Shown here: piece after piece, positions 1 to 64,000 of the stretch
Position numbering within the stretch: position 1 is the stretch's first letter
How the letters are laid out: every line of letters starts with the position of its first letter
Assembly (NCBI RefSeq): GCF_036365525.1
Contig: NC_090381.1
Span: 88,591,257-88,655,256 of the forward strand
Length of the DNA stretch: 64,000 nucleotides
From: Heterodontus francisci
Lineage: Eukaryota
Reading direction: 5' to 3'
The notes under the pieces: model-generated
The model's input: only the letters and a program-made list of their open reading frames with translations
Database searches by the model: none
What the model was told of the DNA's origin: nothing
Program-made: the position numbers and the translations under genes

Positions 1-35
1 GAATGTAGTGCATGTAAAATTATGAAAGCGTACAA

Positions 36-151
36 TTTATTGCAAACTGTTTCATTATTTTGACCTGAATCAAACATACACATCATTTATGGGTTTCTTT
101 TGGGATGTGCTTCAAGAGGCAATTTTCACTTTCAGGTCTATGCCCTTTATT
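36..151 (-). terminator. Candidate polyadenylation signals of the fetuin paralog
   Basis: TTTATT on + at 146-151 and 36-41 (also 219-224, just after the stop). Confidence 0.5.
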
Positions 152-235
152 GCCATATACATTACTTTCTTATAAAAAGAAGGATGGATTTTCTGTCTTC
201 TGTGATCTCCTCTCTGGATTTATTTCAGAGACAAA

Positions 236-535
236 TCAGATAGGCAAAACGGTTTCTCCAAAATGCCTTGCCCTCCCTGGACATGTATTTCGAGGTGCTG
301 GAAGTATTGGAAAGTTAGTTCCACTGCCTGTGCTGATAACGAAACCCAGTGCACCCTGCATTTCCTCGGAGGATTCAATTCTCTTGGGAGTTCCATTGTG
401 CGTATTTAGCTGCTTATTGCTATATTGTTGTTCAGCATTGGATTGTCTCTTATTTCTTCGTCCTTGTCCTTTCCTTTTACCATGTCTTTGCTTGACAGCA
501 CTTTCACCCACAATTTTAGCTGAATTGAGCCCCAC
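236..535 (-). CDS. Fetuin paralog exon 7 (basic tail)
   Basis: tcactgaag|VGLNSAK...RHGKRKGQGRRNKR...ESSEE...FPILPAPRNTCPGRARHFGETVLPI-TGA; the acceptor is the best in-frame AG but weak, so the 5' edge is less certain. Confidence 0.82.
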   Translation of the reverse strand: MGLNSAKIVGESAVKQRHGKRKGQGRRNKRQSNAEQQYSNKQLNTHNGTPKRIESSEEMQGALGFVISTGSGTNFPILPAPRNTCPGRARHFGETVLPI

Positions 536-1419
536 CTTCAGTGATACAAAGGCCATGTCAGTTACTTCATAGAATTCCGACAAATCTAACTCCACATTTA
601 AAGTCAATCACTGACCTGGACTGCATTGTAAATAGAGCACATTGGCATTTGTAATCTAATTAGCAATGTGGCAGAATGAAAGGAAGGAGTCTTTTGCTGA
701 GATTGCTCACATGGTGAGTTCTCAATATTGGCTTCAGCATCAGTGAGGATTTATAGATTGGAGGCCCTAAACTTCCCAAACTGTGGACAGAGGGCAACAG
801 GAGGGTAACCTACCCTTTTGCCTGATTTTATACGTTTCATGATGTAATTGGTTCGGGAGAGACATTGGCCTTAAGAAAGCCAGCTACCCATCATTTTTGG
901 ATGGAATGGTGGGTGAAATAGAAAGGGAACCTAAAAGCCAAAAAGAAAATAAGTTTAAAAAGACAAAAAATAAATGAATTGGCAATGTGAGTCGTTACTA
1001 AAAAAATTAGCTTCTAGTAAATGATCAAGTGTCATTAGCATTGCAAAGCTCCAAGCGCTCTAGCAAAAAGCAGAACAGACACAATGCACTGAATGGCCTC
1101 CTATGCTGTAAACATGTATAATTCTATGTGCTTATTAACATGTGGTACTAGCATAATGTCCCACTGAGTAGTGGGATGTCTACTTTTCCCTATATTCAAA
1201 GTCAGATCTTGGCAACATGGCACATCCATTGGCGTGCTCAACAGTAGCTTCTGTTCCTCAATAAGTACTCAAAACATGTGTGTTATTTCCACATGTGTTC
1301 TCCCAATCATCCACTATAAGTTTGACAGTAGATCCATGGAAATTCAATCCCAAAATCTTTGGCAACCATTTTGACATCCATGTTATGAATTTTAATCAGA
1401 TTCCCCAGTGATTGATTAC

Positions 1420-1506
1420 CTTTGGTCTGTAGAGCTCACAATTCACTTCAACTTTCTCTTTTCCAGAATTGGGTTTATATACAGAGGCAGTGCAGAAGCC
1501 TTTACT
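1420..1506 (-). CDS. Fetuin paralog exon 6
   Basis: ttcctttgcag|SKGFCTASVYKPNSGKEKVEVNCELYRPK|gtaatc; 87 nt. Confidence 0.93.
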
Positions 1507-1712
1507 CTGCAAAGGAAGAAAAGGCAACAGGAAATACTAAGCAAATGATATTCTCTGATTTCAACGTTTTTGTTAGATTTTCTAGACATTACACACAGGT
1601 GGGGTGGATTTTCCTCCATAATCCTACACAGGAAATTGATCACAATTGTGGCAGAATGCCCCATGGTAAAAGTATGTATAGGGCCGGTAGGCTGTTTTGC
1701 AACAATACTTAC

Positions 1713-1823
1713 ACCGGAAGCAAATTCACCTCTATCCCTCAGACAATTGTGAAGTTTGGAAGCTTTAGTGCATGCAGTTTCTTGGATTGTAAATTCAACA
1801 AATATTTTCTTCCCAGCCACAAC
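1713..1823 (-). CDS. Fetuin paralog exon 5
   Basis: ttttcttccag|VVAGKKIFVEFTIQETACTKASKLHNCLRDRGEFASG|gtaagt; 111 nt. Confidence 0.92.
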
Positions 1824-2664
1824 CTGGAAGAAAATCATACAAAAATGTTCTTTAGCAACAAGTAACCTAATGGAATAATTGCCAGAAACGATTACATCAT
1901 ACATCAATCTTTTCAAAGACACCTGTGATAGTAAAAGAAATATATTTAATACCAGTAGAATGTTTTATCATGTGTACCCTTTTGTACTTTTCCACAAGTT
2001 GTATATTGTGATATTCATACCAACAAGCAACCATCATTATAGAAAAGTGATACATGCCACTTTCTCTTTCAGGTGATGTTATAAGCATAAGGGATAGTGA
2101 CATGACAAGATATTTTGGTCTAGGTATTTGGCTTTTGTAGAATTGGATCATATCTGCAACATGGTAAATCCTCCACCTGCCAGAACGATACACCCTTGAC
2201 CCTGCACGATTTCTGGCCAGAGGGTCATTTAAATATTATTGGTGGGCCACTCATGAGTGTCTGCCTGGACTGAGGGAGAAGCAGAGGGAGCAATTGAATA
2301 TATTGGGTCTCAGAGGCCTGCTGTACCATAGTATTGCTGCCAGTACAGTATAAACATGAAAAAATGTTTGATTTTCTTTCAAATTTGAAATTTCCTTAGG
2401 CTATGAGGACAACCAGACAGCATATCAATTATAGCTTATTGCTGTTGCTATTATTGCTCACATCTGCTTAGAAGCCCAACATTTTCACCGTCTCTGGTAT
2501 GTTTAGTGCAAAATTGGCACACGTGGACAGCAAATCTCAAAATTTGCAGAACTTCCCCCAGGATTTTACTTGTGGTTGCATTTGATCTTTCAGATTATCT
2601 GTAAAATAAAAGAGTTTGGATTTTTTTGTTGAGTTTTGCCAAAAAAAAGGAATATCAACTTTAC

Positions 2665-2831
2665 CTGAGAGGAAGCTTTTGTTATTTTCTGTACTGCAAA
2701 ATAATTTGTTCTGCTGCTATTTCTGTTATATTTTTGTAGTGCAGTCATGACAGATTGATTGACATCTGAATGGTTTAAAGGTAATCGATGGGGGCAGCTT
2801 GGGCATCTGCTCAAAACCATGTCATCTGAAT
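2665..2831 (-). CDS. Fetuin paralog exon 4
   Basis: long pyrimidine tract then ttgaag|(D)SDDMVLSRCPSCPHRLPLNHSDVNQSVMTALQKYNRNSSRTNYFAVQKITKASSQ|gtaaag; 167 nt. Confidence 0.92.
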
Positions 2832-3231
2832 CTTCAAAAAAAACAGAAAAAGAAAAGTAGAGCAAAAACTATGATGTTTTGTTTTAGCTTTATACTCTGC
2901 CACATATTCTCTAAAATTTTTTAATGATTGAAAATATAGCCTTAAAAGAAGTAATCTCCTCAACTGTCTTTGTAGCCCATGTTAACATGACAGAAGATTG
3001 AATATCTCTGGTTTTTATGTCAATGCGCTTCTAATACTGATGCTAATCTCCACCAAATAATAACATAAAAATATTGTAGCATGCTGTTACTAAGTGATTA
3101 TTGAAGGAAACACTGCCACAGACTCAGTAACAATCTCCATTAGGGTGCTCTGGTACATTGGTACTGTACGGAGATTGCAGATGGCACCGTTCTGAACAAT
3201 GATAGCAACAATCTCCATAAGATTGTTGGAA

Positions 3232-3460
3232 TCTCCATTAGTGGTTAGAACGTTAAGCTTGCTACCACATGGAGTAGCTGAGGCAAACAGTACAGATGCA
3301 TTTAAGAGGAAACTAGATAATTACATAAGACAGAAAGGAATAGAAGGATATTTTGATAGGGTTAGATGAAATAAGGTGCGACGAATAAGAAGCATAAACA
3401 TCGACATAGACCAGTTGGTCCAAATGGCCTGTTCCAGTCCTGTAAATTCTATGTAACTCT
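3232..3460 (+). mobile_element. Degenerate CR1 LINE 3' end
   Basis: gtggttagaa..gtagctgaggcaaa..gcatttaagaggaaactagat, then 3'UTR ggtccaaatggcctg, matching other CR1 ends in the window. Confidence 0.55.
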
Positions 3461-3510
3461 GTGTCAGATATTAATGGGACAGGTTCAGTGTATTGTTGCT
3501 GTGTGTTGGT

Positions 3511-6500
3511 TAGAATCATAGAATGTTACAATACAGAAAGAAGCCACTTGGCCCATTGTGTCTATGCCAGTCGAAAAATGTTCCACCCATTCTAATCCCA
3601 TCTTCCAGCATTTGGTCCATAACCCTACAGATTACAGCACTTGAGGTTCATATCCAGACTTCTTTCAAATGAGTTGAGGGTTTCTACTTCAACTACCCTT
3701 TCAGGCAGTGAGTTCCAGACCCCCCACCCCCACCCTCTAGGTGAAAAAACTTCTCCTCATCTCCCCACTAATGTTTCTATCAATCACTTTAAATCTATGA
3801 CCCCTAGTCACTGACCTCTCTGCTAAGGTAAATAGGTCCTTTACCTCCACTCTATCCAGGCACCTCACAATTTTGTACATTCCAATCAGATCTCCCCTCA
3901 ACCTTCTGTGTTCCAAGGAGAATGACCCCCATCTTATCCAATTTTTCTTCATAGCTGGATTTTCCCAGACCCGGCAACATCCTCATAAATCTTCTCTGTT
4001 CTTTGTCTAATGTAATTACATCCTTTCTGTAATGAGGTGACCAGAACTGCACACAGTAGTCAAGTTGTGGCCTAACCAATGATTTATACAGTTCCAGCAT
4101 AACCTCCCTGCTCTTATATTCTATACAAAGAACAAAGAACAAAGAACAGTACAGCACAGTACAGGCGCTTCGGCCCACAATGTTGTGCCGAACCTTTAAC
4201 CTACTCTAAAATCAAACTAACTACCTACCCTTCATTCTACTATCATCCATGTACCTATCCAAGAGTCGCTTAAATGCCCCTAATGTATCTGCTTCTACTA
4301 CCACCGCTGGCAGCGCATTCCACGCACCCACCACTCTCTGTGTAAAGAACCTACCTCTGACATCTCCCCGAAACCTTCCTCCAATCACCTTAAAATTATG
4401 CCCCCTGGTGATAGCCCTTTCCACCCTGAGAAAAAGTCTCTGGCTATCCACTCTATCTATGCCTCTCATCATCTTGTACCCCTCTATCAAGTCACCTCTC
4501 ATCCTTCTTCGCTCCAATGAGAAAAGCCCTAGCTCCCTCAATCTTTCTTCGTAGGACATGCCCTCCAGTCCAGGCAGCATCCTGGTAAATCTCCTCTCCA
4601 TCCTCTCTAGAGCTTACACATCCTTCCTATAATGAGGCGATCAGAACTGAACACAATATTCCAAGTGTGGTCGAACCAGGGCTTTATCGAGCTGCAGCAT
4701 AACCTCACGGCTCTTAAACTCAATCCCCCTGTTAATGAAAGCCAACACAGCATACGCCTTCTTAACAACCCTATCAACTTGGGTGGCAACTTTGAGCGAT
4801 CTATGGACATGGACCCCAAGATCCCTCTGTTCCTCCACACTACCAAGAATCCTGTCTTTAAGCCTGTATTCCACACTCAAATTCGACCTTCCAAAATGAA
4901 TCACTTCACACTTTTCCAGGTTGAACTCCATCTGCCACTTCTCAGCCCAGCTCTGCATCCTGTCAATGTCCCGTTGCAACCTACAACAGCCTTCCACACT
5001 ATCCACAACTCCAGCAACCTTCGTGTCATCGGCAAACTTGCTAACCCAGCCTTCCACTTCCTCATCCAGTCATTTATAAAAATCACAAAGAGCAGAGGTC
5101 CCAGAACAGATCCTTGTGGAACACCACAGGTCACCGAGCTCCATGCTGAAATCTTTCCATTTACTACCACCCTCTGACTTCTATGGGCCAGCCAATTTTG
5201 TATCCAGACAGCCAACTTTCCCTGAATCCCATGCCTCCTTACTTTCTGAATGAGCCTACCATGGGGAACCTTATCAAACGCCTTGCTAAAATCCATATAC
5301 ACCACATCCACTTCCTTCATCAATGTGTTTTGTCACATCTTCAAAGAATTCAATAAGGCTTGTGAGGCATGACCTGCCCCTTACAAAGCCATGCTGACTG
5401 TCTCTAATCAAACCATGCTTTTCCAAATAATCATAAATCCTGTCTCTCAGAATCCTCTCCAATAATTTGCCCACTACCGACGTAAGACTGACTGGTCTAT
5501 AATTCCCAGGGTTATCCCTATTCCCTTTCTTGAACAAGGGAACAACATTTGCCACCCTCCAATCATCCGGTACTACTCCAGTGGACAGTGAAGACGCAAA
5601 GATCATCGCCAAAGGCGCAGCAATCTCTTCCCTCGCTTCCCGTAATATCCTTGGGTATATCCCGTCTGGCCCGGGGACTTATCTGTCCTCATATCATTCA
5701 AAATTTCCAGCACATCCTCCCTCTTAACCTCAACCTGTTCGAGCATATCAGCCTGTTCCACGCTGTCCTCACAAACGACCAGGTCCATCTCACTAGTGAA
5801 TACTGAAGCAAAGTATTCATTTAGGACCTCCCCTACCTCCAGGCACAAGTTCCCTCCACTATTCCTGATCGGCCCTACCCTCACTCTGGCCATCCTCTTG
5901 TTCCTCACATAAGTGTAGAACGCCTTGGGATTTTCCTTAATCCTACCCACCAAGACTTTTTCATGTCCCCTTCTACCTCTCCTAAGTCCATTCTTCAGTT
6001 CCTTCCTGGCTACCTTGTAACCCTCTAGAGCCCTGTCCGATCCTTGTTTCCTCAACCTTAAGTAAGCTTCCTTCTTCCTCTTGACTAGCTGTTCCACATC
6101 TCTTGTCATCCAAGGTTCCTTCACCCTACCATCCCTTCCCTGCCTCATCAGGACAAACCTATCCAGCAGTCGCAGCAAGTGCTCCCTAAACAACCTCCAC
6201 ATTTCTGTCGTGCATTTCCCTGAGAACATCTGTTCCCAATTTATGCTCCCCAGTTCCTGCCTAATAGCATTGTAATTCCCCCTCCCCCAATTAAATTTAT
6301 TCCCATCCCGTCTGCTCCTGTCCCTCTACATGACTATAGTAAAGGTCAGGGAGTTGTGATCACTATCACCGAAATGTTCTCCCACCGATAGATCTGCCAC
6401 CTGGCCTGGTTCGTTGCCAAGCACCAAGTCCAACATAGTCTCCCCTCTAGTCGGCCTATCTACATATTGAGTCAGGAAACCTTCCTGGACACACCTGACA

Positions 6501-7570
6501 AAAACTGCTCCATCCAAACTATTTGCACTAAGGAGGTTCCAATCAATATTAGGGTAGTTGAAGTCACCCATGACAACAACCCGGTTACTTCTGCACCTTT
6601 CCAAAATCTGCCTCCCAATCTGTTCCTCCATATCTCTGTTGCTATTGGGGAGTCTATAGAAAACTCCCAACAAAGTGACTGCTCCTTTCCTGTTTCTGAC
6701 TTCCACCCATAATGACTCAGTAGACAAACCCTCCTCGACGACCTCCCTTTCTGCAGCTGTGATACTATCCCTGATTAGCAATGCCACTCCCCCACCTCTT
6801 TTACCTCCCTCCCTATTCCTTTTGAAACATCTAAACCCCGGAACATCCAACATCCATTCCCGCCCCTGTGATATCCACGTCTCCGTAATGGCCACAACAT
6901 CGTAGCTCCAAGTATTGATCCATGCTCTAAGTTATACCTTGGCTAATAAAGGAAAGAATTCCATATGCCTTCTTAACCACCTTATCGACCTGTCCTGCTA
7001 TCTTCCGGGATCTTTGGACATTCACTCCAAGGTCCTTCACTTCCTCTACACCTGTCAGTATTTTCCCATTAATCGTGTATTCCTTTGCTTTGTTTGATCT
7101 CCCCAAATGCATCACCTCAAACTTCTCTGGATTGAATTCCATTTGCCACTTTTCTGCCCATCTAACCTGACCATCAATATCTTCCTGCAGCCTACAGCTA
7201 TCCTCTTCACTATCTACCACTCGGCCAATCTTTTGTCGTCTGCAAACTTCTTGATCATGCCCCCCACATTTATGTTCAAATCATTAATATATATTACAAA
7301 AATCAGGGGACCCAGTACTGAGCCCTGCGGAATGCCACTGGAAACAGCCCTCCAGTCGCCAAAACACCTGTAAACAATTACCCTTTGTCTCCTGCTACCT
7401 TGCTGCATTTCGCGAGATCTCATGGGATTTTATTTTTTTAACCAGTCTGCCGTGTGGGACCTTGTCAAAAACCTTGCTAAAATCCAAGTAGACCACCTCA
7501 TCTATCTTCCTTGTTACTTCTTCAAAAAATTCTATCAAATTGGTCAGACAAGATCTTCCCTGAACAAATG
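3511..7570 (-). mobile_element. CR1 LINE fragment (RT C-terminal half + 3'UTR) split by a younger CR1; own parts 3511-4126 and 6933-7570
   Basis: ORF pieces YKSREVMLELYKSLVRPQLDYCVQFWSP (3852..4178), [13 protein letters not shown] (7214..7423), AEKWQMEFN (6927..7220). Confidence 0.88.
4127..6932 (-). mobile_element. Young 5'-truncated CR1 LINE (APE endonuclease + RT, frameshifted)
   Basis: AITETW..GGGV..GDFN..SDHN (APE); [30 protein letters not shown] (RT); (AAAGAAC)3 tail; TATAC duplicated at 4122-4126 and 6933-6937. Confidence 0.95.
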
Positions 7571-7902
7571 GAGGTTGGAGTATGTTGTATCATAATCCCA
7601 GCAACAATCTTCATAGAGTAATAACAGGAAAGATTCAGCATAGTGTTAACGTGTGAAGACTGGAGAAGTGGTGCATAGCCACAGTGAGAATCTGAAAACA
7701 GGCTGCTGCAAGACCAGGTATAACACCCACTAACCCAGAGACCAGAAGCAAAGTCACATTTAAAGCAGAGACCAAGAGGGAAATAGGCAAATGAACTGAA
7801 GAAATAGTCAAAGAAGTGTTCTGAAGGATTGAGAAAAGCATTGAGAATTCACCAGCTGATGAGTTATTTTATTTTTGAGCCTGTCAAGTTGAGTACAATA
7901 CT

Positions 7903-7988
7903 AATACAAAAGCAAAATACTGCGGATGCTGGAAACCTGAAATATAAACTGAAAATGATGGAAATACTCAGCAGGTCAGGCAACATCA
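7903..7988 (-). mobile_element. Penelope-like element terminal segment (inverted relative to 8525-9275)
   Basis: aaagcaaaatactgcggatgctggaa..gaaatactcagcaggtcaggcaacatc is the reverse complement of the terminus seen at 9235-9275, 12712-12793 and 33478-33557. Confidence 0.7.
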
Positions 7989-8018
7989 AGGAGTAGGGTG
8001 AAGGGTAGGACATACTAA

Positions 8019-8500
8019 GGGCTGGATTTTATGGGCCCCCTGAGGCAGGGGGCCCATAGAATCAAGACGGTGGGGGGGGCGGAGGACCCATCCCAGCCCT
8101 GTCACCAAGCGATTGTGCCGGGGGCGGGATAGGCCGACAACGGCCTTCCCACTCAGAGGCCAATTGAAGCCCTTAAGTGACATATTAATGGCCACAAGGG
8201 CTTCTGCCTACCACTGCTGGGATCCAACCAGGGGAGAGCATCTTGTAAAATGAAGTGCAATCTCCTCCATGGGCAATCTGTGGCCCACAGCAGGCCTCCG
8301 CCAGCAAAACCTATAACTCCATGGTGGCAGTGCCAATACTGCTAAGCTGCTGGCCCTGTGATTGGCTGGCAGCTTTTTGAGGTGGAATCCCCATCTTTAA
8401 AGGGACAGGGATCCTGGCGTGCGATTCTTAGGCTTGAAAACAGTGGAGGATCGCTCCGGGGTAGCACGAAAGGGCCGAGGCAACACCTGCCCTTTTCCCT
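8019..8500. mobile_element. GC-rich non-autonomous DNA transposon (Harbinger-type MITE family)
   Basis: Starts gggctggattttat; shares ccaattgaggcccttaagtg..attaatggccac core with copies at 38059, 46699 and 60285. Confidence 0.6.
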
Positions 8501-8524
8501 GTTCTCTTCTCACCATCCAACTCC

Positions 8525-9275
8525 CCAAATAGTTCTTCTACATGAAACAGCGATTTACTAATAGGCCTTTCAATTTAGTATACTGTATTCGCTGCTCACA
8601 ATGTGGTCTCCTCTACATTGGGGAGACGAAATGTGTGACTGTTTTGAGGAACACCGCCATTTCAGTCTGCAAGCATGACCCCAAGCTTCTTGTCGTGTGT
8701 CATTTTAATTCTCCACCTTGCTCTCACTCTGACCTTTGTGTTCTTGGCCTGCTACTGTGTTCAAATGCGCTTGACACAAGCTTGAGCAACAGCACCTCAT
8801 CTTTCGACTGGGCACTTTACAGCCTTCCAGACTCTACATTAAGTTCAATAATTGTAGATCATAATGGCTGCTGTCATTTTTTTCTTCTTCCATTTCTTTT
8901 TGCTGGTTCTTTTTCCCCCTCTTGTTTCTTTCTTTATCCCTTTACTTTGTGTTTGGTCGGCTGCTATCCTGCCATTGACACCTCATCCCGATACTACTTT
9001 TGTTTTTTCACTTGGCCCATTACCACTGCCTTTGGCTTTGTACCACGAAACCTTTTGTCATTTAATCTCTCCTTCCCTCCATCCATTCACAGACCTTCCC
9101 TTTTGTTCTTCTTTACCCCACCCCCGCCCCACTTGCCTTTCTCTTGCTCAAAACCAGTTATATTTCTAACATTTGACAGTTCTGATGAAAGTCACACAGA
9201 CCTGAAACATTAACTCTATTTTTCTCTCCACAAATGCTGCCTGACCTGCTGAGTATTTCCAGCATTTTCTGTTAT
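8525..9275 (+). mobile_element. Penelope-like retroelement 3' part (GIY-YIG endonuclease remnant + terminal repeat)
   Basis: NLVYCIRCSQCGLLYIGETK GIY-YIG signature in ORF 8542..9213, followed by a pyrimidine-rich UTR and a hammerhead-like terminus. Confidence 0.88.
9178..9215 (+). ncRNA. Minimal type I hammerhead ribozyme motif (Penelope-associated)
   Basis: AGTT-CTGATGA-AAGTC-acaca-GACCT-GAAA-CA-TT-AACT: stem I AGTT/AACT, canonical CUGAUGA and GAAA cores, imperfect stem II. Confidence 0.6.
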
Positions 9276-9356
9276 TGAGCAGAAACATCCTTGTTATCAA
9301 ATACAACTCTGCCTCGTGTACAATAAAAATCACATTCCTAGAAATCTCTGTCCTAC

Positions 9357-9444
9357 CTGGTGATATTAAACACCGGTACTTGTGGACCTGATTGCGCCGT
9401 GTTTTGGGGTTAATTTGTAATTGTACTTTACAGTCACCAGAAAT
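9357..9444 (-). CDS. Fetuin paralog exon 3
   Basis: attccattag|ISGDCKVQLQINPKTRRNQVHKYRCLISP+G|gtagga; 88 nt. Confidence 0.92.
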
Positions 9445-9984
9445 CTAATGGAATTAAGAGAAATATCCATCAATAGATATTTACAATTTAGTTGTCACCT
9501 CAAGTGAATATTTTCTCAGCATAGAAGAGGAGTGAGGACCCACCCAGTATAAAACTGAGCTCAACATTTATTCTTAGTACTGGAACACAAAGCAATACAA
9601 GTTCTGGTTCTCCTTCATATTCTGTAAGAATTACTGGCCTCCAACCAGCTTACAACTGAAGAGTTGGTTGTAGCAGTTGATTCTTACTAATATCAGTTCT
9701 CCATCACACTTAATTCATGAAGAATTAATAATTTCTCAGTTTTTACAATATTTACTTTTCGGATTGGAATGAGATATAAGCTCAGTTTCTTGATCTCAGC
9801 CACGATAGAGATAGAGAAATATAATTTCCTCAGTACTCCCTGATTAGGAAGAGGAAAACAGTCGGGGTTCTTGCTCCTGATCATTATTCAGTGTACTGTT
9901 CTAGCCATCAGGTGAGAAAAGGTTAGACTGGGATGTGATGCCTCACAGTCGACAGTTTGCCAACATTCACTGGCACAAACCACA

Positions 9985-10245
9985 TGCAGGTGCACAAGAT
10001 TATGACAGGTTTAGATGAGTTAGGCAAGGAAAAGCTATTCCTTTAACTGATGGTGCAAGGACTAGGTATGCACAGATTGAAGGTTTTGGGCAAGAGATGC
10101 AGGGGAAATATGAGGAAGAACTTTTTTACTTGCTGCCCATGAGGGTCATGGAAGCAGAGACAATTAATGATTTCAAAAGGAAATTGAATGGGCATTTGAA
10201 AGAAATAAACATGCAGGGCTACGGGGAATGAGCGAGGAGTGGTTG
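9985..10245 (+). mobile_element. Degenerate CR1 3' fragment
   Basis: aagattatgacaggtttagat..aggactagg..gcacagattgaaggttttgggc..gatttcaaaagg, as in CR1 RT C-terminus. Confidence 0.65.
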
Positions 10246-10289
10246 ATTAGAAAATATACTGAATATAGTATTTTATCAACATTGTGATG

Positions 10290-10530
10290 CATATGGACCA
10301 CAGCACTATTTCAAAGAAGAGCAGGGGAGTTATCCCTGGTGTCCTGGCCAATATTTAACCCTCAATCAACATCACAAAATCAGATTATCTGATCATTATC
10401 ACATTGTTGTTTGTGGAAGCTTGCTGTGTGCAAATTGGCTGGCGTATTTCCTACATTACAACAGTGATTACACTTCAGAAGTATGTCATTGGCTGTAAAA
10501 CACTTTGGGACATCCTGTGGTCATGAAAGG
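10290..10530 (+). mobile_element. Deu-domain SINE (SacSINE1-like) 3' half, running into the gap
   Basis: gcactatttcaaagaagagcaggggagttatccctggtgtcctggccaatattta resembles the DeuSINE core; related copies at 25280-25515 (+) and 55150-55450 (-). Confidence 0.65.
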
Positions 10531-10710
10531 NNNNNNNNNNNNNNNNNNNNNNNNNNNNNNNNNNNNNNNNNNNNNNNNNNNNNNNNNNNNNNNNNNNNNN
10601 NNNNNNNNNNNNNNNNNNNNNNNNNNNNNNNNNNNNNNNNNNNNNNNNNNNNNNNNNNNNNNNNNNNNNNNNNNNNNNNNNNNNNNNNNNNNNNNNNNNN
10701 NNNNNNNNNN
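10531..10710. other. Assembly gap (180 N) in intron 2 of the fetuin paralog
   Basis: Run of N. Confidence 1.
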
Positions 10711-11025
10711 TGTTTCACTGAGACTGAGGCCAGTGCGCTCCCAAAATACAGTTTAGGTGATGTTTACTGTGCCTTAATGCTGAATTAACGTTGTCACACC
10801 TACTCCTTGGGTGGGACATCAATGTTGCCTCAGCCTTCCTTAGACATCACAACAATGCAGCAAGCAAATGATTACATTGCAGTGGACATTGACTGAGTCA
10901 TTTTGTAGGGATGGACACTGAATGAGTGAGTGGCTTTACCCATATACATTACCAAAGATATTAAAGTTCCTTTAAATGGGAACTTTTCGGCCAAAGTAGA
11001 CAAAACAGTCAAAAGAGAGTCTTAC

Positions 11026-11136
11026 AGCTTCAGGACCTGATCGTATTTCACATTCTGCTGCAGGTTTTGGATTCAGGGAGTGGCATCTAGTCTCCAACAC
11101 CTCAAGCTCTAAATAAACAGAGGACACACCTTGCTT
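11026..11136 (-). CDS. Fetuin paralog exon 2
   Basis: ttttctttcag|KQGVSSVYLELEVLETRCHSLNPKPAAECEIRSGPEA|gtaaga; 111 nt. Confidence 0.93.
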
Positions 11137-11624
11137 CTGAAAGAAAAATAAGATTAATTACTGAACAAAAATCAGTCTGGTCACACCTGAGGGACCACTG
11201 ATGCATATCCTATATCAAAGGCCCATTGAAACTGGATCAAAATACCTGAAAATGGCAGTATTATGCTGTAATTAAATTGCTGATTGCATCTCTTGTATTT
11301 TTAAAGCACATTTATGTAAAAGCAACATTGTATGTATATGCACATCAGCCAATATGGCATCAGCTACGTCATGAATGTTTCCCAGAAACAACGGAATGTA
11401 GTTTTATTTAGACAGTAAGTAATAGTATGTTTGGGAGATCACTGCGTCAGCAATTGGTTCATATGGGGAAAGTCAAGCATGAAGAAAACTGCTTCCTGAA
11501 AAAAATCCATGTTTTATAAACATTTTCTCATTAATAATTTAACCTAATTTTATAACCATAATAATAAATAATCGTGAACTCCAATGACTGGTAGCACAGA
11601 GGGGAATTTAACTGTAAAAGTCCA

Positions 11625-11723
11625 TAGAAACAGAAAATGCTGGAAGTGCACAGCAGGTCTGGCGGTATCTGTAAAAGGAAAAGACCGGACAACATTTCAG
11701 TGTGGACCCTTTGTCAGAACTGA
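11625..11723 (-). mobile_element. Degenerate Penelope-like terminal repeat
   Basis: Minus strand cagttctgacaaagggtccacactgaaatgttg..cagacctgctgtg..ttccagcattttctg. Confidence 0.6.
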
Positions 11724-11884
11724 TTAAAATGCCATTCTCTGGGACCATCTCGATGTTACAGTGCTGTAAATAGCCAATCGCAGTGCTGTTTAGATCCCAC
11801 CGTGATATAATAATGTTTTCAAAGTTCATTGTTCCTGTTCTAACTCTGGTTCCATAACAAATTAGTTAATCTCTTTGTACTCAC

Positions 11885-12082
11885 CCCTCTGTCTTCCTGA
11901 GCATTTTCAATTTTGTTCAGCACATACTTGTATCCTCCTAGCTGGTCAGCGTTGATGTGTTCCACGGCCAGTTCTGCTGCATCCACTATCCGCAGCACAT
12001 TGCAGGAAAGGGCTCTGTAGGAGGCTGCAAGTGAGGGTTGGAAGAATTGAATGCTGACCACAAGCACAATCAACAGCTTCAT
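11885..12082 (-). CDS. Fetuin paralog exon 1
   Basis: agcATG; MKLLIVLVVSIQFFQPSLAASYRALSCNVLRIVDAAELAVEHINADQLGGYKYVLNKIENAQEDRG|gtgagt. Confidence 0.93.
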
Positions 12083-12149
12083 GCTGTGTGAGAATTGTAA
12101 TAATGGAGTTGTACTGAGTTTGAGAGATACCACAACTAGTATCTTGAAT

Positions 12150-12400
12150 ATCTCACACCAGCAATGACAAAAGTGTCTTCACGCAGCAGGGTAAATGCCA
12201 ATTGTTTCCCTTCTGGTCTAAATACTGTCTGATTTGAGACCACAAATTTGACCATGGGAAAAATAAACACGTCAAAAACAAATATAAAAATTGATGATCA
12301 ATGACACAGCAACTTCTAAAACAAAGGTCATTTGAAGCATACATACATACAGATCATTGCAGAGTTAAACAGCTTAACATGAGGGTAAATAAATGAAAAA
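12150..12400 (-). promoter_or_regulatory. Putative liver-type proximal promoter of the fetuin paralog
   Basis: TATTTA-like box near 12219-12224 (minus); forkhead-type sites AATAAACA (12262-12269), AAACAAATA (12276-12284), GTAAATAAA (about 12385); CAAAGGTCA HNF4/nuclear-receptor-type site 12322-12330. Motif matches only. Confidence 0.4.
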
Positions 12401-12539
12401 TAATGCAAATACTAATAATCTAAAATAAAAGTAGAAAATACTGAGAATGGACAACCTGATCATCAGCACCTGAAAAGAGAAAAAAGTGTGGCCGCAATTA
12501 TCGGAACTATTTTAATTTTCATTATATAGAATGACAAAG

Positions 12540-13370
12540 TCCACAGAATTAGGCCCTTCACCTAATTTGCCTGGTTTTTGCTGGTGTTCATATTCCACAT
12601 GTGCGTCCTCCCACTCTAATTATCTCTTTCCCATCCTGCGCCTGTATCCCTCTATTGAGTTCCGAAGAAGGGTCACTGACCCGAAACGTTAACTCTGCTT
12701 CTCTTACCACAGATGCTGCCAGACCTGCTGAGTGCTTCCAGCATTTCTTGTTTTTATTTCAGATTTCCAGCATCCGCAGTATTTTGTTTTTATTATCCCT
12801 CTATTCTGTTCTATTTCATCTATGCATCAAGCCTCCCCTGAAATGCTTCAATGAAATTTGCTTCAGCCATTTCATGTGGTGGCAAGTTCTACATTCTCAC
12901 CACTGTCTGTAAAGAAATTGCTCCTTTTTTTTTACTTTATAGTAGCTTTCTTATATTAAATTTTATCTGTACTCACCCACAATGGTAACAGTTTATCGAT
13001 GTTCAACTTTTCAAACTCCAACTTAATTTTAAAGACCTCGATCAGGTCTTCTGTTTTCCATGGAAAAGTTCCTCAGCCTGCTCAATCTCTCCTAACAGTT
13101 GAATCCTCGCAATACTGGTAACATCCTTGGAAATCTTTTCTGCATTTTCTTCCATAGTTTAATATCCTGTTTATAGAATGGAGACCGAGCAGTGCACAGT
13201 ACTCCAAAGTTCTAACCAAAATTCTCTGTGAATCTGCTTTTGTAATCCATTCCGTTAAAATGAACCATTGTACTTTAAACTCTTAACAGCCTTACCAACA
13301 TGTGTTGCTACTTGTAGCAATTTATGTCTCTGTATTTCCAGATCTCTTTGCCTCTGGATGCCATTTAGCT
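12540..13370 (-). mobile_element. Old CR1 3' fragment (host of the 137-bp Penelope insert)
   Basis: ctggtaacatccttggaaatcttttctgca..ggagacc..gtgcacagtactccaa pattern homologous to 3970-4070. Confidence 0.6.
12657..12793 (+). mobile_element. 137-bp Penelope-like terminal repeat insertion containing a hammerhead-like motif
   Basis: Exact 12-bp TSD TATCCCTCTATT at 12645-12656 and 12794-12805; GAGTT-CCGAAGA-AGGGTC-act-GACCC-GAAA-CG-TT-AACTC. Confidence 0.85.
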
Positions 13371-13972
13371 TCTTACCACTGAAAAATGGGAAGTTACGCA
13401 GCAGGCTACTTTCATAGAATTCCTAGCAGTTGGTTTCAAAGCAGAATTTAGGAGGCTTACCGACTTGTCTTTTAGGCCTGGAATTATGTAAGATATAAGG
13501 AGGTCCAAGCCAGGAGAAAGTGAACCAAATACCCAAAGGTGACTCTCCCCCTCAAAATAAAAATGCTTCAAATGTCTCAAAGGAGGACAAGGAAATAAAA
13601 AAAATTGTCAGAAATTTGAATGCAGTGGAATCATGCTTCAGCCTCTCTCCTTTAATTGTATAGTACCCTTAATTGTTTAATGCTTTATTGTGCATCATAT
13701 TTCATGTTCCAATTAACTACACAACACTCTAAAAATTGGGTTTGATCCACTGGAAAATTTGTATGGAGCATATGCATCCTGCTGACCCTTGCAGAGGTAA
13801 TATCCTGTTCCTGGTTTCCCTCCCGCCAAAAAAGGCAAAGTACCTTCAAAGGCAGAATTTAATAGGTGTCCTAATACATGGACCCACACACCTGGCAGCA
13901 CTTGCTTGATTCTTTAAGACCGGTGGCCAGGAAAACCCAGTGAAAAGTGAGTCTTCCTGGCCACGACTGGTC

Positions 13973-16900
13973 TTTTTTTTTAATTCATTCATGGGAATTC
14001 ACTGGCTAGGCCAGCATTTATTGCCCATCCCTAATTGCCCTTGAGAAGGTGGTGGTGGGCTGCCTTCTTGAACCGCTGCAGTCCATGTGGGGTGGGTACA
14101 CCCACAGTGCTGTTAGGAAGGGAGTTCCAGGATTTTGACCCAGCGACAGTGAACGAATGGCGATATAGTTCCAAGTCAGGATGGTGTGTGACTTGGACGG
14201 GAACTTGCAGTGGTGATGTTCCCATGTATTTGCTGCCCTTGTCCTTCTAGTTGGTAGAGGTCGCGGGTTTGGAAGGTGCTGTCTAAGCTCCCTTGGTGCG
14301 TTGCTGCAGTGCATCTTGTAGATGGTACACATTGCTGCCACTGTGCGTCGGTGGTGGAGGGAGTGAATGTTTGTAGATGGGATGCCAATCAAGTGGGCTG
14401 CTTTGTCCTGGATGGTGTCGAGCTTCTTGAATGTTGTTGGAGCTGCACCCATCCAGGCAAGTGGAGAGTATTCCATCACAACTCCTGACTTGTGCCTTGT
14501 AGATGGTGGACAGGCTTTGGGGATGAGTTACTCGCCTCAGGATTCCTAGCCTCTGACCTGCTCTTGTAGCCACGGTATTTATATGGCTACTCCAGTTCAG
14601 TTTCTGGTCAATGGTAGCCCCTAAGATGTTGATAGTGGGGGATTCAGCGATGGTAATGCCGTTGAATGTCAAGGGGAGATGGTTAGATTCTCTCTTGTTG
14701 GAGATGGTCATTGCCTGGCACTTGTGTGGCGCGAATGTTACTTGCCACTTATCAGCCCAAGCCTGGATATTGTCCAGGTCTTGCTACACGGACTACTTCA
14801 GTATCTGAGGAGTCACGAATGGAGCCGAACATTGTGCAATCATCAGCGAACATCCCCACTTCTGACCTTATGATTGAAGAAAGGCCATTGATGAAGCAGC
14901 TGAAGATGGTTGGGCCTAGGAAACTACCCTGAGGAACTCCTGCAGTGATGTCCTGGAGCTCAGATGATTGACCTCCAACAACCAGAACCATCTTCCTTTG
15001 CGGCTAGGTATGACTCCAGCCAACGGAGGGTTTTCCCCCTGATTCTCATTGACCTCAGTTTTGCTAGGGCTCCTTGATGCCATACTTGGTCAAATGCTGC
15101 CTTGATGTCAAGGACAGTCACTCTCACCTCACCTCTTGAGTTCGGCTCTTTTGCCCATGCTTGAACAAAGGCTGTAATGAGGTCAGGAACTGAGTGGCCC
15201 TGGCGGAACCCAGACTGAGCATCACTGAGCAGGTTATTGCTAAGCAAGTGCCGCTTGATGGCACTGTTGATAACACCTTCCAACACTTTATTGATGATTG
15301 AGAGTAGACTGATGGAGCAGTAATTGGCCGGGTTGGACTTGCCCTGCTTTTTGTGTACAGGACATACCTGGGCAATTTTCCACATTGCAGGGTAGATGCC
15401 AGTGTTGTAGCTGTACTGGAATAGCTTGGCTCGGAGCGTGGCTAGTTCTGGAGCACAGGTCTTCAGTACTATTGCCGGAATATTGTCAGAGCCCATAGCT
15501 TTTGCAGTATCCAATGCCTTCAGTCGTTTCTTGATATCACGTGGAGTGAATCGAATTGGCTGAAGTCTGGCATCTGTGATGTTGGAGACTTCAGGAGGAG
15601 GCCGAGATGGATCATCAACTCGGCACTTCTGGCTGAAGATTGTTGCAAATGCTTCAGCCTTATCTTTCGCACTGATGTGCTGGGTTCCCCCATCATTCAG
15701 GATGGGGATATTTGTGGAGCCATCTCCTCCAGTTAGTTGTTTAATTGTCCACCACCATTCACGGCTGGATGTGGCAGGACTGCAGAGGTTAGATCTGATC
15801 CGTTGGTTATTGGTTTGCTTAGCTCTGTCTATCGCATGCTGTTTACACAGTTTGGCATGCAAGTAGTCCTGTGTTGTAGCTTCACCAGGTTGACACCTCA
15901 TTTTGAGGTATGCCTGGTGCTGCTCCTGGCATGCCCTCCTACACTCTTCATTGAACCAGGGGTTGGTCTCCTGGCTTGATGGTAATGGTAGAGTGGGGGA
16001 TATGCCGGGCCGAGGTTACGGATTGTGCTGCTGCTGAGGCCCCACAGCGCCTCATGGATGCCCAGTTTTGCATTGCTAGATCTGTTCGAAATCTATCCCA
16101 TTTAGCACGGTGATAGTGCCACACAACACAATGGACGGTATCCTCAATGTGAAGGCGGGCCTTCGTCTCCACAAGGACTGTGCGGTGGTCACTCCTACCA
16201 ATACTGTCATGGACAGAAGCATCTGCAGCAGGCAGATTGCTGAGGATGAGGTCAAGTATGTTTTTCCCTCTTGTTGGTTCCCCCACCACCTGCCGCAGAC
16301 CCACTCTAGCAGCTATGTCCTTTAGGACTCGGCCAGCTCGGTCAGTAGTGGTGCTACCGAGCCACTCTTGGTGATGGACACTGAAGTCCCCCACCCAGAG
16401 TACATTTTGTGCTCTTGCCACCCTCAATGCTTCCTCCCAGTGGTGTTCAACATGGAGGAATACTGAGTCAGCAGCTGAGGGAGGGCGGTAGGTAGTAATC
16501 AGTAAGAGGTTACCTCGCCCATGTTTGTTCTGATGCCATGAGACTTCATGGGGTCCAGATTCGATGTTGAGGACTCTCAGGACAACTCCCTCCCTACTGT
16601 ATACCACTGTGCCACCACCTCTGCTGGGTCTGTCCTGCCGGTGGGACAGGACATACCCGGGGATGGTGATGGCAGTGTCTGGGACATTGTCTGTAAGGTA
16701 TGATTCCGTGAGTATGACTATGTCAGGCTGTTGCTTGACTATTCTGTGGGACAGCTCTCCCAACTTTGGCACGAGCCCCCAGACATTAGTAAGGAGGACT
16801 TTGCAGGGTCGACAGGGCTGGGTTTGCCGTTGTCGTTTCCGGTGCCTAGGTCGATGACGGGTGGTCTGTCTGGTTTCATTCCTTTTTATTGACTTTGTAG

Positions 16901-17232
16901 CGGTTGGGTACAACTGAGTGGCTTGCTAGGCCATTTCAGAGGGCAGGTAAGAGTTAACCACATTGTTGTGGGTCTGGTGTCACATGTAGGCCAGACCAGG
17001 TATGGACAGCAGATTTCCTTCCCTAAAGGACATTAGTGAATCAGATGGGTTTTTACAACAATCGACAATGGTTTCATGGCCATCATTAGACTAGCTTTTA
17101 ATTCCAGATTTATTAATTAAATTCAAATTCCACCTTCTGCTGTTGTGTGATTCGAACCCATGTCCCCAGAGAAATACCCTGGGTCTCTGGGTTACTAGTC
17201 CAGTGATAATACCACTACGCCACTGCCTACCC
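13973..17232 (-). mobile_element. Apparently full-length HER1-type LINE (CR1/L2 group) with tRNA-derived 5' head; single APE-RT ORF broken by frameshifts
   Basis: APE: LLTNVWGL..ILTESYL..GGGT..YRPP..GDF..SDH (15948..16913); RT: NYCSISLLS..DIKAAFDQV (14960..15901), PQGSFLGP..FADD (14752..14991); C-terminus KKAAHHHLLKGN; tail cccatgaatgaat+poly(A); head with A and B boxes. Confidence 0.92.
17149..17222 (-). promoter_or_regulatory. RNA polymerase III type 2 internal promoter (A box and B box) at the LINE 5' end
   Basis: A box TGGCGTAGTGG (17222-17212) and B box GGTTCGAATC (17158-17149) on the minus strand. Confidence 0.8.
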
Positions 17233-17674
17233 TTAATGATTACTCTGGGATTGCCAACCGCTTCATGAGATCCCCGCAATGATAGCGAGACAGTAGCTCA
17301 CAAGAAATGAAAATAAAAGCAGTTTAAGGTCAAAAATTGGATCTATTTTGCCCTCTTCCTCCATTAAGAAAATGGATACAAGTATTCATTTTACAAGTTT
17401 TTTACATTTCGTTAACATCTATTATAGTCTTGTGTGTATGTCTTCAGTGGGTCCACAGTCCCTTTTTCCACACTCTCTTAATGTATTTATAAAAGCTTTT
17501 GATGTTAGTTTCGATATCCCTTGCAAGTTTTTTTTTCTTATTCCTTTGTGCACCTCATTACTTTCTTTATCACAGCAAAAGAGGTGACGGGGCTGAATTC
17601 ATCTGTTTGAACCAGGTGTGAGCTGCACATTAGCTGATATTGCAGTGCTAGCCAGGAGTGAGACACAAGCAAAT

Positions 17675-17885
17675 TTTTTTTCTGTTCTTTCATGGAATGT
17701 GGGCATCACTGGCAGGCCAGCATTTGTTGCTCATCCCTAATTGCCCTTGAACTGAATAGCTGGCTTGGCATTTCAGAGGGAAATTAAGAGTCCACCTTAT
17801 TGCTGTGGGTCTGGAGGCCAGACAAGGTAAGGATGGCAGATTTCCTTCCCTCAAGGACATTAGTGAACCAGATTGGTTTTATGTT
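17675..17885 (-). mobile_element. HE1-type SINE, 5'-truncated (body + HER1 tail)
   Basis: Body homologous to 16915-17060 joined directly to the last ~60 nt of the LINE (caagggcaattagggatg..cccacattccatgaa + A-rich tail). Confidence 0.8.
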
Positions 17886-18544
17886 ACAAGTTAGTTGCTA
17901 GTGTCCTCACTGCAGATAACAAAGCTCATTGCTAGTAACAAAATGGCAATGCCAGTATGGGGATGAGCATCTTGACTAGCAGCTTAGTGTTTGGCTGATT
18001 TTCAAACACTCTTTTAATTTCTCTATCTCGCATGCCAGTCAGTCAGCTTACCTGATAAATGAAAGCACAGTTGCACATGCAAAGAGTCTGAAATTCTCCC
18101 CTTTTTAATTCTAAATAAAGCAGCTTTGAGTTGCATGAAATCTGTACCAGTGACTGTAGCTTCTGACTCGCTAATCTCATGCAGCCAGCAGCAACTCCAA
18201 AGTGTACTCACCAGATTTAACAAGGCTGGTCACCAGGAAGACCCAGTAAATTAAAAAAAAACAGGACACTCTGATTGTCAGTCCTTGTGAATCTGGCAAG
18301 TTTACTTTTGAGTTGCTATGAGACTAATTTGCCATCATAATAAGAGGTTGGTGGGAAGGGTATGGCGGGGCAGGGTGGGTTGAGGGGCGGCGTGTTGCAG
18401 GAGGTCCTGCTGAATTTAGCAGCAAGACCTGAAGTTTTTTTTAAATGTTCTGTTTTCCAGCCTCAGCCAGCCAGATTGAAGACTGCTGGCTGTCAGGTGA
18501 GTCTGCCTGCGGCTCCAGACAACTAACCCTATCTGGTAAACTAG

Positions 18545-20762
18545 TCTTGCAGGGGGGTGGGACCTAAAGTAGCAGTCTCTCAGATGAGATAGTTGAGGCA
18601 AATGTAGAGGTTAAAGCAAGCAAGTCCAGTAGGCAGGCCAGGCAGGGGCAGGACAGGGAGCGTGGAAGGTCTGGTAGGCTAAACGGCATTTACTTTAATG
18701 CAAGAAGACTTACAGGTAAGGCAGATGAACTCAGAGCATGGATCGGTACATGGGATTGTGATATTATAGCTATTACGGAAACGTGGTTGAGGGATGGGCA
18801 GGACTGGCAGCTCAATGTTCCGGGGTACTGATCCTTCTGGCATGACAGGGGTGGAGGTAAGAGAGGAGGGGGAGTTGCACTATTGATTGGGGAGGACATC
18901 ACAGCAGTACTTAGAGAGGATATTCCAGGGGGAATGTCCAGCAAGGCCATATGGGTACAACTTAGAAATAAGAAAGGGGTGATCATTTTGATGGGATTAT
19001 ACTATAGGCCCCCCAGTAGTCAGAGGGAACTGGAGGAGCATATATGTAGGGAAATCACAGACAGGTGTAGGAATTATAGGGTTGTAATAGTAGGTGATTT
19101 TAACTTCCCTAATATTGACTGGGACTGCCTTAGTGCTAAGGGATCAGATGGGGAAGAATTTGTTAAGTGTGTCCAGGATAGTTTTCTGAAGTAGTATGTG
19201 GATGGCCCTACTAGAGAAGGGGCTACACTCGACCTCCTCTTAGGAAATGAGGATGGGCAGGTGGTTGATGTGTGTGGGGGGGAGCACTTTGGGACCAGTG
19301 ACCATAACTCTATCAGCTTCGAGATAGTTATGGAAAAGGATAGGACTGGTTCTCAGGTTGAAGTCCTAAATTGGGGGAAGGCTAATTTCAATGGCATCAG
19401 ATAGGAACTCTCGAAAGTTGAATGGGAGAGGCTGTTTACAGGTAAAGAGATGTCTGGCAAGTGGGAGGCTTTTAAAAGTGAGATAGGAAGAGTTCAGGGT
19501 CGGCATGTTCCTGTTAGATGGAAGGGCAAGGCTGGCAAGTTTAGGGAACCTTGGTTGACGAGGGATATTGAGGGTCTGGTCAGGACAAAGAAGGAGGCAT
19601 ACGTCAGGTATAGGCAGCTGGGATCAAGCGAGTCCCTCGAGGAGTATAGGGGATGTAGGACTACACTTAAGAAGGAAATTAGGAGGGCGAAAAGGGGCCA
19701 TGAGATTTCCCTGGCAGATAAGATAAAGGAGAATCCAGAAGATTCTGTAAGTATATTAAGAGTAAAAGGGTAGCTAGGGAGAGAGTAGGTCCCCTTAAGG
19801 ATCAGTGTGGCAATCTATGTGTGGTGCTACAGGAAATGGGCGAGATCTTAAATGAATATTTCTCATCCGTATTTACTGTGGAGAAAGTCATGGAAGCTAG
19901 TGAGTTCAAGGGAGGGAACAGCGATATCCTGGAGCATATCAACATTACAAAGGAGGAGGTGTTGGAGGTTTTGAAGGGCATTAAGGTGGATAAATCCCCA
20001 GGGCCTGACCAGGTGTATCCTAGGATGCTATGGGAAGCAAGGGAGGAGATTGCTGGGGCCCTGGCAGAGATTTTTGTATCATCGTTAGCCACGGGTGAGG
20101 TGTCGGAAGACTGGAGGATAGCTAATATTGTGCCTTTATTTAAGAAGGGCAGCAGGGATAAGCCAGGGAACTACAGGCTGGTGAGCCTTACATCAGTGGT
20201 GGGAAAGTTATTGGAAGGGATTCTGAAAGACAGGATTTATGTGCATCTGGAAAGGCATGATCTGTTTAGGGATAGTCAGCATGGCTTTGTGCGTGGGAAA
20301 CCATGTCTCACAAATTTGATTGAGTTTTTCGAGGAGGTGACCAAGAGGATTGACGAGGGCGGGGCGATGGACGTTATCTACATGGACTTTAGCAAGGCCT
20401 TTGACAAGGTCCCGCGTGGTAGGCTGGTCCAGAAGGTTCGAACACATGGGATCCAGGGTGAGCTAGCAAATTGGATACAAAATTGGCTTGGTGAGAGGAG
20501 GCAGAGGGTGGTCGTGGAGGGTTGTTTTTCTGATTGGAGGCCGGTAACCAGTGGTGTGCCGCAGGGATCGGTGCTGGGCCCTCTGTTGTTTGTCATATAT
20601 ATTAATAACTTGGATCTGAATGTAAGGGGCATGATTTGCAGATGACACCAAAATTAGTGGACAGTGAAGAAGGTTGTCTAAGGTTACAACAGGATATAGA
20701 TCAACTGGGAAAGTGGGCAAAGGAATGGCAAATGGAATTTAACACAGACAAGTGTGAAGTGA
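18545..20762 (+). mobile_element. CR1 LINE ORF2 (APE + most of RT) with stops/frameshifts; lacks its 3' end
   Basis: [51 protein letters not shown]; stops abruptly after WQMEFNTDKCEV. Confidence 0.93.
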
Positions 20763-21280
20763 GGCTGCGGTGCTAACTGTGTCGCCCAAATAATTCTTTG
20801 CAAATAATTTTTTTAAATTCTATTATTAAATGTATTCTTGTTATGTAATAAAAGCACAAAATTCCGGACTGTTGTTTTGAAAAAAAAGCTACTGAATGCA
20901 GAGCTATAAAAAGATCAATGACCTCACATGAGTGGACAAGGTCGGTGAATACATCAATGCATCAGCCTCCTACACTGCTTCAATTCCCTTCCCCCACCCC
21001 ACGCACCTCCTTCACTCACCTCCCAACAGTCTGTATCAAGCATGACTCAATACTAACCTTCATTCTTCCCTCACCCTCACCTACTTAGCACTGCTGCAAG
21101 CGTCACACTCACATCTCACAACCTGCACACACCGCCAGCTATTCAACTGTGGCAGACATATCAGCCAAACACATTGCAGCACGCTCACTGACACAATTTT
21201 CTCACTGTCTTGCAGGATGAGAATACCCGTAATCGGAGGCATCAGCTCTGAACTGGCAGGGGACAGGCACAGCTGCGTAA

Positions 21281-21622
21281 AGGCCTGCCACCCGACCTGA
21301 ACCCAACGTGACCCGACAACATGTGTCAGGTTCGGGTCGGGTCGAGCCCCTCTTCAGGGTCCAGCTTTCAGTCTCGGGTCGGGTCAGGCTGAGTCCGGAT
21401 AGGGCCGGGTTCGGGTCGGGCTGGACACACACGGTAAGTGCTCTGCCAGTAAGTATTGAAATTTAAAAAACTTACCTGAGCTGGGAGTCCGGGGCTAATC
21501 TGTGTCTGCGCAGTGAGCGAGTGACATCATCACGCATGTGCTGCAGCTTCCTGGAGGTTCCAAGTCGGAAGGTAAGTAAAGGGATGGTCGGGTCGGGCTC
21601 GGGTCGGGTCGAGTCAGGACCT
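21281..21622. mobile_element. Non-autonomous DNA element rich in GGGTC/GACCC subterminal repeats
   Basis: aggcctgccacccgacctgaaccc at left, many cgggtcgggtc repeats at right; interrupts the Harbinger Myb-like gene. Confidence 0.6.
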
Positions 21623-21828
21623 TTTGCCTTTATCCTTTCAGATACACATGAATTGCAGCGTAGTCAATGTAGGAGCCTGAAGTGCAAGAACAACAAGAGA
21701 CTGAGGAAGAAGAAGCACGGTCACTCAATCTCACACTCGCAGCCAGCAGTTCAGAAACTAGCATTGCATGAACTTTAGAGTATAGCAGGAGGTGGGATCT
21801 GCATATGGTGAGTCACTGGGCATGAGTA

Positions 21829-22100
21829 TTTTTTATTTATTCGTGGGATGTGGGCGTCACAGGCTAGGCCAGCATTTATTGTCCAACTCTAATTGCCCTT
21901 GAGAAGGTGGTGGTGAGCTGCCTTCCTGAACCGCTGCAGTTCATGTGGGGTAGATATGCCCACTGTGCTGTTAGGAATGGAGTTCCAGGATTTTGACCCA
22001 GTGACAGTGAAGGAACGGTGATGTAGTTCCAAGTCAGGATGGTGTGTGGCTTGTGGTGGGGGGGGGAACTTGCAGTTGGTAGTGTTCCCATGCATTTGGC
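21829..22100 (-). mobile_element. HER1-type LINE 3' fragment
   Basis: Homologous to 13975-14230 (HHPDLEL..KAAHHHLLKGN). Confidence 0.85.
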
Positions 22101-22654
22101 CTGCAGCCAGGGCAGGGGGAAAGGATAGTGTGTGTCCCAGCTCTCCAAGGGTGAGGCTGCATACAGGTTCTGCTGCAAAGGACTCAGATGAGGAGTTCGA
22201 TGGGGCAGTGCACAGAAAAAGGCTGAAAGGCATGCACACAGAAATGCTTAATGCATTGGCTGGCCTGCTAGAAAGCCTGATGTCGCTGTCAAGAAGCATG
22301 GAGCAGTCCGGCTCGAACCTCGCACAAGGCTTTGCACAGAGCTTGGAGCCCATCCTTTCCAGCATGTAAGTGGTGGCCACCTCCATGAGAATACTTGCAG
22401 GCCTGAGAATATTATAGCACCTGATGGCCAATGGTTCAGCTTCCATTTCAGTACAGTTAGAAGTCACCCAACCCCAGCTTAGAGAGGTACAGAAAGTGCA
22501 GGGGTGAAATTTAAAAGGAAATTATGAAAGCAAAGAGTGGGCATGAATAAATATTGGCAAGTCCATAGCAGAGGAATGCTAAGGTGTGGGACTGTTGTAC
22601 ATTGGGGATTTGGTGTTGTGCTCAAAGGAACTGTAGTCAAATGAGGCACCATTT

Positions 22655-23015
22655 ACCATCTACAAGATGCACTGCAGCAACGCACCAAGACTCCTTAGAC
22701 AGCACTTTTCAAACCCGCGACCTCGACCACCTAGAAGGACAAGGGCAGCAAATGCCTGGGAACACCACCACCTGCAAGTTCCCCTCCAAGTCACACACCA
22801 TCCTGACTTGGAACTATATTGCCGTTCCTTCACTATTGCTGGGTCAACATCCTGGAACTTCCTTCCGAACAGAACTGTGGGTGTACCTACCCCACATGGA
22901 CTGCAGTAGTTCAAGAAGGCAGCTCACCACCACCTTCTCAAGGGCAATTAGGGATGGGTAATAAATGCTGGCCTAGCCAGCGGTGCCCACATCCCATGAA
23001 TGAATTTTTAAAAAA
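22655..23015 (+). mobile_element. HER1-type LINE 3' fragment
   Basis: TIYKMHCSNAPRLLRQH..HHPDLELY.. ending cccacatcccatgaatgaat. Confidence 0.88.
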
Positions 23016-23648
23016 TCACGGATAGCCAGGCTGGAACAGGGATATGCTGGCTGCCTCCTCCCCCTTCCTGCTGCTCCTCCTACTACTGCTTCTCCTTCTG
23101 TCCATCTTCCTCCTCCTCCTCCTCAACTGTGGCAAGAGCTGTGCCCTCATGATGACCAGGTTGTGGAGGATACAGCACATTCCGAATCGGAATACACATT
23201 CTGGTGCGCGCTGCAAGGCAGAGCAGTCTAGTCACCAGAACTGTTGATTCAACACCCCAATGGTCTGCTGTAAGATGTTCCATGTGGCAGCATGGCTCTC
23301 ATTGTATGCACGCTGTCCACATATGGTTGGGTTGCAGAGTGAAGTCATGAACCAGGTGTAAAGCAGATAGCCCTTGTCACCCAGCAGCCACCTCTGGGTT
23401 GATGCAATGGTTCAAATACTGAGGGAGCAATGAACTAATGCAGAATGAAAACATCATTGCTGCTACCAGGATAGCGGGCATTCACCAGCATGCCATACTG
23501 AGCAGGGTCGCACGTTAATTGTACTTTGAGTGAGTGGTAATCTTTGAGGTTGCAATCCATCACAGCATTGAGTTGCAGCACCTGCAAAACCACATGTGTG
23601 CAGTCAATGGCACCCTGCACCATGGGGAAGCCCGCTATCCCTGGCAAA

Positions 23649-24447
23649 GGGCTGGATCTTACAGCCCGCACCCCCTCCCAACCCCCCAATGTGGGGGTCG
23701 TGGCGGGGGAGCTGGGAGGGGGGGGGTGCGGAAAATGCCTCCGCCACAGGCCTTGACGATGGGAAGGCCCAGCCCAATATTGCTGGTGGTGGCGAGGCCT
23801 CGTGATGGCACCACCCCACACCCCTCCCCCCGCCCCCCTCCGCGCCACTCAGTGACAGGACCAAATTCTGCATATTTAAAAAATGCAGATAAATGAATAA
23901 ATGACTTTCTCACTCCCGCTGTCCATTCCCGTGCCATATTGGTGCCGGTGGCCAACACCCCTGCCTTCAGATCCCTGTCTGGGAATCTAAGGTGGAACAC
24001 TGGTGGGGAGGCAGAACCAGGTAAGTTTCTCAGTGTGAGGGGGGGGCGAGCAGTGTCAGAGTAATGTCATTGGTCGAGGGGGTAGTGGGAAGAGGTAAGG
24101 TTTAGGTTGATGAACTTTGGGGGGGAAGATCGGGGAGCACAAAGTAAGTGTCTTGGGGGGGAGAGGGCAGGTTATTATTTCCATGGTTATTGGAGGGGAG
24201 GGAGTGTCTGAATAAATTAATTTTTTTATTAAAAAATGTCCCTTTAAATTGTAAATGCCTGCGCAATGGCAGCTGACGCCATTTCCGGGGACGGACAGCC
24301 TGCCCCCTCCATGTCATTCGGGGTGGGCGGTCCACCCCAGCCATTTAAATCAGCCACCATGCTGAATATCACGACAGCTCTATGATGTGCTGTCTGCACG
24401 GGTGGACCACCATTTTTGAATCTCTCCACCATTCTATAATCCAGCCC
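23649..24447. mobile_element. MITE (Harbinger-type TIRs) inserted in the Harbinger transposase
   Basis: TIRs GGGCTGGAT..ATCCAGCCC; 3-bp AAA duplication at 23646-23648 and 24448-24450. Confidence 0.8.
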
Positions 24448-25279
24448 AAAGTCATAGGCACACTCTGCCTGCTCAGAGAAAACACAATCAATTCCCCTTT
24501 CCTGGCATAAAGAACATCTGTCGCTTCTATGGTGCAGCAGTGGTTTGCAAACTGACACGAAGAGATTCAGGGCCACGGTTGCCTTCACAGCCATTGGCAG
24601 CATCATACTTAATCCACTTTGATGTTGTAGGTCTGGTTGCAAGAAATGGCAGAGTTCTGTGAGCACTTCCTTCATAAAGTGGAGATGATGCACACACGGG
24701 CCCTCGCTTAGGTGGAGCCAATTACAGAGTTCCAGAAGCCTTTAAATGGATAACGTCTCCTGCTGACAGTCCTTCCCTTCCCTTTCCTCCCTCTATGAGC
24801 AGCTTGCCCACTTCTTTGTTGTCTCTGCTCCATCACCTTCTCATGCTGCAGCCCAAGGCGAAATGCAACTGTAGCATCCATGACTGGGAGCAAGTGGTCG
24901 GACTAAATCCCTTGAAATCACAACCAAGGCATTTTCCACATGCAGCACTCCCTGCACACCTCACCAACTTTGTGCAACTCTTCAAAATACCAAGCACTTC
25001 CAGAAACTCAAACAGTAGAATGTAATCAGCAACTAACCTGCAAGCTGTTGGTGATTCCTTTAAATTATACTGGTGGGGGATCCTTCCTGCTGCTGAATGA
25101 ATGTTCAGCTATGCTTGTTTAAGGGAGGGCATTAGCTAGAGCGGTGAGGTTGAAAATGACAGCTCTGATATCAAATCAGCATTACACAGAGATTGACCTC
25201 ACAATCTGCCTACTCGGCTTTCTTCTGGCACAAGCTCCTAACACCCCTGCTAATGTCTTCACCAAGATGGTGTTGAAGA

Positions 25280-25515
25280 CAGCAAGTGAGTTCTTCCCCC
25301 TTGTCCTGACAAATATTTATCCAATAACCAACATCACTAAAAATCAGATTATCTGGCCATTGTCACATTGCTGTTAATGGGATCTTTCTGTGTGCAAACA
25401 GATTACCTCATTTCCTGTATCCTTCCTACACTTATAAAGTACTTCTTTGACTGAAAAGTGCATTGGGATACCCTGAGTTTGTGAAAGGTGCTGTATAAAT
25501 GCAAGCCTTTATTTT
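25280..25515 (+). mobile_element. Deu-domain SINE 3' half
   Basis: Homologous to 10310-10530; ends aaaggtgctgtataaatgcaag. Confidence 0.6.
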
Positions 25516-25527
25516 TTTCGTTATACA

Positions 25528-26215
25528 TTCTTTTTTTTTCTTTTGGCCTCCTTGTCTCGAGAGACAATGAGTAAGCGCCTGGAGGTGGTCAGTGGTTTGT
25601 GCAACAGCGACTGGAGTGGCTATCAAGGCCAATTCTAGAGTGACAGATTCTTCCACAGGTGCTGCAGATAAAATTGGCTGTCGGGGCTGTTACACAATTG
25701 GCTCTCTCCTTGCGCTTCTGTCTTTTTTCCTGCCAACTGCTAAGTCTCTTCGACTCGCCACGCTTTAGCCCCGCCTTTATGGTTGCCCGCCAGCTCTGGC
25801 GATCACTGGCAACTGACTCCCACAACTTGTGATCAATGTCACAGGACTTCATGTCGCGTTTGCAGATGTCTTTAAAGTGGAGACATGGACGGCCGATGGG
25901 TCTGGTACCAGTGACGAGCTCGCTGTACAATGTGTCCTTGGAGATCCTGCCATCTTTCATGCGGCTCACATGGCCAAGCCATCTCAGGCGTCTCTGGCTC
26001 AGTAGGGTGTATATGCTGGGGATGTTGGCCGCCTCAAGGACTCCTGTGTTGGAGATACGGTCCTGCCACCTGATGCTAAGGATTCTCCGGAGGCAGCGAA
26101 GATGGAATGAATTGAGACGTCGCTCTTGGCTGACGTACGTTGTCCAGGCCTCGCTGCCGTAGAGCAAGGTACTGAGGACACAGGCTTGATACACTTGGAC
26201 TTTTGTGTTCTGTGT
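25528..26215 (-). mobile_element. RTE-clade LINE 3' fragment
   Basis: ORF 25589..26194 LLYGSEAW..FHLRCLRRIL.I.WQD..RRLRWLGHVSRM..GRP, C-terminal CxxC..H; A-rich tail. Confidence 0.9.
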
Positions 26216-26481
26216 CAGAACATAGTGTTCACAGTAGTAAGGACTTTTTTATTCACTCATGGGATGTGCGTATCGCTGGCTAGGCCAGCAATTATTGCCA
26301 ATCCCTAATTGCCCTTGAGAAGGCGGTGGTGAGCTGCCTTTTTGAACCACTGCAGTCCTTGTGGGGTAGGTACACCCACAGTGCTGTTTGGAAGGGAGTT
26401 CCAGGATTTTGACCCAGCAACAGTGAAGGAACAGCGATATAGTTCCAAGTCAGGATGGTGTGTGGCTTGGAGGGGAACTTG

Positions 26482-27376
26482 TGTCATGCAGACCCCCACC
26501 TGCCAAGAATGAGACATATTAATTTTGTCATATGAACATTAATTTTAAACTGTTGCTGGAGTGAAGAAATGACTTGTTAAAGAAATCACCAGACATTTCG
26601 GCTGGAAGGACATTTGCATACGAAGAGACGCTGCTTGTGGAGACAAAGGAGTATTCCCTGATCCAATTAACCCAAATGGATTTTGATCACCAGACATTGA
26701 ATGTGTAAGGAAGCACATTCCAGGGCCTGCTAAGATAATACAATCCACAAATGCAGAAGTGGTTAAGTTAGTCACACGACTGACCTGCTGGCCAACTTGT
26801 TTTTTTTATTTGTGCCACAGAGAAAGGAACAGAAGGCAGTTTGAACCAGAACCTGGAACAAGAAAGCCTCTCCCTGCTGGCTGGCTCTCTTTTGCTTTCT
26901 CCTAAGCCACTGGACCCACCAAAGACACGTAAACCTCAAGAGATAAAAGACTCCAACATCGAAACAAGTTGAAGTGTGTACCGGGTCCCAATGGATAGCA
27001 GGACTTAGTGGCAACCAAAGACCCCACATTGAACTCAAATAACTAACAAATGTTGCCTCAAACCTTTCCCCTTTATTCTTTCTACTTTTCTGTCTCTATC
27101 TGCATGTATGTTTATCGCGTATGCATGCCAGCGTGGTCGCGTCACATATTCATAGTGATTAACTGGATTAGAGTTTAAGATTAATAATCTTCTACCTTTC
27201 TTGTTTAAATCCAGGGAAACCTGTCTGATTTCTTTGCCTTACAATTGGAGCAGTGAACAAGAATTCACTGAGAGGGAGCTAAAAACATGGTGTTTTAAAA
27301 ATTAAACCCTGTTACGGTTAAACAAGGCAAAGGCTGAGAGGTAACCCCTAGACCCCTTTCTCACCTGGTTGTAACA
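26482..27376. mobile_element. Solo LTR (895 bp)
   Basis: TGTCA...TAACA termini; flanks CTTG/CATG (imperfect 4-bp TSD, host has a small deletion here); interrupts HER1. Confidence 0.7.
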
Positions 27377-28042
27377 CATGCATCTGCTGCCCTTATCCTT
27401 CTAGGTGGTAGAGATCGCGGTGCTGCCGAAGGGGCCTTGTTAATTTGCTGCAGTGTGTATTGGAGATGATACACACTGTTGCCACTGTGCGTCGGTGGTG
27501 AGAGAGTGAATGTTGAAGGTGGTGATTGAAGTGCCAATCAAGTGGGCTGCTTTGTTCTGGATGGTGTTGAGCTTCTTGAGTGTTGTTGGAGCTGCACCCA
27601 TCCAGGAAAGTGGAGAATATTCCATCACACTCCTGACTTGTATTTTGTAGATGGTGAACAGGCACTGGAGAGTCAGGAGGTGAGTTACTCGTTACAGAAT
27701 TCCTCGCCTCTGACCTGCTCTTGTAACCACAGCATTTATGTGGCTGGTACAGTTCAGTTTTTGGTCAATGGTAATCCCCAGGATGTTGATAGTGGGGGAT
27801 TCAGCGATGGTAATGCCATTGAACATCAAGGAGAGGTAGTTAGATTCTCTCTTGTTTGAGATCGTCATTGCCTGGCTCTTGTGTGGCGCAAATGTTACTT
27901 GCCATTATCAGCCCTAGCCTGGATGTTGTCCAGTTCTTGCTGTATCTAGACAGAAGCTGCTTCAGTATATGAGGAGTTGCGAATGGTGCTGAACATTGTG
28001 TAATCAACAGCGAACATCCCCACTTCTGACCTTATGATGGAT

Positions 28043-29271
28043 TGTAGCACCAGCTTTCTGGCCATTTTCATGAATCATATTTTAAATCCAAAACCCCAAT
28101 AAAGAACTGTACTGTTTGGTAAGCTTGTGGGAGTGGCTTAAGGAATAGGATTAACTGGCAGGAGTTTCGAGCCAGGCTAACCTGACTAAGGTGCATTCAT
28201 ATGCAAATGAACATTTCACACTGACAGGCTGGGTGGAAGGGAACCCAGGCCGATTGACGTCATCACCGTCGAACATGATTACTGGGAACAATACCCCGAG
28301 AGGTAACTCAATAAAGCACAGTCAGGACTCAGTCCCAACCAAATCTGGCAGAAGGCAGAGATGGCCGAGCCATTGGCTTCCAGGAGATAAACCAGTTAAG
28401 CAAGATTGGTTTGAGATTGAAACCCATTACCTGCTAATGGGAGCCATCAACACAGGAAGTGACAGACATCCAGTAATCAGCACTCATTGTCTCTCCAGTT
28501 GCCAGACCTGGGAGCAGGAAAACAAAATATAACTTTTCACAAAGATTTCAAAAGTCACTCACGGCCGCGGAGGTGGGGGGGTGGTAGTGGGGGGGGGGGG
28601 GGGTGGGGGGGGCGGCGCGGTTGTCCAGATAGATCATCTGAGTCAAAACATCGATCAGTATTGGCTGGAGAAAAGGTGATGGGTTTTGGATATATATGGA
28701 GCTGGCTCTTCTCGCTCCTCCTCGGCATCAATCTACAGCGAGTCTCCCGAGTGGGGCTCGGCTCCATTCAACGGAACACCACCAGAAGCTGAGTGCTGCT
28801 CTTCATTCCTCATCAATGGACCTCGACTCAGACTGGTAACCTGGCTACTGCGTCGGCAGTATGGAACCAGGAGCGAGACGTACAGGATGAAGCTGCAAGC
28901 AAGACAACGGGCATTCGGGGTGAGCATATTGCCTGCACCTACACATTCGCCAAGACCACTTAACTGTGTGAGGGGGTGATTGTAAGTCCTAACCAAACCT
29001 TAGAGGGGTTTAGTGCTGGGGGCCCTGTGTTAGTTTATTTCAGGGAAGGTTCTTTTATTAGGCTGTGGTAATTTAGCATGGTAGGGCTTGTTGGACAAGC
29101 CAAGATTGTACTATTTTGTACTGTTTATGAGTGTTATTGTTAATCTTATTAACCACAATACGGTTAAGCCCCGAAAACGTGGGTCGGAGTCTGATCTGTC
29201 CATATAATCCCTATCATCCAGCACTTGTAGTAAGAGGTGTGTTTTCAGTATGCCGGAGAAAACCACTTACA
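28043..29271. mobile_element. Solo LTR (1229 bp)
   Basis: TGTA...TACA termini; exact 4-bp TSD GGAT at 28039-28042 and 29272-29275; octamer ATGCAAAT 28201-28208 and CRE TGACGTCA 28255-28262. Confidence 0.82.
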
Positions 29272-29596
29272 GGATGGAAGGTCATTGATGAAGCAGCTGA
29301 AGATAGTTGGGCCTAGGATGCTATCCTGATGAACTCCTGCAGTAATGTCCTGGAACTGAGATGATTAACCTCCAATAACCACAACCATCTTCCTTTGTGC
29401 TAGGTATGATTCCAACCAGCGGAAAGCTTTCCCCCTGATCCCCATTGACTCCAGTTTTGCGAGGGATCCTTGATGCCATACTCGGTCAAATGCTGCCTTG
29501 ATGGCAAAGGCAGTCACTCTCACCTCACCTCTGGAGTTCTTTGCTTAGCAACACAGTAAAAAAATGTTTCTTCCTTGGTATGCTAATTCCAAACAT

Positions 29597-29869
29597 TTTA
29601 TTGCACATGAAGAGTAACAGTGTCACACAACAGTACAAGATTTACAAAAATCACACTGCCTAGATGTCTTCTGCTGAAAAGTTGCTGCTACATTATGACA
29701 CTTACTTCAATTGTGCAATTCCCATGTACATTCACAATTACACTTTATTACTGTAAATCTCCTGAAGGTAGGGTATAATGGCAATTTTGCATTACATATT
29801 CCTGGTTCTGATGTGGTTAACCATCTGTAAGATATGGCACTATATTATGAGGAATGCTTTTGCTTTATT
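29597..29869 (-). terminator. Polyadenylation signals of the AHSG-like gene (3 x AATAAA)
   Basis: TTTATT on + at 29864-29869, 29744-29749 and 29597-29602; the distal one is followed on the minus strand by a T/GT-rich tract (about 29545-29570). Confidence 0.6.
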
Positions 29870-29899
29870 TTTAGAAAGAGAGAAGAGGGTTAAATCTGT

Positions 29900-30244
29900 T
29901 CACTGATCTTCAGGATACTTGTGTTTTGTTGGGCAGGTTGTCGCATCTGCAGGTAGGTCAGGGAACTTGATAGTTTGTTTCCCAGCGCTGGCAAGCAATT
30001 CCTCAGAGGATTCTGAGGACTCGTCCGTTGATCGTTTGCGTTTAGGAGGAATACTGTCAGATTTTCCGAATGTTGGAGTAAAACTCGAAAAGTCTGGTAA
30101 TGCAGTAGAAGTAATGTGGACTTCGGCTTCTTGACCATTAGTATTAGCTTCTGGTGCCGCCACAGTGCCACCTTCCTCTCCGGGTGCCGCCACAGTGCCG
30201 CCTTCCCCTTCTGGTGCTGATGCAGTTTCAGCACCCTCTGCTAC
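29900..30244 (-). CDS. AHSG: AHSG-like exon 7 (acidic, Ala/Gly/Pro/Ser-rich tail)
   Basis: acattgcag|VAEGAETASAPEGEGG...PKRKRSTDESSESSEE...FPDLPADATTCPTKHKYPEDQ-TGA; matches ORF 29900..30256. Confidence 0.9.
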   Translation of the reverse strand, partial: VAEGAETASAPEGEGGTVAAPGEEGGTVAAPEANTNGQEAEVHITSTALPDFSSFTPTFGKSDSIPPKRKRSTDESSESSEELLASAGKQTIKFPDLPADATTCPTKHKYPEDQ

Positions 30245-31067
30245 CTGCAATGTCACAATGTTTGGGTTATATTTTATCTTTAAATTATTTCATTGCTATT
30301 TTGTGACAACCCATTCTTTTTCACATAGTTGCTGACTTAGGGATTAAGAAACTTCGCTTTTTATGTTTTTGAAAGACTGACCTGATTATTAGCATCCAGA
30401 CATTAATTTAATAGATACTTGAATATATGTGACCTATGCCATATAAATACAAGTTTGTTCTTTATTATATTGGAACAGTATCAGAAGCAATGTGTTATGG
30501 AGGATTCACTTTTGCAGAGGACTGGCTTCCACGTTGCACTATGGTGCAATCTGTTTAATAAAAATGTAGTGATACTAGTGCATGTATTGGGTAGAATATT
30601 GGCCAGCATTGCATAGATTATAGAATTTGTTCCTGTGTAATTCTTTCTTCCCTATATGCTCTGTAGTGCTGGGTAGAGAATTTGGACTATATTTCCCCCA
30701 CATCCTCTTGGCCAAACAAGCAAATATGCTTTATGCATCTCCAATTGAGAAGACAACTGGGCTGACTGGCATGGTATCTCATGCACTGCTCCAAGAAAAT
30801 GCCTGGATGATCTTGGCAACTTACTGCTTCCAGTGCTTACAATCTGAAAATCCCCATGCCATGACTATTTTAGTCAGACAGGTAATTGGTCTGGAACAAT
30901 GCTACCGTGCTTCCTACTCCAGCCAAAATGTATGGATCGTGTGTTGTCCACTCCTTGGGCCAGAAGATTAAATGCCAAATGTATCTCAAGACTGTCACAG
31001 AACTCCAGAACAGTTGAGCATTCTGTTGGAGAAGATTTGCTAAAAGCTTTAAAGAAATAGGGCAGTT

Positions 31068-31395
31068 AAGATGTTTCCCCTGGCTGGTGAGTCTAGAACC
31101 AAGGGACATAGTCTCAGAATAAAGGGCAGGCAATTTAAGACTGAGATGAGGAGGCACTTCTTCACTCAGAGGGTGGTGAATCTTTGGAATTCTCTACCCC
31201 AGATGGCTGTGGAAGCTCAATCATTAAGCATGTGCAAGACAGAAATTGATAGATGTCTGGATTACTAATGACATCAAGGGATATGGCCATAGCGTGGGAA
31301 AGTGGTTTTGCGGTAGATGATCAGCCATGATCTAATTGAATGGCAGAGCAGGCTCGATGGGCTGATTGCCCTACTCTTGCTCCTATGTCCCTATG
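31068..31395 (+). mobile_element. CR1 3' fragment
   Basis: MFPLAGESRTKGHSLRIKGRQFKTEMRRHFFTQRVVNLWNSLP plus 3'UTR. Confidence 0.88.
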
Positions 31396-32044
31396 ATTAA
31401 GATTGGAACAGGATCATGCCAACCTACAGTTGTTTTGTAAGGATGTGGATAAAATCAGTCATAGCTTTTCCTTGTATTCAATAAGGGTTTATCATCTTCT
31501 CTTCCACTCTTGGGCAATTTTTTAAAATATCTGTCCATGGGATGTGGGCATCTCTGGCAAGATCAACATTTATTGCCCAACCCTAATTGCCCTTGAGAAG
31601 GTGCCTTCTTGAAATGCTGCATTCCATGTGGTGCAGTTACTCACACAATGCTATTAGATAGAGAGTTACAGGATTTTGACCCAGCCACAATGAAAGAACA
31701 GCAATGGCTTAGTGTTTGCAGTCAATGGCAACGCAAGGACGCTCACCACCGACCTCGAAGTAAGTCTCGCTAAGAGATCAAGCGATCTCTCTGGTGAGAA
31801 TTTCACATCTATCACCATACAAGTGGCACTGCAACTGATTGCAGAGTTCTTTAGGGGGCAATTCCCAGTGTGGAATTGGAGTGATGTCATCAGAGATCGT
31901 CCAAGCATTAACGATTTTCACAGACACACAAACAGGAAAGTAAAAGCACTAAAATAAAAATCACTTTAAAAAAAAATACATAGAGCAAATTAAAAATTGG
32001 GACATACACTTGGGGTGAAGGTAGAAGCCATAATAGAAGCCCAT

Positions 32045-32682
32045 TGACCTTCATAGCGAGAGGATTCGAGTACAGGAGCAGGGATGTCTTGCTGCAATTA
32101 CATAGGGCCTTGGTGAGGCCACACCTGGAATATTGTGTGTAGTTTTGGTCTCCTTATCTGAGGAAGGATGTTCTTGCTATAGAGGGAGTGCAGCCAAGGT
32201 TTACCAGACTGATTCCTGGGATGGCGGGACTGACATATGAGGAGAGATTGAGTCAGTTAGGATTACATTCGCTGGAGTTCAGAAGAGTGAGGAGGGATCT
32301 CATAAAAACCTATAAAATTCTAACAGGTCTTGACAGGGTAGATGCAGGAAGGATGTTCCCAATGGTGGGGGAGTCCAGAACCAGGAGTCATAGTCTGAGG
32401 ATATGGGGTAAACCTTTCAGGACTGAGATGAGGAGAAATTTCTTCACCCAGAGAGTGGTGAGCCTGTGGAATTCACTACCACAGAAAGTAGTTGAGGCCA
32501 AAACATTGAATGCTTTCAAAAAGGTGTTAGATATAGCTCTTGGGTCTAAAGGGATCAAAGAGTATGGGGCGAAAGCGGGAACAGGCTACGGAGTTGGATG
32601 ATCAGCCATGATCATAATGAATGGTGCAACAGGCTCAAAGGGCCAAATGGCCTACTCCTGCTCCCATTTTCTATGTTTCTGT
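32045..32682 (+). mobile_element. CR1 3' fragment
   Basis: ORF 32188..32601 QPRFTRLIPGM..FFTQRVVSLWNSLP; 3'UTR ending ttctatgtttct. Confidence 0.92.
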
Positions 32683-33003
32683 GTAATATTCTGCAAAACT
32701 TTTTTTTAATTATTTAAAAAAAACTAGCTTAAAAATCTACTAATTAATCACTTAACAGCACTTTACAAATATAAAATTATTTTTTCAGGGCCAATTCTGT
32801 TATTCATCAAATTTTATTAATCGCATCATTGTTAAAACCCAGTTTATACCTGATTGAAACAGCAATGTGGAAGCGGGAAAGTTGAAATTCACACTGATTT
32901 CAGTGATTCCCAGCTCTGGGGGGGGTTGGGGAGGGGGTGTGTCCACAGTACAACCTTTGGTGGAGCACTGACAAAGAACAATTTCAGGATTTCCATGTTA
33001 ATC

Positions 33004-33557
33004 ATGCTCACATCTCTGTCCTGGGATTGCTGCAGTGTTCCAGTGAACATCAACGCAAGCTCGAGGAACAGCATCTCATCTACCGATTAGGCACACTACA
33101 GCCTGCCGGACTGAACATTGAGTTCAATAATTTCAGAGCATGACAGCACCCCATTTTACTTTCATTTTTAGTTATTTTTTCTTTTTTACTTTTTTACATT
33201 TTTTACAATCTTTTTTTTTTGCATTTATTTCATTTCATCTTAGTTTGTTCAGTTTGCTTACCCACTGTGTTTTTTTTTCAGGTTTGCACTTACTGCTGTT
33301 CAATATTCAGTCCATTAACACCTATTCTGTACTAATGCTTTGTCTTTCAACACACCGTTAACATATTGTTTGGCAGCATCTGTGAAAAGAGAAGCAGAGT
33401 TAACATTTCGGGTCAGTGACCCGGATTCCGAAGAAGGGTCACTGACCCGAAACGTTAACTCCGCTTCTCTTTTCACAGATGCTGCTAGACCTGCTGAGTG
33501 GTTCCAGCATTTCTTGTTTTTATTTCAGATTTCCAGCATCCACAGTATTTTGCTTTT
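33004..33557 (+). mobile_element. Penelope-like element 3' fragment with internal inversion
   Basis: HISVLGLLQC..RKLEEQHLIYRLGTLQPAGLNIEF (GIY-YIG C-terminus); exact 15-bp TSD ATTTCCATGTTAATC at 32989-33003 and 33558-33572. Confidence 0.9.
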
Positions 33558-34431
33558 ATTTCCATGTTAATCTGCCTGATATCCTGATGTTGCAATCAGT
33601 TTCAGAGGAGTAATGATGGTGAACACTGACAGTCCACTGTCAACCATCACCAACCGCCCCCAAAATCCAGCCTAATATACTTCCAGGTCAGGATGGCATG
33701 TGACTTGGAGGGAAACTTGCAGTTGGTGGTGTTTCTGTGCACCAGATGCCCTTGTCCTTCCAGGTGGTAGAGGTCACGGGTTTGGAAGGTGCTGTCGAAA
33801 GAGCCTCGGCGAGTTGCTGCAGCACATCTTGTGGGTAGGACATACTGCGGCCACTGTGTGCTGATGGTGGAGGGAGTGAGTGCTTAAGATAGAAATGAGT
33901 GGCTTGCTAGGCCATTTCAGAGGACAGTTAAGAGTCAACCACGTTGCTGTGGGTCTGGAGTCACATACAGACCAGACCAGGTAAGGACAGCAGATTTCCT
34001 TCCCAAACGGCATTGGTGAATCAGATGGGTTTTTACAACAATCTAGTAGTTTCATGGTTATCATTACTGATACTAGCTTTTTATTCCAGATTTATTTAAT
34101 TAACTGAAGTTGAATTCCCCAGTTGCCATGGTGAGATTTAAACTTGTCTACGGATCATTTAATGCTGCCCTCTGGATTACTGTGGTTAGTGATTAGTAAC
34201 ATAACCACTGTGCTACAATATCCTGGATAAAGTGGATGTGGTATAGCCATTTTAACCAGATGCAGGATTTTTTATTTCACTCAGGCTACATAATGAATTG
34301 ATTCAAATATATGAGGGTGCTCCGCATGACTGGAACCAAGAGTACTTGATATAAATCTGAAAGTTGTGCTTATAATGTTACTTTTGAAGATACCTGCTAC
34401 CCCAACAATGAAATGTAAACATCATCCAAAG

Positions 34432-34760
34432 GAGCAGAGGATCAGGAGTACGCCAGTCAGTCCCTTAATCTTGTTCTGCATTCAATGAGATCATGGGTGA
34501 TGTGCATCTTAATTCCAGTTACCCACGTCTGATCCATAGCCCTTCATGCCTCTACCTAAGATAACTGTCGACCTCAGTCTTGCAAATTTCAATGACTCAA
34601 CATCAACGCCATTGATGTATAGAAGTGCCACCTGAATGGCCTAGCTCTAGTTTTAAGACTGTGTCCCTTGTTTTGGATTCCCCCACCAGAGGAAATAACT
34701 ACATTGTATCCACCCTATCAAATTATTTATCATTTTAAACAATTCAATTATATCGCTCCT
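34432..34760 (-). mobile_element. Old CR1 3' remnant
   Basis: ggagcagagg..cattcaatgagatcatgg..ctgaatggcctagctctagttttaagact; similar remnant at 35705-35980. Confidence 0.55.
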
Positions 34761-35030
34761 CGACTTATTAAACGTAACAGAATGTTTGGCAAGTTTATGC
34801 AATCTAGCCTCATAATCTATATTTTACTCTCTCCAAGCTCAATATATTCATCCTGAGGTGTGGTGACTTGTGCTTTCTGAATAAGGTTAAGCAGGTTGTA
34901 AACATTATTGATAAAATATCTGCTGCAGATGATGTATTGTGTGTTTAAGTGTTGATCTGTAGCTATAGTCCTGTATTACTGTTTGTCTCTTTTTGTACTA
35001 TACGTTTTTCACTGAAGATGAAGGCATTAC

Positions 35031-35117
35031 CTTTGTGCTGTAGATCTCACAGTCCACAACAACTGTCTCTTCACCAGAATTGCCAGGAGTGACAGAAGCT
35101 ACACAGAATGCAAGATC
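35031..35117 (-). CDS. AHSG: AHSG-like exon 6
   Basis: ctttttgtag|DLAFCVASVTPGNSGEETVVVDCEIYSTK|gtaatg; 87 nt. Confidence 0.92.
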
Positions 35118-35704
35118 CTACAAAAAGGTAAAAGACAGGAATAAATATAATGATCAAATGTCTAATGGTTTCACATTGCAAACCCCGTGCACACCTTCTT
35201 TAATCAAGGCTGAGCAGAGGGTTAATGCCGAAATCAGAGGGTTAATTCCATGCTCTATGCTGCCAGTGGGGAGCTATTTTTGCAGGTAGCATGGATTGGA
35301 CAATCCAGCTGACAATGTATTTGTCCTGTCTCTGACCCTCGCCCCCTATAAATACTCCCCATCGGAACCATGTGATCACAACATCACTGTGCTGATTCTA
35401 AATTACAATTTTTCCAGATTTCACACTCTAAACCTCTGTGAAGCAGTTACAATGTTTTCTGAAATACTTACAGAAAACCTGAAACTTTACCTCAATGGAT
35501 CATTGCATCATCCAAATCTGAACTAATCTTTATAAAGGAATTTTTAAGTAATTCATATTCTGGATCAACAAGATTTGGATCCATTCTGAGTTAGAAACTA
35601 CTTCAGGCCCAATCCCAATATTTGTAGCTGTTGCTGATCTATCCTATCATCTAATCAAGTGTAAGTTTCTGTTAAACTTAGAGTTCAATGTCTTTGGAAG
35701 ATAT

Positions 35705-35980
35705 AGGAACATGGAAACATAGGAACAGGACTAGGCCATTCAGCCCTTCAAGCCAGTTCCACCATTGAATTGTACCATGCCTTATCTATAACTCAATTCA
35801 ATTTTTTCACCAGTGTTCCATATCCCTTGATAACTTTACCTAATAAAAGTCTATCAATCTCAGTCTTAAAATGTTCAAATGACACAGCTACTAGAGTCTT
35901 TGGGAGTGCGGAGTTCCTACACTCTGTGTGAAAAGCTGCTTCTGATTTCACTTAAATGGCCTAGCTCTAATTTTAAGATT
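35705..35980 (-). mobile_element. Old CR1 3' remnant
   Basis: catggaaacataggaacaggactaggccattcagccc tail and ctctgtgtgaaaa..ggcctagctctaattttaag. Confidence 0.6.
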
Positions 35981-36933
35981 AATAACAGGATTTTCATATC
36001 AGATTTACACAACTGGTTACAAATGTGGTACAAAACTTAGAGATTATAGCTGCCAAATCAAAATCACCTCTAACTATGTCTCCTTCACTGAAACTTATCT
36101 AAGGCAGTGCAAAGATGTGTCCGCTCCACTGTCATGAAGATTCATCACAAAGCCCATGATGTAAATAAATGCTACTGTCTGTACCTACCTACCAGCATGG
36201 ATTCGATTCCTTAGTTTGACAGATGATTCATCAGTAGTACAAGATAACAGCCACATAATGTAAGGCATATGATGGTGAGCATGCATAATGTTGGTGCTCC
36301 AATGAATGAACTCAGAATATGCGGCCAGAATATCAACTACTATCAATCAGCTGTTAGCATTCACACCAGTAGATTAAGTGTAACAACATTTAACCCAACA
36401 ACATTGGTAGGAGCTTAGCCTGCTGGCAGTGATCAGCCCATGTGTGTAAATTAAAACATATCCTTCAAGGATCTGATAGACATTTAGCAACTATCATGAG
36501 ACTGAGGTGTGGTGACAAATACTGACACGAAACTTATTGGCAACTTCACAGTATGGTTCACAAAGCTTCAGCTATGCTTCAAACACACTTCCAAAGTCCC
36601 TTGCAAACATAAACACACATACAGTTAGTACCTGTAAATCAATCTTGGGACTCAATTATTCTTTAATTAAACCATTTCAAGCCCTTAATTGGGTTACACT
36701 CACTGCTAGATTTTCATTATGCTTTACCCAAACCATCTGAACTCCTTTCTTACATTAAAGTCTTTTATTCTTTCCCAAATTCCCATTATCCAAGAAATAA
36801 AGCATCAGAACCTCTCAATTATTGTAAAATCAACATCTATTATACTATTTCTAAACCACCTAAATGTTTTGATTTGATTATAATCTGTAACTCAGTCTGC
36901 ATTATTTATCTATTCTGACTACAATGTACTCAC

Positions 36934-37029
36934 AGGAGATAGAAGGGCAATCAGAGGACACACAAGGCTGCCTTTGACACATGGTGTCTCCCGGATGACG
37001 AATTCCACCAACACTGGAGTCCCAGGCCC
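36934..37029 (-). CDS. AHSG: AHSG-like exon 5
   Basis: tatgcttcag|GPGTPVLVEFVIRETPCVKGSLVCPLIALLSP|gtgagt; VEFxIxETxC motif; 96 nt. Confidence 0.9.
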
Positions 37030-37444
37030 CTGAAGCATAATCACAATAATGTTCATAGTAAGTAATTAAATGAGTCAATCATTGCTTTTATTAGGATTAC
37101 AAATCCAAACTTTGCAGCCATTGCAGCAAAAAATGTCCTCCTTTGCCAGGATTACCTGAAAGCAAAAGAGGATCTTGAAACACTTTTGTGCACCTACCTG
37201 CAAAGTAGCAGCATGATCGATTGGTGACATTGTGAAATTCATGCTGTATTGGTGAACTCCATAAGCTAGCAGCAGGGTGAATTAGTGAAGCTGTGAAAGT
37301 GTGTTAAACTATAGCAGTCATGTCAGAAAAGTACCACTGTGATATTTCCATCTCCCACATCAGAGATTTCTCTGAATGAGATTCCCAAATCATTGTCAAT
37401 TAATGCTGAATTAAGGAGGCAGGGAAGCTTTAAGCTGTGAACTC

Positions 37445-37880
37445 ACCATGATGTTGCCTGGGCTGGAGCATTTCAGCTATGAAGAGAGACTGAAAAGGTT
37501 AGGGTTGTTTTCCTTATAGCAGAGAAGGCTGAGGGGGGACCTGATTGAGGTATACAAAATTGTGAGGGGATAGATAGGACGAAACATTTTCCCTTAATGG
37601 AGGGGTCAATAACCAGGGGGCATAGATTTAAGATAAAGGGGCAGGAGGTTTAGAGGGGATTTGAGGAAAAGAAATTTCACCCAGAGGGTAGTTGGAATCT
37701 GGAACACACTGCCTGTAGGGGTGGTAGAGGCAGGAACCCTCGTAACATTTAAAATGTATTTAGATGAGCACTTGAAATGCCATAGCATTCAAGGCTATGG
37801 GCCAAGTGCTGTGCCTGATGGCTGGCACAGACATGATGGGCTGAAGGGCCTGTTTCTGTGTTGTATAACTCTATGACTCT
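37445..37880 (+). mobile_element. CR1 3' fragment
   Basis: PGLEHFSYEERL..RKRNFTQRVVGIWNTLP; ctctatgactct tail. Confidence 0.88.
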
Positions 37881-38058
37881 TTGACAACACGATCCACATA
37901 GGTATTTTTACTTGTTAATGGTACATAACACTTTACACAATTTTATACTCTGGTCTCAAATAGAACGAGTTGAGGCAGAAACCAGTCTAACTAGTCACAA
38001 CTGTAAGCAATATAATTTTCAACTGGAACCAGGTTCATCGGTCTCAACTGAAAACAAT

Positions 38059-38796
38059 CGCCGGAATTTTACATTGGGCGGCAGGTCCGCCCATCGGCCA
38101 AAAAGTCGGGGACGAGCCCGCCTCCATCAGGCCTCGGGAGTCATGTCGTGATTTTAGGCTCCCCAGGCCCTTAATTGTCCTTGGGCAGGACTTCTACCTC
38201 TCTGAGGCAGGAAATCCCGCCGAATGGAGCTGCCAGCCAATCAGCGGACTGGCAACCCTCAGTCCCAGCAGCGCCACCGGGAGCGGTGGGACTGTAACCC
38301 AGCCACAGCAGCAAGAGAGATGACGGCCCCGGAAGACAGGTAAGTTTTTGGGACCTCGTCGGGCACAATCGGCCAGGCCCCAGCGAGGCAAGGGAGGTTG
38401 GTTTGGGGGGGTAGCTTTCCTTCAGTGGGGGGGTGGGGCGATTGGGGTCAGGGGTGGCCCTCCATGGGGCACAGCATGCCCACCCCGACCCACAAGGAGG
38501 CCGCCAGGTTTTACCTGGCAGCGTTCTGGGGGCCTGAACGTCCCACCACTGGTAAAATACCTGCGGCGGTGGGAAGAGGTCCTTAAGTGGCAGTTAATTG
38601 ACCACTTCAGGGCCCTGATTGGCCTGGGCTGGACGGGCATTTCCTGCCGCTGCTGCTGCCACCCTTTGTAAAATTGCAGTAGGGGTGGGAAGGGTTGGGA
38701 TCGGCACTCCCTGCCTCCCACTCAATTATACAGCACCATCCCCCTCCCCCACCCCCGCCACCAGCCTGTTCCTGTGAAAGGCCGAAAATACCGGCC
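38059..38796. mobile_element. GC-rich MITE inside a ~47-bp tandem repeat (about 38005-38855)
   Basis: TIRs (c)GCCGGAATTTT..AAAATACCGGCC with AAT duplicated on both sides; flanking units caatataattttcaac..gaaccaggttca..ggtctcaactg. Confidence 0.78.
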
Positions 38797-39339
38797 AATA
38801 TAATTTTCAACCAGAACCAGGTTCACTGGTCTCAACTGGAGCCAATATAATTTTTAACTGTCACAAGTGCAAATGGCCAACTGGAACCAGTACAACTCGT
38901 CCAGGTGTCCAAATTTCCATGGTCAACTGGTTCCAGTGGATTTATGGGAGGTATGTAGTAAAAGGTCACTTGCCCACCTGCCCTCTCGTGAGGAATGCTG
39001 CATTAAGCAAGAGTACGTAACAGAGAAACTAAGAACATTGAAGCCGATTGCTTTGGTGTGTGATGGATACCGTCTCCATTCTATTTAATTTCTGATCTAA
39101 TCTGTGCCAAACCATCTTTATGTAGGTTTAGCGAAATTGGAATGAAGAGGATATTTCAGTGGCAGCAGGATCTCCTCTTGGCTGGGACATATCTGAGACA
39201 TTAGCATTTAGTCCAATAGTAGGCCTGGCACTTACCTTCTCTGCAGTAAAAGTGTGAGGACCAGGAAATCTGAAGATAAGAGATAAATTACAATGAAAAG
39301 TTGTAGAAAAAGTTTAAGAAGTAAACTTTTTTGACTAAC

Positions 39340-39506
39340 CTTTGTGGAACCTCGTGTTATTTCTTGAAGTGCAAAAGTAACTGTGTGGTTGCTGATTTGA
39401 TTGTATTTATTAAGTGCAGCATTTGCAGCATGTTGAGCTTCTGTACTATTTTTAGCTATCAGATGTGGACAGTCGGGACATTTTTCAGAAACATCTTCTG
39501 CTGAAT
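39340..39506 (-). CDS. AHSG: AHSG-like exon 4 (linker + start of cystatin domain 2)
   Basis: attttgcag|(D)SAEDVSEKCPDCPHLIAKNSTEAQHAANAALNKYNQISNHTVTFALQEITRGSTK|gttagt; 167 nt. Confidence 0.93.
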
Positions 39507-40659
39507 CTGCAAAATATTACAGGATACAGTCATTAAAAAAAATCTCCAATTTCTCTCTTGCTGCTGGAGACATTAACGAATGCAACGCTATGGTTGCATA
39601 TTGTGATCATTCATGACCTCTCCCAAAAGGTCATTCTTCACACTTAAAACCCTCACCCAGGCAAATTATTTGTGGGGCAAGCAATTTACTGTCATTTGCA
39701 TCTGCTCAGAACTGGCACTTTCACTGAGTTGATGCAAATTCCACCAGAATTCCAACAGAAACCCCACTGCACACAGAAGTGTGGAAATTTACAGTATTTG
39801 TTCTATGAGCCAAGTCATTTTCCGTAATCCTAAATAAGACCAATTAACCCCTTTTCTCAACCCAACTGAGATCAGCTAATTCAACCTATAGAAGCAATTG
39901 ATCTTGGTACCCTCCTGGTCCGTGTGGCTCAGTTTCACACTGGACAGCACAATTACCTATTGAAGTATCTTGTTATAAAGCAGTATTTTCTCATGTTTCA
40001 GTAACTTAACCCTACTATTTCCCCAGTATTCTCATCAGCAATTACTGTTTAATATTCATTTTAGATTCATTCATCAACATTTTATCAAATGCCAACTTTT
40101 CTGAGCTGTTGCTTCATGACTAGCTACCTGTAAATATGTCATAAAGATATATATGCTTAGTTATTTTATTTGAACAATTTCAGATCCATCCATTCACCTT
40201 CAGAAACTAATTTTTCCCTTAACAATTTCAAAAGCAGATTGTAATTTGTTGCACTCATTGACAATTAGCAAAGCTTTACGTGCAATGTGGGCTAACTATC
40301 GGCTCTTTAAAGAAACCCTCCTGGGATGGGAGATCAGAGTTATGAATGACCTCCATGTGTGAGTCCGGATAGTGAATATGGGCCGTTCATTTGTACATGG
40401 GAGGCAGAACAGTGAAACCCCATCCTGTTCAAACAGGTGCACTTTCCAACAGAGTCTTGGGATAATAATTAAGACTTGTAACCCTGACCAGTGCAAATAG
40501 TTGTTTCTTGGGAAATGGGTATTGTTAGCAAGGCCAACATTTATTGCCAATTCTATTTGCCCTTGAGAAGGTGAGATGTCTTCTTGAACTGCTTCTGTGG
40601 TAAAGATGCTTCAACAGTGCTGTTAATATAGGAAGTTCCCATTTCTCATTTTAAGGCTC

Positions 40660-43600
40660 TATCTCTATTCTACTAGGACTGCAATTGGAAGTGGAGGACC
40701 AGCAAAAGGCACAAAAGGACTGCCTATCAGGCCAGGTAGCACACTAGGCATGCTGCCAGGTCCTCCCAGTTTGTAACCAATTGGGTCTACCGTCGCAGGC
40801 ACAATTAGTTGGGAATGACAGAAGATAAATACATAAGGTGGCTGAGGTTCAGCAAGGAGACCGTGATAGATCTTCGCCATTTCTTTCAGGAAGAGAAACA
40901 TCCATACATTCATGTGGCACTCCTAAATGCCATCAAAATCATCTTGACTCTCAATTTGTATGTATCTGACTCCTATCTGACTATGGATGGGGTTATTTGA
41001 AGTGCTAGCTAGTCTATTGTTAAGAGATATCCAGTAAATCACAAATGCATCATTCAGCATGGCCGACAATTTCATTATTTCCACCACTGATCGACAGCAA
41101 CAACATGAGAAAGTAACCCGATTGTACAGATCAGCCAGTTTTCCCAATGTTCAAGGAGTCATTGATTGAACCTATGCTGCCATTTGGCTCCCTGTGTATA
41201 ATGCTGTGTCATTTATGAACTGAAAAGAATTTGATTCTTTCAATCACCAGCCAATATGTGATCACATGCACAGAAACATGTATGTTTAATGAAAACAAAA
41301 ATGCTAGAAATACACAGCAGGTCTGGCAGCATCACTCGCCACAGATGCTGCCAGACATTAGAATTAGAATTAGAATTAGAACATTACAGCGCAGTACAGG
41401 CCCTTCGGCCCTCGATGTTGCGCCGACCATCTGACCTACACTGGCTGAGTAATTCCAGCAGTTTCTGGTTTTTTATATATTTCAGATTTTCAGTGTCCAC
41501 AGTATTTTGCATTTGAATCATCTTGTTGATACCTGTTTCCCCAATAGCTCCTATAATGTCTTCATTTTATGGAATCATCCATGACAACATTATTTGAAGG
41601 GAAAAAAGAATGGAAGCATTGTTCCACTGCAGTTATGGCCTGTGGGAGAAGCAGAGTGCAGGTACAACAAACTTCATGTTACAACCAAAATGATTATTAA
41701 ATGTACGATTGAGATGTTAAAGCAGATCTTCAGAAACTCAATTGATCAGTCAGTATCTTACATGATAACCTGCCAGAGTTTTATGAATAATTTTCCCTGA
41801 TATGTAAATACAAAAAGTGGATGACAAACCATTGTAGAGTAAAAGGATAAAATATGGCAATGTGCTGCTGAACTAACAATGCAGTGAGAAAGATTAGTGC
41901 TCCAAGCACTGATAAAGGAAAACTTCCAATGAATGCCACAGCTACACCAAAGTAACTGGACCCAATTACCTTCCCCTACATTTTCCTGTGCAGCTTCCCA
42001 AATACCATCTCTTATCATCTTTTGCTGAGCTCATGTGTTATTACAAATAAGTACATAACATAATGTTCAAACAGTATACCTGTTCAATCCACTGTGTGGT
42101 GCAGTGAATGTTGTTGGCATGATTTCCCACAGTGCTTCTCAGTGCTTGTAGTTTGTGCTTGGTGTGTAACACCTAACTTACTACTCTCCACTGTGGGAAG
42201 GAGGAATTGTACAGGTAAGCTGCAGGGTGAGATTCTGATGGCCTTATACCTCCTTGCGGTTTGCATTGTGATGATTCTGCATCTGAATCAGCTATGTTCA
42301 ATGTTGTTGCGGGTAACTGGATTGCTCACTTTCTGTCATATCCACTATCACTTGTGCATTGATGTTTGATAGACTGGATGTGATGTTGCCTGGTCCACTC
42401 ATACTCCAGGCATGTCCCTGCTGGACACTCCTTCAGCTTGTCCACTGATCTGTCTGAGAACAGAACTTTGGGCCACTGTGAGATTTGTGAATCTCTGCCT
42501 CAAGTTGCTTCTGTGCAATCTCTGAACATATTGAAGCTGGTCAAGTCATGACCCTGAAAGATTGAAGCCCAAAGCTTCTAAAGCAACTTCGAGAGATTGT
42601 GCAGCTACTGTGCCTATGGCATGAGCAACTAAGGGTTCTGCTGCATCTGCTCGCTGATAAGTTACAGTGCAGACAACTGTGCAAATCTATGCAGTAAACT
42701 CTTCCATTCTCCACCCAATTTTCATAGTGTGTTTTGCATCAACATAAATGACTTAGATTGATCCAGCTCAAATCTCTTTTATAAATAGGTTCGATGAAGT
42801 CTGAAATCCCTAGGCGCTGAAACAGGGGCAGAACTATGCTAGATCTCTGTCCAGCAGAAGCTTAGCCTTCAGCGGCTTACACCACTTGCTCCTCCTCACC
42901 AGCACTGTGACTCAACTGCATTTCCTCTCAGTCTCACTATTTAGCTGAGCTGGTGATTAGCAGAGATGGTAATGGCTCAGAGATACTGGCAGTGGCAGCA
43001 ATTTGATATTCCATCCTAAGAAAGAAGAAAACAAAATGTCAAAATGTTGTTTTAAACAACCATCTTTAAGCACTACTTTCAAATGTAATGTTCCTCCAAT
43101 TGAATCAATCTGTGATGATAAGCAGTCAGCAAAATAACATGGCATGACATAAACTTTATAATGCAAGACCTGAAATCAAGGGAAGCCTCTAGTTACATTG
43201 TCTCCCACTCCCTCAGTGCAGTCTCAGGCAATGATTTCAAGGGTGGAATCAACGGCTTAAATTCCTTGATTACTTTTTGTTCATGCCTTTTGTTGCCAAT
43301 TAAAATAGTAGTACAGAGATATTGAAAGTAGAGAGAGCAAATTGCAATGTTGTATGGCTGCACAGATTTAAGGGTATACTATATACTATAAATTGAGGAT
43401 ACATAGTCTTGTTTGAAGTCCTTTAAGAATTATTGCTATACACACGTGTTGCCATATGCACTTCCTAATTGTAATTACAACATGTGCCCGAACAAATTCA
43501 AACACAGCATTCCTTGGCTTCCCTGACTCTATGATGGCAGGAATACTTAACATCTTCAAACATTAATGGGTCAAATAGTTAACAGAGATGACTTCCTTGC

Positions 43601-43950
43601 ACATGTATTTGGGGCAGTTTTTGACATGTAGGACAGTATTGTTGCCTTACCTGATCAGATTTCTTAAGGTCAGACCCATTTTCCTGACGTCTTTCCAGGT
43701 CTTGCAGATCCTGGACACTGCACTCATTGATTGTAACACAGCTGCCCAATTCTGCTGCATCAGGTGTGTCTGAGGGAGTGCAGTGGCCATTAATCTCATA
43801 CAGAATGTTCCTCCTCTCCCTGACTGCTTCCAGAATGGCATCCAGCTCCTGGTCAGTAAACCTGGTTTTCCTCACTCTGCTGTACTCCACTCCTTAGTAA
43901 TATTGTTCAGTTATCAGATGTCCTGGCCTTGCCTACACTATTTCAGATTT
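40660..43950. mobile_element. Old PIF/Harbinger transposon in AHSG-like intron 3: transposase remnant (+, about 40700-41900), Myb/SANT gene remnant (-, from 43890)
   Basis: GMTEDKYIRWLRFSKETVIDL, FPNVQGVID; RKTRFTDQELDAILEAVRERRNILY (43579..43890) is a Myb/SANT-like DNA-binding N-terminus. Confidence 0.72.
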
Positions 43951-44285
43951 TAACTGGCTCTTAATTCCAGTTCACAGCTGATTATCAGGACTTTTTCTTC
44001 TTTCATATCATTAGAAAACTCATCCCATGGGAATAAAAGCGTGCATTTTAACGCACAGACTAAAATCAGTAAAATCACGCATTAAGCAGTTTTCTTTGTA
44101 ACCATCAAAAAACCCCAAAAAAGATTCAGTTAACAGAAGCAACAACAATTTGTAGCCTATGGCATTACAAGTGCAACTGTAACTTTTCACTGATACAACA
44201 AACTTATACTTAGCAAACAGCGACACCTCTGCTATTGCTATAGAGCTCTGAATTGTATAATAATGTCAATTCAACAAAAAAATAC

Positions 44286-44373
44286 CTGAGGATATTTCAC
44301 ACTTGTAGTCTTTCACATGACCAGGAGCTCCAGATTTGGTCTCTATGATTACCTTACAATCTCCTTCTACTTT
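44286..44373 (-). CDS. AHSG: AHSG-like exon 3
   Basis: gtcattttag|KVEGDCKVIIETKSGAPGHVKDYKCEISS+G|gtattt; 88 nt, ends in phase 1. Confidence 0.92.
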
Positions 44374-46169
44374 CTAAAATGACAATGAGACAAAAATAGT
44401 TTTAGTTACTTTAAACATGTTTAGAATACATTGTATAAGTCACTTGGTGATTTGCACTAGGATGTCCAATGTTATTGGTTATCTGTGTGATAATGGACTG
44501 CCTCATGGTGATGGGCATGTAAATCATACAGGGAACACGAAGAATAGAAATTACAATTTGAGATCTTCGCATATGATTACTTAACATGTTCATATGGCAT
44601 TTCTACATCTGGTATGTTAATGAAGGTGTTAACAGTGGGCAAAGGAATTTAATATTAGCATGTAGAATGTTTCTTTTGCAAACGTTTTGGACTACAGAAA
44701 ATTTCTGGCTGGATTTTCAGTGACCTATTTTATTGCTCAGTTTTTCAATGTTCCTGTCTGACAACGAATAGGGAAGACCATTTTGTCACTGCCGCTACAT
44801 TAGTAATAATAGATTATTGATTCTTGTGGATGACAGAGGCAACTGAGAATTGGTCAACAAAATGATTACAATGTCTTTTCCACCAACATATATTTTACTG
44901 CACAGCCAAACACTCAACCATATTCTCCATAAGTGTTCTTTACTTTGATCTTTAAAATGTCATATCAAAACTTGTTTGTTTAAAGAGCTGAGCAACAGGG
45001 AGTCCCATTCACTTGTCCACAAGGTGCAGGCCCTAGCCCAAGTTCCAGGGACAATAGTTTTGTAACTTTGGGGTCAGACCACTGGTACCTGTAAGGATGC
45101 TTCAAAAAAATTTTTGAAATCAGCTTGAGCTCCTAAAGGAGCAATATCTTGGAAGACCAAAGGTAATTAATCCCCTGTTTGCCTATTAGAGTTTTGGGTC
45201 CTTTGTTGGTCTTTAGCAGAATTCACATCAGCTCTCAGTTGGCAAGAATTCTGCTGTGACCTTGTAACAACATACAGAGTTGAAATCCTGGGGTACCAGG
45301 GAATACCTGAGACACTCCTGCTTAATCTGTGAGGAAGGCAGCAGGGAGAGGAATTACCCTCTCCTCATCCTACTGGAAAATAGGAATCAGAAATGGAGTA
45401 GAATCCCATTGGAACCAGGTTCTAGCTTCTGGTGAGTGATTTATCTGCTTTCCATTTTTCCCCAGATTGGAAGTTCAGGCCCAAACATTTACCTCTGAAG
45501 TTAAGCCATGCCAATTGCCCACCAGCAAAGTACCACTTGATTTTTTCCCGTCCCCATTTTGTAATTTATTTTTCTCCTGTTTTTACATTCTCATAGCTTG
45601 CAAGTATTGGCACCCAGTTAGATTCTGATCAGGCTGTTCAGAAAGGTCCACAATGTAAGCTAAAATGATGGAGTCATTAGTTTTTAAGGTTGTTAAGGTT
45701 TTCAATCAAATTTTGTCATCAAGAAAATGAGAACTAAATCCAACTTCATTTCCCACACTGCCTTTATTTTTTTCCCATTCCTATGTCTTTTTTTCACACT
45801 TTTGTTGCTTTCGCAATCTTGTACTGGACGTTATAAACTAGATTTTTTCAACATTTCTTTAGCCCCAGCACTATACGATTTATTTTGAATCAGATAACAC
45901 ACCAATCAGGAAACGTAGGCTGAGGTATATGAAAGAGATATGAGTCAATGCATTCCCTGAATTTTTTTTCTCCACTTTAACACAGATTTTCCCAATAGGA
46001 GTTTCCCAAGTTCAGGTCACAGTGAAATGACATACAAGTATCAGACCACATTCCCCACCATGCTTGCAACCCTATAACCAGCTCCCCACAGAATGTAACA
46101 GTCATATAGTTATCAAATTTTAAGTAAGACTGCAATACATTTATAGAAGTTTAAGGGAAGAATACTCAC

Positions 46170-46280
46170 AGTTTCCTTGAATGATCGGATTTCACAGTCA
46201 TTCAATGGTTTACGGCTCAGAACATGGCATTTCGTCTCTCGAACCTCAATGTCCAAATAATGGACATCAGTCCCACTTGC
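46170..46280 (-). CDS. AHSG: AHSG-like exon 2
   Basis: tttcctttgcag|ASGTDVHYLDIEVRETKCHVLSRKPLNDCEIRSFKET|gtgagt; ETxCHVL fetuin motif; 111 nt. Confidence 0.93.
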
Positions 46281-46698
46281 CTGCAAAGGAAATAGTTGTA
46301 AAGAACTCAATGTGGAATAAGAATATTAACATTTTCTCAAACTGCATTGCCACTTTCGTAGAATTGCTTTGCTCTGTGCAAGCATGGGTACTCAGCTGCA
46401 TGATAACAGTTTTTAAGTAGTTCAATAACATTGATAATATTATAGTCAGGTATCCATTTGACATCACATTATTTTATGAGTGGCTCACCCACTTCCCCGC
46501 ATTGTTGCAGTTTTGATTTAGCTTCTAACTTGGGTGCCACCCACCTTGACTTGTGTTATGGCATGGGACAAGCTCACGATATAAGCTCCGTGTGCTGTGA
46601 GTCTAAGAGATAGGTGAGAACCTGTCTGCCAGCTGAATCTTCAGAGGATTGCCAAAGAAACAGGTAGGAAACAGTAGCAGCTAGCCAGTGCAGACACT

Positions 46699-47170
46699 GG
46701 GCTGAATTTTGCTTGCCTTGTAGGGACACACTGAGAAGTGGAGGAGGGCCATAAAATGATAAAATGGCAATGGGAGGTGGGGAGCGGAGTGCCTGTTGCC
46801 TTTCCGACAGCAAGGAATTTTGTCAGTGGTGATGGAGGTGGAGAATAGCCTTCCAACTCAGAGGCCAATGGAGTCCCTCATGTGGCAAATTAAGGTTCAC
46901 TTAAGTGCCTCTTCTCGCCGCCCCTAGCATTTTACCAACGCCTGCTACATGGGGAGACTGCCCAGTAAAACCTGGCAGTGTCCATGTGAGCTAGGTGGGG
47001 GTAGCTCCTGATCAGGCACTCTATGGGCCATAGAGGGGACCCTCCCCAGTGGCAAGGACCAACCCCGTGGAAAAGAAAACACCCCCACCACCCACTACCC
47101 CTCCCCCCCCCCCCACCACCTACCGATTGGCCAGCAACTCTTGGAGGTGGGCTCTCATCTTGTAAAGGGA
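46699..47170. mobile_element. GC-rich MITE family copy
   Basis: Starts gggctgaattttgc; shares gaggccaat..cacttaag..ttttacc core with 38059 and 60285 copies. Confidence 0.55.
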
Positions 47171-48175
47171 CAGGACCTCTGGCACCAGGCAGTTATTTGA
47201 AAAATGTAGCCGAGGGGTCTCCCAAATGGCTGAGGTGCCCTGGCTTTCCGGCCCAGCATCAGGAACCCTGCCATAGTGACAAACTTCAACCCACAGAGTT
47301 GCTTACTGTAGAGGCAAGACCAGTTCACACTCCAGCAGAAACAAAGCATTCATCACAGGTGAGTCACAAGGTCTCCATTAAGCAGCAGCAGTGTGCCACC
47401 ACATTTGCTTCTCCAAGTGAGGTAGGAGTTTGAAGAAGCAAGAAATTAGAAAGTAGAATACACAACCTGTCACAATCACCAAGGGCAACCACAGTGGAAG
47501 CAAAAATTGATGCAGGGACAAAGCGTGAAGTAGGCAGATGAACCGAATGAACATTCTGCAAAATGTTTCATCATGATGCTTTTTGCACAGAAGACATATG
47601 AATCTTGGTATTCAGGCTCATATATAGGAACAGCAATGAAAGCGTGGTGATTCAGGTCATTATTTTAGTATATGGCGAGAGTGCAATATAGTACTCTTCA
47701 TGGAAGGAATCAATAACTGCCTTTAACATCCTGCTAATCATACCTTAATGCACTAGTAAGTTTGGTTGTGCACCAGTCAATTGTCTTTCCTCCTCTTCCT
47801 TTCTGCTTCAATACCATTGGTAGCATTTGAAAATTCATTCAACTGTCCATACACTGCTAGCTACTTTGAAAACCTGATAGTCTTACAGTGAAATTTTAAA
47901 TTCAGTTAAATCTTAACGCTTTCAACTTAGCATGCACAGCTGTGGATATGAAATTGGGCTTGTTGCCAATGTACCCTCTTTTATTGTGCGTGGCAGATCC
48001 ATTTAAGTGCGCAGGCCTTTTAAATGTTTCTGCATGGTTGCGTGCGCACGCACCCTAAATTAAAGGGGTTGACTCGCACAAGGCCTGCACAGGAATGTTC
48101 AGGTTATGGTCACACAGCTTAGAGGGAACATTGCTTGTTACTGCCTTTTGTTTGGCTGCCACAAGTGCCCTAAGA

Positions 48176-48661
48176 CAGTTGTTCTCAAAGATTTTTGTCC
48201 ATGGATCACTTTGGCGGGACAAAAGACCCTGTTGATTACCTCCCGGTCCGACATCACCCACTTTCACTTGCCATCACAAAAAAAACCAGAATTAATTGGA
48301 AGAATGGAGAGAATGTGGAAACTCTAAATATTTTGGTGCCTTTTTGCTACCAAATGGAATAAATTCCTGTGCATTAATTTTTTTAATTAAATATAAGTAA
48401 ATGATTAATTCATGTCAGAGAAAAAGCATCAACATTAATATGTGTTATAAAATCATCACAATAATCTTCTGGCATGTGGGAGCCTGTCTGGTTGTGTGAC
48501 GTCACGCGAGTGGTGGGGATGATGGTTCTGGCCTGTTCTCTCATATGGCCTCGGCTGTGGCGGTGCGCATCAATGACTTGCATTTTGGACCAGCCCGTGG
48601 ACCACCTGGAGGATCCTTGCGGATCACCAGTGGTCCACAGACCACACTTTGAGAACCACTG
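48176..48661. mobile_element. hAT (Charlie-like) non-autonomous element
   Basis: TIRs CAGTTGTTCTCAAAG / CTTTGAGAACCACTG; 8-bp flanks CCCTAAGA / CCCTTTGA (6/8 match). Confidence 0.75.
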
Positions 48662-48859
48662 CCCTTTGAGCTCCAAAACAGCATCCGTAACATATGCACC
48701 CCTTTTGAGGTGCATCATGCCAGAAGTTTTATTGGTGAGGCTATTAGCGTGCAATGATTGGCCACATGAGATATGCAGAACATGTAGATCTCGCGTCAAT
48801 CAGGGTCCAACACTGAGTTGATGTCAGTGGTGCCATTTCTAAACACACATTCAGCAACA

Positions 48860-51490
48860 CTCATGCCCAGTGTTTAACCAAATGTAGGTCATGCTTCTGA
48901 GCTGGTAGCTGAGAGTGTGAAATCAAGTGACGGTGCATCTGCATCATCATTGAGTTCTTGTTGTTCCTCCACTTGCCTGGCCACGTTGCATTTTTGAGTA
49001 TCTGAAAGGGGAAAGTCATAAGGTTAAGGTTTGTCTGCGAGGAGGGGGGAAGCAAGATGTGCATGCTTACTCCAACTGCAGCTTATAAATCTGAAGAGAG
49101 TGCGGACGAGAGGGAGGTGGGATGTGAAAAGGAGGATTAGGTTAGAGGGTACCATCAAATTCAATGGTTTCAGTTCCTGCGCTGGCCAGGGCCTCAGCAA
49201 CTGGCTTCTCACTAACGGCCAGCACCATCTCCTTCACAGGGGGTAGAATATGTAGGCTCCTGCTACCTCCAGTTATGCACCACCTAGAACATAGAACATA
49301 GAACAGTACAGCACAGTACAGGCCCTTCGGCCCACAATGATGTGCCAAATCTTTAACCTACTCTAAGATCAAACTAACTACCTATCCCTCATTCTACTAT
49401 CATCCATGTACCTATCCAAGAGTCGCTTAAATGCCCCTAACGTATCTGCTTCTACTACCACCGCTGGCAACACATTCCACGCACCCACCACTCTCTGTGT
49501 AAAGAACTTACCTATGACATCTCCCCGAAACCTTCCTCCAATCACCTTAAAATTATGCCCCCTGGTGATAGCCCTTTCCACCCTGGGAAAAAGTCTCTGA
49601 CTATCCACTCTATCTATGCCTCTCATCATCTTGTACCCCTCTATCAAGTCACCTCTCATCAATCTTCGCTCCAATGAGAAAAGCCCTAGCTCCCTCAATC
49701 TTTCTTCGTCGGACATGCCATCCAGTCCAGGCAGCATCCTGGTAAATCTCCTCTGCACCCTCTCTAAAGCTTCCACATCCTTCCTATAATGAGCTGACCA
49801 GAACTGAACACAATATTCCAAGTGTGGTCGAACCAGGGCCTTATAGAGCTGCAGCATAACCTCGCGGCTCTTAAACTCAATCCCCCTGTTAATGAAAGCC
49901 AACACACCATATGCCTTCTTAACAACCCTATCGACTTGGGTGGCAACTTTGAACAATCTATGGACATGGACCCCAAGATCCCTCTGTTCCTCCACACTAC
50001 CAAGAATCCTGTCTTTAAGCCTGTATTCCACATTCAAATTCGACCTTCCAAAATGAATCACTTCGCACTTTTCCAGGTTGAACTCCATCTGCCACTTCCC
50101 AGCCCAGCTCTGCATCCTGTCAATGTCCCGTTGCAACCTACAACAGCCTTCCACACTATCCACAACTCCAGCAACCTTCGTATCATCGGCAAACTTGCTA
50201 ACCCAGCCTTCCACTTCCTCATCCAAGTCATTTATAAAAATCACAAAGAGCAGAGGTCCCAGAACAGATCCTTGTGGAACACCACTGGTCACCGAGCTCC
50301 ATGCTGAATACTTTCCATCTACTACCACCCTCTGACTTCTATGGGCCAGCCAATTTTGTATCCAGACAGCCAAATTTCCCTGAATCCCATGCCTCCTTAC
50401 TTTCTGAATGAGCCTACCTTATCAAACGCCTTTCTAAAATCCATATATACCACATCCACTGCTCTTCCTTCATCAATGTGTTTTGTCACATCTTCAAAGA
50501 ATTCAATAAGGCTTGCCCCTCACAAAGCCATGCTGACTGTCTCTAATCAAACCATGCTTTTCCAAATAATCATAAATCCTGTCTCTCAGAATCCTCTCCA
50601 ATAATTTGCCCACTACCGACGTAAGACTGACTGGTCTATAATTCCCAGGGTTATCCCTATTCCCTTTCTTGAACAAGGGAACAACATTTGCCACCCTCCA
50701 ATCATCCGGTACTACTCCAGTGGACAGTGAAGACGCAAAGATCATCGTCAAAGGCGCAGCAATCTCTTCCCTCGCTTCCCGTAATATCCTTGGGTATATC
50801 CTGTCTGGCCCCGGGGACTTATCTGTCCTCATATCATTCAAAATTTCCAGCACATCCTCCCTCTTAACCTCAACCTGTTCGAGCATATCAGCCTGTTCCA
50901 CGCTGTCCTCACAAACGACCTGGAAGAGAGAGGTGTGTCAGTGAGTGTTGTGCAATCTGTTTGGGTGATGTAATTGTCATGGTTGAATGTGCGTAAACTA
51001 TGAGGTGTGTGTTTGAGGCTTGCAGCAGTGTGGTGTGTGTGAGGGTGTGCTGAAGCTTATGAATGTTAGGTGTGAGTCCCGATTACTCAAAATGAAGTGA
51101 GTGCTGGGGGTGCAATGAAATGAGCAATCTCTGAGGCCAGTCATGCTGTTGGTAAGTTATGGCATTTGAAGATGTATTCACTGACCTTGAACACTTGTGT
51201 GAGGTCATTCATCTTCTTGTGATACTGTATTGAGGCCCTCCACAGTCAGCTGCTCCCACTGCCTTCTGAGTGTTTGTCTGGAGAGCCTCCCGTAATCCTA
51301 CGGATACAGGATGTCTTCCTCCTTTCCACCTCTTCCACTAAGACCTCCAGTGTGCAGTTAGCACTGGCTGGAAGCTAAAATCATTCAAATCCGCAGCAAC
51401 ACAAAGTTGATGTGCTGCCTGCATTGCAATGAACAGGCACAGAACAATCATGCATTGTGATTCTCACACCCATTTTCAGGGGCTATCCAA
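48860..51490 (-). mobile_element. Harbinger Myb-like gene remnant (same family as 20925-21800), split by CR1
   Basis: Minus strand LEVLVEEVERRK..RKKMNDLTQVFK|gtcagt; homology of 48890-48980 to 21680-21770 and of 50930-51050 to 21080-21215. Confidence 0.6.
49286..50917 (-). mobile_element. Young 5'-truncated CR1 LINE (RT), near-identical to 4127-5780
   Basis: 331-aa uninterrupted RT C-terminal ORF 49378..50373; (ATAGAAC)n tail; ACCT duplicated at 49282-49285 and 50918-50921. Confidence 0.95.
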
Positions 51491-52116
51491 TTTAGCCCCC
51501 ACCATCTCTCTCTCTCTCTCCCCGCAACATTATTTCTGAATTATGAATCAGGCACAATCCAGTATCCTGTGACACAGCGGGCTGAATTTTGGAGGCCTCC
51601 TGCCCAGCAAAAATGTAGGCTGCAACAACCAGAAACAGCTTGAAAGAACTCACCACACTGTTTCCCCTGTGGCCAACACAATACTGCTGGGGTCCTCCAA
51701 ATAGGTGGCCTAGGCAGCCATCTGCAGAGGGCACACGGCTAATTTAAATATTAAACTCAGGATTCTATATTGTCAGTAGGTCCCCAATGACATTTTAGGA
51801 CTAAACTGGGTGAAGCAAGTGCTGTGCAAGCTGCACCTAGTATCTGGGTCAAAGAGGAACCAATGGATAAGTTTTTCTTGATTTCTGTGGGCTGACAGGA
51901 TCACCAGTCTTTCCTTGGGCTTCACAAAACCAACTTGGGCGTCTCCAGCTTTCCTCATCCCCTCCCCTCTACCCAGATCCAAAATTCATTCTGGGGCAAA
52001 ATCTACTACACTGTCAGGGAACCAACATTTCTGCCCTATCAAACCGCTTTCTATTCATGAATTTGTAACACCAGTAGTCAGGGAAATAAACTACTCAACC
52101 ATTCTTGCTGACGTAC

Positions 52117-52317
52117 CTTCATTTCCTGGGCATTTTCTATTCTGTCCAGGCTGAACTTGTATCCATGCTTTCGGTCTTTATTGATGTGATCAACTGCGAG
52201 TTCTGCCACAGCTAGCACTTCTTGCCCATTGCATGCAACTGCGACATAAGAGTCTGATGACATAACCCAAGATGTACATAGCTGCAAACAGACCCCTAAT
52301 GCAAAAAACAACTTCAT
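52117..52317 (-). CDS. AHSG: AHSG-like exon 1 (signal peptide + start of cystatin domain 1)
   Basis: accATG start; MKLFFALGVCLQLCTSWVMS...VACNGQEVLAVAELAVDHINKDRKHGYKFSLDRIENAQEMK; donor AAG|gtacgt. Confidence 0.93.
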
Positions 52318-53154
52318 GGTGTTTGGTAAACTGCACTGACAAAAAATATAAGTTCAGACAGTCTAAAGCTCCAAACTTACTGAGTACAGACTAATGCAGC
52401 ATAGATTACTGGTCACAGAGCATGGAGCTGACAAAACTGGCTGTGAAAGCTCAAGAAGAGAGACTGCATTAAATGTTCTGGGGTTAGGAAGAAATCAATG
52501 AAATTGTCACATGACCCAGAATCAACAATTGCAAAAAAGATTGGACTGATTATGAAATCAAAGATAGGATCAGTCTTACTAGAATCGAAACAAGTGTTGC
52601 AATGAAGGTCACTCTTAGATTCAGAAAATTACAATCCCCAGTAAATGCCCTCACAGGTCATTAATTCAACTAAGTATCCAGACCATGAAAAAAATAGCTT
52701 TCTTAGATATTTTTCAGTTATTTCCTTAATCCTTCCTTCTTTCTATCCTCATTTTGTAAAGTATTATTTTATCTTTATGTTTCCCCGGCACCACACAATA
52801 GCCCAAATATTGCAGTCAGCGGCAAAGTGACATCATCACTGCTGACCTCAAAGAAAACTGCCCACAAAGAGCTAATGATCTTAGTGGTGGGAATTTCCCC
52901 TTTCCTGAAATTAATTTGAATCTGGCACCAAGTCAAACGGATCTCCAGGCTTCTAGCAACACTGATGTCATCAAGCAGGGTAAGCAACCAATTTCATTGA
53001 AGAATTCTTACAGACATCAAAGCAGGAAGTACTGTTTGTAATATTAGCTGTTCCTTTGGTGTGTTATCTGTTGTAAGACTCATAGGACTATAAGTAATAT
53101 CCAAAGTAAACGTGGGTTTTATTATACTTTAACTGGGACATATATATGAGACAT

Positions 53155-53590
53155 ATATATGTCTTATGAGGAAAGGTTTGACGGGATAGGCTTGTATCTG
53201 CTGGAGTTTAGAAGAGTAAGAGGCTACTTGATTGAAACATTTAAGATCCTGAGGGGTCTTAACAGGGTGGATGCGGAAAAGATGTTTCCCTTTGTAGGAG
53301 AATCTAGAACTAGGGGTCACTATTTAAAAATAAGGGGTGGCAGAGATGAGGAGAATTTTTTTCTCTCAGAAGGTTATGAGTCTCTTCCTCAAAAGGTAGT
53401 GGAAGCAGAGTCTTTAAATATTTTAAGACAGAGGTAGATAGATTCTTGATAATCAAGGGGTGAAAGGTTATTGGGGATAGGCAGGAATGTGGATTCAAGG
53501 TTACAATCAAATCAGCCATGAACTTATTGAATGGCAGAGTAATGTCAAGGGGCCGAGTGGCCAACTCCTGCTGCTAATTTGTCTGTTCAT
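53155..53590 (+). mobile_element. CR1 3' fragment
   Basis: SYEERFDGIGLYLLEFRRVRGYLIETFKILRGLNRVDAEKMFP. Confidence 0.85.
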
Positions 53591-55149
53591 ATATATATAT
53601 ATATAAACAGTTACTGCGCGAGCTACATCTAAACACATCTTGCTCTGTCAGGCTGCAGTCACAACTGACTGGTCATGTATGACACAACATCACTTCCTCT
53701 AGTGATCTTCACTTACAGCTCTTTCAGGTCACAACACTGATTATCCCACACTCTCTATACATTTTACAGAGAGTAAAATAAAGATTGGGACATTACACAT
53801 TAGAAGCTGAAATATCATAATCATACTTTAAAAAATGTTATTGTTATATTAAAATAACTATGAATTTTTTTTTATCATAATGGAAAAATTTGACATTACA
53901 TAAATATAAAATTCATTTACCAGGGTCATGGAGGTTTTTTAGCTGTATTTATGACTTAATATGCCATTACATACCCAGTTACATCTCATATACACCGTGT
54001 AACTCTGTCAGGGATTTTTAACAGTGATATGACAGCGGAAAAGGGGAAGTTTTCAGCAGTTTTTCTAGTTGATTGCCATCTGTGGGGCTTCAAAAGTACA
54101 CCCTATGGAGAAGCGTAGGATCACTGACAGCAGATTCTAGATTTCTGCATTTAACTGTGCATGTGCATATGCCAGAAATTGTTGTCAGTTCCACAGGGTA
54201 ATGATGGCAAATGCTGACAGTTTTCCCATCATTGCAACCGCAAAATCTGTTCTCTAGTTCTCTGCTTAACTGATGACTAGATGATCCCCTACCAGCCTTT
54301 GCCTATTGCTGCTCTTGAGGCAACCAGTAGGATATAAATGAACATGGGACAGATTAACTTGTTTGCCATTTAAGGAAGCACTTCGTTATCATCAGAACTT
54401 GTTCTGGGAGAGTCATGGTGAGAAAAGGGGACCTGATGTCCTACCGTGTAACAAGCAGAACAGCTGGAGCCATGGGAGCCAGTTGAAACTGTGCAAAAAT
54501 ATAATAAAATGTTAGTGAATAACATTCCATACACAATTTTATTGCATGCTGTGCTGTTATTCAAATTAACTGCAAATAGTAATGAAACTTGAAAGATTGT
54601 TAAAATAATCTGGTCAAAACTAAACACAGCCACCAAAGGGTTGGAGTTGCACTTTCAATTATTTGTTAGAGTTATTAGTACAAGAGCATGGCCAGATTTA
54701 GATCATTGCAGTTTAAGTTGACCTGTTCTTCCTTTTTTTCATAAGTGGCAGCACAATATATTTCTCCCACCATCAGTTTCTCATCAACATAAATGAAGAA
54801 ATAGTTCCTTTCTGTGCTGAGTGAGCTCATTGGGAAGTGTCCTCATCCTCAGAATGAGAATCAAACACTCAAGTTTTGTACAATGTGGGTAAATAAAGGG
54901 TAAATAGCTATTTACTTTTCTATCACAGTTTACCTTTATCCGAACAGCAGCAGAGTTCTCCTTCTGCAGTGCTCCTCTGTGGCATTTACTTTGCCCTCAC
55001 AAGTCTCAGTGAAGGGGGCTGCCTAATTAGTGCCATGTTTAGCAAGGTCTTATGTTGTCTCATGCAAAGTAAGAGCTGGATTGAAATTCCAAGAACCTTG
55101 CACTTAATTACAACATGAAACAGGTAACATATTTAAAGAATGAAACAAA

Positions 55150-55450
55150 GTACATTAATTTAATGCATGTCACATCCTCAGGACATCGCAAAGTGTTTCA
55201 CAACCAATTAATTACTTTTGAAGTAGCCACTGTTACAATGCAGGAAACACAGCAACCAATTTGTGTACATCAAGGTGCCAGAAGCATCAATGACATAAAT
55301 GGCCAGATAATCTGTTTTTGGTTCTGTTGGCGGAGGGATAAATCTTGGCCAGAACAATAAGAGAATCCTTTGCTCTTCAAGTAGTGCTACAGTATTTTTA
55401 TGTCTACCGGAGAGGTAGATGGAGCCTCGGTCAAACATCTTATCCAAAAA
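55150..55450 (-). mobile_element. Deu-domain SINE, degenerate
   Basis: Reverse complement homologous to 10290-10530. Confidence 0.55.
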
Positions 55451-56119
55451 TGTTGTTTGAAATTCCTTCCTCCACTATATTTGCAGAGGCATTAACCTAT
55501 TTAAAATAAGCAAGCTAACACTCAAATAGCAGAAGAAGCATTTTCAAACAAATGCATTAAGTATTCATATGTTAGTATCCCAAAATTTAATTTTACAGAC
55601 AACAAATAGAGGAAACGTCCATCAATTACTTTGAGTTGGATTCAACCAGTAGGTAGAGGAAACTTCCATATGTACAGTCTGGCTTGAATTCATGCATCGT
55701 GCTTCGGTGTTCTAAGTAGATGTGTCATCCACAGTTGCACTTGATGGTTACACATTACACTTTAACTAAATAATCAATTCCAAATTTTACAGAACAAGAA
55801 GCTATTTGCAGTTTACTTCTAAAATTCTGCTAGTTTTGCAAAAGGAAAGCATCTCATGAGTAGTGAAAATAATTAGAGTTTGATAGAAGTTGCCATTAAC
55901 TGCTTGCCAAAGGCAAGTCACAGATATCTCTCATTATCTCTCTGGTCCTACTAAACAATATAACAGAATAGATTTTTTTAAATAAAGACCTATGGGAGAA
56001 TTTCCAGACTCCAAGTAAATTACTGTCCATTAACATTGATCAAAAAATTATGCTTCAGGCACTATGGGTGCATTTAAAACATAACTTCAAAATGTTTTTT
56101 CTGCATTCATAGGGCCTTC

Positions 56120-56350
56120 CATGCCTGCATGGAAACAACACCACCTTCAAGATCCCCCCAAGTCACACACCATTCTGAGTTGGAAATATATCCCTGTTCC
56201 TTCATCGTCACTTGGTCAAAACCCTGAAACTCTCTACCTAACAGCTCCGTGGGTGCACCTAAATGGACTGCAGCAGTTCAAGAAAGTTGCTCGAGGGCAA
56301 TTAGGCATAAACAATAAATGCTGGCCTTGCCTACTTCACATGAACAACTA
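56120..56350 (+). mobile_element. Degenerate HER1 3' fragment
   Basis: caagtcacacaccattctgagttgga..gagggcaattagg..caataaatgctggcct. Confidence 0.7.
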
Positions 56351-57649
56351 AAACAAAATAATTATAGTTGCAGCTTTAGAGTGATGGCAGTCCTAAGAGA
56401 AGAGATGTGATGGCCTCTGGAAGTGATAGTCTTACACTGCTTGGATCTAACATTGAGCAGTATAACTCCTTGGACCTCTGGCACTTCTTAAACATATGTC
56501 TCCAAACAATGAATCTGAACTGATCGGAGAAGAGTTCTGTCATGCACACAAGGGCAGAGTTCCTACTTGGGTAAGGGAACTGCAATATCAATTGTATATT
56601 ATAAATGAATTACTGCCAGCTAAGTCCCATACTGCAGTTACCAGTCTCAGGTCAGTATTTTCAGGAAAAATGTAGCATAAGGATATTTGTAATGGTAATA
56701 AGACATTGTATTTTTATGTTGGTTAAACACAATGGTAAATGATTATTTCCAGTGTACTGAATTAACTAGTTACTTTGAGAGTGAATCATATTGAGATATT
56801 TTTCAATCAGTGACATGGAGTTCCAAATGCTTAAGGTTTTTATACTGTAGCCCTCTATGCATTATTTCTCGAGAAGCATTAATCCATTTAAAATAAATAG
56901 GTTAATGCCCGTCTGAAAATGGGGGGCACAGAGGAAAGTAATCCAAGTGCATAAAACTTTTTTTTTATTGGAAAATATATTCTAATAACTTTAGTTCAGC
57001 TTGCCATAATCAAGTATTCTTATATCTTTACACCATGAGAATTATACGCTACAATTCAGAGTTTATCACTACTCAGAACCTTGACAAAGTTCAGTTTCTT
57101 TTCTCTTACATCATTACTGAATTTGTAATATAACATGTAGATTAAAACTTTAATATTGTGAAGCAATATGTATGTTTTCCCACACTACAGTACTGTCCAA
57201 TATGCATTACACATTTATTAGGTTTACAAAATGCAATTGCATGGTTCTGGATGAACATTTAGAAAAGGTTTGCAACATTTGCACAGAAAATTATTTATGT
57301 TTTGATGAGCACAGGACAGGGCAACATCTATACAGGTATATGAATACTGCAGCAACACTCAAGAAGCTTGTGAACAGCCAACCCCCTCTTGTGATACTGG
57401 CCCTTAGGCTGCACCTAAAGAAAACAGTGGTATAGCAGAAAGAAAGGTACAAGTAGAACTAGGAGAAGCAGAGTGTTAGGAAAAACAAGGTTGGTTTTGT
57501 GTTAACTTTAAACTTTGTTTCAATATAACGTACACTCATGTTGCTCTTCATTATTCATGGCAGGAAAGAATGCACTTATCTTAGTGCTGATTTATTCAAT
57601 CAGAAATTGACTATTGGCACACTCATGTTGAGGCAAAGGGGGCTGATGT

Positions 57650-58900
57650 GTTCTCATGTTTTTGGATGGGCAGTGGAATGTGGGAATGTCCCTTTATTTG
57701 AAAGTGGGGAGAAATATGTAGGGCTCTGGTGCCAAATGTAGACTATGTAAACATAAGAAAATATTTCAGTGATGAGATGTGCACTTGATGTCCTTGCAAC
57801 AGTCACTGAGATGTGCTCTGAGCACTGGTCATCATGATGGTCTCTTTTACTTAGTTCTGCCTCCAAAGGAGCTAGTGTCACCTCCACAGGAGTGTTGTGG
57901 ACCAGAGCTGAATGGCCTACTTCTGTTCCTATGTCCAAATCCAAGTCTTTTTGTTTGGTAAAGTTGTACAAAGTGCAGCAGTCTACAACTATGTGGACAC
58001 AGGAGCTGAAGCATACCACAGAATCCATCTTGATCTGTCCACAGAGCATAAGCATGCCTTTAAGATACCAATCATTCTCTCAATGACCATTCTTGTAAAT
58101 GTATGTCCCTCGATGAAGCACAGCTGTGCTGCAGTTTGGCCACTCTTAGTGAGGTCATTATCCATGGGAGCGGGGGGGTAAGCTTTATCGCCAAATGCCA
58201 TCCATTGATCTGATGTGTTTTCCCTCAACAGGCCAGCGTGGGCAGAAATTTGAGGGATAACTCATTTCCTCACGTATATCTCACTTTGACATGCAGAATA
58301 TTTTGCATTTTGTCACACATAATCTATGCATTCACATTCAAGGGGTGGAAATATTTCTTGTGAAGGAAGATGAGATGGTTTTATGTAGTAGTGGATTAAA
58401 CAGGGTGGCTGTTTGCACCTTGGAAAAACCAGCAACCCTTTGAAACTGGGTAGCCTTATCTCATTGCTGTCTTACTGTGATGCTAAAGATAATGAATCCC
58501 CAGCTCTCCTGTAAAATGCATCAGTGACCTGATAAATGCAAAACCATAATGTACCTTGGCTGATATTCCAGAGATTTGCCTGTGTCTAACATGAGCTTGG
58601 GCAAGGAGGTGGGGTGCATGCATCACCTTCATATCCATAGAGAGAGCAGTAATAGCTCTGGCTGCAGTTCGTCATGCAGTAGGTGGAAGAGCTGTCTAAT
58701 TGCCTCTTTGGAGAAGTGCAGTCTCTTATACTCAGTAAGCTTCTCATATGGCCTGTGTTTCTGTATGTTCTATGTGAGGGAATAATATCTGGTGGGATCC
58801 ACCTTCCTTAAATGATGCCTGACTCTGCTTTGCTCCATTCTGTGCTGCTCCACCTCCTCCACCATAACAACAGCATACAAGAGTATGTCCAATAGGAATG
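57650..58900 (-). mobile_element. Degenerate Harbinger transposase
   Basis: GDKAYP..TRMVIERMIGILK (57989..58228), HIVVDCCTLYNF (57654..58055). Confidence 0.65.
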
Positions 58901-59419
58901 CCATTCCTACTCCTGCCAAGCCCTCACTGTAAGCGGGAAGTATGAGAGGGGAAGATCTACCAGTGGTCTGACCCTGTAAGAAGCAATGAAAACAAGTCCA
59001 GCTCTGTGCAGGCAGAACTCAAGAAAAACTTTGCAAAATGTTGCAGAAATCGATAGTGAAACACTCCACACACAGCAGATTAATAGGCTACTCATTTCCA
59101 CCTGTCTCTGCCGATCCTGGCAAAAGCTACACCTTATAATTCTGAGCCTAACTGACCCTAAATACTTTACCTGAGTAAAACCAGGAAACTTTAAGCCATA
59201 GTGTCCCATCCTTCCTTGTAATGTATGTAAGTGAGCTTACTCAAAACTCAAAGGACTACAAGAAGAACCAAAAAACACAAAGGAATTTCGGTGGATAGAT
59301 TTTCAGGTGGAAAACACATGTAAATGACTTCTGTCTATTTTGCTGTCAAAAAATCCAGTCTTGAATATACTTTGTTATTACGTCAAAAAAGATGTGAACT
59401 TACCAGTACAATTCCTTTC

Positions 59420-61530
59420 TCATAGAATGATAGAATACAACAAATAGAAGGAGGCCATTTGGCCTATTGTGCCTGTGCTGGCTCTTTGGTAGAGCTTTCC
59501 AATTAGTCCCACTTCTCCACTCAGCCCTGAAAATGTTTCCCTTTGATTATTCATCCAACTCCCTTTTGAAATTTACTATGTAATCTGCTTCCACCACCTT
59601 ATCAGGTAGCAAATTCCAGATCACAAGAACCCATTGTCTAAAACAAATTTCCTCATGTTGCCTTTGGTTCATTTGTCAAACACCTTAAATCTGTGTCCTC
59701 TGGTTGCCGACTCTGCTGTCAGTAGAAACAGTTTCTGCAGACAGATTTTCTGCTCGAAGGAGAACAACCCCAGCTTCTCCAGTCTCTCCACATAACTGAA
59801 GTCCCTTATCCCTGACACCATTCTAGTAAATCTCTGCAACCTCTCTAAGGCCTTGACGTCCTTCTTAAAGTGTGATGTCCAGAATGGAACACAATACTCT
59901 AGCTGAGACCTAACTAGTGTTTTATAAAGGTTTAACATAACTTTCTTGTTTTTGTTCTCTATGCGTCTATTAATAACCAAGCAACACATATGTATTTTGT
60001 TTCAACAGTCTTCTCATCTTGTCCTTTCAACTTCAAGGATTTGTGTGCATATATCTGCAAAATCTCTGTTCCTGCATCTCCATTAAAATTGTATCATTTA
60101 GTTTATATTTCCTTTCTTCAGTCTTCCTACCAAAATGGATCACCTCACATTTCTCTGCATTAAATTTTATCTGTCATATGTCTGCCCATTTCACCAGTCT
60201 ATGTCCTCCTGAAATAAAAACAGAAAATGCTGGAAATACTCAGCAAGTCTGACAGCATCAGTGTAGAGAGAAACAGAGTCAACAGCTGGAATTTTATAAG
60301 CCCTATAAGGGACATGAATGGAGGCAGGGGGGACCCATAAAATTGCAAGGGAAGGCAGGGCTTTGAATGCCATCGCCTGCCCAACACCATAGAATTTAAA
60401 GGGTGGGGAAGGCCAAGGACAGCCTTCCTGCCCAAAGGCTAATTGAGGCCTTTAAGTGGCCAATTAATGGCTACTTAAGGGCAGCTTCATACCTCCATTC
60501 CTATTTCACTAACGTCGGAGGGGTCCACCACTGCATGGAGGCACAGCCGGGTGGCATGGCCCCCCAGCAGATATGGGGGGAGGGGGTCTCCATGGCCCAC
60601 GGAGGGCCTCCCCAGCAGCAATGGCCGCCTCTGCTGCAAGACTACCCCTGCCCTCCAGCCTCCACCCCCACCCCACTTGCTGCAGCCTGCCTGATTGGCC
60701 CCTGTGACCCCAACCCCGCTTACCTGGTTTCCGGGCTCTCCTCCATGTTTGCGACTGCAGGCCTCCAGCAGTACCAGCAATGGCCACCGTTCCCAGTGGC
60801 GCTACTGGCATTGCTGAGCTGCTGGCCCTCTGATTTGCGGTAGCTCTGGAGGCTAAGATTGTCCCCTTAATGGACAGTGCCCCCCGATGGCGGACAGTTA
60901 ATTGGCAGGGTCGGCCCCACCCCCCACCTTGCCGAGACCCCCACTGTTAGGTAAACTCCAGCCTAATATTTCAGGTTGTTAGCCTTTCGGCAGAACTGGA
61001 AAGAGTTAGAGATGTAGCAGGTTTCAAGCAAGTGCAGAGGTAGTAAAAGTTGGGAGGAGAGAAAAGAACAAATAGGAAGGTCTGTGTTAGGGTCGAAGGC
61101 AGGAGAGATTAAATGGCAAAAGGGATGATGACGCAAGGCAAAAGGGGTGGTAATGGGACAATAAAAGAAACAAAAAAAGTATCTATATGAGCTGAAAATG
61201 ACAACAGCAGAATCATTTCCAGCAACTGCTCTTTGAAAAAATGGGAGAAGTGGTTATGATCAGAATTTTTTGTTTTTATTTCAGATTTGCAGCATTTACA
61301 GTATTTTGCTTTTGTATTCCCTCCTGAAGTCCGTCACTATTCTCTTGATAGTCTACAACATTTCCAAGTTTTGTCTCTGAAAAATTTGAAATTAAGTCCT
61401 GTATACCCAAGTCCTGATCCTTAATATCTTAATGTATCTAAAAGAGTGGTCCTAATACTGACCCCCCACAACCCTGGGAACCACTACTAAATACATCTCT
61501 CCAGTCTAAAAAAAACTATTCACCACTATG
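59420..61530 (-). mobile_element. CR1 fragment (59420-60213, 61320-61530) interrupted by a Penelope-like piece (60214-61319) that carries a MITE (about 60285-60963)
   Basis: LYKTLVRSQLEYCVPFW (59669..59989); CCTCCTGAA repeated at 60205-60213 and 61320-61328; MITE ends gctggaattttat / gtaaactccagc. Confidence 0.75.
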
Positions 61531-61660
61531 AATGTAGGAATAGGTGTTTGAGGAAAGAGAAGAGACTGTAAGCATTTCTGTCATACTGTCATCAAGCTCA
61601 AGTGATGCATGACAAGTTTCAAACTGACTTATGCCACAAATATCATGTGACTGCAGAAAC

Positions 61661-61704
61661 ACTTAAAATGTTTTTGAACCACTTAAAATGTTTTTGAACC
61701 ACTT
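61661..61704. repeat. 20-bp tandem duplication
   Basis: (ACTTAAAATGTTTTTGAACC)2 ACTT. Confidence 0.9.
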
Positions 61705-63337
61705 TTTTCTGAATACAGTACATGTCTAAATAATCATTCTGCAATGATTTGAGAAAAAATGCTGAGAATAATGACTCCTAAATCTAACAGTGCCTTTCTG
61801 TGAAATGAAAGGGTGAAGTGAGCAGGGACTGTTTTTTTAAAGCTGCTACTTGTCTCAAGAGGAGAAAGATTTTATGGCTTGCAGGAAACTGAAAATGACT
61901 CAACAAAATTTGAAGAACCAGCTTTCATTGTGTGTAATGAAGAAAAGATATTCCTGAAGGTTAGTAAGTACCTTTACTGCCAATAAACTTTATTTAACAT
62001 AACCTCAACTGTTCCAGTTAGATTAGTGCAAGGACTTTTTCTGCTATCATGAACATTGAACTATCTCTTTCACAACATTCAGTTTAGCCTTCACTCAAAC
62101 CAACCGTATCTGGGCCTTGGTGCTGGTTGTGTATTCTTCCCTTCTGTAGTCAAACCAACTGTTTACTAAAGACTGTGATAGATACTTTGTTATTGACATA
62201 CTCTGTCTCATCCTAAAGCATACACAGCAGTATCAATGAGAGTTCAATCACATTATGAGATAAATTGTTACACGTTGACTTTGTGGATAAATTCATTATC
62301 AGTTTATCCCCTTTCATTTACTCAGGCCCCTTAACTGTTGCCACAGAGATTTTAACATTGTACTGCGTAAAGGGCAAATGCTATCTCCACTGTTCTTTTC
62401 CACTTTAAAATAGAGCTGCAAAAATTTATAAAGACCAATTCCAGCAAGAAGTGCATCTTGGTAAATTGTGAGCTGAGGGTACAGAGTTGCAAAACCAGCC
62501 CCAAAGCTAACAATAAATTTATTAGCTGGTCCTTTCTTATTTACAAACAATTTGCTTGAAATGGCGGGCACTGATTTCATTTTCAAGGAACAAAGTGGGA
62601 GGAGCTACTGAGCAGCCTGCATGCATGTGCCAAGAATGTTAAAGTTTCGAGAAAACAAGTTTTAAAGCTTTATTACACAACTAAGAGTTTAAAGGGTTAT
62701 TTGTCATGGGTTATTACTGTGTACAGCCTTGTGCTTTGGTATGTAAAAGGATAAACTCTCCATTTCATCTCCAGGACTTTGAGATAATTTCTTCATAATA
62801 GCAATGAAATGAATGAGAGTGCAGGATTTGTCTGCCAAATTGATTTTTGTGATCCTGGGTCTCGCTGTATTGTAATGGTTTAATTATGAGTATTTTATAT
62901 TCTTTTAACACATAGGCCAACATTTTATCGGGTCTACAGGTGCAGGTCAGTGGTGGGGGTGAGAAGGAGGGGGGTGGGTGGAGGGGGGATGCCGGAAAAT
63001 ACGGTCGGGCTCTGTCATCATGACATTGCTTCTGAATTTTACAAGCAGAGGAAAAGATGGAGATTTCTCACAGCAATACAACGGGACATCAATTCAGGTA
63101 GTTCAGAATTAACTTGAATTTAAATGCAATTAACTCGAATTTTACACGATACTTTGAATTTTATGAACGGCGCAGAGGATTCATCGGCCTCCAGAACACC
63201 AACCGGTTAAAGATGGCAGCAACAAGGGGATGGTTCAGTGCTGCCTCTGCCAGCCAACCAGCCATTCTGAAAGGCAACGTTCATTGGAAGGGGGAAGAGT
63301 GAGGAATGGAGGGCACTGCCAGATGGCAGAAGAAGCT

Positions 63338-63400
63338 CTGTGAAGGTGCCATTACCAATGGGTGGAGGACCTGTGAAGGTGCCATTACCAATGGATGGGC
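63338..63400. repeat. 33-bp tandem duplication
   Basis: ctgtgaaggtgccattaccaatgg occurs at 63338 and 63371. Confidence 0.85.
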
Positions 63401-63469
63401 GGGGGGGGGGGGCATTCTGCAAGGGACACATAGGGCAGTAGCAGTTGCTCCCAAGGGAGTAGGAAGGGG

Positions 63470-64000
63470 AAGGTTTTGCGGGAGGTTAGGGGGATAGATA
63501 CTGTTCTGTGCAGCAGAGAGTGTGAGTCCCAAAGGCTGTGTTGCCTGCCGAATGCCAGGGTTAAGGACATCTCCTCAGGGCTGGAGAGGAATCAGTTGTC
63601 ATGGTTCATGTAGGTTCTGCTGAGGGAGTATGAGCAGCTAGGGGCTAAATTAAAAAGCAAAACAACAAAAATAATAATCTCTGGATTACGACCTGACCCA
63701 CGAGCAAATTGGCATAGGGTTAATAAGATCAGACAGTTGAATGCGTGGATCAAAGACTGGTGTGGGGGAAATGGGTTTCAATTCGTTGGGCACTGGCACC
63801 AGTATTGGGGAAAGAGGGAGCTGTTCCATTGGGTGGGCTTCACTTGAACAGCGCTGGGATCAGTGTCCCAGTAAATGAAATAATTAGGGCTGTAGAGAGG
63901 GCTTTAAACTAAATAGCTGCGGAGAGGGTTCAGGTGAGGGGGAATTTAGAAAGCTTAAGAGAAAGGATTAGGCAATAGTGCAGGGTAGCAATATGGGTAA
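63470..64000 (+). mobile_element. CR1 LINE ORF1 esterase (SGNH-like) remnant, continues past the window end
   Basis: CCLPNARVKDIS..KIIISGL.P.PRA..RQLNAWIKDWCGGNGFQFVGHW..GLHLN..RALN-stop. Confidence 0.82.

What the first reader, a model, noticed from the sequence alone, without database searches (positions are those of the whole stretch)
1713..2831. Fetuin-architecture protein with a kininogen-type QVVAG inhibitory loop
Seen: splicing exon 4 to exon 5 gives KASSQ|VVAGKKIFVEFTIQETAC. Known: QxVxG (QVVAG) is the papain-family inhibitory hairpin of cystatins and kininogen domains 2/3 (recalled human D3: QVVAGKKYFIDF). Fetuin-B instead has QWVxG plus CPDCP for astacin inhibition, and fetuin-A lacks the motif. 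Here the linker is CPSCP, the C-terminus is fetuin-A-like (CPGRARHF), and the upstream paralog has CPDCP but TK|GPG. Inference: a two-domain fetuin that may keep ancestral cysteine-protease inhibition and bridge fetuins and kininogens. Caveat: the N-terminal Gly and second-hairpin PW (here KPN) are missing.
Basis: partly seen in the sequence, partly recalled or inferred. Interest (0 to 1): 0.7.

Follow-up and report, generated by a model that had tools for sequence, protein, structure and literature searches.

The report
Shark fetuin-A paralogue with cystatin hairpin
A shark blood-protein gene of the fetuin-A family carries one part of the site that cystatins use to block papain-like proteases, but it lacks the other two parts, is not a link between fetuins and kininogens, and better-preserved versions of the site occur in other fish and frog fetuins.

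Summary
In detail: a seven-exon minus-strand gene splices exon 4 to 5 in frame, giving Q|VVAG; contigs of 3 of 4 runs bridge that joint. It is the horn shark protein NCBI calls fetuin-B-like. Trees with the motif columns masked put it, beside its upstream paralogue, in the fetuin-A (AHSG) lineage; unions with kininogens (AU p 0.035) or fetuin-B (0.017) are rejected, and horn shark has its own two-domain kininogen. So it is no bridge. The papain-binding wedge looks relaxed: in 16 orthologues strict QxVxG 4, trunk Gly 3, PW 0, whereas 18 of 18 shark and ray kininogens keep CxGC and QxVxG. Horn shark has Ser at the trunk Gly and no Trp: weak or no inhibition expected (inferred, unassayed). What is invariant is the tail: RxK/RR, ESSEE, CPGRAR, suggesting a cleaved, phosphorylated two-chain plasma fetuin. 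The wider lead: CxGC plus QxVxG also occurs in gar, tarpon, pike and caecilian AHSG, a frog fetuin-B-derived clade, elephant shark and sevengill shark (14 of 127 non-kininogen rows). Those are the better candidates for cysteine-protease-inhibiting fetuins.

The parts
11885..12082 (-). Gene B exon 1: signal peptide and start of cystatin domain 1 (Cys27)
   Evidence: identical to P0001
11026..11136 (-). Gene B exon 2 (LETRCH fetuin signature); tandem acceptor CAG/AAG gives forms with or without Lys67
9357..9444 (-). Gene B exon 3, end of domain 1
   Evidence: its 3' end is the loose end at 2833 in X1 and X2
2665..2831 (-). Gene B exon 4: fetuin-A-type acidic linker (PDS), CPSCP trunk, helix of domain 2, ends in Gln187 (CAG|GT)
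2791..2805 (-). CPSCP trunk; Ser143 stands where cystatins have the conserved Gly and fetuin-B the zinc-binding Asp
1824..2664 (-). Phase-0 intron 4 (841 bases) that splits Q|VVAG
1713..1823 (-). Gene B exon 5, begins with VVAG (1823-1812) of hairpin I
1420..1506 (-). Gene B exon 6, hairpin II with KPN (1476-1468) in place of PW
236..535 (-). Gene B exon 7, coding part: basic stretch, RNKR (457-446), ESSEE (376-362), CPGRARHF (283-260), stop; no bradykinin
29900..52317 (-). Upstream paralogue A (AHSG-like): exons 52317-52117, 46280-46170, 44373-44286, 39506-39340 (CPDCP), 37029-36934 (GPG), 35117-35031, about 30244-29900; 41% identical to gene B over the two domains
   Evidence: exon 7 acceptor inferred from splice signal and tblastn, no RNA laid

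Best explanation
Gene B is a cartilaginous-fish paralogue of the fetuin-A (AHSG) lineage, in tandem with a second AHSG-like gene. It encodes a secreted glycoprotein with two cystatin domains and a mostly disordered tail clamped to domain 1 by a Cys27-Cys338 bond (inferred from the family). The tail is probably cut by a proprotein convertase after RNKR and phosphorylated at ESSEE, giving a two-chain plasma fetuin that works as a carrier or scaffold (inferred). Its QVVAG is hairpin I of a cystatin wedge that was more complete at the base of this gene's clade (CPGCP plus Q[IV]VAG in elephant shark and sevengill shark) and is now under relaxed constraint. In horn shark the trunk Gly is Ser and hairpin II has Asn for Trp, so inhibition of papain-family proteases is expected to be weak or absent, and without Asp and Trp it should not inhibit astacins. 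Shown: gene structure, splicing, fold class, motif distribution, tree placement. Inferred: processing, phosphorylation, activity.
For: Splicing. Careful tree of 70 rows, motif columns masked: shark A+B+C with bony-vertebrate AHSG 92/85, wider fetuin-A group 99/95 starred, kininogens 100/99 apart; domain 1 alone 97/95; AU tests reject union with kininogens (p 0.035) and with fetuin-B (p 0.017). Linker [PS]DS in 16 of 16 gene-B, 14 of 39 AHSG-clade, 0 of 22 kininogen and 0 of 65 other rows; CPG[RK]..aromatic end in 15 of 16 gene-B, 17 of 23 AHSG-clade, 0 of 6 kininogen and 0 of 36 other rows that have CPG near the end. Wedge: strict QxVxG 4, CxGC 3, both 2, PW 0 of 16 orthologues; positions 143 and 188 show 5 states each, matched by only 8% of 229 core columns; control: 18 of 18 chondrichthyan kininogens keep CxGC and QxVxG, 17 of 18 a Trp in hairpin II. 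Ser143 aligns to residue 9 of chicken cystatin and 11 of cystatin E/M, Cys144 to residue 12 of cystatin C. RxK/RR and SxEE in 16 of 16 tails. Mouse fetuin-B D156A loses 2-4 orders of inhibition (PMC6400186).
Against: The node joining sharks to bony AHSG (92/85) and the shark A+B+C node (91/87) are unstarred. In the domain-2-only tree shark A+B branch before AHSG plus fetuin-B (91/77, unstarred). Q187, G191, K192, P236 and G239 are invariant, A190 and I237 hold in 15 of 16 and position 189 is V or L in 15 of 16, so the surface is not drifting freely. Domain 1 is nearly neutral (15 acidic, 14 basic; AHSG-clade mean net -6.2), which weakens a fetuin-A-like mineral role. Stefins inhibit without the PW Trp (PMC5072729). 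The size of the Gly-to-Ser penalty is recalled, not found in the library. No activity was measured.
Confidence: 0.6

Rival explanations
1. The horn shark protein is a working inhibitor of papain-family cysteine proteases through trunk, QVVAG and hairpin II, perhaps with a narrow target such as a parasite or endogenous cathepsin.
For: Exact QVVAG at hairpin I with the canonical loop length; domain 2 superposes on cystatin C and E/M (Z 14-15, rmsd 1.9-3.0 over 103-110 residues). Qx[VL]xG in 14 of 16 orthologues. Among 127 non-kininogen rows CxGC accompanies QxVxG in 14 of 18, against 7 of the other 109, as expected if the pair is functional in fetuins.
Against: Horn shark is one of the 4 of 18 QxVxG rows without the Gly and the only one of 16 with Asn rather than Ile after Pro236. 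Kininogens of the same animal group keep the wedge far better. The co-occurrence is not significant on independent pairs (median p 0.06-0.125, too few pairs). Mouse fetuin-A and -B do not inhibit papain or cathepsins B, K, S (PMC6346019), though they lack the motif.
Confidence: 0.2
2. The domain-2 edge has been repurposed in elasmobranchs for another partner (another protease class or a receptor), as happened in other fetuin-A offshoots; Qx[LV]AGKK and KPIxG are its new signature.
For: Q187, G191, K192, P236, G239 invariant in 16 of 16 while the trunk residue varies. Fetuin-A-lineage proteins have switched targets before: carp fetuin inhibits meprins and nephrosin (PMC6400186; PMC6346019), viper FETUA-3 inhibits venom metalloproteinases (bioRxiv 10.64898/2026.09.24.752146).
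Against: 76 of 229 core columns are invariant anyway. Gln and Gly have structural roles in fetuin-B, and the Gln codon also forms the exonic part of the splice donor, where paralogue A has AAG (inference). No partner is indicated.
Confidence: 0.12
3. The gene is an evolutionary intermediate or chimera between fetuins and kininogens.
For: QVVAGKK resembles kininogen rows. In the domain-2-only tree shark A+B branch first among most non-kininogen rows, without a star.
Against: Kininogens stand apart at 100/99 and 100/95 on domain 2 alone, where gene B groups with paralogue A (96/82), which has no QxVxG. AU p 0.035. Horn shark kininogen-1 exists on a contig of the same length as gene B's and is only 29% identical. 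No kinin and no CPGxPW end. Two domains is the normal kininogen layout in teleosts and coelacanth (PMC3835742), so the layout bridges nothing.
Confidence: 0.04
4. The gene is the shark fetuin-B orthologue, as the database name says, and inhibits astacin/meprin metalloproteases.
For: NCBI name; best solved relative is fetuin-B (E 5e-34; Z 24.0, rmsd 3.2 over 230 residues); ASSQ matches human fetuin-B.
Against: No fetuin-A or kininogen chain appeared among the PDB hits, so best-hit naming is uninformative. AU p 0.017. Elephant shark has a separate fetuin-B, XP_007897454. Trunk Asp in 2 of 16 orthologues, QW in 0 of 16.
Confidence: 0.04

Closest known systems
Fetuin-A / AHSG (MEROPS I25C type-3 cystatin)
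   Same: Tree placement; PDS linker; CPGR..[HY]F end; 12-Cys two-domain layout; likely two-chain processing and Fam20C phosphorylation, as reviewed for human fetuin-A (PMC9340150).
   Different: Domain 1 is not acidic; hairpin I is QVVAG, not the Pro-rich loop of amniote AHSG; tail has a basic stretch (10 of 18 residues K, R or H) and a strict RxK/RR site seen in 0 of 38 AHSG-clade tails.
Fetuin-B (FETUB), astacin/meprin inhibitor
   Same: Fold and domain arrangement; hairpin I of equal length; ASSQ before the loop.
   Different: CPSCP for CPDCP, QVVAG for QWVxGP; union rejected.
Kininogen (KNG1) inhibitory domains, including two-domain shark kininogens
   Same: QVVAG at hairpin I; two-domain layout shared with fish kininogens.
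   Different: No trunk Gly, no hairpin-II Trp, no kinin, CPGRAR rather than CPGxPW end; separate gene and clade.
Unstudied CxGC plus QxVxG fetuins: gar ahsg1 XP_069053889, tarpon XP_036410382, pike ahsg2 XP_010900295, caecilian AHSG XP_030072235, frog fetuin-B-like (Xenopus tropicalis XP_002937886 and four others)
   Same: Fetuin architecture with a cystatin-type hairpin I.
   Different: They keep the trunk Gly; the 5 frog rows also have a Trp in hairpin II and nest among fetuin-B rows (100/99).

Membership tests
Type-3 cystatin, fetuin architecture | Signal peptide, two tandem cystatin domains, CxxC linker, C-terminal region with CPG | tested here: met
   Pfam PF00031 two stretches, E 9.6e-26; model pLDDT 81.9, Z 24.0 to fetuin-B; 12 Cys. 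Signal peptide judged from the sequence and orthologues, no predictor run.
Fetuin-A (AHSG) lineage | Groups with AHSG in phylogeny | tested here: met
   92/85 on both domains, 99/95 for the wider group; 97/95 on domain 1; unresolved on domain 2 alone.
Fetuin-A (AHSG) lineage | PDS linker and CPG[RK]..aromatic C-terminus | tested here: met
   patterns were defined from these alignments
Fetuin-A (AHSG) lineage | Acidic domain 1 that binds calcium phosphate (function of mammalian fetuin-A) | tested here: not met
   Net -1 against an AHSG-clade mean of -6.2; whole-domain charge only, binding not testable. This lowers the functional likeness, not the lineage.
Fetuin-A (AHSG) lineage | Two-chain processing and Ser phosphorylation | not testable with these tools
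   Only motifs seen: RxK/RR and SxEE in 16 of 16; convertase and Fam20C consensus recalled.
Fetuin-B | CPDCP trunk with zinc-binding Asp | tested here: not met
   CPSCP; defining role from PMC6400186
Fetuin-B | QWVxGP hairpin I | tested here: not met
   QVVAGK; QW in 0 of 16 orthologues
Fetuin-B | Groups with FETUB | tested here: not met
   AU p 0.017; rows chosen after seeing the quick tree
Kininogen | Groups with KNG1 | tested here: not met
Kininogen | Kinin segment after the last cystatin domain | tested here: not met
   None in exon 7. Weak test in sharks: their kininogens show only a GWGP-like segment in 5 of 18 rows by my pattern.
Inhibitory cystatin (papain-family wedge) | QxVxG in hairpin I | tested here: met
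Inhibitory cystatin (papain-family wedge) | Conserved N-terminal trunk Gly | tested here: not met
   Ser143 at that position by range ends of structural alignments and phmmer (143 to residue 11 of 8v57_C); that these cystatin residues are the Gly is recalled
Inhibitory cystatin (papain-family wedge) | PW in hairpin II | tested here: not met
   KPN; PW in 0 of 16. Not essential in stefins.
Inhibitory cystatin (papain-family wedge) | Measured inhibition of papain or cathepsins | not testable with these tools
   needs an assay

The most novel reading that the evidence does not exclude
Fetuins of fishes and amphibians include true papain-family inhibitors. The domain-2 edge has flipped several times between a metalloprotease state (CPDCP plus QW) and a cysteine-protease state (CxGC plus QVVxG) by few substitutions, and gene B is the cartilaginous-fish case: active in elephant shark and sevengill shark, fading or retuned in horn shark. 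This would overturn the view that fetuins lost cystatin activity.
Probability: 0.35. Interest if true: 0.65.

Novelty: new variant of a known kind. Interest (0 to 1): 0.4.

Why it matters
The literature seen holds that fetuins lost cysteine-protease inhibition (PMC2784779) on the strength of mammalian proteins (PMC6346019). This gene shows that the motif set is not confined to kininogens and points to a short, testable panel of shark, ray-finned fish and amphibian fetuins with different parts of the wedge intact, a natural series for asking how one scaffold switches protease class. It also corrects a database name: this 'fetuin-B-like' gene belongs with fetuin-A. For the horn shark protein itself the expected result is modest.

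Tried and rejected
Exon 5 alone against the PDB gave spurious polyubiquitin hits. The first structure model, from 13 sequences, was poor (pLDDT 57.4) and was replaced. No fetuin-A or kininogen chain appeared among PDB hits; this shows nothing about fold differences. My starting view that QxVxG is a continuously retained ancestral trait was not supported by equal-weight parsimony, which prefers absence at the AHSG-plus-shark node by 2-3 steps and at the base of all fetuins by 1 step; losses are probably cheaper than gains, so I leave it open. Independent-pair tests of CxGC with QxVxG did not reach significance. The mixed-paralogue search returned only kininogens and the elephant-shark fetuin-B, no elasmobranch fetuin-B and no paralogue-A rows; being word-based, it is no evidence of loss. 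No complex was predicted: no papain-family sequence was on hand, and a pass would follow from likeness to solved cystatin complexes. Rfam found nothing in the window. Earlier scan findings: none. Ten library searches listed no paper on this gene or on QxVxG-bearing fish or frog fetuins; most subscription papers, including the 2009 type-3 cystatin review by Lee et al., are outside the library, and the supplementary alignments of PMC6400186 and PMC2784779 were not opened and may show such motifs.

Full report
1. Observation. The feature lies on the minus strand. A seven-exon gene (gene B) has exons at 12082-11885, 11136-11026, 9444-9357, 2831-2665, 1823-1713, 1506-1420 and 535-236, all introns GT-AG, phases 0,0,1,0,0,0, 353 codons, 12 cysteines. 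Exon 4 ends in CAG and exon 5 begins GTT, so the joint reads Q|VVAG in frame. Contigs of 3 of the 4 runs laid skip exactly the 841 bases of intron 4 (X1 depth 2192, X2 160, X3 5; three studies; X5 does not reach it); joints 5-6 and 6-7 are bridged too, and loose ends at 2833 carry the end of exon 3. Only X3 is on record as RNA; X1 and X2 are guessed RNA, but their contigs are spliced. Four of 7 listed runs were laid. Without Lys67, which a tandem acceptor makes optional, the model equals P0001, Heterodontus francisci 'fetuin-B-like isoform X2'.

2. Anatomy. Pfam finds two cystatin stretches (E 9.6e-26). A model from 112 sequences has mean pLDDT 81.9; residues 259-313 are mostly disordered and 321-340 ordered again. 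It superposes on fetuin-B (Z 24.0, rmsd 3.2, 230 residues), and domain 2 on cystatins C and E/M at Z 14-15. In P0001 numbering the trunk is C141-P145, hairpin I Q187-G191, hairpin II K235-N237. By the range ends of the structural alignments Ser143 pairs with residue 9 of chicken cystatin and 11 of cystatin E/M, and Cys144 with residue 12 of cystatin C; that these are the conserved trunk Gly is recalled. The tail holds a basic stretch, RNKR, ESSEE and CPGRARHF, and no kinin. A paralogue (A) lies upstream at 52317-29900, 41% identical over the two domains.

3. Relatives. Orthologues came from 16 species of sharks, rays and a chimaera. From 189 sequences with domains I kept 149 rows with a full first and last domain, dropping isoforms, near-duplicates, fragments and very long multi-domain proteins; two fused models gave two rows each.

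4. Family placement. With linker and hairpin columns masked, the quick tree of 149 rows and the careful tree of 70 hand-picked rows agree: gene B is one clade (100/99); it joins paralogue A and a ray paralogue C (91/87), these join bony-vertebrate AHSG (92/85), and a wider fetuin-A group is starred (99/95). Kininogens, including two-domain shark kininogens, stand apart (100/99), and elephant-shark fetuin-B XP_007897454 falls with fetuin-B rows. AU tests reject gene B with kininogens (p 0.035) and with fetuin-B (p 0.017); the row sets were chosen after seeing the quick tree and the p values are moderate. Domain 1 alone gives sharks plus AHSG 97/95. Domain 2 alone keeps gene B with paralogue A (96/82) outside kininogens (100/95) but lets A+B branch before AHSG plus fetuin-B at an unstarred 91/77: this is the one result that leaves gene B's domain 2 an early position. 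Linker and C-terminal signatures side with fetuin-A ([PS]DS in 16 of 16 gene-B, 14 of 39 AHSG-clade, 0 of 22 kininogen, 0 of 65 other rows). Horn shark has its own kininogen-1 on a contig of the same length (122,426,060), 29% identical to gene B and not in this window. Teleost and coelacanth kininogens are two-domain too (PMC3835742, passages). The bridge reading therefore fails.

5. Is the wedge kept? In 16 orthologues: strict Q[^W]VxG 4, relaxed Qx[VLI]xG 14, CxGC 3, both strict motif and Gly 2 (elephant shark, sevengill shark, the two earliest branches), PW 0. Positions 143 and 188 have five states each, a level reached by 8% of 229 core columns; Q187, G191, K192, P236 and G239 are invariant, among 76 invariant core columns; horn shark alone has Asn237 where 15 have Ile. 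The control is sharp: 18 of 18 chondrichthyan kininogen rows keep CxGC and QxVxG, and 17 of 18 a Trp in hairpin II. The Gln codon also forms the exonic part of the splice donor, where paralogue A has AAG, so its constancy need not reflect inhibition (inference). In contrast the disordered tail keeps R280, K/R282, R283, ESSEE, GALGF-like strand and CPGRAR in 16 of 16.

6. How it most likely works. A secreted plasma fetuin of the fetuin-A lineage, cut after RNKR, its C-terminal chain held by Cys27-Cys338 and phosphorylated at ESSEE. Human fetuin-A is two-chain and Fam20C-phosphorylated (PMC9340150, passages); convertase and kinase consensus are recalled; none of this is measured here. Astacin inhibition is unlikely: the trunk Asp binds the zinc and D156A costs 2-4 orders of magnitude (PMC6400186, passages and sections 3.4 and 3.6). 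Strong mineral binding through domain 1 is doubtful (15 acidic, 14 basic residues; AHSG-clade mean net -6.2; paralogue A 20 and 17). Papain-family inhibition needs trunk, hairpin I and hairpin II together (PMC5072729, passages); horn shark keeps one of three. Large affinity losses for Gly-to-Ser trunk mutants of cystatin C and stefin A are recalled; one search found no paper. I put about 0.2 on meaningful inhibition by this protein.

7. The wider pattern. The premise that fetuin-A lacks the motif is true for the amniote rows but not generally. CxGC plus QxVxG occurs in 7 of 41 AHSG-clade rows (named: gar ahsg1, tarpon, pike ahsg2, caecilian AHSG) and in 5 of 5 frog 'fetuin-B-like' rows, which also carry a Trp in hairpin II and nest with CPDCP/QWVVG rows (100/99). 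Over 127 non-kininogen rows, 14 of 18 QxVxG rows have CxGC against 7 of the other 109, and none of 36 QW rows does; on independent pairs the traits go the same way 5.3 times and the other way 0.1 times of 11, median p 0.06, too few pairs to decide. Equal-weight parsimony prefers repeated gains to continuous retention by 1-3 steps and places CxGC at the base of gene B by 1 step. Either history implies that some fetuins may be cysteine-protease inhibitors.

8. Comparison with what is known. Mouse fetuin-A and -B do not inhibit papain, cathepsins B, K, S or legumain (PMC6346019, passages). A phylogenomic survey lists fetuin-A and kininogen in Chondrichthyes and says fetuins lost the ancestral activity (PMC2784779, passages). 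Kininogen domains 2 and 3 inhibit calpain and papain (PMC8706920, passages). Fetuin-A offshoots have gained metalloprotease inhibition in carp and vipers (bioRxiv 10.64898/2026.09.24.752146, passages). Ten searches listed nothing on this gene or on the CxGC/QxVxG fetuins; the library lacks most subscription papers and I opened no supplements, so this is weak evidence of novelty.

9. Verdict. Real, expressed, correctly read; a variant of a known family, misnamed in the database; not a fetuin-kininogen bridge; a poor candidate itself for strong cystatin activity but a pointer to better ones. Interest 0.4; the novel reading has probability 0.35 and would deserve 0.65.

Noticed in passing
P0035, P0032, P0049, P0051, P0178 (frogs): A frog clade of two-domain 'fetuin-B-like' proteins has CxGC, QVVAG and a hairpin-II Trp in 5 of 5 rows and nests among CPDCP/QWVVG fetuin-B rows: the best candidates for a fetuin that inhibits papain-family proteases.
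   Followed up: partly
P0086, P0117, P0135, P0070 and three unnamed rows: AHSG-clade proteins of gar, tarpon, pike and a caecilian carry CxGC plus QxVxG, without PW.
   Followed up: partly
P0161, P0191, P0198-P0213: Shark and ray kininogens are two-domain, keep the full wedge, and show no RPPG kinin; a GWGP-like segment was matched in 5 of 18 rows.
   Followed up: no
window 457-362 (-), gene B exon 7: RxK/RR followed 25 residues later by ESSEE is invariant in 16 species inside a disordered tail; paralogues A and C have similar basic and SSEE motifs.
   Followed up: partly
window 39506-39340 and 37029-36934 (-): Paralogue A's CPDCP is not conserved (CLDCP in catshark, CPNCP in elephant shark) and its hairpin I lacks the Gln (KGPG, KGVG), so astacin inhibition is doubtful there too.
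   Followed up: partly
P0021 (rays): A third chondrichthyan fetuin-A-side paralogue (CPGCF, shortened hairpin I) is not present in this window.
   Followed up: no
P0126, P0074 and relatives: Rows with the carp-fetuin-type QWMFSGQ loop fall in the AHSG clade, in line with the statement that the meprin-inhibiting carp fetuin is closer to fetuin-A.
   Followed up: no
P0015, P0024 (axolotl), unnamed P0020, P0027: Kininogen-like proteins with three to six cystatin domains, most with CxGC and QVV[AS]G, and no RPPG match.
   Followed up: no
P0169: A 771-residue catshark gene model labelled kininogen-type is paralogue A fused to gene B, probably an annotation artefact that confirms the A-then-B order.
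   Followed up: yes
window 11136-11133 (-): Tandem acceptor at exon 2 gives isoforms with or without one lysine.
   Followed up: yes
window 928-1418: One low-depth contig in X1 (depth 4.8) joins exon 6 to a site near 928, a possible minor alternative acceptor upstream of exon 7.
   Followed up: no
window 5600-6930, 14960-16925, 19722-20645, 49378-50418: Broken LINE-type retrotransposon copies (endonuclease and reverse-transcriptase Pfam hits) fill the introns and the intergenic stretch; an assembly gap of 180 N lies at 10531-10710 in intron 2.
   Followed up: no

Follow-up and report, generated by a model that had tools for sequence, protein, structure and literature searches.

A tRNA-derived head joined to a single-ORF APE-RT LINE in Heterodontus francisci: a candidate RNA polymerase III-transcribed retrotransposon

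Described LINE-SINE pairs and the identity of the family

RNA polymerase III (Pol III) normally makes only short non-coding RNAs; its transcripts lack a cap and are as a rule much shorter than 3.3 kb. R2 is a single-ORF LINE with a non-Pol II RNA, which is uncapped and has a non-canonical translation start. The element proposed here would resemble R2 in its single ORF, its non-Pol II polymerase, its uncapped RNA and its non-canonical start of translation; R2, however, borrows the Pol I unit of the rDNA and its 5' end is freed by a ribozyme, whereas the present element carries a tRNA-type promoter of its own and is inserted genome-wide.

The SINEs closest to the present family are probably the Deu-SINEs SacSINE1 and LmeSINE1 (PMC3747384, PMC5499810), a tRNA head, a conserved body and a LINE-type tail being likewise combined in a cartilaginous fish; their published lengths (PMC5499810) reach 463 bp, compared with ~410 nt here. 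In the pairing table of PMC3747384, SacSINE1 (Deu) is placed with a CR1-4_DR-like LINE and HER1 with the V-SINE HE1, which is likewise a shark LINE-SINE pair with a common tail; L2-2_CM is named as a LINE partner of Deu-SINEs in PMC5499810. In the accessible portions of the Deu-SINE papers, homology between SINE and LINE is described at the 3' tail only, whereas in the present family the LINE contains the whole head and body of the SINE. Bov-A/Bov-tA and the bipartite SINEs derived from RTE and Vingi likewise retain the 5' and 3' ends of a LINE after internal deletion (PMC5786205, PMC7245038), but there, according to the excerpts at hand, it was the internally deleted derivative that acquired the tRNA head, the LINE itself being headless; the same excerpts report a Repbase screen in which SINE bodies were matched with 5' regions of RTE and Vingi only. 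A full-text literature search returned no Pol III-driven autonomous LINE and no LINE with a Deu-SINE head; Repbase, Dfam, Nishihara 2006 and Ogiwara 1999/2002 may hold one.

The window (the whole stretch of DNA analysed, 64,000 nt) contains the element in question at 13973–17232 and ordinary CR1s at 4127–6932 and near 49.4 kb. The protein of the family is only 25–35% identical to those of the two CR1s, and its RT was placed by a quick tree outside the branch that holds 10 local CR1-type pieces, among invertebrate-type proteins including one from amphioxus; the nearest of these are ~40% identical and mostly without a name. Named proteins 77–79% identical to that of the element come from sharks. 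The tail of the family differs from the local CR1 tail, which is shared by the two ordinary CR1s and a second, different type of SINE. We take the body to be the Deu domain, the family's SINE to be the Deu-type SacSINE1 and the LINE to look like its partner; the second SINE and the ordinary CR1s are presumably the HE1/HER1 pair. The label HER1, which an earlier note had given to the element, is probably wrong: the RT lies outside the local CR1 branch, the tails differ, and HER1 is paired with HE1, a V-SINE and not a Deu-type SINE (PMC3747384). Divergent sister families were sought in the genome, and the two diverged fragments considered (best matches 80–84% and ~70%) were rejected as old decayed copies of the same family. 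As to relatives with DNA context, none was found in viral contigs, and two matches in metagenomes were uninformative; Rfam gave sub-threshold matches only.

Anatomy of the element and its tRNA-derived head

The element (13973–17232, minus strand, 3,260 nt) is a degraded member of an abundant family of ~3.3 kb, and all features below lie on the minus strand. A leader of 5 nt (17228–17232), which from the start points of copies is the fixed 5' end of the family, precedes the tRNA cloverleaf; the tRNA-derived head of ~90 nt with a long variable arm follows at 17137–17227, as delimited by ARAGORN on other copies. The A and B boxes of Pol III type 2 that had been claimed for the head were found in the sequence at 17222–17212 and 17158–17149, respectively; the base next to the B box in the window copy is unlike that in most other copies. 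The conserved SINE body (16912–17136), common to the LINE and to the SINE of the genome as seen when 20 SINE loci were aligned with 7 LINE copies, is the 5' UTR of the LINE. Within it, in a small hairpin, an in-frame ATG-GCC-TAG (16926–16934) stands immediately before the long frame, which begins with a basic, AUG-less leader (16803–16925). The APE endonuclease domain (16185–16787; PF03372, E 9.5e-10; PF14529, E 1.3e-10) and the first part of the reverse transcriptase domain (14984–15349; PF00078, E 2.6e-15) follow, and downstream of the latter the frame of the window copy is broken. The stop codon (14031–14033, taken from the end of the L040 frame) lies within the tail shared with the SINE; the 3' UTR (13973–14030) consists of AATAAA (14022–14017), a short T run and the A tail.

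In the window copy the ORF is split into several frames, the APE-RT frame opening ~300 nt from the 5' end of the element; natural copy L040 has an open frame of 942 codons from the leader to the stop in the tail, with APE and RT in one frame. Copies are dispersed, in part 5'-truncated, carry an A-rich or simple-repeat tail and are without LTR. Two further members of the family are present in the window on the minus strand: an older, separate, 5'-truncated SINE copy with the body joined straight to the tail (17674–17880), and a headless, interrupted 3' fragment of the LINE (26245–29539) in three pieces (29278–29539, 27377–28041 and 26245–26481; ~1.15 kb in total).

The position of the head was followed in two sets of copies. 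The first (39 copies) was picked with a query spanning the joint between body and ORF, so that the joint is contained by construction; 33 of these start within 10 nt of the 5' end of the element and 6 inside the head or body, and the flanks of the head-starting copies are unrelated to one another. The second set was picked independently of the joint: from 150 matches to an APE protein, 20 were selected for their long open frames. In 13 of them the start lies at the head and in 3 within head or body; 4 are cut at 322–432. Neither a different 5' end nor an ORF1, for which there is no space, was found among these 20 copies, in agreement with the earlier statement that the element has no ORF1. Chance adjacency of a SINE at this single locus had been named as a possibility to be checked; the joint is family-wide, being present in old and young subfamilies, and exact patterns were counted at least 3,990 times for the LINE-type joint vs at least 3,270 times for the SINE-type joint, both counts being lower bounds. 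In 464 kb of unselected DNA sampled from the genome (6.0 Gb), the family makes up ~10%, including three old copies (81–84% identical) with the head joined to the ORF.

A tRNA-Thr(agt) was called by ARAGORN in 10/23 young LINE copies, 3/5 SINE copies and 0/8 old LINE copies (13/36 loci), with no call in the decayed window copy; the called tRNA begins ~5 nt inside the element (5 nt in L041 and L044). The A box is identical in 24/41 copies, most of the remaining ones differing at CpG; the core of the B box is intact in 22/37 copies, and 14 more differ at CpG only. Target-site duplications (TSDs) are absent from 26/37 full-length copies; matches of 5–7 nt were seen in 10 (baseline: 211/1,332 mismatched pairs), and one copy lies in a tandem repeat. 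A test of the head position by TSDs is uninformative, since the family makes no clear TSDs, the lack of which is common among elements of the CR1/L2 group. The anatomy described is real, abundant and old. Of the traits of SINE2 elements, the element has the tRNA head with its two boxes and is free of an internal sense Pol III terminator; it is neither short nor non-coding, being 3.3 kb long with an APE-RT under purifying selection.

The SINE of the genome (~410 nt) consists of head and body joined to the last ~70 nt of the LINE, its tail beginning ~10 nt upstream of the ORF stop; it is the LINE minus the ORF. Across at least three age classes the LINE head and the SINE head have evolved in parallel, as would be expected if SINEs arose from the LINE again and again or if heads were exchanged repeatedly. 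Recent capture of a young SINE head by the LINE had been suggested by a tree that nested LINE heads among older SINEs; this reading was dismissed as a sampling effect, 238 old-type heads with the LINE joint being found by pattern search. When 20 old-type heads were fetched, 17 ran on into LINE sequence, 2 were deletion products with other joints and 1 ended there. Between old and young copies, codon columns show 49 synonymous vs 25 replacement changes, and thus the ORF was under purifying selection while carrying the head.

Avoidance of T runs on the sense strand

On the sense strand of 13973–17232, TTTT occurs 0 times, TTT 10 times and runs of four or more A 15 times (tail included); the earlier note had given no AAAA on the + strand, about 10 TTT and more than a dozen sense AAAA, and was right in each. 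The longest AAAA-free stretch of the + strand in the window is 13943–17310; the next longest has 1,275 nt. The many sense TTTT reported for the CR1 at 4127–6932 were recovered as 11 runs of four or more T (T4+), all five cited positions included. An expectation of 5–6 TTTT runs had also been offered for the element: shuffles gave 4.9 from base composition (P(0) = 0.007), but only 2.3 when dinucleotides were preserved (P(0) = 0.09). As for the second copy, said to be TTTT-free as well, its pieces indeed contain no T4; it is, however, the headless 3' fragment mentioned above and not a full copy, and because it belongs to the same family it is not independent evidence.

Throughout the family the same deficit is seen. 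The first copy set (117 kb) contains 23 T4+ runs vs 492 A4, 380 C4 and 265 G4; the second (61.6 kb) contains 4 T4+ runs. The density of T4+ climbs with decay (per kb: young, 0.14; middle, 0.30; old, 0.63), and no alignment column with T4 was found in any age class. Other LINEs of the genome gave 108 T4+ runs in 28.6 kb of coding segments, and 1.7–8.3 T4+ per kb in 16/16 clusters, a same-clade LINE with a known Pol II promoter not being among these comparison LINEs.

Whether composition accounts for the deficit was judged from the ORF itself. In one reading, a frame poor in T and Phe would be free of TTTT for that reason, and the headed copies would be SINE/LINE chimeras formed repeatedly, not the source element. 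The sense strand has 21% T, and Phe is 2.0% of the family protein vs 4.0% in the other LINEs of the genome, as this reading would have it. Expected numbers of TTTT were 2.1–2.2 with the element's own codon use fixed (P(0) 0.07–0.10), 1.2–1.6 in CpG-aware synonymous shuffles (P(0) 0.18–0.26) and 4–5 with uniform synonymous codons (P(0) 0.002–0.01); the zero count of TTTT alone is weak evidence, not being significant under the codon-aware nulls (P 0.07–0.26). Pairs of T across codon junctions gave another result. Observed/expected numbers in five natural frames were 7/18.8, 3/15.6, 5/15.5, 2/12.9 and 0/11.8, i.e., 0–40% of expectation, with P ≤ 0.0005 in 5/5 under CpG-aware synonymous shuffles; the five frames amount to about one observation, because they are near-identical and of one lineage, the age classes of the family differing by only 2.4–4.7%. 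The same ratio was 0.77–1.18 in 8 control LINE clusters, two of which were mildly depleted (0.77 and 0.82, P 0.02–0.03). TT alone among the 12 junction pairs was depleted; TA was not, and avoidance of UU/UA (RNase L-type) was rejected on this ground. In the young ORF, each of the four TTT columns is a Phe codon in frame. Avoidance of sense TT and TTT exceeds what amino-acid and codon composition give, and that of TTTT alone does not; the proposal that the ORF avoids T runs beyond its codon composition is supported for the shorter runs but not for TTTT taken by itself.

The reading by composition and chance is largely refuted and very improbable. The TT-junction depletion persists with amino acids and codon use fixed, and a control cluster with similar composition at four-fold sites has 2.1 T4 per kb; chimeras formed repeatedly do not agree with one fixed joint whose exact matches (at least 3,990) outnumber the SINE joints (at least 3,270), nor with 20 protein-picked copies that show no other 5' end. 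Human Pol III, according to the portion of PMC3141230 available, also terminates at degenerate T-rich signals; terminators of this kind would explain selection below T4.

Transcription, ORF start and 3' end

A complete tRNA-type promoter together with the avoidance of T runs makes Pol III transcription likely. The element is best read, with a probability of about 65%, as an autonomous single-ORF APE-RT LINE that would be transcribed by Pol III from its internal promoter and translated non-canonically. TFIIIC/TFIIIB would recruit Pol III, with a start immediately 5' of the cloverleaf; the removal by selection of oligo-T terminators, canonical as well as degenerate, would allow 3.3 kb to be read, and transcription would stop at the 3' T run or at the first T4 in the flank, AATAAA perhaps permitting A-tailing as in B2-type SINEs. 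The uncapped RNA would be translated by UAG read-through after AUG-GCC or from a non-AUG start guided by the structure of the body, the APE-RT would insert the element RNA by target-primed reverse transcription, and internal deletions or template switches would repeatedly yield non-coding SINEs that keep head and tail.

Judged by the same evidence, transcription by Pol II with the tRNA/SINE module as a captured 5' UTR (a Pol II promoter, an RNA-processing or a folding element) is unlikely. LINEs are generally transcribed by Pol II (PMC5786205, in the part available), internal Pol II promoters likewise give fixed 5' ends, the absence of TTTT alone is within chance, and T avoidance could arise if signals for splicing, polyadenylation or U-rich decay were kept out by selection; against this stand the two boxes and the entire cloverleaf, kept and changing in step with the SINE, the other LINEs of the genome, presumably Pol II transcripts, which show no such depletion, and the undepleted TA. 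The 5' end, lying 5 nt before the cloverleaf, is moreover not, we infer, at the position of an RNase P cut. A division of labour, in which Pol III makes the template RNA and the protein comes from Pol II read-through of copies within host units, would make the element a very long coding 'SINE' partly mobilised in trans. It accounts equally for head, T avoidance and 3' T run, does without translation of an uncapped RNA, and could draw on many copies within host transcripts, the family being ~10% of the sampled DNA; yet cis preference more readily explains why the master lineage kept its ORF under purifying selection, and the frame would still be without AUG; this alternative is quite improbable.

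Should the autonomous Pol III reading hold, the family would represent a Pol III unit of 3.3 kb that occurs in nature and codes for protein, and Pol III would be able to deliver translatable RNA. The divide between LINE and SINE is one of polymerase and coding capacity; the element has the promoter of a SINE and the enzymes of a LINE. An extended version, by which a self-sufficient coding Pol III retrotransposon would be translated free of cap and AUG, the Deu 5' UTR would be the translation element and the Deu-SINEs (SacSINE1) would be ORF-less deletion products, is doubtful on the sequence data, and its part on cap- and AUG-free translation by Deu is less likely than the Pol III part alone. 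Here the SINE body forms the 5' UTR of the LINE, immediately before a frame that has no AUG, and the SINE amounts to the LINE minus that frame; if Deu-SINEs are such ORF-less products, the conservation of SINE 'bodies' would be explained, and the origin and function of conserved body domains, a long-standing question, would become testable.

Four sequencing runs, coded as four organisms, covered all 30 bins, and SINE-type joints were present in all four. They consist of contigs in which no start, strand or level is readable, and were not used for expression; no contig among those listed from the four runs bridged the joint of head and ORF, and the 'RNA' run may be DNA.

In ATG-GCC-TAG, the ATG is conserved in 56/56 and the TAG in 44/56 copies; among the joints listed, TAG was present in 75/100 of the LINE and 74/100 of the SINE type. 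A subfamily with CAG and an open AUG frame was considered and rejected, since the CAG copies do not group together on a tree of low resolution (7 changes for 8 rows) and non-TAG triplets are as frequent in SINEs (26/100) as in LINEs (25/100) among the joints listed; TAG is the source state in both LINE and SINE. The hairpin around ATG-GCC-TAG appears in the predicted fold of L041. From the TAG to the end of the APE domain no in-frame ATG column was found. The leader frame is open in 51/55 young copies, the other two frames being closed in all 55; old and middle copies are small in number, and in them frame +1 is often open too. An out-of-frame ATG is conserved, with a spacing of 32 nt in 57/61 copies. 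Without an in-frame AUG, translation must be non-canonical; the ribosome would have to read through the stop, begin at a non-AUG codon or change frame after starting at the out-of-frame ATG. An AUG-less ORF suits an uncapped RNA and proves none. In the last hairpin of the body, the 7-nt loop resembles an anticodon loop and might base-pair with an in-frame codon a short way downstream, a pairing of 3–5 nt noticed post hoc in subfamilies too close for covariation; by analogy, it would resemble entry sites of the dicistrovirus type.

At the 3' end, the number of T just before the A tail ranges from 0 to 6 (51 ends), and four or more T stand directly before the tail in 9/51 ends, LINE and SINE copies being mixed. 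At two internal T-A sites a gain of T was seen in 1/57 and 1/65, a third internal site being variable; the 3' gain of T may reflect a mutation to which short A tails are prone in general. The SINEs B2, Dip and Ves have a like pattern of terminator and A tail, with AATAAA, a T run of small and variable length and an A tail as in the element, but are short and non-coding in the available description (PMC8466645), whereas the element is coding and 3.3 kb long. The first T4 in the flank lies at a median of 67 nt from the element.

Hairpin of the body and TAG triplet before the ORF

The last hairpin of the conserved body (window 16918–16938, minus strand) has a 7-nt loop identical to the anticodon-arm loop in heads of the oldest type (those at the sampled loci L142, L149 and L153). 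A stretch of 3–5 nt complementary to this loop was found in the LINEs, in frame and ca. 20 nt downstream; SINEs are devoid of it. The TAG triplet (window 16926–16928, minus strand) is altered in about one quarter of the copies, LINE and SINE alike; its rate of change is much higher than the average decay of the LINE/SINE family.

Deletion derivatives and other repeats

A non-autonomous derivative at window 33675–34103 (minus strand) consists of the body (element 113–324) fused to element 2861–3070, the joint being different from the usual one; two more joints were found at loci L147 and L151. A second SINE type (L116:7482–7735) sits inside the body of an old copy of the family and ends with the ordinary CR1 tail. 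Ordinary CR1-type LINE copies with APE/RT remnants (window 4127–6932, 18709–20758 and 49378–50883) were included among the controls. A run of N (180 nt) occupies window 10531–10710.

Phenylalanine content and tRNA annotation

Phenylalanine content of related proteins: P0010 (amphioxus), P0006, P0038 and P0027 – 1.5–2.3%, no FF; element family – 2.0%. Judged from the proteins alone, the low content in some relatives is possibly a trace of T-run avoidance at the protein level.

The family heads were scored by ARAGORN as tRNA-Thr(agt) at 13 of 36 sampled loci, and therefore tRNA gene counts in shark annotations may be inflated by thousands of head copies genome-wide.
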